A stretch of 32,000 nt of DNA, taken from an uncultured archaeon. GTDB lineage: Archaea; Asgardarchaeota; Thorarchaeia; Thorarchaeales; Thorarchaeaceae. A model generated the notes under the pieces. It was not told the origin of the DNA and did not search any database. It saw nothing but the letters and a program-made list of their open reading frames with translations. The stretch covers positions 1-32,000 of the forward strand of contig CAZYLT010000009.1 of the NCBI GenBank assembly GCA_964648855.1, read 5' to 3'. Positions 1 to 32,000 of the stretch are shown here, piece after piece. The position numbers were made by a program, and so were the translations under genes. Each line of letters begins with the position of its first letter. The stretch's first letter is position 1.

Positions 1-25
1 GTTGATAGACAATTGTTCATTGGGC

Positions 26-802
26 ATGGATATTCCCTTTCTTCGGGATTCACTTCTGCAATACAGAGGCTAGTCACCACCTGTTCCTGTATGCGAGTGG
101 TTTCAATTCCCTTTCTTCGGGATTCACTTCTGCAATGTTTGTCGCGAATTCACAAATCCAAGAGTTCGTTACTCTTGGGGGGTTTCAATTCCCTTTCTTC
201 GGGATTCACTTCTGCAATAAACTCAAGGCCTGGTATTGCAGGCATATTAGCCTGTTTCAATTCCCTTTCTTCGGGATTCACTTCTGCAATTGTGACCAGA
301 TATTGGAAGTCTCCGAAGATATTTGAGTTTCAATTCCCTTTCTTCGGGATTCACTTCTGCAATGCAATCATCAGCGACCACCACCACATGGGTTAGGTGT
401 TTCAATTCCCTTTCTTCGGGATTCACTTCTGCAATGGGATGCTGAACTAGCTTTCAGCCTTAAATTGGATAAGTTTCAATTCCCTTTCTTCGGGATTCAC
501 TTCTGCAATTCACGGAAAGGTTGTTTTACAAGGCGGAAGATTTAAAGTTTCAATTCCCTTTCTTCGGGATTCACTTCTGCAATTTTGCTTGGTTTAATGG
601 TTCAGTCTATGGCTCTGAAGTTTCAATTCCCTTTCTTCGGGATTCACTTCTGCAATAAGATTTTGTTTTGGAGATTACGAAAAACCAAATGGGTTTCAAT
701 TCCCTTTCTTCGGGATTCACTTCTGCAATTTGTATTAAATCCTAATTCTCTTCCAGCGGCTCCATGTTTCAATTCCCTTTCTTCGGGATTCACTTCTGCA
801 AT
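26..802 (-). CRISPR. CRISPR array: 11 repeats (10 identical, 1 degenerate trailer) and 10 spacers of 35-45 bp
   Basis: The repeat GTTTCAATTCCCTTTCTTCGGGATTCACTTCTGCAAT (37 bp) starts at 100, 182, 254, 327, 399, 473, 547, 620, 693 and 766, with a degenerate copy at 26-62. The reverse complement ends in the classic Cas6 handle ATTGAAAC, preceded by a TCCC/GGGA stem. With the degenerate repeat at the left end, this indicates minus-strand transcription. Confidence 0.99.
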
Positions 803-1081
803 AGCCCATCAAACATATCAATTTTGCCCATACGAGCCCGCATAACTCCGCTTCCAGGCATGCCATGCGATGCCCCCTCAAACTCGCTCTCATTTATAAA
901 GGGCATCGCAACTCGATAATTTTCATCAGTATAATAAGAAAAATTGACAGTTGGGGTTAGAAGACACATTTGTCCGGCACACCGTTGGATGTCAATACGC
1001 CGAGTTGATACAAGCTCAAAAATGTTATACACGCTCCACACTCTGAAAGTCCTGCTACATGGTGGGCATTGAGGCTTAATA
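803..1081 (-). promoter_or_regulatory. CRISPR leader / divergent promoter region between the array and cas6
   Basis: Non-coding region next to the intact end of the array. It has a TATA-like TTTATAAA at 893-900, an AT-rich tract at about 915-950, and a 10-bp inverted repeat at 866-875/901-910. Confidence 0.75.
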
Positions 1082-1942
1082 ATGATAGGACTGCGCTTTC
1101 ATATAACTAGTCCAATGAAGTTGGACTTGGGTTACACTGGTAGGCCTCTACGCTCTTGGTTCTTAAAGACGGTACAGGACTTCGACCCCGAGCTTAGTAG
1201 TGAGATGCATGCCCAACAAACAATTCGCGATTTTGTTGTTGTCCCACTTCCGCACGATAATCATTTCAAGACCCATTTCAATATGGGCAGTGAATACACA
1301 TTTGGCGTTCGCCTTCTTCGAAAAAAGAGATTCGTTGAGCTCCTGAAACATATTCTGAATCTGAACTATCTGGAGCTTCGTTTACATAATCATGTAATGC
1401 CGATTCGTGCTGTTGACTATAGCATCGATGACCCCCATGAATTGATGAACCAATGGATCTCCTCACCAAATCTTGATGATGCATCTGCAGTACGAATAAG
1501 GATGGCTTTCAACACTCCCGTACAGCTCTCCAAGTCAGACACGGATGCACTTTGCATGTTCCCTCTCCCCGAGAAAGTATTTCCCTCTATTCTTCGCATC
1601 TGGCAGGATTTGGGGTATACGGGTTTCAGGTCGATTGAGGAGTATGTGGAATGGGTTCTCCAGAACGTCTATGTTGCGAGACACAAAACCAAGACAGTAC
1701 CTATAAGGATGGGACCTCACTTGACTGTGATCGGTTTTGTCGGGAAGGTTGAATACCTAGTTCACAATACTGAGTCAATCCCGGCAAAGATGACTGTGGG
1801 ACTGTCGAAGTATTCCGAGTTATGCAATCTTGGTAAGCATCGGACGGCCGGCTTGGGTTCCATATCCACACAGGTCTTTCTTGAGGAAGAATCTGGTGCC
1901 CAATCCCAGCTGCATTTTGTGGAGCCTGCATATCAACAATAA
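1082..1942 (+). CDS. cas6: CRISPR-associated endoribonuclease Cas6
   Basis: C-terminal glycine-rich loop LGKHRTAGLG, plus FPLPEKVFPSILRIW and GFVGKVEY segments typical of type I-D/III-associated Cas6. Adjacent to the array. Confidence 0.93.
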   Translation: MIGLRFHITSPMKLDLGYTGRPLRSWFLKTVQDFDPELSSEMHAQQTIRDFVVVPLPHDNHFKTHFNMGSEYTFGVRLLRKKRFVELLKHILNLNYLELRLHNHVMPIRAVDYSIDDPHELMNQWISSPNLDDASAVRIRMAFNTPVQLSKSDTDALCMFPLPEKVFPSILRIWQDLGYTGFRSIEEYVEWVLQNVYVARHKTKTVPIRMGPHLTVIGFVGKVEYLVHNTESIPAKMTVGLSKYSELCNLGKHRTAGLGSISTQVFLEEESGAQSQLHFVEPAYQQ

Positions 1943-2081
1943 GCTCTAGGCGGGATATACGTGGGTTTGAAGAGGGGAGTATAGCCAATCCAAGAACTGT
2001 GAAAAAAACCAAGAGTCGAGTGACTCAGGATAAACCGTGGTTAGTAAGCCATATAATAGAATAGTACGATGGGACACAGAA

Positions 2082-2786
2082 ATGACGCAAGAGACCCATG
2101 TAGTATACATAGCGACCGTTGGCAGCAGCATAGAGCCCATTCAAAGAGGAATATTCTATGCCTCCCCTGATGTTGTTTACTTGCTTTATGGTTCCAACCC
2201 TCGAATGAAGCAAAGAAATCCTCGAATCGTTGCTGCCAGCGTCAGAGAAAATGTCAAAGCCTTTGGTCTGAAAGAAGTTACACTAAAGGAAATCGACCCA
2301 TTCTCACTAGAGAGTGTGATGACAGAATTCATTGGCATCTGGCAGAATCATGCGAATGATAAGATAATCGCAAACATGACTGGCGGTACGAACATAATGG
2401 CATCTGCCTGTCTGCTTGCAGGTTTTACTATTTCCGCCAAAGTCATTTATGTTAGAGAGCTAGAAAAAGGCGAAGAAGTCCCGCTGGAAGAACAAGTCAT
2501 CACATTGCCAACCCCTAGAATCCCATTTTCCGCTTTGAGCGAAGAAAAGCAACAGATTCTGAGGTTTATCTTCAAGGAAACAGAGGCGGGCAATACTCTA
2601 CTTGAGAAGGCAAATTGCAAAATCGCAGACCACTTGAAGATAACACCGCAAACTGTTTCATATCACGTTAAACGAATGGAACGGAGCGAGCTCATACGAT
2701 GTCAAAAGAAGGGCCGGAATTTGCGTGTGGGACTAACTCCGTCAGGTCTGCTCTTTGCTCGAATGCTTGAGAAATCAACCCAATGA
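2082..2786 (+). CDS. Csa3-like CARF-domain/winged-HTH transcriptional regulator
   Basis: N-terminal Rossmann-like CARF motifs (VYIATVG, IANMTGGT) and a C-terminal wHTH (IADHLKITPQTVSYHVKRME...LTPSG). ATG 2082 is the preferred start; the ORF is open from GTG 2037. Confidence 0.85.
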   Translation: MTQETHVVYIATVGSSIEPIQRGIFYASPDVVYLLYGSNPRMKQRNPRIVAASVRENVKAFGLKEVTLKEIDPFSLESVMTEFIGIWQNHANDKIIANMTGGTNIMASACLLAGFTISAKVIYVRELEKGEEVPLEEQVITLPTPRIPFSALSEEKQQILRFIFKETEAGNTLLEKANCKIADHLKITPQTVSYHVKRMERSELIRCQKKGRNLRVGLTPSGLLFARMLEKSTQ

Positions 2787-2797
2787 TACCGCATTAC

Positions 2798-2840
2798 ATT
2801 TCGATAATATGTCGAAATTTAAGCCGATTCACTTTATAAT
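2798..2840 (+). promoter_or_regulatory. Palindrome ATTTCGA-N7-TCGAAAT followed by TATA-like TTTATAAT, upstream of the helicase cassette
   Basis: Inverted repeat at 2798-2818 and TTTATAAT at 2833-2840, both read directly. The function is inferred. Confidence 0.4.
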
Positions 2841-3105
2841 GTTAGTCAATAAATGTCCTTTATGAATTCAGATAGCCCCGCAAAGAGGGTCGGTAGACAT
2901 AATCATTCCTCTGGAATTCTTAATTCAACGGGATTGTTGCTGCTATACAAACAAAGAACCTACAAATATACTGAATCCATCAGGCTGATTCGTCTATGGG
3001 AGGGTTCTTCCAAGTTGTTACCTAAAGGTGAAGCGAAGAAGCGACAATTGAAGTTAAATCATCTTTCTTGCGACATTCTGTCTGCTCCTTCTCAGAAATG
3101 CATTT

Positions 3106-5856
3106 TTGAAGATTTTGGAGGTGCAACAAGTGGCTGGCTTTGACCCACGCCAGCTTCGTTCCTCAGTAATGGCATACCGCAACCTTCCTGATGTAAAGAC
3201 TACAGATGACTGTTATTACCAGATGCTACGTGTCTCGTTGGGTCTTAAAGATATCATTGAGTATCTAGACCATACCATATACAGCTTTGAGAAAAAATAT
3301 GCAGCACTAAAGGTGCAACTGAATAACCGAAGTGTTCGCGAGTATGTCCGTAGGAACCACAAAAATGCTACATGGGCACGAATCATCAGTGTGAATTCCG
3401 ATGAGAGTGGCAATTGGAAAAAATTGCTTCAAAGGGGCATTTCATTGCTGTCACCTGATGAGGTCAGGAACTCAGATCCGTATCAGGAAAGAATACCGCT
3501 TCAAATGCCTGAAAACCTGAAAAAGCTACTCCGCACCAAAAGGGAGCAATTCAGCTTCTTAGGGTATCCTATTGAGATTCTCGATTTCCATGAATCACAC
3601 AACATGATTCTACTTGCTGAAGTTCCGGAAGCAGCTTTCGGCAATGAAAGGAAGAGGTTTCGGCTCTTCTATATCCCCTCAACGTATCAGTGGAGGAGAT
3701 ATCGTGAAGCGCTGTACAATTTCATAAATGAGCCCTCCAAGAATCTTAATCCTTTGTTGAATCTGTTCCAGAGAACCTCCTCTGTGAAATGGCCCGACGT
3801 TCCTAGTACCAGATTCAAGAAGAGCGACTGGTTGTTTCTTAAAGACCAAGATAATCCGTCCACAGAGAAGCAGCGTAGATTTGTGAGAAGAGCTGTTAAG
3901 ACTCCGGATTTCGCCCTTCTCTGGGGGCCACCAGGAGCAGGCAAGACTTACACGATAATGGAGCTGATCTACCAAGCAGTAAGGCGAGGGATGAGGGTGC
4001 TCTTCTGTGCTTCTACTCATGTTGCCATCGACCAGGCATTGGAACGGCTATTGACAGAACCCAAGGCGCTAGAAGAGATAGTTCCATTGAGGATTGGCGC
4101 GTCTGAAAAGATTAGCAGTTTGATTAGAGATTACCAGCTGGAGCGAATTGCCCCGCATTATAGAAAGGAGATTGTGGATGAACTAAGCGCCAAATCGAAT
4201 CGAAGCAAGGCACAAAATCAGTGGCTTAGAACCTTGAATTCTGAGGATGGAAAGAGCTGGGTGGACAGGATGCTGGTTGAGTCAGCAAATCTAGTCTGTG
4301 GAACGACAGTTGGGATATTGCAGCATCCCGAAATTAAGGGCGCCAGTCATTCGGAATCAAAGCCTGTTTATGATATTCTCATCATAGATGAGGCAAGTAA
4401 GACCACCTTTCATGAGTTCTTAGTTCCTGCGCATTTCGCACAACGTTGGATTCTTTGTGGTGACCCCCGACAGCTTTCACCTCATGTTGATGCAGATAGC
4501 ATTGCGGCTACTATAAAGACGCTACTGGATAACCAAGAACAGAGAGATTGTTGCATTGATATCTACTCAGTGGCTAAACAGCATAGATATCCAATTCAGC
4601 TCCTATTGATATCTGATGACGAAATCAAAGGAAATCTTTACAATTTACAGGCGGAGAGCAAAGGGCTCCATACCTCCATGTTGGATGACGATACTGATTT
4701 GGGAAACAAAAAAATCTTGACCGAAATATTGTCCTCTTCAGTCATTATCAGTGACGAATCGAAGGCAAAGACAATATCCAAATATTTGCCTGGCTCAATA
4801 GAAATGATTCGAGGCAATCAATCACTTCTTGGACCAGAGTTCAAAGCCAAGCGTGAATATCTAAGAAATCAGGGTCAACTATGGACTCCAAGAGAAAGAA
4901 ACTGGGAGTTAGAGCTTTCGATTATTCTAGGTCAAGAGTTCTTCACCAGAACTACAAAAGACGGCTCTTTTGAAAAATATGGGGAGAGAAAGCAACTCCT
5001 GATTCCGGAATTCATTGAAGCAGATGAATTCGGTGAGAATCTGCAGCCTTCTACAAAATCTGCAGAACAATTTGAGGAGCAGCTGAACAGAGTACGGCTC
5101 TGCGCATACCCAAGCGTGCTGGAATTACTTGTTGAGGGCTTCCGTCCAGAGGCTGATTTTGATAGCACGCTGAACCGGGGATTTCCTGAAGATGCGCTAG
5201 AGAATCGGCTGATAAAATTGCAGTACCAATTTCGCATGCATCCTGAAATGTCATCTTTTCCTAGAACTCATATCTATGACTCAGAGCTGCTAAGAGATGC
5301 TCCGAATGTTGAAAGCAAACGAAGTTGGCCTTATCAAAGATACACAGAAAGGGCCATCTGGATGGATGTGACTGGTGATTGCGAAAATTATACCAACAAA
5401 GATGAAGCACATGCATTGGTCAAGGAGCTAAAAGAGTTCTTGGACTGGGCGGCACTAAATCCGCGACCAGATGGAGAACGCTGGGAAGTTGCAGTTCTTT
5501 CTTTCTATAACAACCAAATTGATTGCATTCTTCAACTCATCCAATCTGATAATACTCTGACCTACGACAAGTCAGACCTCTACACTGCTGTTAATGCTCA
5601 GATAAGAATAGGATCCGTGGATAGCATTCAAGGAAGAGAGGCTGATATTGTATTTATTAGCTTCGTGAGAAATGGATATTCCGGGATTGGTTTTCTCAAT
5701 AGCCCAAATCGTTTGAATGTTGCAATCACTCGTGGAAGATATCAGTTAGTACTAGTGGGCAACAAACGTGGTCTTGCAGAGCAAAATGAATCTGAATTGC
5801 TACGCCGACTAGCAGAGCTACCCGATGACACACCTTTTGGAGATGATGAGGAATGA
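3106..5856 (+). CDS. SF1 helicase, UPF1/DNA2/NAM7-like (AAA_11/AAA_12)
   Basis: Motifs GPPGAGKT, ASTHVAID, IIDEAS, GDPRQL, QFRMHP, SVDSIQGRE and NRLNVAITR. The start is uncertain (TTG 3106 or ATG 3169). Confidence 0.93.
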   Translation: MKILEVQQVAGFDPRQLRSSVMAYRNLPDVKTTDDCYYQMLRVSLGLKDIIEYLDHTIYSFEKKYAALKVQLNNRSVREYVRRNHKNATWARIISVNSDESGNWKKLLQRGISLLSPDEVRNSDPYQERIPLQMPENLKKLLRTKREQFSFLGYPIEILDFHESHNMILLAEVPEAAFGNERKRFRLFYIPSTYQWRRYREALYNFINEPSKNLNPLLNLFQRTSSVKWPDVPSTRFKKSDWLFLKDQDNPSTEKQRRFVRRAVKTPDFALLWGPPGAGKTYTIMELIYQAVRRGMRVLFCASTHVAIDQALERLLTEPKALEEIVPLRIGASEKISSLIRDYQLERIAPHYRKEIVDELSAKSNRSKAQNQWLRTLNSEDGKSWVDRMLVESANLVCGTTVGILQHPEIKGASHSESKPVYDILIIDEASKTTFHEFLVPAHFAQRWILCGDPRQLSPHVDADSIAATIKTLLDNQEQRDCCIDIYSVAKQHRYPIQLLLISDDEIKGNLYNLQAESKGLHTSMLDDDTDLGNKKILTEILSSSVIISDESKAKTISKYLPGSIEMIRGNQSLLGPEFKAKREYLRNQGQLWTPRERNWELELSIILGQEFFTRTTKDGSFEKYGERKQLLIPEFIEADEFGENLQPSTKSAEQFEEQLNRVRLCAYPSVLELLVEGFRPEADFDSTLNRGFPEDALENRLIKLQYQFRMHPEMSSFPRTHIYDSELLRDAPNVESKRSWPYQRYTERAIWMDVTGDCENYTNKDEAHALVKELKEFLDWAALNPRPDGERWEVAVLSFYNNQIDCILQLIQSDNTLTYDKSDLYTAVNAQIRIGSVDSIQGREADIVFISFVRNGYSGIGFLNSPNRLNVAITRGRYQLVLVGNKRGLAEQNESELLRRLAELPDDTPFGDDEE

Positions 5857-6968
5857 GCAAGAGCGAGAAAATGAATTTCAGTAGAGAATTAACGGTTCAC
5901 ATATGGGATATTAGGCTGTCCATCCAGACATATGAAGAACATCCTGTGTGGTTGGCAATACTTCAGCTTGCTCATGAAAATTCTGACGTTGTGAATGCGA
6001 AGCTTGTTCACAAGGAACTTCTGGCTGAGAAGACACCTCTGCTCCAGGCAGAGCTATTATTGAATCGGGTTTACAAAGAAGGGCTTCTTGACAAGAATTA
6101 TTGTCTAACTGATGATGGTGTCGATGCATTGGATAAGGAACTAGTGCCAACTAGATTGACCGGAATGTTCACTGTAAGCTTCGTGGATGACCCGTTAATA
6201 CCCCAAGTCATCCTGTCTATTGATGGCCCTCATGAAGCCAGATTGGATGGCAGGGAATTAGGGCATAAAGGAGGAGCTAGATATGAAATCAATGGCACTC
6301 GAGAGGTTCCTAACCTCATCGAACAAGTCGTAGATTATCCGATCTTGTTGAAAGAAACCTCTGAATCAGTACTAGTTAAAGATGTTGACAGATATGGCCT
6401 TCCACAGAATACTTCCAGATGTGACTTAACCCTTCAAATAGGTGTCAATAATGAACCAATTTTACGAATAGGAAAGCCAGTGGATAGAAGATTACCATTG
6501 CCGGAGAGTTTTGACATTAGCTACAAGAAGGCATTGGACTTGTTGCTTAGCACACTAGGCGAAGATTGGCAAAGGACGCGAGAAATTATCCTCGTGGAAT
6601 TCGAAAGCACCAACTCAACGGAAAGAAGGGCCTTTCGGAAATCATTCAAAGTAAGCAAACCTGAGCTTCCCAATTTCGGGTCTTTTCGAAGCATGAAAAC
6701 TCCCGCTGTGGATATTGAACCCAGGAGCAAAACTGATGCGAGCAAGTGGTATTACTGGTTGATAGTTGATGAGCTTCCGAATCAGTACCTTCGACAATCT
6801 GCATTCACCAAGCATGCGTCTGATACGCGAAAGAAATTCCCGAAGAAGTTCGAGATTAAGATACCAAAGCAAGAGGAAGTTGCGAAGACTCTCTTCGAGC
6901 GGGATGAAACAAATAAGGCCTGGCTGCTTCAGGCTCCCCTCGACTTGCTACCGGGTGATGCAAGATGA
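5853..6968 (+). CDS. Uncharacterised 371-aa protein with a probable N-terminal winged helix
   Basis: Long ORF with ATGA overlaps to both neighbours. The segment ELLLNRVYKEGLLDKNYCLTDDG resembles a wHTH recognition helix and wing. Confidence 0.8.
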   Translation: MSKSEKMNFSRELTVHIWDIRLSIQTYEEHPVWLAILQLAHENSDVVNAKLVHKELLAEKTPLLQAELLLNRVYKEGLLDKNYCLTDDGVDALDKELVPTRLTGMFTVSFVDDPLIPQVILSIDGPHEARLDGRELGHKGGARYEINGTREVPNLIEQVVDYPILLKETSESVLVKDVDRYGLPQNTSRCDLTLQIGVNNEPILRIGKPVDRRLPLPESFDISYKKALDLLLSTLGEDWQRTREIILVEFESTNSTERRAFRKSFKVSKPELPNFGSFRSMKTPAVDIEPRSKTDASKWYYWLIVDELPNQYLRQSAFTKHASDTRKKFPKKFEIKIPKQEEVAKTLFERDETNKAWLLQAPLDLLPGDAR

Positions 6969-8458
6969 CCAACCCATTTGTTCAGGACAGGACTAAGCTG
7001 GTATCACAAATAGACCAAACCATTGGCCCCGCGTGGTTTTCGCGAGATTCTGACAACTGGGAAAAAGAAACCAGCCCCCCGGTTTTGATAGGGGGTCATG
7101 GAGGTGGCACGCTAAAATCGGAGATACTGGATATTGTCGCAGGGGCTGAGCAAATTATAGCGATATGTTCATTTTTGATTGGTGATGATAATTTGATTGA
7201 AAGTATCTTGGATGCCGCTAGGAGGGGCGTCCGTGTTTACATTCTTACTGCCTCCAAGGACCGCATTGCTCAGGACAACTTGGCGGAGGGGTCTTTGCAG
7301 AAAAAGGTGCAGATAGAAAATGAGCAAATGTTGAATAAAATCTGTCGAAAGACGCTCCTCCGTGATGCCCAGGTTCATGCCAAGTTCATCTTGTCGGACC
7401 CTGCCAAAAAGACACGCAAAGGAGTCCTATCTACGGCAAACTTCACTTACCATGCTCTTCTTCATCCTGAAATGGGTCTAACTCTAGGTGATGACCAGAT
7501 TGAGGAACTCTTCATGGTTTTCTGTTCGGCTTGGTGGGACCTCGGTGAAAGAGAATTGCTGAAACCTAATATGCTGACAGACGCACGCAAAATTGAACCA
7601 CCAGTTTCAGGAGAGGTATCCAAGATAATCAATAATCTCCAAGCTTTCGCTCTAACGTATCGCAATAGAGTAACGAAATTGAGGTCGGAAATAAGCCGTC
7701 TAGTGTTGAATGCTCAGGACGAATTATTTCTTGCCACCTACGGGGTATCAGATGATGATCCGATATTCGAAGATATTCTTGCCCAATCATCGGTGAAAAA
7801 TGTCAAAATCCTTGTCAGACCTCGGGTAAAGACGACTCCTTTGTTGCACCAACTTAAAGAGAATGGCGCTGAAGTCAGAGGTTTGGACGATTTGCATGCG
7901 AAAGTTGTGTGCACAAAGACAAGTCGGGGTGTTGAGGCTCTTCTCATGACCGCAAACCTTGAGAAAATAAGTCTTCAACAGGGTTTTGAGGTTGGCCTGT
8001 TAACCAGTGGTTCTATTGCTGAGCAGATTATTGAACTCATGGACCATTGGTGGGAGAACGCCAACTGGGAATACTCGATTTCTAGGAAACTAGGAGAACA
8101 TTTAGGACCATATCGGGTTCTCAAACAGAATGAATTTGACGAACGAGAGGTAATTGAATCAAAAACCCTACCTCTTGGAGAAATAACTATTGAAGACCTA
8201 TCGATGCTCGATTCATTCATGCCAGATTTTCCGAAAGTGGATGACGTACAAAAGGTGGAATATAGTTGGAGAACCATTCCTAGAGAACTTCCTAAGAAAT
8301 GTAAGTCTTACAATATCGATAATTTGGCTCCATACATAGACGTCTGGAAATGCAGGAAGAATCAGATTTTCATTAGTGTATCCAGCCCCGAAGAGCTTTC
8401 ATCTGTTCTTGATACAGAAGACCTGCCCAATGTTCCCATTGTGTATCGTGCCAAATGA
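6965..8458 (+). CDS. Phospholipase D-superfamily protein with two PLD domains, putative nuclease
   Basis: Motifs HAKFILSD...STANFT and HAKVVCTK...MTANLE, plus AARRGVRVYIL. No signal peptide is evident. Confidence 0.88.
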   Translation: MTNPFVQDRTKLVSQIDQTIGPAWFSRDSDNWEKETSPPVLIGGHGGGTLKSEILDIVAGAEQIIAICSFLIGDDNLIESILDAARRGVRVYILTASKDRIAQDNLAEGSLQKKVQIENEQMLNKICRKTLLRDAQVHAKFILSDPAKKTRKGVLSTANFTYHALLHPEMGLTLGDDQIEELFMVFCSAWWDLGERELLKPNMLTDARKIEPPVSGEVSKIINNLQAFALTYRNRVTKLRSEISRLVLNAQDELFLATYGVSDDDPIFEDILAQSSVKNVKILVRPRVKTTPLLHQLKENGAEVRGLDDLHAKVVCTKTSRGVEALLMTANLEKISLQQGFEVGLLTSGSIAEQIIELMDHWWENANWEYSISRKLGEHLGPYRVLKQNEFDEREVIESKTLPLGEITIEDLSMLDSFMPDFPKVDDVQKVEYSWRTIPRELPKKCKSYNIDNLAPYIDVWKCRKNQIFISVSSPEELSSVLDTEDLPNVPIVYRAK

Positions 8459-8597
8459 TTCTTAGTGCTCGGATGCTTAACACGGTTGGAGGGTCATATG
8501 TTTGGAGGTATAATCAGGCGGAAAAAGGAAACGATAGCTACCTTCCAACGAGCAACAGTTATATTTTCAAACAAAGAATAAACATAAAGTGTTCCTA

Positions 8598-8753
8598 ATG
8601 TGCAAGAAAAAAGAAAAAATAGAAGGTCTAGAGGAGGCGGTTTACGAAATGGGTGCAAAATCTCATGGTATCGACACTGAAGGTCTCTCACACAAAAGAA
8701 TCAAGGAAATTGTTGATGCTCGGGATAGAGATAAAATCGATTATTCTTATTGA
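8598..8753 (+). CDS. Putative 51-aa small protein (not in the ORF track)
   Basis: ATG 8598 to TGA 8753 encodes MCKKKEKIEGLEEAVYEMGAKSHGIDTEGLSHKRIKEIVDARDRDKIDYSY. The composition is protein-like and it lies in an otherwise empty 460-bp gap. Confidence 0.45.
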   Translation: MCKKKEKIEGLEEAVYEMGAKSHGIDTEGLSHKRIKEIVDARDRDKIDYSY

Positions 8754-8918
8754 TTCGAGTTTTTGATGCCAAATCAAAATGAAAAATTAGGCCTACTGGT
8801 ATGTAAGCCCCTCGGCGGTATTCGATATTAAGTCTTGATGAGTAAATGAAATCTTGTTTCATGTATGCTATCGATATTCGCGTAATGGGCTATTGGAATG
8901 ACCCCACGTAGTGTTCTT

Positions 8919-11243
8919 TCATTGAGTGGAACGAACCTGCCCGTCTTCAACTTCAATGATGTGATCAATGTATTCTTCCAAACCTTCAACATGGCTAATT
9001 ATGATTATTTGCTCGAAGCTTTCAGAAAGCACCGTATTTGTTAGATTCATAATTCCCTCTCTTCTGATCATGTCACTGCTTCCAAGTGGCTCATCAAGAA
9101 AGAGAAAATCTGGTTTCACATATTTCCTAAATGGCAATAAGGACAGCGCGAATGCTATCCTCATTGCAAGGAGGAATTGGTCTTCCGTACCGCCGCTAAA
9201 CATTTCCTTCTCCTGGAATTCACCTGCGTCCTCACTCCAAACCTCAAGATTGTAGTCATCCACCAGTCGGACTGCTTTGTAGCGGTTGTCTGTAATGACT
9301 GGCAGGATTTGTTGCATATGTCGCTCAACACTCGGTCTAACTCTCTGCCTCAAATTCCTGCTTGTTTCTTCCAGGGCCTCTTTGACTATTCCTGAGACCT
9401 CAGCCTCTTCTATCAAATGCTTGACTTTAGCAACTTGTTCATTATATTTTTCATGTACTCCTTCATGATCCCTCAGATATTCTTCTAGTTCTCCAATTCT
9501 GATTTTTAGTCCCTTGATTTCTTGCTTTAGACCTGCAGCTCTTGCCGTTAGTGAAGTGACCTCATCTTGAGTATTTTCAAGCAGTTCTTTGGAGAATTCA
9601 ATCGATTTTGGCAGTTCTGGAAATATTACTTCTGTAAGCTCATCTTGCTTCTTATCCTTCTCTCTTTCCAAGCTAGATATTTCAGTTTGTATTTCTGGTT
9701 TCTCATCGAGCTGCTCATCGATTTGCTTAATCCTAGAATGGAGATTCTTCCTTTTCTCGGCAGTGTCTTCATATTTCTCCAAAATATCTGAAATCACGTC
9801 AATATTCAGTTCGGCATGCTCCGGCTTCAACTCTGAAGGAAGCTTCGAAATTTTCGGTTCGATACTATCTATCTCAGCCTCCAATTCTCCATTTATCCTG
9901 GTAATTTCTTCTCGAATGTCCAGAAGCGAATCCCACTGTGCTTTTTGTCGCTCCTTCTGTTTGAGGTACTTGAGGTTTTTCTCGGAAAGACTGAGTTTTC
10001 TGAGATATCGGTACAGCAAATACACCATAATAATGACAAATGGGATGGAACCAAGAATCAGAAGTTGGTTGATTGATACCCCCAATATTAGGCAGATGAC
10101 GGTAAAAAGGGCTGAAACGCCAATCATTCTCAAATTAATCGATGAGGATATTATCTCCTGTTCATGAGTAGTGGGTTTCAAATTCTCGGCTTCTTTCTTT
10201 TCTTTTTGCCACCCATTCTTTTGCTTCGCTTCACTCTGCGTGACAATCCTCAGTTCCTGCTCCAATCCTTCATAGCTGGACTTTGCCTCTTCTATCTGTG
10301 GAATCTCAGGAGTGGCTGATCGAATGTATTCAAGTTCGTCAAAATCAGCTTGTATTTCCTTTCTCTCAGTTTCCAGATCTGCTAACTTATCGAGGCGCTT
10401 TTCGTGAATATCGATTTGCTTCTTTATGCTCTCAATTTCTCCGTTTATAGAATCTTGTTTTTCCCTCGCGTCATCATACTTCTCTAATCTCTTAAGGAGA
10501 GATTGTTTTTCGTCTAATTCAGCTCTGGTACTCTTGAGTTGCTTTTTCAGGTCCTCTACCGATATTATTTTTTCGTTCTTCTCCCCCATGAATTCGTCAA
10601 ATTGGTCACGTGCCTGTAGCAGCGTTTCTTTCTTATTCTCCTCTGAATCAATTTTTCCTCCTCCAGCCTCTCTCTTGCCAAGAAGAATCCGCCTGATATC
10701 TTTCACTCTGTCAAGAATCTTATTGAAGTGCTCAAGATTAAGAAAGACATTGATGATGTCCTTCCTTTTTCCTGCCCTCAACTCAACAAGCTTTCCCAAC
10801 TCCTTCTGAGCAACGATGCAACTCGAAACCAACTCGTGATATGAAATATCACCCATAAGTTGCATAACGGTTTCATTTACTTTAGTAACAGACTGGACTC
10901 CCAATGGCTTGGATTTGCGATTTGGCAAGATCTCATCTATTCTTGACTTGCTAGACCGTTTGCTTGATCTAAATATCTCCCTTGTGACTTGGAAGGTTCT
11001 ATCGCCGATTTGAAATGTAAGCTGAACAAAAGCTCGTGAGGAATTGTGTTCAATCAACTTCGCATGAGCCGGATTTGTTGTTGGTCGAAGAACGTATGTA
11101 TAGAGTGCGTACAGTATAGCCTCCATTATGGTCGATTTTCCGCTTTCATTTAGCCCTCGAATCAGTGTGACCCCTTTCTCAAATTTCACTGTTTCGTCAC
11201 GGAGCGATTTGAAATTAATAGCGCGGAGTTCCTTAAGAATCAA
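8919..11243 (-). CDS. rad50: Rad50/SbcC-family ATPase; no zinc hook, central hydrophobic hairpin
   Basis: Walker A GLNESGKST, long coiled coils, signature FSGG, Walker B/D-loop LFLDEPLGSSD and H-loop ISH. Lies downstream of mre11. Confidence 0.9.
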   Translation of the reverse strand: MILKELRAINFKSLRDETVKFEKGVTLIRGLNESGKSTIMEAILYALYTYVLRPTTNPAHAKLIEHNSSRAFVQLTFQIGDRTFQVTREIFRSSKRSSKSRIDEILPNRKSKPLGVQSVTKVNETVMQLMGDISYHELVSSCIVAQKELGKLVELRAGKRKDIINVFLNLEHFNKILDRVKDIRRILLGKREAGGGKIDSEENKKETLLQARDQFDEFMGEKNEKIISVEDLKKQLKSTRAELDEKQSLLKRLEKYDDAREKQDSINGEIESIKKQIDIHEKRLDKLADLETERKEIQADFDELEYIRSATPEIPQIEEAKSSYEGLEQELRIVTQSEAKQKNGWQKEKKEAENLKPTTHEQEIISSSINLRMIGVSALFTVICLILGVSINQLLILGSIPFVIIMVYLLYRYLRKLSLSEKNLKYLKQKERQKAQWDSLLDIREEITRINGELEAEIDSIEPKISKLPSELKPEHAELNIDVISDILEKYEDTAEKRKNLHSRIKQIDEQLDEKPEIQTEISSLEREKDKKQDELTEVIFPELPKSIEFSKELLENTQDEVTSLTARAAGLKQEIKGLKIRIGELEEYLRDHEGVHEKYNEQVAKVKHLIEEAEVSGIVKEALEETSRNLRQRVRPSVERHMQQILPVITDNRYKAVRLVDDYNLEVWSEDAGEFQEKEMFSGGTEDQFLLAMRIAFALSLLPFRKYVKPDFLFLDEPLGSSDMIRREGIMNLTNTVLSESFEQIIIISHVEGLEEYIDHIIEVEDGQVRSTQ

Positions 11244-12396
11244 ACCTTGAAACCTCCTCCATCAACTCAATACATTTGCTCTTTGCTTGCTCTACAATCG
11301 CCCTTGAATCCTCATCCATATCCTTCATTTTGGCATCGAAATAGGACAGAAGTTCCTCATCGGGGTCAATGGCTGAAATAGGTTCAATATCCCTTACCCC
11401 CTCCACCTTCAGAGAATCAGTATCTTCCAGAATGACTCTGAAGCAGAGATCATCACCCATTCTCTGTAATTTGGATCTCTTATATGTGGCAAGAGTTTCA
11501 ACAGCCACAACTCCCTCAATCCTTATTCTTAGAATAAGCTCTGGATTTGCGACCTCCTCAATCTCTTGTTCTACAATGTTTGTAATATTGTCTCCATCTT
11601 TTACTTTTATGAGAAGTGTCTTCATTTCACGGCAGTTGAGAGGAATCCGTTTGACTTCCGGTATTTCATTATCTTCGAATTCAAGAATAGTGAAGCTCTT
11701 CTCTCCTCCTTCTTCATTAAAGCTCACTCTCTCGGTGCTTCCAGGAATGACTACCAAAGAATCCCCAATTCGTTTGTGCTGAGCGGAATGATAGTGTCCA
11801 GCTGCTATCAGTTGATACCCGACAGGAATCTGATCAGGTGAAACAGTCACTTCATCACCTATGAATCCACTAAAGCCAATAATCGGATAATGAAGCAGCA
11901 ATATGTTCAAATCCCCATCAGGAGGGGGCATTTCCACATCCAACGGATTATCTTCTGCCTGTAGTGTTGGATTGAAACCTATCCCGACCACTCGGACTCT
12001 CATTCCATCCACTTGGATGTCCACTGCCCTAGGTTGTGATGGATTTTCAAAATATGTCACATTGCCAGATTCCCCGTGAGTTTGCAAAGGGGAAACGCCC
12101 GTAACAATGCTCCTAGGTGTATCATGGTGCCCTGTGACAAGAAAGGATGACGCCCCATTCTCTTTAAGTCGTCGGAACTGTTTCATTACCCAGGCTCTGG
12201 TGGAATTACTAGGCCGATTGTGGTCGAAAAGATCTCCGCAAATAAGGAAAACATCAACTTCGTTTTCAATGGCATATTCAACGATGGTTTTGAAGTTCCT
12301 TTGATAATCACGTTGTCGCTCGTTTTTATTCGTACCAAAGTTCTTGCTGGGACTATCCAAATGATTATCGCCCGTTATGAGTATCTTGACAGTCAT
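11233..12396 (-). CDS. mre11: Mre11/SbcD metallophosphoesterase nuclease
   Basis: Motifs GDNHLD, GDLFD, GHHD, LLLH, GHYH and PGSTER, plus operon context. Confidence 0.93.
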   Translation of the reverse strand: MTVKILITGDNHLDSPSKNFGTNKNERQRDYQRNFKTIVEYAIENEVDVFLICGDLFDHNRPSNSTRAWVMKQFRRLKENGASSFLVTGHHDTPRSIVTGVSPLQTHGESGNVTYFENPSQPRAVDIQVDGMRVRVVGIGFNPTLQAEDNPLDVEMPPPDGDLNILLLHYPIIGFSGFIGDEVTVSPDQIPVGYQLIAAGHYHSAQHKRIGDSLVVIPGSTERVSFNEEGGEKSFTILEFEDNEIPEVKRIPLNCREMKTLLIKVKDGDNITNIVEQEIEEVANPELILRIRIEGVVAVETLATYKRSKLQRMGDDLCFRVILEDTDSLKVEGVRDIEPISAIDPDEELLSYFDAKMKDMDEDSRAIVEQAKSKCIELMEEVSRFDS

Positions 12397-14033
12397 TCTA
12401 CTTCATCTCCGAATGCTCCAGTAAAGGCGCTTGAATTGGATGTAGTTTCATCAATTTCCCTGTCTATCGACACTTCCCGCCTAGCCGATTTCAATGCCTC
12501 AACAACGTCGATATCTGCTCCCCCCTCGTGTGTTTTCCGCTTTCGAATCTTTATCATGACTGGGGCCTTGCTGACTGGACCCAAGACCACTGCCTCGCCT
12601 GGATTGAATCCCGGCAAATTCTTCAGCATGCCCTCGCTCATTCTCTCTGAGCTCCTGATGACCGCTTCTTGGTCTTTTGGATTGGTTAATTTCATTATGA
12701 TTTGACTATTGCACTGTGAGAGCGTATCTGGATGGATTTTCGATGGCCGCTGAGATATTACAATAAGAAAAATGCCGAATTTGCGCCCCTCAGCAGCGAT
12801 TCTCTTGATTATGGGACTTGAACGAGTTGTATCGTTCGCTGGTATGAAGTTGTGGGCTTCTTCTATCACCACGAAAACAGGATGAGCATATTCACCATTC
12901 AGTAGTGCGTGATATGTATCGCTCAACAATTTTGATACAATGTAGTCCGTGCTAAACGCATTGAGTCCCGAAAGATCCATGATTGATACCTGCATTGGGG
13001 AAAGAATTCTCTCAGTTGGGGTCGATGTACTACTGAAGACCCTCATCCGTGACAATATGCGTACATATCTCAATGCAGATTGGATCGGTGATTTTTCGCT
13101 TTGCTTATCTGCTGATTGGAGATTCTCTTCCAACTTGCTCACCAAGTCCTGCGGAGAGAAAATCGTGTCTGAATCGCGAAGCTCCTGTAATGCCGTTGAT
13201 ACCGTTTCCCTGATTACTTTGTATCCTTCCTGAATGTTGGCAATTCGAAAAATCTCTTCATCCGATAAATCTGAGAATGCTATGGTGTAATCCTCCATAT
13301 TGCCCACATCCTTTTCACTATAGCGTCCAGTGCTTGCGGGGTTTCTGAATACAACCAATCTATCGCTTAATTCATGTCTTGATTTGTCTACACTCATTCC
13401 CATGAGGGCATAATCGGCATGTGGGTCAACGACAATTATGCTTCCCCCCTTTTCCAGTAGCTCCTCAATCAGGACTCCAGCACAATAGCTCTTTCCTGCT
13501 CCCGTCTGAGCTATAATTGCCATATGCCTTCTTAGTCCCGAAACAGTCAGACCCACAGAAACCCTAGGCCGAGTAATGAGATTTCCAACTGTCAGTGACT
13601 CATCACGAGGATAAGAGTAGAATTTCTCCAGGAAATCTCTCGGTGCGGAATAAACCTCGGTCCCTGGCGTGATAGAACGCCGTGGGATTAAGACATCTGA
13701 TGTGATAGGATGTATATAACCCAATACCTGCGCAGACCCGTATGTTCGAAGGTCACCAATATTTGCTTCTTGAATCTTCGTGAGCGCTTCAAAGCTCACC
13801 AGATGCTTGAGCGCATCGCTCGATGACATGACTGCTTCGACTTGAGCTAGAACATCAGTTTCCGTGATTTTTTCATCAATCATTGCTTCTGACTTAACTA
13901 TCAGGTAGTCAAGTTTCGACGGACAAAGATCTTTAGTAGACGAAAAGACAAATGAAGTTGAAGTTGTTTCACCTACAACAATTCCTATTCGTTCGTTTTC
14001 ATGGATAGTAGACACGGCTGTAACCCCGCTCAA
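12393..14033 (-). CDS. herA: HerA ATPase/DNA translocase
   Basis: N-terminal HAS-barrel-like region, Walker A AQTGAGKS, VDPHADY, EEAHNF and EGRKFG...SQRP. Confidence 0.94.
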   Translation of the reverse strand: MSGVTAVSTIHENERIGIVVGETTSTSFVFSSTKDLCPSKLDYLIVKSEAMIDEKITETDVLAQVEAVMSSSDALKHLVSFEALTKIQEANIGDLRTYGSAQVLGYIHPITSDVLIPRRSITPGTEVYSAPRDFLEKFYSYPRDESLTVGNLITRPRVSVGLTVSGLRRHMAIIAQTGAGKSYCAGVLIEELLEKGGSIIVVDPHADYALMGMSVDKSRHELSDRLVVFRNPASTGRYSEKDVGNMEDYTIAFSDLSDEEIFRIANIQEGYKVIRETVSTALQELRDSDTIFSPQDLVSKLEENLQSADKQSEKSPIQSALRYVRILSRMRVFSSTSTPTERILSPMQVSIMDLSGLNAFSTDYIVSKLLSDTYHALLNGEYAHPVFVVIEEAHNFIPANDTTRSSPIIKRIAAEGRKFGIFLIVISQRPSKIHPDTLSQCNSQIIMKLTNPKDQEAVIRSSERMSEGMLKNLPGFNPGEAVVLGPVSKAPVMIKIRKRKTHEGGADIDVVEALKSARREVSIDREIDETTSNSSAFTGAFGDEVE

Positions 14034-15336
14034 ATACTATTCTTGTTCCCAATTCTCTTTCAAGAGTCTGCCGATATAAATTATCGACCGTTTGACGCCC
14101 CAAACGGGCAATCTCATCGGCACGCTTAAGCCAAATATTGTAGTTCTGAAGCCCACCATACCCTCCTCTCAGAACACTCAGCACCTCATCTACGTTGCAA
14201 TTCATTCTTTCTGGCTTGGGTGGTTCCCATATTTTGGTGTCAATGCCCACCATCCATCCTGGTATGTCAACTCGAAGCGGTGTATCTTGCGGATGTAGTT
14301 TTATGTGGAATGAAACTATTGCAGGTAGGTCCCGCAATTGAGTCAGGATTTTCGTAGCCTTCATCTTGAACTCGGCCTCGATTTCCGACTCCGCCAATGC
14401 CATTTTGAATCGGGTTCTTAGATACTTGGTAGGTTCCCGAAATGAATTAGCAAGAGAAAGCCTTGTGTTTTTCATCATACTGAGGACAAGTGGACTAGTA
14501 TATCCCCTACCACGAAAGAGCAATTGAATCAACACATGATCCGACAGACTATCCGTAGCCAGCTTAACAAGTTGCATGATTCTGCTTTGAACCGGCTTTT
14601 TGTGATCGGATAATTTGGTTTTTAATGCAGATATATCGACTTGCTCTCTCTTGGCACTCAGTACTGCTTCTTGTATGTGATCTACCGACTCCAAGCTAAG
14701 CCTCGTGTTTGAGTTCTTCAATACTTTATGAATTGTATCTAGAAGTGTAAAACGCAGGAAGTGTCTAGCCCGACTATCCTTGCTAACTGCGATTATTCCG
14801 ATATCGTTCTCTCTGCAATACTGAAGCAGTTCTAGTGTTGTTTCGAAGTAATCGAGCAGGCAGAATCGATCATTGCTAATGCCAGATTCAACTGGTAGAT
14901 GCTGCAGCCTTCCAAAGAGGGAACCATCCAGAAGCAGCCATTCTCCTCCCTCGTTTCTTAGAGCTTGAAGGGCAGCGGCATGTTCTATGGTTTCCATTTT
15001 AATCGAAACATACCATGCTAGTTCCTGTTCTCTCACTCTTGCGGGAGCAAAACCAGTATCCAGTACACGTGTTTTCGAGTTCTCCTGCAATGCGATTGCT
15101 CTGACTATCCACCATAGTCGGCCGTCCCATAGGGTGCGCGTTGCTAAGCTACCATCTGTTCCGATAACACCCTTTGCAGGTTTTTCGTCTTTATCATCCA
15201 ATGGATTCCAGTGGGATAATGCATTCTCTCTAATCGTGTCAAGCTTGTACTTGTTAATACTTCCGTCCATCTCCTCGCTCCAAATCTTTTGCTTGGACCT
15301 AACAATTTCTACGAGTTCGCTCAAATATTCTGGCAT
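13999..15336 (-). CDS. nurA: NurA nuclease
   Basis: Acidic motifs GTDGS and LLDGS, plus VSKDS. Immediately upstream of herA. Confidence 0.88.
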   Translation of the reverse strand: MPEYLSELVEIVRSKQKIWSEEMDGSINKYKLDTIRENALSHWNPLDDKDEKPAKGVIGTDGSLATRTLWDGRLWWIVRAIALQENSKTRVLDTGFAPARVREQELAWYVSIKMETIEHAAALQALRNEGGEWLLLDGSLFGRLQHLPVESGISNDRFCLLDYFETTLELLQYCRENDIGIIAVSKDSRARHFLRFTLLDTIHKVLKNSNTRLSLESVDHIQEAVLSAKREQVDISALKTKLSDHKKPVQSRIMQLVKLATDSLSDHVLIQLLFRGRGYTSPLVLSMMKNTRLSLANSFREPTKYLRTRFKMALAESEIEAEFKMKATKILTQLRDLPAIVSFHIKLHPQDTPLRVDIPGWMVGIDTKIWEPPKPERMNCNVDEVLSVLRGGYGGLQNYNIWLKRADEIARLGRQTVDNLYRQTLERELGTRIVFERGYSRVYYP

Positions 15337-15683
15337 TGTTCACCCACCACGCATGAAACTTGTGCGCTACGGTTGGAGAATAGCACTTGTGGCAATAAAG
15401 TTACTTCACTCGGAGTATGCGAGCTCATTGGGTCAGACTGATATCTTCCTTATGCCAGAGTTGCTTCTGTTTTCCGAGCTAAGTCAATATAGGAAACATA
15501 CTTTCAGATATCTCTCTGGGTGGTTAGTGTGTACTCCATAGGACTCCATGACTGAGGAAGATACTAGTCCTAGATATTGGAGTTCGATAACTGCATCGTT
15601 GAGCGAATTGGGTTCTCGTCGATGCACCGACCCCAAAGATTACTTACAAACAGCTCGGAGCTGGGGCAGGCGCGAGAGAAAGG

Positions 15684-17669
15684 ATGTCAGACTTCAAGCT
15701 ACATGCACCGTTCGAACCTACCGGTGACCAACCACAGGCGATTGATAAACTAGTGCAGGGTATCGAAGACGGACATCGCTTTCAAACATTGCTCGGCGTC
15801 ACCGGTTCCGGAAAGACCTTCACTATGGCCAATGTGGTTGAGAAATACAATCGACCAACGCTGGTTATCTCACATAACAAGACTTTGGCTGCTCAATTAG
15901 CTTCTGAATACAAGCAATTCTTCCCTACGAATGGAGTAGAGTATTATGTTAGCTATTATGACTGGTATGTTCCAGAGGCCTACGTGCCATCGAAGGACAT
16001 GTACATCGAAAAAGAGGCTGACATCAATGCCGAGATTGAGCGGCTCCGCCACTCGACAACGCACGCTCTTCGGTCCCGAAGCGATGTGCTGGTTGTAGCC
16101 TCAGTGTCCTGCATCTACGGAATCGGAAATCCAGAGGAATATGATCACTTCAGGATGTTTCTTGAGGTTGGTAGAGAGATAGACCGTAGAACTCTGCTCG
16201 AACGGCTGGTTGAGATGCAGTATGACCGGAACGATATGGAGGTTGAGCCGGGCGTCTTCCGCGTTAGAGGTGACGTGATTGAAGTCCAACCTGCTGCATC
16301 AAGGAATAGGGTACGCATAGAGCTCGATGGAAACATGATTGACCGGTTGTCTATCATTGATTCTATCTCGTCGAAGCGTCTGTCTAATGAACACTGGTTT
16401 GAGCTGTATCCGGCCCGACATCACATGGCTCGATATGAGAAGGTGATGGCGGCACTGGATCCCATAGAACAGGAAATGGAAGAACGTGTGGAGAAACTAA
16501 AGAAACAAGGCAAGCTTGTTGAGGCTGACCGATTGCGGAGACGCACGCTCTATGATATGGAGATGTTGCGAGAGACTGGTCATTGCCAGGGGATTGAGAA
16601 TTATTCGCGTCATATCGATGGGCGGTCAGAGGGCCAGAAGCCCTATACACTCCTCGATTACTTCCCTGACGATTTTCTCATGATTATCGATGAGTCTCAT
16701 ATGACCATTCCCCAAATCGGCGGAATGTATCATGGAGACCGCTCGAGAAAGCAAAACCTGATTGATTACGGATTCAGACTGCCATCTGCTTTCGATAATC
16801 GCCCAACGAGGTTTGAAGAGTTTGAGAACTACATGCAACATGTCATCTTTACCAGTGCAACTCCTGGTAAATATGAGAGAAAGGTGAGCACACAGATTGT
16901 TGAGCAGCTTCTGCGACCTACTGGACTGGTGGATCCTGAGATTACAGTGAAGCCAATCGAGAACCAGGTTGACAGTCTAATTGCTGAGATAAACAAGACA
17001 GTTGGTCAAGGACACCGAGTTCTTGTCACCACACTTACGAAGAAGACTGCGGAGATGCTAACAGAGTATCTAATTGAAGCCGGAGTGATGGCTCGTTATC
17101 TCCACTCGGACATAGGTACTGTGGAGAGAATCCAGATTATCAGAGAGCTTCGTCAGGGCAAGTTCGATGTACTGGTTGGTATCAACCTCCTACGTGAGGG
17201 CTTGGACCTTCCCGAGGTTGGCTTAGTCGCAATCCTAGATGCTGACAAAGAAGGCTTCCTACGAACAGACTGGGCGCTCATTCAGACTATGGGTAGGGCA
17301 GCACGGAACATAGATGGCCGTGTGCTTCTCTATGCAGACCATGTATCATCCGCCATGCAGTCGGCAATAGACGAAACAAATCGAAGACGCAGATATCAAA
17401 TGAAGTACAATGAAGAACAGAATGTAACACCTCAAAGCATCAAGAAGGAGATCAAAGACATCGCACAGTCAATGCCAGTCAAGCTAACGAAGAAACAGAC
17501 GAAAGTGACTGATTATGACCCCGTCGAAGTGGATGAAATGACGGACTACATACTGGAACTTGAAGAACAGATGAAAGAGTCAGCTCGGAACCTTGAGTTC
17601 GAGAAGGCTGCAGCCTTGCGAGACAAGATTGCAGGGCTACGAAAGCAAATCGAGGACTTTCAACAATGA
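15684..17669 (+). CDS. uvrB: Excinuclease ABC subunit B
   Basis: GDQP, GVTGSGKT, the beta-hairpin YYDWYVPEAYVP, DESH, GINLLREGLD and a C-terminal UVR domain. Confidence 0.98.
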   Translation: MSDFKLHAPFEPTGDQPQAIDKLVQGIEDGHRFQTLLGVTGSGKTFTMANVVEKYNRPTLVISHNKTLAAQLASEYKQFFPTNGVEYYVSYYDWYVPEAYVPSKDMYIEKEADINAEIERLRHSTTHALRSRSDVLVVASVSCIYGIGNPEEYDHFRMFLEVGREIDRRTLLERLVEMQYDRNDMEVEPGVFRVRGDVIEVQPAASRNRVRIELDGNMIDRLSIIDSISSKRLSNEHWFELYPARHHMARYEKVMAALDPIEQEMEERVEKLKKQGKLVEADRLRRRTLYDMEMLRETGHCQGIENYSRHIDGRSEGQKPYTLLDYFPDDFLMIIDESHMTIPQIGGMYHGDRSRKQNLIDYGFRLPSAFDNRPTRFEEFENYMQHVIFTSATPGKYERKVSTQIVEQLLRPTGLVDPEITVKPIENQVDSLIAEINKTVGQGHRVLVTTLTKKTAEMLTEYLIEAGVMARYLHSDIGTVERIQIIRELRQGKFDVLVGINLLREGLDLPEVGLVAILDADKEGFLRTDWALIQTMGRAARNIDGRVLLYADHVSSAMQSAIDETNRRRRYQMKYNEEQNVTPQSIKKEIKDIAQSMPVKLTKKQTKVTDYDPVEVDEMTDYILELEEQMKESARNLEFEKAAALRDKIAGLRKQIEDFQQ

Positions 17670-20569
17670 AGGCAGTTTCAACTTCCGATCGGGCTGACGA
17701 AGGTGCTGAGCACAGTGGTCCCAAGTCAATAGTCGTTATTGGAGCTGCTGAGCACAATCTCAAATCAGTCTCGGTTGAGATTCCAAAGAATAAGATGACC
17801 GTAATCACGGGGGTGAGCGGAAGTGGAAAATCCAGCTTGGCATTTGATACGATTTTTGCAGAGGGACAGAGGCGTTTCGTGGAGAGTTTGTCTCCTTACG
17901 CCAGACAGTTTCTTGGAATGCTTGAGAAACCTAATGTTGACTATATGTCGGGTCTCTCGCCCTCTATCTCTATCGACCAGAAGAGCGTAAGCAACAATCC
18001 TCGAAGCACCGTTGGCACAATCACAGAAATATACGATTTTCTGAGACTGCTTTTTGCACGAGTAGGAACTCCTCATTGCCCTCAATGTGGTAAGAAGATT
18101 GAGCCGCAGACCGCCCAGCAAATCGTAGATAGAGTTCTGGAGATTCCAAAGAAAACTCGAATAGTAATCCTGGCCCCAATTGTTCGAGGTCGTAAGGGAG
18201 AATATCGCAAGGAATTCTCCGAATTGCTTGAGAAAGGCTTCATCCGAGCCCGTGTGGACGGAGAGGTTATTGAAATTGAAGAGGGAATGTCCCTTGACCG
18301 ATACTTCGAACACACCATAGAAGTGGTAATTGATAGGGTCAGGGTAGAGAAGCCATCGCGAGGAAGGATCTCGGAAGGCATAGAATCTGCATTAGAGATG
18401 GCTGAAGGCGTTGTTACCATAATCACCGATGAGGGTGACCTGACTCTCTCAGAGCAGTTCGCTTGTGTTGACTGCGGAATATCACTTCCAGAGATGGAGC
18501 CAAGGATATTCTCATGGAATACACCTCAAGGTGCATGTTCGAAATGTACTGGGCTCGGTATCGTACGTGAATTTGATCCCGACCTGTTCATTGAAGATCC
18601 TAACATGCCTCTGAAGGATGGCGCCATCAAGTCAGATAAGTGGTTGCTGAAGCGAAGGATTTTCAAACTCGTTGCTGAACAATACGGTTTCAGTCTAGAT
18701 ACATCTTGGAACGAACTCACTAATCTCCAAAAACGAATCATCCTGTTCGGAACTGAAGAGAAGTATGAGCTGCATTGGAACAATGAGAATCCTGACTCCT
18801 CCGTGCAATGGAAGGGCACATTCAACAGGTCGTTCGAGGGCTTTGTGTCCCGTGCAAAACGCGTCTATAGACAGACAAAGTCAGACTACAGACGCCGGCA
18901 ACTAGAGGCGTTGATGGCTGAGCAGACTTGTCCTGAATGCAACGGTGGAAAGCTGAAACTGGTATCACAGGCTGTGAAATACGGTGGTAAGTCCATTGTT
19001 GAGATCAACTCGATGTCCATAACTCAATTAGATGAATTTCTGAAATCAACCGAGCCAGAGGAGAGATTCAAACCTGTGTCCGAACCCATTCTGAATGAGC
19101 TAGAAAGCAGAATCGGTTTTCTGAAAGATGTCGGTTTGGAGTATCTGACCCTTGATCGACCTGCTCCTTCCTTAGCAGGTGGCGAGGCACAGAGAATACG
19201 GCTTGCCAGTCAGATTGGCTCGAATCTTGTTGGCGTAACATACGTGTGTGATGAGCCTAGTATCGGGCTTCATTCACGCGATAATAAGCGTCTATTGAAC
19301 TCCTTGAAGAGACTTAGAGACCTCGAGAACACAATACTGATTGTTGAGCATGATGAGGAAACCATCAGGTTTGCTGATCACATAGTTGACCTTGGCCCAG
19401 GTGCTGGTGCAGAAGGCGGCGAAGTGGTTGTCTCAGGAGCACTGGATGATGTCCTTGCATCTAAGGAATCCATCACTGGGAAATACCTTCGTGGAGATGA
19501 ACATATACCTGTTCCACATGAGCGACGAGAGCCAAATGGACGCATCCTTGAGATGAGGGGTTGCAGACACAATAACCTGAAGAATATAGATGTGAAGATT
19601 CCCCTGGGTCTATTTATCGCAGTGACGGGTGTGAGTGGGAGCGGCAAGTCAAGTCTCGTTGTGGAAACTTTACAGAGGGCACTTGCAAGAGAGTTCCATA
19701 ACGCAGAGGCGAAGCCTGGCGACCACGATGAAATTGTCGGGTCAGAGGAACTCGATAAAGTCATAGTTATCGACCAGAGTCCCATTGGCAGAACGCCCCG
19801 ATCAAATCCCGCAACTTATGTGGGTCTCTTTACTCCGATACGAGAGCTTTATGCCAGTCTTCCCGAGGCAAAGATTCGCGGGTATAAGAAGGGACGATTT
19901 AGTTTCAATACTAAGAGCGGCCGATGTGAGAAATGCAAGGGTGCTGGGGTCGAAACTATCGAGATGCAGTTCCTTCCTCCTGTGGAAGTAAAATGTACTG
20001 ACTGCAAGGGTCGCAGATACGACCGTGATACCCTGCAGGTGCGCTACAAGGGAAAAAACATTGCTGACGTTCTTGAAATGCGTATTGACGAAGCAGTTCA
20101 CTTCTTTGAAGGGCATAATCGCATCTACCGCAGATTGAAGACCCTTTGCGATGTTGGCATGGGCTACATCAAACTCGGTCAACCCGCCACTACACTGAGC
20201 GGCGGTGAGGCTCAGCGAATAAAACTGAGCAAATTCCTGTCGCGACCCGCAACCGGGCAGACCCTCATAATGCTTGATGAACCAACGACTGGACTTCATT
20301 TTGCTGATATCAAGAAACTGCTGGAGGTATTGCATCGATTGGTGGACCTTGGAAACACAGTTCTGGTCATAGAGCACCAGCTAGATGTCGTTAAGACGGC
20401 AGACTGGATTATCGATCTCGGACCAGAGGGTGGAGAAGAAGGTGGACATATTGTCGCAGAAGGCTCTCCCGAACGCATAGCGACCTCCGAGGATTCGTAC
20501 ACGGGATATTATCTGAAAGAGATGCTGCCAGCTTTTACAACTGATAAAGGGGGGTGTGGTAGTAAATGA
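17666..20569 (+). CDS. uvrA: Excinuclease ABC subunit A, paralog 1
   Basis: Two ABC cassettes (GVSGSGKS twice; LAGGE and LSGGE; DEPSIGLH and DEPTTGLH), several CxxC pairs and GRTPRSNP. Confidence 0.97.
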   Translation: MKAVSTSDRADEGAEHSGPKSIVVIGAAEHNLKSVSVEIPKNKMTVITGVSGSGKSSLAFDTIFAEGQRRFVESLSPYARQFLGMLEKPNVDYMSGLSPSISIDQKSVSNNPRSTVGTITEIYDFLRLLFARVGTPHCPQCGKKIEPQTAQQIVDRVLEIPKKTRIVILAPIVRGRKGEYRKEFSELLEKGFIRARVDGEVIEIEEGMSLDRYFEHTIEVVIDRVRVEKPSRGRISEGIESALEMAEGVVTIITDEGDLTLSEQFACVDCGISLPEMEPRIFSWNTPQGACSKCTGLGIVREFDPDLFIEDPNMPLKDGAIKSDKWLLKRRIFKLVAEQYGFSLDTSWNELTNLQKRIILFGTEEKYELHWNNENPDSSVQWKGTFNRSFEGFVSRAKRVYRQTKSDYRRRQLEALMAEQTCPECNGGKLKLVSQAVKYGGKSIVEINSMSITQLDEFLKSTEPEERFKPVSEPILNELESRIGFLKDVGLEYLTLDRPAPSLAGGEAQRIRLASQIGSNLVGVTYVCDEPSIGLHSRDNKRLLNSLKRLRDLENTILIVEHDEETIRFADHIVDLGPGAGAEGGEVVVSGALDDVLASKESITGKYLRGDEHIPVPHERREPNGRILEMRGCRHNNLKNIDVKIPLGLFIAVTGVSGSGKSSLVVETLQRALAREFHNAEAKPGDHDEIVGSEELDKVIVIDQSPIGRTPRSNPATYVGLFTPIRELYASLPEAKIRGYKKGRFSFNTKSGRCEKCKGAGVETIEMQFLPPVEVKCTDCKGRRYDRDTLQVRYKGKNIADVLEMRIDEAVHFFEGHNRIYRRLKTLCDVGMGYIKLGQPATTLSGGEAQRIKLSKFLSRPATGQTLIMLDEPTTGLHFADIKKLLEVLHRLVDLGNTVLVIEHQLDVVKTADWIIDLGPEGGEEGGHIVAEGSPERIATSEDSYTGYYLKEMLPAFTTDKGGCGSK

Positions 20570-23421
20570 CCGGCTACATAAGTGTGAAGAAGGCAGAGGA
20601 ACACAATCTAAAGCAAATATCTTTGGACATTCCGAGGGACCGCCTTGTCGTAATCACTGGCCCATCCGGTTCAGGAAAGAGCACACTTGTATTTGATACT
20701 GTGTTTGCTGAGGGCCAAAGACGGTATGTAGAGTCTCTTTCATCCTATGCCAGACGGTTCTTGGGTCGATTGGACAAGCCCAAGGTTGAAAGCATCACTG
20801 GCCTTCCACCAGCAATCTCGATTGAGCAAAAGGGAAGAACAAAGAACCCGAGGAGCACTGTAGGAACTAGTACAGAGATCCACGACTACTTGCGCCTTCT
20901 TTATGCCAACATTGGAATTCCTCATTGTGTTGAATGCAATGAACCGATGGAACAGCTCACAGCTCAATCTGCAGCGAGATTGCTTCTGAATGAAAATGGC
21001 GGACAGCGGATTTTTGTCCTCTCCCCAGTAGTGGATGAAGAAACTGGCAAACATGAAGAAACCCTGCATAGTCTGACCGAGAAGGGCTTTGTTCGAGTGC
21101 GAGTAGACGGTGAGATAACCGATATTGAGTCAATAGAAATTGATGGACGCAAAAAGCACGATATCGATGTGGTTGTTGACAGAGTCGATGTAAGTCATTC
21201 GACGAGAGAACGCCTTGTCGGGTCATTAGAAACTGCCTTGGAGATGGGAAATGGGAAAGCCACCGTTGCTCGGCCTGGACAAGAGGACCTAGTCTTTGCC
21301 GAACAACTCATGTGTCCGAAGTGCGGCATTCAATATGAGAAATTGAATCCAAAGGCATTCTCGTATAATAGGCCTGATGGCGCATGTCCTACTTGTAATG
21401 GATTGGGTGTCACGATGTCCATTGATGTGGACTTGATTATTCCTGATGACGAGATGACCATCACTGACATCCTGAAACAAGTCAAGGCAAAGAGGAATTG
21501 GTTCTTACGGAGAATAGAGGTCCTCGGAGCGCGGTTCGGATTTACTCTTGATACTAAGTGGAGAGACATGACTGCTGACCAGAAGGATGTCTTTCTCTGG
21601 GGAAAGCCCAACCTTACACTCACTTACATCTCAGAGAAATCTGACTCTAAATGGGAGATCAAAAGGAAGTGGAATGGTCTCATTCCGTGGTTGGAAGGTA
21701 TCTTTGACAAGGGGAAGAGCAGTGAAAAGCAATGGTATCAGCGCTGGTCTCAACATATCGCTAATAGGATCTCCAGAAAGGTTACCTGCGAAGAATGCAA
21801 TGGACGCAAACTCAAAGCCCAGAGTCTTGCTGTCACAGTTGGAGGAAAACCAATAGACGAAGTCAATTCGATGACGATTGAACAAGCCTACAAATTCTTC
21901 GATAATATTGAGTTGAGCGATAGGGACTTGAAAATAGCTGAACTCGTGCTGAAAGAGATAACTTCCCGGTTACGTTTTCTGGTTGCTGTCGGACTGGAGT
22001 ATCTGAATCTCGACAGACTTAGTATGACTCTCTCCGGTGGTGAAAGCCAGCGGATACGACTAGCAACTCAGATTGGTTCTGCATTGACTGGCGTTCTGTA
22101 TTGTCTTGATGAACCTAGTATTGGTTTACATCCCCGAGACCTGAACAGACTCCTAGACACATTTCGAGAACTTCGGAGTCTAGGAAACACTGTCTTGGTT
22201 ATTGAGCACGATAGAGATACAATCTATTCGGCCGACCATATAATCGACCTCGGTCCTCAGGCCGGAAGGTATGGTGGGGAAGTTGTTGCTGAAGGTCCAC
22301 CTGAACAGGTACTGAGCAATCCGAAATCACTCACCGCTCGCTATCTTGCGGGAACGGAACAGATTCCCATTCCTAAGAAGCGGAGAAATGGCAATGGGAA
22401 ATCAATCACCATCAAAGGTGCGAAGCAACACAATCTGAAGAGCATCGACGTATCATTCCCGTTGGGTCGATTCATCTGTGTGACCGGCGTGTCAGGGTCC
22501 GGAAAGAGCACACTTATTCACGAAACTCTCTACAAGGCTTTGGCGAAGATTTTGAATGAGGCAAGCGCGCGTCCTGGTACATATGATGAGATTGCTGGTT
22601 ACGACAGTATTGATAGATTAGTGCTGGTCGATCAGTCGCCTATCGGCCGTACGCCCAGGTCAAATCCCGCGACCTACACGAAGACCTTTGGTTACATCCG
22701 GAGACTCTTCGCAAAGATGCCTGAGGCAAAGGCAAGAGGGTATGAGAAGGGTAGATTCAGCTTTAATACCCGAGAAGGCCGATGTGCTAAGTGTAAGGGA
22801 AGTGGGGTCATTCAAGTAGAGATGCACTTTATGTCAGATGTTTTCATGACATGCGATGTCTGTGAAGGACAACGCTATGACCGAGAGACCCTTGAGGTAG
22901 AGTACAAGGGCAAAAACATCAATGATGTTTTGTCGATGACAATAGATGAAGCTCTGGAGTTCTTCTCTGATATCTCGAAGATTGAGAACAAGCTACAGAC
23001 TCTGGTAGATGTGGGTCTTGGCTATTTACAGCTTGGGCAACCCGCCACTACGTTAAGCGGTGGAGAAGCTCAACGTATGAAGCTGGCCTCTGAGCTGAGT
23101 CGAAGAAGTACAGGGAATACCCTCTATTTGTTGGATGAACCTACGACTGGGCTCTCAGCCTCCGATGTTCACGTGTTACTGAGGGTCCTAAAACGGCTTA
23201 CTGACGCTGGAAACACTATCATTATGATTGAGCACAATCTCGAAGTGGTGAAGACTGCAGACTGGATTATTGACTTAGGACCTGAAGGTGGAGATGCCGG
23301 AGGGGAGGTTATCGCGACAGGCACTCCGGAGGAGATTTGTGAAGTATGGAACTCGTACACGGGTAACCACCTCAGAAAAATCATCTATAGAGAGGACGCC
23401 ATCTATGCGTCTTTGGACTAG
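20566..23421 (+). CDS. uvrA: Excinuclease ABC subunit A, paralog 2
   Basis: Same full two-ABC architecture (GPSGSGKS, GVSGSGKS, LSGGE twice) with CxxC pairs. ATGA overlap with paralog 1. Confidence 0.96.
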   Translation: MTGYISVKKAEEHNLKQISLDIPRDRLVVITGPSGSGKSTLVFDTVFAEGQRRYVESLSSYARRFLGRLDKPKVESITGLPPAISIEQKGRTKNPRSTVGTSTEIHDYLRLLYANIGIPHCVECNEPMEQLTAQSAARLLLNENGGQRIFVLSPVVDEETGKHEETLHSLTEKGFVRVRVDGEITDIESIEIDGRKKHDIDVVVDRVDVSHSTRERLVGSLETALEMGNGKATVARPGQEDLVFAEQLMCPKCGIQYEKLNPKAFSYNRPDGACPTCNGLGVTMSIDVDLIIPDDEMTITDILKQVKAKRNWFLRRIEVLGARFGFTLDTKWRDMTADQKDVFLWGKPNLTLTYISEKSDSKWEIKRKWNGLIPWLEGIFDKGKSSEKQWYQRWSQHIANRISRKVTCEECNGRKLKAQSLAVTVGGKPIDEVNSMTIEQAYKFFDNIELSDRDLKIAELVLKEITSRLRFLVAVGLEYLNLDRLSMTLSGGESQRIRLATQIGSALTGVLYCLDEPSIGLHPRDLNRLLDTFRELRSLGNTVLVIEHDRDTIYSADHIIDLGPQAGRYGGEVVAEGPPEQVLSNPKSLTARYLAGTEQIPIPKKRRNGNGKSITIKGAKQHNLKSIDVSFPLGRFICVTGVSGSGKSTLIHETLYKALAKILNEASARPGTYDEIAGYDSIDRLVLVDQSPIGRTPRSNPATYTKTFGYIRRLFAKMPEAKARGYEKGRFSFNTREGRCAKCKGSGVIQVEMHFMSDVFMTCDVCEGQRYDRETLEVEYKGKNINDVLSMTIDEALEFFSDISKIENKLQTLVDVGLGYLQLGQPATTLSGGEAQRMKLASELSRRSTGNTLYLLDEPTTGLSASDVHVLLRVLKRLTDAGNTIIMIEHNLEVVKTADWIIDLGPEGGDAGGEVIATGTPEEICEVWNSYTGNHLRKIIYREDAIYASLD

Positions 23422-23475
23422 GTACTCATACCAAAGCCCTGATTTGCACTTCATGTGAAAAGACAATAGAAATCT

Positions 23476-25311
23476 ATGATGGATGAATGTACAGTGTCTG
23501 ACCTCACCGCCTTAGTGAAGGACCTTCCGAAGCAGCCAGGAGTATATCTCTGGAAGGATAAAGATGGGGAGATATTATACATAGGCAAGGCAAAAGAGCT
23601 GCGAAAGCGAGTGCCCTCCTACTTACGGAAAAAACTGGACCGAAAGACCTGGAATATGATGCAGCATGCTGTAGACTTGGAGACCATCATCACAAATACA
23701 GAACGAGAGGCTCTTCTTTTAGAAGCAACCCTAATACGAAAACACCAACCGAAATATAATCTGGCATTGAAGGACGACAAGCGACATGCTTGGATCAGGG
23801 TGAATCTAGATGCCGATGTACCCACATTTGAGGTCACCCGCGAACTCGAAAAAGATGGCGCAACGTATTATGGTCCCTATGGCAGCACAAAGCGTCTGGA
23901 GAAGTTCCTTGATACTGTGAGGCGTTTCATTCCGGTTGCAATGTGTCGCGACCCTACCAAAGCAAACCGGGCATGCATGGATTTTCACTTGGGACGGTGT
24001 ATCGCTCCCTGTACAGAAGGAGTGCCGCTAGAAGAATATCGTCAGGCTGTTCAGGAAATGTGCCTCTATCTTGAAGGTAGAGAGGAGGAGCTTACGAATA
24101 TCATCAAAGAGAAAATGGAAGACGCTTCTCGAAATCTTGAATATGAGAAAGCGGCAAACCTGAGAGACCGTCTGTTAGATATTGACATCATAATGCGAAA
24201 GCAGAAAGTTGTCGAACCCAAAGGAACTGACAAGGATGTTCTTGGCCTTGCTCGAACTGAGCAAGCTGCATTGATTGAAATTCTTCTGATTCGTTCCGGA
24301 CGTCTGGTAGGCCATGACAATTACTACTTTGAAGTTGATATCGATACTCCTGATTCCTCGGTGCTGCAGGCCTTTGTGGAGCAGTTCTACTTCACTATTC
24401 CAAGAGTTCCAGAGGAAATACTGCTTCCGATAAGAATTCCTGGAATGACGCAGATTGCGCGGTGGCTAGGTGAAACGGTGGGGACTAAGCCAAGGCTGTA
24501 TCATCCCAGAACCGGTCGACCATCAGAATTAGTTGAAATGGCAAACAAGAATGCATATCGTAGTCTTCGAAAGATATTGCTTCTGGGTGAAAGTGATGAA
24601 GAAATCTTGAGTGATGGCGTCAAAGACCTGAAGGAGTATCTAGATTTGTCACGTGCTCCTTTACATATTGAAGGATTCGATATTGCAAATATCCAAGGAA
24701 CTGATCCCACTGGCTCCTGTGTTGTATTTCACAACGGAGAACCAGACAATAGCAAATATAGAATGTTCAAAATACGTTCAAAGATTACCCCCGATGATTA
24801 TGCTATGATGTACGAAGTTGTTCATCGCAGATATCGAGGCATACTTGAGAAAGGGAAACCTTTGCCGGATTTGGTTATCATAGATGGAGGCAAAGGTCAG
24901 TTGAATATTGCCCAAAAAGCATTGGAAGAACTTGGGCTTGAATATCTCAATGTTGCCGCTATTGCCAAGCGCGAGGAGATTCTCTATACAAGAGATGCCC
25001 CTGATGGAATACTTTTACCTTTGGATTCTGATGGACTATTCTTGGTTCAGCGTGTACGTGATGAGGCCCATCGTTTTGCGCAACGATATCACCATAAACT
25101 CAGGGAACGTCGTTTCTCCGGGTCAATACTGGAAGATGCTCCAGGGATTGGACCAAAGAGAGGAAATGCATTGTTGCGACATTTTGGTAGCTATGACAAA
25201 ATCCGCAGAGCTTCTATCGACCAGCTCAAGCAAGTAGAACGCATGACCGAAAAGGCTGCTGTATCATTGAGAAATTGGATAGACGCTGAGGACCCTCTTC
25301 CTGAGCAATAA
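23476..25311 (+). CDS. uvrC: Excinuclease ABC subunit C
   Basis: GIY-YIG domain (GVY...YIGKA), Cys-rich region, UVR motif, RNase H-like domain (FDIANIQG, DGGKGQ, DEAHRFA) and HhH motif GIGPKR. Confidence 0.97.
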   Translation: MMDECTVSDLTALVKDLPKQPGVYLWKDKDGEILYIGKAKELRKRVPSYLRKKLDRKTWNMMQHAVDLETIITNTEREALLLEATLIRKHQPKYNLALKDDKRHAWIRVNLDADVPTFEVTRELEKDGATYYGPYGSTKRLEKFLDTVRRFIPVAMCRDPTKANRACMDFHLGRCIAPCTEGVPLEEYRQAVQEMCLYLEGREEELTNIIKEKMEDASRNLEYEKAANLRDRLLDIDIIMRKQKVVEPKGTDKDVLGLARTEQAALIEILLIRSGRLVGHDNYYFEVDIDTPDSSVLQAFVEQFYFTIPRVPEEILLPIRIPGMTQIARWLGETVGTKPRLYHPRTGRPSELVEMANKNAYRSLRKILLLGESDEEILSDGVKDLKEYLDLSRAPLHIEGFDIANIQGTDPTGSCVVFHNGEPDNSKYRMFKIRSKITPDDYAMMYEVVHRRYRGILEKGKPLPDLVIIDGGKGQLNIAQKALEELGLEYLNVAAIAKREEILYTRDAPDGILLPLDSDGLFLVQRVRDEAHRFAQRYHHKLRERRFSGSILEDAPGIGPKRGNALLRHFGSYDKIRRASIDQLKQVERMTEKAAVSLRNWIDAEDPLPEQ

Positions 25312-25456
25312 TGCCAATTCCAATCGGTATTGTCGCAGGCGCCCGGTAATGAACATAATCCCACATATTGGAACTACCCTGAGATTTAAATGCTAGATGA
25401 AAAAGGCAGGTAACTGAAGAACTCTTCAAGAGTTCAAAGAACGAAGTGAAGCAAAA

Positions 25457-25639
25457 ATGATGTGGAAAGTAACTGACGCATGTACAGCCTGCGGGACCTG
25501 CGCTGACGTTTGTCCAGTCGATCCAACCCTATATGTGATTGAAGACAAAGCAGTATATCAGGCAGATCGCGCTGATGAATGCACCGAATGCTACGCTTGT
25601 GTAGATAGCTGCCCTGAGGCCGCCATCGAAGAGGCATAG
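25457..25639 (+). CDS. 2[4Fe-4S] ferredoxin
   Basis: Motifs CTACGTCADVCP and CTECYACVDSCP. Confidence 0.96.
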   Translation: MMWKVTDACTACGTCADVCPVDPTLYVIEDKAVYQADRADECTECYACVDSCPEAAIEEA

Positions 25640-25739
25640 TCTAGGAGAATTCTTACCTGCTCTTTACATAATGGATGGCAGGTAACGCAATCGGGAGCCA
25701 TCTCATCATTGTGGATAGCTCCCCACCTTTTCCATTTTC

Positions 25740-25997
25740 CTATTTTACTCTATAAGGCTCGCCAAAAATAGAATCGAAGAATTCCTTTAGTGAATCATCC
25801 ACGAGCACAACTCGAATCATTGCATCTCCGCCTATTGCCGGATTATATCTACCGGTGATCTGCTCGATTCTACTCTCTGATTCTTCCATGAGGAATGTGG
25901 CGTCTTCATCAACCTCTTCATGCAATCCAAGTTCATCTCTTACCCTATCCATCATCTCCCTGTATTTTGACGGGTTAACTTTGTAGAATAGCTTCAT
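25740..25997 (-). CDS. Small hypothetical protein (about 85 aa)
   Basis: Protein-like ORF starting MKLFYKV at ATG 25997. The upstream extension in the track overlaps the divergent promoter region. Confidence 0.7.
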   Translation of the reverse strand: MKLFYKVNPSKYREMMDRVRDELGLHEEVDEDATFLMEESESRIEQITGRYNPAIGGDAMIRVVLVDDSLKEFFDSIFGEPYRVK

Positions 25998-26098
25998 GGT
26001 GATATTCCTCGAAATTCCATTATTGCGTAATGCTATCATAAGGTATAAGTGATTCCGTGGATGCCTTCCTTTCAACGTTGGAAGAGGATGTTAGAAAT

Positions 26099-27748
26099 AT
26101 GAGAATTCGCCCAGGCTTGAGAAGTCTATTGACTGTAGCTTTATTGTTTTCATTTTCTGTTACAATGCTAGTGCCAGCCGCAAGCATATCTGATTTCGAA
26201 GCGGACTATGTGGCTGCTGACATTGAATGGAATACAATATCAACAAATATGAATGTCACAACCTTCGTTTCTCCTGACGGTAGCAGAGATACACTATGGA
26301 ATTTTCTGCAGCAGGCAGATGAAAGCATCTATGTAGAGATATATGGCATAAATAATCCCTATATACTAGACCTGCTTCACGAAATACATGCTTCAAAGCC
26401 CGGCATCGACATGAAATTCTTACTGGGCAGGAGCAGCTTGGGTTATTATTCTCCTAACGACTATGTCGCTAACAATCTAACTTTACTTGGTTATCCTGTA
26501 AAATGGACTAGTAGTGGAGCTGGCGGTGAATTCACATTTGCCCATCAAAAATTTGTCATTATTGACAACCAGACTACAATTGTTCATTCCGGAAACTGGG
26601 CAAAAACTAGTTTCCCAGAAGAGGGAAAGAAGGCAAATCGCGAGTGGAGTATCGCCATGACTGACACCGAGGTCACTGAATACTACAGAATGGTCTTTGA
26701 TTACGATTGGAGCCAAGGGACTTATTATGATTCAGAAGAGGATGGAACTGGCGACCCGCTCTCCTATTCTCAAAGTGGAACAACCTATTCCCGACCGTTT
26801 GCCACAGCTGGGCATTTTAGTGGGCTCATGAATGTGACGCCAATCTTCAGCCCTGAAACCAGTCTCCAGGGAATTCTGTATTGTATAAATTCGGCTCAGG
26901 CCACATTGGATATTCAAATTCCCTATTTTGCTAATATCGATGAAGGAGGTTCCGTAGAACAAATTGTCGATGCCATTCTTGCGGCTAAGAACCGTGGTGT
27001 AACAGTTCGAGTGATCTCAGAAGAGGGATCATATGACTGGGAGGAGATTGCAGAGTTGTTTGCAGAACATGATATTCCCATTGTTTGGCAGATGACTCGT
27101 TGGTTTACTGCAAATCATAACAAGGCAATCATTGTGGATGGTCGAATTGTTCTTATCAGCAGCATCAACTACAGTGATAACAGCATTGAGAACAATCGAG
27201 AGGCTGGTGTCATAATCGAAAATGATGATGTAGCCCAGTGGTATTCGGAAGTATTCGATTATGATTGGGGTATAGGCGATTGTGATGTCATGGATGAAGT
27301 AAATGTCTACTGGACGCCCAATATTCCAACAAGTAGCTCAGAAATCAACGTGACTCTATATGCACATATGCTGAATGAAACTCCTGTAGACGAAGTCTAT
27401 CTGGACTACCGCATAAGTGATGGTGCTTGGAATAATGTCAGCATCATTGACACATTGCATCTATCTGCTGAGGATGATCCCGAGAATTACTATCATGTGA
27501 TTCCAGCTCACTCTGATGGGACAAATATCACAGTCGTAGGCAGGGTTAGGGTAGGTTCTACCTGGCATGTTGGTATGCCTATGATTATTCGAGTACGCGA
27601 CTCTATTGGTTCAGTGATCACTACCCCCATAACGCCTCCTGATATTGATGACCCGGTGGCTGAGTTTGTGGCAGAATACGGACTCTATATTGCAGGAGCA
27701 GTCGTTGCGGTAATAATCATTGCAAATATAATGAAGAAACGGCGATAG
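26099..27748 (+). CDS. Secreted, membrane-anchored phospholipase D-family enzyme
   Basis: Signal peptide from MRIRPG (ATG 26099), two HKD motifs (HQKFVIID, HNKAIIVD), a Thr/Pro linker, a C-terminal TM helix and a KKRR tail. Confidence 0.9.
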   Translation: MRIRPGLRSLLTVALLFSFSVTMLVPAASISDFEADYVAADIEWNTISTNMNVTTFVSPDGSRDTLWNFLQQADESIYVEIYGINNPYILDLLHEIHASKPGIDMKFLLGRSSLGYYSPNDYVANNLTLLGYPVKWTSSGAGGEFTFAHQKFVIIDNQTTIVHSGNWAKTSFPEEGKKANREWSIAMTDTEVTEYYRMVFDYDWSQGTYYDSEEDGTGDPLSYSQSGTTYSRPFATAGHFSGLMNVTPIFSPETSLQGILYCINSAQATLDIQIPYFANIDEGGSVEQIVDAILAAKNRGVTVRVISEEGSYDWEEIAELFAEHDIPIVWQMTRWFTANHNKAIIVDGRIVLISSINYSDNSIENNREAGVIIENDDVAQWYSEVFDYDWGIGDCDVMDEVNVYWTPNIPTSSSEINVTLYAHMLNETPVDEVYLDYRISDGAWNNVSIIDTLHLSAEDDPENYYHVIPAHSDGTNITVVGRVRVGSTWHVGMPMIIRVRDSIGSVITTPITPPDIDDPVAEFVAEYGLYIAGAVVAVIIIANIMKKRR

Positions 27749-27810
27749 TGTTCATCTAGAAAGGGTTGCAGTTTCCGCTGCAATCCTTACCATTCTCTCT
27801 TCTACTGCTA

Positions 27811-28401
27811 TTAGGTAGATTTCTCAGCCATCTCTGCAAAACGTAAGCAGCTCTCGGCATCGCGGTTTTCTCCCCGTTTTTTGTGCAAATCGGCTGCAAT
27901 TCTGTACGCTCTACCGACCTCTTCCCACTTAGCTTTTGCATCCATGCAGAGCGCGAGTGCTTTCCATGTTTCAGGGTCCTCGGAATCGATCTCAAGAGCC
28001 ATCTGAAACGCTTCAATAGCATCATCGATTCTCATCAGACTCTCAAGCGCGCGGGCTTTTTTCTTCCAAAGGTCTGCTTCATCATCAATGCGTTCTAAGC
28101 CTCGATTTGAAGCATTGAGCGCGTTTTCAAAATCACCCATAGTGAGATACGCTTCTGTCATGTTAACGTATCCCCTTGGGTCTTCTGGAGCCACCTCAAT
28201 AGCTCTTGAAAACAAATCTAATGCCTGCTCTTGTTCTCCATTGTGAATTCTGGCAAGTCCCATTTCATTTAGTGCAATAATAGACTCGGGAGAAATCTCT
28301 AACACCTTCTTGTAAACATCAATTGCCTTCTTAGTTTCTCCTTGTCGCCTCAGCAGCTGTGCATCCTGAAGCAGGGACTGAGTTTGCGAATCTTGAGTCA
28401 T
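27811..28401 (-). CDS. Tetratricopeptide repeat protein
   Basis: About five TPR-like repeats (e.g. AIDVYKKVLEISP, ALDLFSRAIEVAP, AIEAFQMALEIDS). Confidence 0.9.
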   Translation of the reverse strand: MTQDSQTQSLLQDAQLLRRQGETKKAIDVYKKVLEISPESIIALNEMGLARIHNGEQEQALDLFSRAIEVAPEDPRGYVNMTEAYLTMGDFENALNASNRGLERIDDEADLWKKKARALESLMRIDDAIEAFQMALEIDSEDPETWKALALCMDAKAKWEEVGRAYRIAADLHKKRGENRDAESCLRFAEMAEKST

Positions 28402-28529
28402 ATCAAAATCTCAGGAAGATTAGTAATAATGGTTCTTCAGCTGGCCTAGAAGGATATTCGTTAACCAATGACAAGAATTTTAACTTAGACCGCTGTGGAA
28501 AGCCCACTCGTCTGAGCGAGGAATTACAA

Positions 28530-29063
28530 ATGGATTACGATGAAGACCAACACGATGAAGATATTATCGAAGCTGAATTCGATGAATCTTTTCCTGATGA
28601 AGAAGACGAGCGTGACATGTCGCGGTACCAGGATTCACTCCGTCCGGAATTAGCAGGCGATCTTGGAGATTTCTTGGCTGACCCTTGGCCTCGTGTTGTC
28701 TTCGTTCTCATACTGATTGGCTTTGGGTTTGTCTTTCTCCCGCCGTATTCCGTTTGGCAACAGTGGAATTATTACCTCATCATAAATTATGGACTCATTA
28801 TTATGGCGACTGCTGCAGCTGTATTGTCGCTGCGAATTTGGAAACAAACATCTTCACGTATCAGATATGGCGGTTTAACGAATCTTATTGTTGTAATTGT
28901 AGCAGCGGTAATCGGTACCTTGGATACTATCAGTTGGGTTCTTTTCTCCCAGTCCATAATCCCTGGAACTGCCACTCCTATCCTATCACTGGCAGCTGTG
29001 GTGATTTTGTTTTCTCTCTACAGCCTATGGATTATTCAGCGGAGCTTCCAGCAAAACAAGTAG
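28530..29063 (+). CDS. Membrane protein with four predicted TM helices and an acidic N-terminal tail
   Basis: Starts MDYDED at ATG 28530 and has four hydrophobic segments. Confidence 0.8.
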   Translation: MDYDEDQHDEDIIEAEFDESFPDEEDERDMSRYQDSLRPELAGDLGDFLADPWPRVVFVLILIGFGFVFLPPYSVWQQWNYYLIINYGLIIMATAAAVLSLRIWKQTSSRIRYGGLTNLIVVIVAAVIGTLDTISWVLFSQSIIPGTATPILSLAAVVILFSLYSLWIIQRSFQQNK

Positions 29064-29066
29064 AGC

Positions 29067-29447
29067 GTGCGGTTGTTGGTGGATGAAGAACCATCCCTCA
29101 AAGAATTGACAGCTACTATTCGCAAATTCGTTAATGATAGAGAGTGGCAAGGCTTCCAAAAGCCCAGTGCTCTTGCTCAATCAATTGCCATCGAAACCGG
29201 AGAATTGCTTGAGCTATTCCAATGGCTAAGCGAAGATGAGATTAAGAAGCTACTCTCATCAGAGGAATATGTTGAGGCCTTATCAGATGAAATTGCGGAC
29301 ATTCTAATCTATGCTCTGAGACTCGCAGATGTCACAGGAATAAATCCCTCAAAGTCCATCATGGACAAAATGAGAAAGAACGAGCAGAAATACCCTCAGG
29401 AAGACTGGGCTGGACGTATTCCGGATAAAATCACGAAGGGCGAGTAA
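29067..29447 (+). CDS. MazG-like nucleotide pyrophosphohydrolase (dCTP pyrophosphatase type)
   Basis: Motifs ETGELLELFQW, DEIADILIY and KNEQKYP. Confidence 0.9.
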   Translation: MRLLVDEEPSLKELTATIRKFVNDREWQGFQKPSALAQSIAIETGELLELFQWLSEDEIKKLLSSEEYVEALSDEIADILIYALRLADVTGINPSKSIMDKMRKNEQKYPQEDWAGRIPDKITKGE

Positions 29448-30243
29448 GCCTACCGTATATCTCTGGTTTCCGGTCAGCCAGCACATCATTTCGTGGTGTC
29501 AGCTTCTTATCATCAGCGTCTCTTGGATTGATATCGAGAATCCCTAATTCCGGTGCCCCATCATTAAGTGATAGAAGCACCTGTCCTTTCGGTGATGTAA
29601 TTTGTGACTTTCCACTGAATTCTAGTTTTCTCTCAGTCCCGGTACGGTTGCAGGTGGCGGTAAACAAATGATTCTCAAGTGAACGGATTTTCATCGCATC
29701 GAAGCAGTACGGCAAGACCAGATTTGATGGATGCAGAATGACTTGTGCACCCTTTAACGCGAGAATCCTTGCCATTTCAGGAAAAGCCCAATCCCAGCAA
29801 ACCATAACTCCAAAGCAGGCATCCTTGAATTGGAAGGTGGGGGGCTCTGCTGTCCCTGGGGCAAACCATAGTTTTTCTTTATTGAAAAGATGGACCTTTC
29901 GATAAGTCAGTATATGGGACCCATCAGCAAAGACAACTGCAGAATTATAGATTCCATTACTATCCTTTTCACAGAGCCCAGAAGTGATCATTCCACCTTT
30001 GCTGGACCATTCTCTAAACAATCGAGAGAATTTTCCCTCATCAACTCTTTCAGCGGATTGGAGAGCTTCTTTCTTGGAATCAAAAGCATATCCGGAATTA
30101 GTTAGTTCAGGAAGAACAAGAACTTCCACATCATTTTTTCTTGCTTGGTCTAAGATCTTCCTTGTCTTTTGCAGATTCTCGTCAATTTCGCCAATTCTAG
30201 GTTCTATCTGACCTAAACCAATTCTCATAGTTCTCAGCTCCAT
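29431..30243 (-). CDS. Nitrilase/carbon-nitrogen hydrolase family protein
   Basis: E-K-C triad in LPEL, YRKVHL and VCWDWAFPE. Confidence 0.93.
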   Translation of the reverse strand: MELRTMRIGLGQIEPRIGEIDENLQKTRKILDQARKNDVEVLVLPELTNSGYAFDSKKEALQSAERVDEGKFSRLFREWSSKGGMITSGLCEKDSNGIYNSAVVFADGSHILTYRKVHLFNKEKLWFAPGTAEPPTFQFKDACFGVMVCWDWAFPEMARILALKGAQVILHPSNLVLPYCFDAMKIRSLENHLFTATCNRTGTERKLEFSGKSQITSPKGQVLLSLNDGAPELGILDINPRDADDKKLTPRNDVLADRKPEIYGRLTRPS

Positions 30244-30334
30244 ATCTCAATCAGTCCTCAATCTACTCCACATAATTTGTGTTTTCATTGAGCAGATATC
30301 CAATTAGCGTCAATGAACTGAAGCGATTGTGTTC

Positions 30335-31141
30335 CTATGAGGCTATTATGCGCTTCGTCCTTAACATCAAGTTATAGGTTCGTTTTAGTTCTCTTCTCAG
30401 GTCAACGTCCCATACTAAACGAACCACTTCATATTTTGACCTGAGATTCCTGTAGATAGTAGAAAGCTCAGAGTAGCGCTCCTTCAGTCTCTTGGGGTTC
30501 CTTTCTCCCTTCATTGCTGCTTCTTTGAGGGTTCGTATTTTTGCTTCTAGTGATCCAATCTCAGATTTCGACATTTTCTCTAGGGATGCATAGAGCAATT
30601 CGTTGCTGGCCTGATTCACTAGTTGAAGCCGTGTCCATCTGATTACAGTACTGCCTATCTCTTCTAACACGACAGAAAACTCTTTGGATCCTAGGACTGA
30701 ACGTTCCTTATTCTTTTTCAGATATCGCTCTCTATCCTTACTTCGCAGATGCGGGAACAAGAGAACGCCAGGCCTAAGCCTGATGCAAGGGGCACGATGT
30801 ATGATTCTCTGGACTCTCTTCTTTTGCCCAGCTGTTGGTGCTGCAAACTGATACCAGACAATCGCGAAGACCTTCTTAGCCCGAACTTCTGGGTCTCTTG
30901 ATCTGACAGGAGGAATATCTCGTACTCTGCGGAACCTGAAGTGTGAGATCTCTGCGAGTAGATGCTTGATATGCGGGGTTCCCTGTGAAATCAGGTAGAT
31001 TCCATTTCCTACCCTGGATATCTCTTCCTCTTCCAGTAGCTTGGGATTGATCTTATGTCTCTTGGGAAGGATGACCAATCTTGCATCCGCAGAGATCTCG
31101 GGCTTGACATCAGTACCTTCCCGTCGCTTTGCGTTACTTAT
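30335..31141 (-). CDS. Basic hypothetical protein with a possible ChrB_N/PaaX-middle (Cas2-like) domain and a C-terminal coiled coil
   Basis: ORF of 247 aa from TTG 31078, open upstream to an ATA at 31141 that is preceded by GGAGGTG. The segment AIVWYQFAAP...KKRVQRIIHRAPCIRLRPGVLLFP resembles ChrB_N. Confidence 0.65.
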   Translation of the reverse strand: MSNAKRREGTDVKPEISADARLVILPKRHKINPKLLEEEEISRVGNGIYLISQGTPHIKHLLAEISHFRFRRVRDIPPVRSRDPEVRAKKVFAIVWYQFAAPTAGQKKRVQRIIHRAPCIRLRPGVLLFPHLRSKDRERYLKKNKERSVLGSKEFSVVLEEIGSTVIRWTRLQLVNQASNELLYASLEKMSKSEIGSLEAKIRTLKEAAMKGERNPKRLKERYSELSTIYRNLRSKYEVVRLVWDVDLRRELKRTYNLMLRTKRIIAS

Positions 31142-31433
31142 CGGTCACACCTCCGCTATCTCTAACAATGACCCGCTTTCATACGAAGCCGTTTTAACAA
31201 TTGCTCGTGAGAGTGCCTGAGTGACATTTAATAATTATCCTCATTTTGTTGATAGGCGCCTGATGAGGATTATGAGTGTCTATTTTTGATTGATAAGGCG
31301 TGATTATTTTACTAGTCGCAAATTATGTTCTATTTGTGGTCTAATCCTGAATAACTTGCCCCATCATGCCATTGGCTTGGCTACTTCATACTTAGATGGA
31401 AAAACCGAAGGGACGCTTTGAGGTGAAAAAATC

Positions 31434-31532
31434 ATGGTCTTTGACGAAGAATGGGATGACGATGAAGATACTGACGACGATGAAGACTGGGATGATGATG
31501 AAGACTGGGACGATGACGACGACGATTGGTAA
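31434..31532 (+). CDS. 32-aa hyperacidic Trp-repeat peptide (not in the ORF track)
   Basis: Encodes MVFDEEWDDDEDTDDDEDWDDDEDWDDDDDDW. Shine-Dalgarno GAGGTGA at 31420-31426; the repeat units differ mostly at synonymous GAT/GAC positions. Confidence 0.75.
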   Translation: MVFDEEWDDDEDTDDDEDWDDDEDWDDDDDDW

Positions 31533-31588
31533 GTCGTATGACTCTCAGCCTGGGCATTATTCCAAAACATGAAAGTAAATTGGACGAT

Positions 31589-31629
31589 TGGCCCGAGTCT
31601 AAGACTTGGGCCAGGTCCTATTTGTTTTT
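31589..31629 (+). terminator. Stem-loop followed by a T-rich tract, between convergent genes
   Basis: TGGCCCGAGTC-TAA-GACTTGGGCCA at 31589-31613, followed by GGTCCTATTTGTTTTT. Confidence 0.55.
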
Positions 31630-31630
31630 G

Positions 31631-32000
31631 CTAAAACAATCCACCTTTCAGAGCAGTCTGACAGGAACACTCTGCTTCTTTTGGTATGTTCTCAATCATT
31701 GCAAAGGTAAGTTTCCGAACCCGCTCAATATTCCTTGACATGGTTTCGAGAACTTTCTCATGAGTTACATGTTCTTCGGCGTGGACGTCGTAGTCTGTAG
31801 GCATGGAGATATTTACGAAACAAATGCCTGCTTCACGAGCCAAGGGTGCTTCTGGATAGGCTGTCATCCCAATGACATCCCAACCTTGGTTGTGGAAAAA
31901 AATCGATTCTGCAGCAGTTGAGAATCTTGGACCATTTATGCATACGTATGTCCCGCCATCGTGAACCTTGAATCCCAAATCATCAGCTGTTCCTAGGGCA
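31631..32000 (-). CDS. mtnP: S-methyl-5'-thioadenosine phosphorylase (PNP/MTAP family), C-terminal part cut by the window edge
   Basis: Motifs GTYVCINGPRFSTAAE, VIGMT..PEA.LARE and TDYD. Confidence 0.9.
   Translation of the reverse strand, partial: ALGTADDLGFKVHDGGTYVCINGPRFSTAAESIFFHNQGWDVIGMTAYPEAPLAREAGICFVNISMPTDYDVHAEEHVTHEKVLETMSRNIERVRKLTFAMIENIPKEAECSCQTALKGGLF

Follow-up and report, generated by a model that had tools for sequence, protein, structure and literature searches.

Are a CRISPR array and a helicase–nuclease cassette that adjoin each other in an archaeal genome parts of one defence system, or two systems that happen to be neighbours? We addressed this question for the first 32,000 nucleotides of contig C9, starting at its base 1 (hereafter, the window), from an Asgard (Thor-group) archaeon whose assembly is 94.6% complete. 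The window contains an 11-repeat CRISPR array, followed by cas6, by a gene for a CARF-wHTH protein and by three genes coupled through ATGA overlaps, which encode a UPF1-like helicase, a 371-aa protein (protein X) and a PLD nuclease with two HKD motifs (Table 1). All of these elements had been listed in the initial annotation of this DNA, every one was present, and both ATGA overlaps were verified. The genes cas6, the regulator and the trio are all co-oriented, with a gap of just 139 nt between cas6 and the regulator, and rad50 and mre11 lie on the minus strand downstream of the PLD gene.

We consider it likely that these are two separate defence units side by side, a viperin-less cassette (Unit 1, 2082–8458) and an effector-less CRISPR unit (Unit 2), whose adjacency most likely results from defence-island clustering. 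Unit 1 would be a version, without viperin, of a cassette that is conserved in Asgard archaea and that in close relatives is an operon headed by viperin. An independent defence-island neighbour had been offered as an alternative in the initial annotation, and it fits the window locus best.

Table 1. Features of the window and of the adjoining contig C42.
Feature	Position	Strand	Description
cas1	C42:7749-8777		left of array, adjoining contig
cas2	C42:8771-9073		left of array, adjoining contig
CRISPR array	26..802	-	11 repeats of 37 nt, 10 spacers
CRISPR leader	803..945	-	~140 nt nearly identical to sequence before C1 mini-array
cas6 (286 aa)	1082..1942	+	Pfam CRISPR_Cas6 1.8e-11; PADLOC Cas6 5.8e-18
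CARF-wHTH regulator (234 aa)	2082..2786	+	Csa3-like CARF3 clade, Pfam HFX_2341_N
Candidate operator palindrome ATTTCGA-N7-TCGAAAT	2798..2818	.	same place in 5 homologous loci; conserved in 6 loci
TATA-like TTTATAAT	2833-2840		after palindrome
Viperin (pVip) remnant (96 aa)	2853..3143	+	between CARF-wHTH gene and helicase
UPF1-like SF1B helicase (908 aa)	3130..5856	+	Pfam AAA_11/AAA_12; PADLOC MkoA PDLC03920 1.5e-82
Protein X (371 aa)	5853..6968	+	MarR/PadR-type winged helix aa 26-97; predicted PLD-binding adaptor
PLD-family nuclease (497 aa)	6965..8458	+	PLDc_2 1.1e-16, two HKD-type motifs

The CRISPR Unit

No Cas1 or Cas2 gene had been noted at this locus, and this is true of the window itself. 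However, the last 55 nt of contig C42 are the first 55 nt of C9, and this overlap places cas1-cas2 beside the array at a distance of 78 nt, so the absence holds only inside the window. Unit 2 would comprise the array, cas6 and, across the contig boundary, cas1-cas2, and it contains no effector genes. Ten of the array repeats are identical 37-nt copies and one (26–62) is degenerate in its left 7 nt, which marks the trailer end of the array; the ten spacers are all unique and 35–45 nt long. Read on the minus strand, each repeat ends in ATTGAAAC, with a small hairpin preceding the 8-nt tail, and the crRNAs of Unit 2 would bear the 5' handle ATTGAAAC.

A nearly identical leader sequence of about 140 nt was found on contig C1, in front of a second array of two repeats (62–199). 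Contig C1 was considered as a continuation of the array and rejected because it carries a separate mini-array behind a leader copy. The window repeat occurred in 0/85 other genomes of the same family, the three leader-proximal spacers had no exact 28-nt match in IMG/VR, and the spacers matched nothing elsewhere in the same genome.

Two copies each of cas6 and cas1 are all that the genome contains. Contig C32 carries a complete type I-D operon with flanking arrays; this operon is the sole effector found in the genome, and its cas6 shares 36% identity with that of the window. The initial annotation had asked whether a complete type I or III operon using the window repeat exists elsewhere. The complete operon does exist, but its repeats are related to the window repeat and not the same (24–28 of 37 nt shared; 9–13 positions differ). 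In both loci the repeats are 37 nt long, form a small hairpin and carry the tail ATTGAAA(C/G), whereas cas10d, cas7d, cas5d and cas3, which form a full set on C32, were found neither in the window nor on C42. The crRNAs of Unit 2 would most likely serve the type I-D complex of C32, whose own arrays give ATTGAAAG. The CRISPR unit is effector-less yet apparently maintained, as its identical repeats and duplicated leader indicate, and it bears on effector sharing by satellite arrays. The search for homologs of the window Cas6 returned one relative only (52% identical), and its genomic context could not be learned because this relative lies on a 2.5-kb contig.

The Regulator and Its Candidate Operator

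Csa3 proteins are transcription factors of CARF-wHTH architecture encoded in the type I-A loci of Sulfolobales. The window regulator, whose actual start is the ATG at 2082 within an ORF of 2037–2786, likewise has an N-terminal CARF domain and a C-terminal winged helix (HFX_2341_N, 1.5e-11, with HTH_24/MarR; PADLOC CARF3, 5.5e-36; NCBIfam cas_HTH, 1.3e-11), but it falls under the NCBIfam cut-off (44 vs 60 bits). Thorarchaeota loci that carry the same cassette without CRISPR encode regulators 68–71% identical to it; the type I-D csa3 of its own genome is 26% identical. Csa3 is encoded in cas loci, whereas the orthologs of this regulator sit in CRISPR-free cassettes. Judged by these relationships, it is the cassette's own regulator and not a CRISPR Csa3, and the earlier view of it as a Csa3-like CRISPR component is not upheld.

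The palindrome behind the regulator gene occurs once in the window, and none of the genome's CRISPR loci contains it. The CARF-wHTH protein probably binds it and gates transcription of the downstream operon, and this gating would answer a nucleotide signal.

The Cassette in Related Genomes and the Viperin Remnant

The protein X family comprises 446 representative homologs, and helicase, X and PLD form a conserved trio in 23/400 Asgard genomes (2/85 of the same family), with viperin and CARF genes as its usual companions. Five distinct Thorarchaeota metagenome loci carry a co-linear cassette whose regulator, helicase, X and PLD are 49–71% identical to those of the window; viperin is present in them (PADLOC pVip, 5e-83), and array and cas genes are absent. 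In 23 further loci the order helicase-X-PLD was invariant (PLD detected in 22), and X lay between the other two in 23/23, as well as in L049 and L050. These loci include pVip in 12 cases, CARF-wHTH in 13 and CARF_m1 in 10; array, Cas6 and Cas1 were seen in 0/23. The initial annotation had suggested checking whether cas6 and arrays recur as neighbours of the cassette. They do not: array, cas6 or cas1 occurred within 10 kb in 0/29 other cassette loci.

In relatives, the cassette is surrounded by integrases, transposases, restriction-modification genes, BREX-like genes and other defence genes; rad50 was never among these neighbours. A CARF+PIN pair follows the cassette in relatives; a CARF_m1+PIN-like pair on C42 was considered as its counterpart and rejected as only distantly related (27%). 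Our scan of genome contigs returned one Thorarchaeota contig, and a metagenome scan with the X protein of the relative G313 found nothing.

A viperin remnant, which was absent from the initial annotation, lies upstream of the helicase gene. It retains the original ATG, which aligns with the viperin start codon of the relatives, and the final ~190 nt; a stretch of ~680 nt that included the radical-SAM Cys motif has been lost. On the DNA level, homology to the relatives extends until ~2836 and resumes at 2947 in the viperin 3' end, from where it continues into the helicase. The remnant matches pVip residues 242–271 only and is without the CxxxCxxC core, whereas the viperins of relatives bear CNYxCxFC. 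Compared with the known prokaryotic and Asgard viperins (pVip; PMC11291487), the relatives carry pVip at the head of the same operon, but the window has just this remnant. An internal deletion removed viperin here but left its start codon and its coupling with the helicase gene in place. Natural layouts of CARF-wHTH plus trio without viperin exist in L050 and L028.

The Helicase, Protein X and the PLD Nuclease

[quoted passage not shown] The likeness to Mokosh proposed at the outset is supported: both systems pair, within an operon, a UPF1-like SF1 helicase of COG1112 with a separately encoded PLD nuclease, the MkoA profile matched at 1.5e-82, and the best solved relative of the helicase is UPF1 (8e-35), besides Sen1 and DNA2. 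The helicase ORF spans 3106–5856; a GGAGGTG ribosome-binding site precedes GTG 3130, which is the actual start codon. The protein retains intact Walker A (GPPGAGKT), DEA and VI motifs, and no known family matches its N-terminal ~250 residues. In the PLD protein, residues H138, K140, D145, N159, H311, K313 and N331 are invariant (26 homologs); it matches MkoB weakly (1.9e-7) and DrmC better (1.8e-23).

The cassette differs from Mokosh type I in several respects. The Mokosh helicase has a kinase domain, whereas the 908-aa cassette helicase matches only positions 572–1081 of the 1112 in the MkoA profile, and no serine/threonine kinase domain was among its Pfam, NCBIfam and PADLOC matches. Mokosh type I has two genes, but the cassette has the conserved third gene X between helicase and PLD. 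A CARF-wHTH regulator is found here, and viperin and the CARF+PIN pair in relatives.

A wHTH had been noted in the middle gene, and protein X does contain a winged helix, inserted into a fold without PDB match. Protein X had no Pfam, NCBIfam or PADLOC match, and Foldseek searches with shallow and deep models against the PDB gave none at E ≤ 0.001, which does not imply novelty of the fold. Because of this result, and because VIA-align recovered the winged helix alone, the remainder of X is without a solved relative. The co-fold score of X with PLD was 0.82 (best of 3 controls, 0.00), a mark that 58/80 solved complexes and 2/110 mismatched pairs reached; these counts are rough, as own alignments were used. 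Contact agreement between runs was at least 84%, partner pLDDT was at least 82, and W357 and D364, which are conserved across the X family, lie in the predicted interface.

The operon comprises a UPF1-like helicase, a putative adaptor X with C-terminal helices predicted to dock on the nuclease, and the PLD protein. The Mokosh analogy leads us to predict that these proteins assemble into a complex, which would track along and cut foreign RNA or RNA/DNA intermediates. A domain homology between Mokosh and the piRNA pathway has been described (PMC11291487). The pairing of a UPF1-like helicase with a PLD protein is the logic of Mokosh and of eukaryotic piRNA biogenesis, and it is found here in Asgard archaea, joined by a third subunit that is conserved, by CARF control and in many cases by viperin. 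The literature searched contained no description of such an Asgard system, nor of a 'PLuB system', the name of an NCBIfam match.

A Type III Signalling Link within the Family

In G313, cmr1-6 and then helicase-X-PLD form one co-oriented gene row, the trio starting 14 nt after the cmr genes. The cmr1-6 genes are a complete type III-B module, whose Cas10 has GGDD and no HD domain. Given this row and the CARF genes in most loci, the trio is functionally linked with type III signalling in at least some part of the family; this link could extend to the window locus, and the row, with its GGDD Cas10, is a concrete candidate source of the CARF signal. G313 is one operon-like case, and single-sequence phmmer found no type III effector genes beside the trio in ~29 other loci. 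RAMP genes were present in 11/23 X-positive and 79/377 X-negative Asgard genomes, counts that are uncorrected for relatedness.

The initial annotation had suggested a possible link of the cassette to crRNA production or cyclic-oligoadenylate (cOA) signalling. For the family, the CARF genes and G313 speak for this; for the window, no cyclase was detected. The window genome gave no match to Csm1, Cmr2, Cas10 palm2 or RAMP and none to CD-NTase/SMODS, and an effector or cyclase was possibly missed because the assembly is 94.6% complete. Like the ancillary cOA effectors of type III systems (Csm6/Csx1, Can1/Card1, CARF-PIN), the trio is accompanied by CARF sensors. However, helicase, X and PLD themselves are without a CARF or SAVED domain, and no type III system was seen in most trio loci or in the window genome as a whole. 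It is a tentative and rather doubtful proposal that the trio represents a new family of type III/cOA-coupled helicase–nuclease effectors, which in G313 would supply an HD-less Cmr complex with its DNA/RNA-degrading activity, with stand-alone CARF-regulated copies, the window's included, answering the same signalling.

Alternative Explanations

The trio directly abuts a DNA-repair gene block, and its nearest solved helicases are UPF1, Sen1 and DNA2, which would suit housekeeping factors of RNA surveillance or DNA repair tied to the neighbouring rad50-mre11-herA-nurA and uvr operons. This is very improbable, since the distribution of the trio is patchy and its neighbours in relatives are mobile-element and defence genes. 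The trio might instead be a CRISPR ancillary or effector arm in the window too, using signals or guide RNAs of the adjoining cas1-cas2-array-cas6, for example as a Cas3-like helicase–nuclease that serves an array without effectors. Adjacency and co-orientation in the window, the G313 row and the CARF genes at most loci favour such a role. We nevertheless regard it as quite unlikely: the orthologs of the regulator belong to cassettes without CRISPR, the other 29 loci have no array, cas6 or cas1, no CRISPR locus has a copy of the operator nearby, the genome is without a Cas10 palm, RAMP or SMODS match, and the cassette contains no RNA-guide-binding Cas7/Cas5-like gene.

The cassette could also be a decaying remnant, its defence function gone after viperin loss, given that the deletion took a radical-SAM core kept by all five closest relatives. 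We think this unlikely, because none of the four remaining genes is truncated, because the Walker A, DEA and VI motifs and the two HKD motifs are intact, and because the candidate operator, the TATA-like box and translational coupling are preserved. Moreover, viperin-less versions are common, with 11 of the 23 further loci plus L050.

Cassette Architecture and Classification

The cassette in the window is a CARF-regulated, Mokosh-like system of helicase, adaptor and PLD nuclease. It departs from Mokosh type I in two defining features, lacking a kinase domain and consisting of three genes instead of two. Mokosh and viperin have each been reported separately in Asgard archaea (PMC11291487); a combination of helicase, X (the middle protein) and PLD with CARF and viperin was not described in the literature searched. 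The window's copy has lost viperin and adjoins a CRISPR unit without effector genes. Both ATGA overlaps proposed in the initial annotation (helicase/X and X/PLD) are real, and the nurA to rad50 and uvr operons are the right-hand edge of the defence island.

Features of the window and of contigs C42 and C1 of the same genome
Feature	Position	Strand	Remark
CRISPR array	26-802	minus	ten identical repeats of 37 nt, and a further copy (26-62) with degenerate left 7 nt
cas6	1082-1942		right of array
CARF-wHTH gene	2082 (ATG) to 2786
Palindrome	2798-2818		candidate operator
96-aa ORF	2853-3143		between CARF-wHTH and helicase genes
UPF1-like helicase gene	3130 (GTG) to 5856
Protein X gene	5853-6968
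PLD nuclease gene	6965-8458
nurA-herA-mre11-rad50, then uvrB-uvrA-uvrA-uvrC			operons right of PLD gene
Tandem pair of uvrA genes	17666-23421		both full-length, within uvr operon
Second two-domain PLD-family protein	26057-27748		563 aa, PLDc_2 5.6e-42; unrelated to and far from cassette PLD
cas1 and cas2	C42:7749-9073		contig adjoining window's left end
Additional defence-type genes (L013)	C42:1177-7607		directly left of window
Mini-array (L009)	C1:1-309		span includes leader copy; window's repeat in a perfect and a degenerate copy, with a single spacer

The window's CARF-wHTH protein shares 68-71% identity with the regulators of relatives' cassettes and only 26% with csa3 of the type I-D operon in its own genome. 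It therefore belongs to the cassette and not to CRISPR; the initial annotation had listed it with array and Cas6 as a Csa3-like regulator. A perfect 7 + 7 palindrome, ATTTCGA-N7-TCGAAAT, lies past the regulator stop codon and ahead of a TATA-like box of the operon; palindrome and box are kept in six of six loci (the window and five homologous cassettes). The regulator may use this palindrome as its operator.

Helicase, PLD and X

The helicase has an intact Walker A (GPPGAGKT), DEA and motif VI, with UPF1, IGHMBP2, Sen1 and DNA2 as the nearest solved relatives. The PLD protein carries two HKD-type motifs that are invariant across 26 homologs, and is closest among solved structures to nuclease-type PLD enzymes, e.g., NucT, Nuc, BfiI and PLD3. 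X was modelled from an alignment of 114 sequences (mean pLDDT 93, pTM 0.83). Its residues 26-97 match a MarR/PadR-type winged helix (e.g., 2x4h_A: Z 8.7, rmsd 1.6 Å, 65 residues aligned), which bears out the wHTH assigned earlier to the middle gene; outside these residues, no match was found in the PDB.

The X-PLD co-fold scored 0.82, against 0.00 for the best of three controls. Among 80 solved complexes 58 attain this score, and among 110 mismatched pairs 2 do, counts that are approximate because own alignments were used. Contact agreement between runs was at least 84% and partner pLDDT at least 82. The predicted interface would set X residues 309-369, among them the conserved W357 and D364, against PLD residues 64-221. 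The co-fold supports binding of X to PLD in this predicted complex.

Distribution and Loss of Viperin

The ten relatives of X at about 50% identity all come from Thorarchaeota-type metagenomes. Relatives place the window's genome among the Thorarchaeota-type Asgard archaea. Five distinct loci (L016, L017, L019, L021 and L024) have the order CARF-wHTH, radical-SAM gene, helicase, X, PLD, in which the radical-SAM gene is prokaryotic viperin (PADLOC pVip, 5e-83). Often these genes are followed by a convergent pair of about 345 aa and 167 aa, which is a split CARF_m1 plus PIN-like protein.

DNA homology between the window and these relatives stops about 50 nt beyond the regulator stop codon and restarts at 2947, within the 3' portion of the viperin gene, continuing into the helicase. 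In the alignment the viperin start codon coincides with the ATG of the 96-aa ORF, and a viperin profile built from the relatives matches this ORF only at viperin residues 242-271. An internal deletion has therefore removed some 680 nt with the radical-SAM core, and has spared both the start codon and the helicase coupling. Similar layouts without viperin were also found at L050 and L028.

A profile search with X (E ≤ 0.001) gave 446 representatives among 1.84 billion proteins, nearly all full-length, and structure-based Atlas matches (TM 0.77-0.80) were clusters of bacterial hypothetical proteins. The distribution of X is patchy: it is present in 23 of 400 Asgard genomes and 19 of 85 genera, and within the window's family in only 2 of the 85 other genomes. 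Another 23 loci all keep the order helicase-X-PLD (with PLD detected in 22 of them), accompanied by pVip in 12, CARF-wHTH in 13 and CARF_m1 in 10. Cassette neighbours in relatives include integrases, transposases, restriction-modification, BREX-like and other defence genes. At L016, the cassette adjoins the gene of a 1130-aa helicase (12982-16374) that matches PDC-S68, a PADLOC candidate system, with 1027 bits (E given as 0); a Cas4-like PD-(D/E)XK gene comes next.

The CRISPR Unit Beside the Cassette

The array holds ten unique spacers of 35-45 nt, and its repeat, read on the minus strand, forms a small hairpin followed by the 3' end ATTGAAAC. Adjoining the array on its right, about 140 nt (803-945) closely match what precedes a two-repeat mini-array at the beginning of contig C1, with near identity. 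This puts the leader on the side of cas6, so that the array reads leftwards and its degenerate copy represents the trailer repeat. Contig C1 begins inside the leader copy, with the mini-array behind it.

The window covers bases 1-32000 of contig C9, and its first 55 nt are the last 55 nt of C42, which places cas1 and cas2 78 nt left of the array. The array, cas6, CARF-HTH gene and three further genes of the initial annotation are all present, but cas1-cas2, missing from that list, adjoin the array. L013 contains a CARF_m1-like gene (215 aa) paired with a PIN_4-like gene (363 aa), and a 428-aa NYN-domain protein followed by separate E2, E1 (ThiF) and JAB genes immediately before cas1-cas2.

We explored whether this adjacency reflects a functional link. 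Several findings speak against one in the window. The regulator belongs to the cassette itself, and the recurrence of cas6 or arrays beside homologous cassettes was not borne out: 29 other cassette loci, the 23 further loci among them, have no array, cas6 or cas1 within 10 kb. Single-sequence searches of these 23 with Cmr and I-D proteins were negative except for one weak Cas3-like helicase match (L034, 8.3e-10), interpreted as a generic helicase. Within the window the candidate operator is found a single time, and none lies near any CRISPR locus of the genome.

Throughout the assembly (3.11 Mb, 62 contigs, 94.6% complete), no match to RAMP, Csm1, Cmr2, Cas10 palm2 or SMODS was found. Contig C32 (L012) encodes the only effector, a complete type I-D operon with cas1, cas2, cas4, cas10d, cas11d, cas7d, cas5d, cas3, cas6, csa1 and csa3. 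Two long arrays (C33 and C11) flank it; their repeats are distinct yet related, sharing 24-28 of 37 nt and the hairpin-plus-tail layout with the window's. This operon, too, is evidence against a link in the window. The effector-less unit most likely feeds the type I-D complex, and a functional adjacency of cassette and CRISPR in the window is improbable. Overlapping contig ends give the order C33 array, C32, C11 array reversed, and the left end of C32 encodes a 535-aa protein whose two wHTH regions are Csa3/CasR-like.

Type III Genes in the Trio Family

In a genome of the same family (G313, GCA_021498125.1), a single row contains cmr1, cas10/cmr2, cmr3, cmr4, cmr5, cmr6, helicase, X and PLD (L030, G313:C1:863900-883800, 222-12023; also L052), and the gap from cmr6 to the helicase is 14 nt. 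A divergent csa3-type gene lies upstream and a convergent PIN-like and CARF_m1 pair downstream; no array occurs within about 38 kb. Its Cas10 (621 aa) keeps GGDD and lacks the HD domain. RAMP genes were found in 11 of 23 X-positive and 79 of 377 X-negative genomes, counts uncorrected for relatedness. The row and these counts are evidence for a CRISPR link somewhere in the trio family, and true coupling to type III signalling in some lineages is possible, though less likely than not.

Follow-up and report, generated by a model that had tools for sequence, protein, structure and literature searches.

Introduction

Can a Rad50 protein do without its zinc hook, and if so, what takes the place of the hook at the tip of its long coiled coil? 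The apex of Rad50/SbcC is usually defined by the zinc hook, which is thought to be necessary for the closure of the arms and the sensing of DNA ends. In the 32,000-nucleotide stretch of archaeal DNA analysed here (the window), an operon for DNA end resection includes a rad50-like gene that an earlier reading, made from the sequence alone, took to encode a protein without the hook and with a transmembrane hairpin in its stead. In the first half of this article, we describe the protein, its apex and its relatives. In the second half, we consider what such a protein may do in this genome and elsewhere, and compare it with the systems already named.

A Rad50 Gene without a Zinc Hook

The gene (Table 1) starts with a TTG codon, with a GGAGG run upstream, and overlaps the stop codon of mre11 by 11 nt. 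The product has a split ABC ATPase head, in which Walker A, signature, Walker B and H-loop are all found, and the H-loop histidine, H751, is invariant in the alignment of 55 homologues. The AlphaFold2 model (mean pLDDT 83, pTM 0.50) shows a long antiparallel coiled coil of helices 197-355 and 393-650. Foldseek places Mre11-Rad50 structures among the top matches of this model, the head of which folds like solved Rad50. The ESM Atlas offered generic AAA_23/AAA_27 clusters only for the Rad50, and unnamed clusters for its apex. C142 and C384 are the only cysteines of the protein, which lacks a CxxC motif, exactly as the sequence-only reading had stated, and the zinc hook domain (PF04423) is matched in this genome by two other Rad50s only, those on contigs C10 and C29. 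A single hairpin resembling a terminator is found on the minus strand at 8810-8789; a promoter scan gave matches at chance level only, and an Rfam search of the window gave no match.

Table 1. Features of the window, in window coordinates.
Feature	Position (nt)	Strand	Details
CRISPR array	32-802		11 repeats of 37 nt
Island context outside the operon	32..8458	+	CRISPR array, cas6, CARF-wHTH regulator, Mokosh-like cassette
Mokosh-like cassette	3106-8458		helicase, 371-aa ORF of no assigned function, PLD nuclease; convergent with the operon
rad50-like ORF	8919..11243	-	774 aa; hookless Rad50/SbcC-like ABC ATPase with apical hydrophobic hairpin
Walker B (FLFLDE)	9090..9107	-	aa 713-718, then D-loop; largely invariant in 55 homologues
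ABC signature (FSGG)	9189..9200	-	aa 682-685; largely invariant in 55 homologues
Apex hairpin	10011..10127	-	aa 373-411; two uniformly hydrophobic helices, turn at N392 (sequence, AlphaFold2)
Walker A (GLNESGKS)	11133..11156	-	aa 30-37; largely invariant in 55 homologues
mre11	11233..12396	-	387 aa (Pfam, NCBIfam)
herA	12393..14033	-	translocase, 546 aa; Walker A and B visible (Pfam, NCBIfam)
nurA	13999..15336	-	nuclease, 445 aa; DGS motifs visible (Pfam)
uvrB upstream region and 5' end	15477..15963	+	copy on contig C1; probable right island boundary

The Apex Hairpin as a Candidate Membrane Anchor

At the apex, two hydrophobic helices followed by basic residues had been claimed, and hydropathy, the AlphaFold2 model and the homologues all bear this out. 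The segment singled out in that claim corresponds to aa 373-416 (nt 10127-9996); its uncharged core consists of 39 residues without Asp, Glu, Lys or Arg, and R412, R415 and K416 follow on the C-terminal side. Kyte-Doolittle 19-mer values peak at 2.52 (aa 373) and 2.17 (aa 393) and stay at or below 1.26 in the rest of the protein. In the model, a helix at 371-391 is joined by a one-residue turn to a second helix, 393-466, which enters the returning arm of the coiled coil. With mean hydrophobicities of 0.77 and 0.88 and hydrophobic moments of 0.13 and 0.05, the two helices of the hairpin, apolar over about 19 residues each, are non-amphipathic, and their apparent insertion energy on the Hessa scale is about -1, compared with +20 to +29 for helices of the arms. 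The best 40-mer hydropathy is 2.16, against 0.29 or less in 11 hook-type controls (including the plasmid tblastn matches H1, H2, H10, H19 and H22-H24), in which the longest uncharged stretch covers 7-19 residues. The hairpin lies at a relative position of 0.44 along the arm region, and the hooks at 0.42-0.51.

The same architecture is found in full-length homologues at 54% and 52% identity. A hydrophobic mid-segment occurs in 120 of the 120 closest homologues and CxxC in none of them, counts that, like those from the profile search below, show conservation and not the frequency of the hairpin among all Rad50s, since the sets were retrieved by a similarity that includes the hairpin. Named members of this set come from Thorarchaeota, Caldarchaeum, Bathyarchaeia, Nitrososphaeria and Thermoproteota. 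A profile search against 1.8 billion representatives returned 1,895 matches at 1e-30, and among 124 full-length proteins taken from its new top matches (about 580 to 1,390 aa long), the segment is present in 119, and a CxxC in the middle in none. In 124 non-redundant relatives, the median uncharged run is 39 residues, Gly or Pro stands near the turn in 94%, and 84% of the residues in the hairpin columns are apolar. Column identity in the hairpin is nevertheless only arm-like (0.37, vs. 0.68-0.76 in the heads). The net charge of the hairpin flanks is +3.4, with positive values in 96% of the relatives, whereas the arms average -0.8 per 20 aa.

Basic flanks, by the positive-inside rule, mark the cytoplasmic side of membrane helices. 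In other words, a hairpin that keeps its apolarity rather than its identity, between basic flanks, fits insertion into a membrane with both arms on the cytoplasmic side. From these signatures, the apex hairpin very probably inserts in the membrane, and Rad50 anchoring is, as a candidate, well supported by sequence. The membrane-anchored resection proposed by the sequence-only reading gains from the hydropathy, the modelled hairpin and the flank charges, although the location itself is something that we infer.

A Branch of the Rad50/SbcC Family

In a tree of the head domains, the hairpin proteins and the YhaN group lie on one side of a branch supported at 99/93 (46 rows) and at 89 (98 rows, quick tree), with every hook protein on the other side, in a sampling that is biased to hairpin proteins and includes nine hook rows. 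The window Rad50 belongs to a subclade apart from YhaN, with a long branch between the two and one Bacillus row in the tree. The AU test rejects a grouping of the window clade and archaeal hook Rad50 that leaves out YhaN (p-AU 0.0003, with only four archaeal hook rows) and one of the window Rad50 and YhaN that leaves out the other hairpin Rad50s (p-AU 0.006); both values are indications, as the groups were named after inspection of the tree, the branches are long and the hook sampling is thin. The phylogeny that had been proposed as a check thus separates the hairpin proteins from the hook type and leaves the window Rad50 outside the YhaN subclade. The likeness to YhaN that had been pointed out holds for the architecture, as a Bacillus YhaN in a yhaO-yhaN-yhaM context (from a chromosome filed among plasmids) has two membrane-type helices at its apex, but it does not extend to the subclade. 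Judged in this way, the window Rad50 is neither a member of YhaN nor a canonical Rad50, and is built like SbcE, the YhaN of Bacillus subtilis, with which it may well share an origin. The hairpin marks a large and barely described branch of Rad50, related to but separate from Bacillus SbcE.

It should be mentioned that a match to AAA_27 (PF13514) was considered as a sign of YhaN membership and rejected, because hook Rad50s and SMC proteins match equally: the window Rad50 scores 27.6 bits over aa 1-61 (61 of 206 positions) and a hook Rad50 28.5 bits, compared with 94.7 bits over 1-198 for YhaN. A profile comparison between the window family and YhaN aligned 74 columns only.

Our literature search found no paper on a membrane-anchored archaeal Rad50 or on a hairpin clade with NurA-HerA; the ABC ATPase classification of Krishnan et al. 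2020, which lies outside this search, may already describe replacements of the hook by the membrane. The archaeal hairpin clade with NurA-HerA is apparently undescribed, whereas a hookless SbcC-like protein with a hydrophobic centre, SbcE, has been published, though not as a membrane anchor.

The Four-Gene Operon

The genes mre11, herA and nurA lie upstream of rad50 and overlap or abut, and Pfam and NCBIfam confirm the complete nurA-herA-mre11-rad50 operon that had been recognized from the sequence. In Mre11, the metal-binding motifs D10/H12, D55, H91/D92, H169 and H201/H203 are invariant in the alignment, with GHHD in place of the usual GNHD. The catalytic motifs of all four genes look intact, and ATP-dependent processing of DNA ends with Mre11 is predicted on this basis. 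At 11 four-gene hairpin loci, each gene is closer to its counterpart in the window than to the paralogue on contig C29 (for HerA, 47-61% to the window copy vs. 30-34% to that of C29). By these comparisons, the operon is a separate lineage of four co-inherited genes. Hairpin loci occur both in this four-gene form and in a two-gene form (mre11-rad50).

Copies in This Genome and the Probable Surrounding Island

The genome has four mre11-rad50 pairs, on C10 (hook), C29 (hook), C9 (the window operon) and C21 (hairpin, YhaN-like). The search for a second, hook-containing rad50, also proposed as a check, therefore yielded two, of which the C10 gene is the core copy of the family: among 85 relatives in the family, the C10 hook copy is present in 81, the C29 copy in 6 and the window operon in one (genome G360). 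These counts identify the hook-type C10 as the core system and the window operon as accessory. With two hook Rad50s, one of them the core copy, the window operon is not the housekeeping resection machine here. Of the two roles suggested earlier, chromosome tethering during repair is accordingly weakened in this genome, while the processing of incoming DNA is raised as a possibility. The coexistence of hook and hairpin systems in one genome shows that each type can have a job of its own.

The other loci are as follows. The core locus (C10:59102-65614) comprises a 448-aa ORF without a NurA Pfam match, HerA, Mre11 and a short hook Rad50 of 693 aa, and C29:8627-15310 is a hook-type nurA-herA-mre11-rad50 operon of patchy distribution. 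At C21:19089-22141, a Mre11-like protein of 362 aa stands beside a 655-aa ATPase with two hydrophobic apex helices, whose place in the head tree is with Bacillus YhaN; its homologues number only 16, several of them from Asgard archaea. Many Thorarchaeia (L011, L013, L018, L019, L022, L026) have Mre11 with a Rad50-like ATPase of about 430 aa that has neither hook nor hairpin, and C26:12660-13082 may be a C-terminal remnant of such an ATPase. In addition, there is a stand-alone nurA-herA pair at C4:95021-97690, and at C2:163925-167515 and C1:87585-90977 an SMC-family gene is followed in each case by two small partner genes.

To the left of the operon lies a defence-rich region (Table 1). Contig C42 overlaps the first 55 nt of the window exactly and has, at 3838-9073, genes for NYN, E2-like, ThiF/E1 and JAB proteins and then cas1-cas2, directly before the CRISPR array of the window; nine spacers of this array were tested and gave no other match in the genome. 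The uvrB 5' region recurs at C1:573-1061, at the start of that contig, with 90% identity, as a truncated copy of 93 codons followed by the same CRISPR repeat and leader. In a genome of the same genus, G001, the gene upstream of the C1 copy is on a contig that starts in the 5' end of uvrB. Positions 1-15600 of the window were not found in G001, which is 90% complete and whose assembly breaks at uvrB. These observations suggest that the operon is probably the last module of an island inserted at uvrB; the join between C1 and C42 is putative, and strain variation could mimic the duplication. A difference in GC content between the operon (41-45%) and the uvr genes (45-48%) was too small to use. 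On the other side, two tandem full-length uvrA genes are found in a uvrB-uvrA-uvrA-uvrC operon at 17666-23421.

The hairpin form has a different standing in another Asgard family, f12. Its orthologue is present in 19 of 19 genomes (completeness 72-91%), and in 18 of them it is the only Rad50 found with three queries, the hook type being present in one. The five f12 loci examined have the four-gene operon in conserved, non-defence surroundings. This pattern implies that the hairpin form can fill the housekeeping slot. Sporadic carriers elsewhere adjoin restriction-modification genes, CRISPR-cas and PIN toxin genes, or a HicA toxin gene, and other hairpin loci lie among housekeeping genes.

What the Operon May Do

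The heads of Rad50 dimerise on ATP, Mre11 trims DNA ends, and HerA-NurA resects the 5' strand. Our main reading, to which we give a probability of about 70%, is that the window encodes such an Mre11-Rad50-HerA-NurA resection machine, in which a two-helix hairpin has taken the place of the zinc hook and holds Rad50 in the cytoplasmic membrane, and that it is a horizontally acquired extra copy here, most likely acting on DNA ends at the cell periphery. Both arms would lie on the cytoplasmic side, the hairpin entering the bilayer either by spanning it or by being wedged in its inner leaflet, and the head would reach some 25-30 nm into the cell, going by about 175 helical residues × 0.15 nm. The membrane would keep both apices of a dimer in one plane and so take over the linking role of the hook. 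The heads and Mre11 would capture DNA ends on ATP binding and pass them to HerA-NurA, so that ends would be processed close to the membrane. The substrate might be entering DNA, or breaks recruited to the periphery, leading to recombination or degradation, and in this genome the machine would work as an acquired extra copy beside the core hook-type system. The catalytic steps would follow from the known families, and the tether is what we infer. As for the substrate, what remains beside the readings as break repair and as defence or CRISPR may be the recombination of taken-up DNA, by analogy with SbcE, a protein found at the uptake pole, without which transformation falls 20-fold (PMC2811018).

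The structural part of this reading has to be weighed against the view that the complex is cytosolic and the hairpin a soluble, hydrophobic and metal-free substitute for the hook in dimerisation. The hairpin does sit at the position of the hook, which is a dimerisation module interchangeable with an SMC hinge (PMC6969161), and SbcE foci are dynamic, being seen also on the nucleoid and moving from pole to pole within a minute, with no membrane localisation reported (PMC2811018), which also speaks against an anchor. Two further points weigh against the anchor: three plasmid-borne proteobacterial YhaN-family proteins (about 1,150 aa; L087, L088, L090) have neither hook nor hairpin at the apex, so the hairpin is dispensable in that branch, and the N-terminal flank of the window Rad50 itself is not basic, unlike the family average (no Lys/Arg and two Asp/Glu in the ten residues before the hairpin window, with R372 at the edge). 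However, the helices are hydrophobic on all faces, a four-helix bundle would not bury as many as 39 uncharged residues, the identity that a specific interface normally requires is not conserved here, and the basic flanks recur in nearly all relatives; we regard a soluble module as improbable. That the gene is an artefact of a frameshift, a chimeric assembly or bin contamination has a negligible chance, even though contamination of the genome, a metagenome bin, is estimated at 4.75%: the full-length homologues with the same hairpin, together with an adjacent UvrB 96% identical to that of a same-genus genome, refute it, and single Logan contigs from two runs, which may be the source samples, cover 8400-15563 with zero differences.

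With respect to function, the operon might serve ordinary repair of chromosome breaks with a membrane tether, and be a redundant passenger of the island in this genome. Its genes are those of a canonical archaeal resection operon, its four-gene form contains the sole Rad50 found in most f12 genomes, it adjoins uvrB-uvrA-uvrA-uvrC, and SbcE backs up SbcC and RecN (PMC2811018). Against this, the genome is already equipped with two hook-type systems and another hairpin-type pair, and the uvr neighbourhood is not conserved at the other hairpin loci examined, so that we hold this explanation to be a serious one that falls somewhat short of even odds. We are more doubtful of a dedicated anti-virus or anti-plasmid system, or a helper of CRISPR adaptation, that would seize linear DNA ends during their passage through the membrane, to degrade them or make prespacers. 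Such a role would suit the CRISPR array, cas6, CARF-wHTH regulator and Mokosh-like cassette next to the operon, the cas1-cas2, E1/E2/JAB and NYN genes on the abutting C42, and the company kept by other sporadic carriers; moreover, Csa3a of Sulfolobus co-activates adaptation cas genes and herA/nurA (PMC5587795), and Lamassu evolved from SbcCD (PMC12663957). On the contrary, the f12 genomes have the operon throughout and away from defence genes, other loci have housekeeping neighbours, the operon lacks an effector gene and has no PADLOC model of its own, and it is convergent to the defence genes and not co-transcribed with them. Islands also gather unrelated cargo, and the neighbour lists given here are descriptive.

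A large natural clade with the hairpin, being the sole Rad50 found in a whole Asgard family, makes testable the question of what the hook is needed for, and also whether end resection takes place at the membrane in prokaryotes. It may also account for the insolubility of the "unique central domain" in Bacillus SbcE. The novelty has limits, in that a hookless hydrophobic apex has a published precedent in SbcE and the trait is widespread, not special to this genome. A wider proposal, which at present we think unlikely to hold as a whole, is that a deep and widespread Rad50/SbcC branch, found in many archaea and bacteria and including YhaN as an offshoot, relies on the membrane in place of the zinc hook and, with NurA-HerA, forms a membrane-tethered resection machine that is the sole Rad50 system in some Asgard lineages and a mobile module of defence islands elsewhere, intercepting DNA ends at entry.

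Comparison with Known Systems

The window Rad50 shares with canonical archaeal Rad50 (Pyrococcus, Methanocaldococcus, Sulfolobales; NCBIfam NF003034, NF041034) the split ABC head, the antiparallel coiled coil, the FSGG signature, the LDEP Walker B and the linkage to mre11, herA and nurA. It differs in that a hydrophobic hairpin replaces the CxxC hook, in that it is accessory in this genome, and in its equivalog scores of 120-137 bits against cut-offs of 700-1087. Its best PADLOC match is LmuB (5.5e-31), and like LmuB of Lamassu (PMC12663957), a DNA-end sensor derived from SbcC/Rad50 that is hookless in some cases, it is found in a defence-rich neighbourhood. The window operon, however, has Mre11, HerA and NurA and neither the LmuA effector nor LmuC; its Walker B glutamate is canonical, unlike that of LmuB, and PMC12663957 mentions no membrane hairpin in LmuB. 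There is also a likeness in design to SbcE/SbcF (YhaN/YhaO) of B. subtilis (PMC2811018), where a hookless SbcC-like ATPase with a hydrophobic centre is likewise preceded by a gene for an Mre11-like nuclease. The window Rad50 is set apart from SbcE by its Walker B, LDEP (DE) in place of IDDS (DD), and by its partners, which do not include yhaM and do include HerA and NurA.
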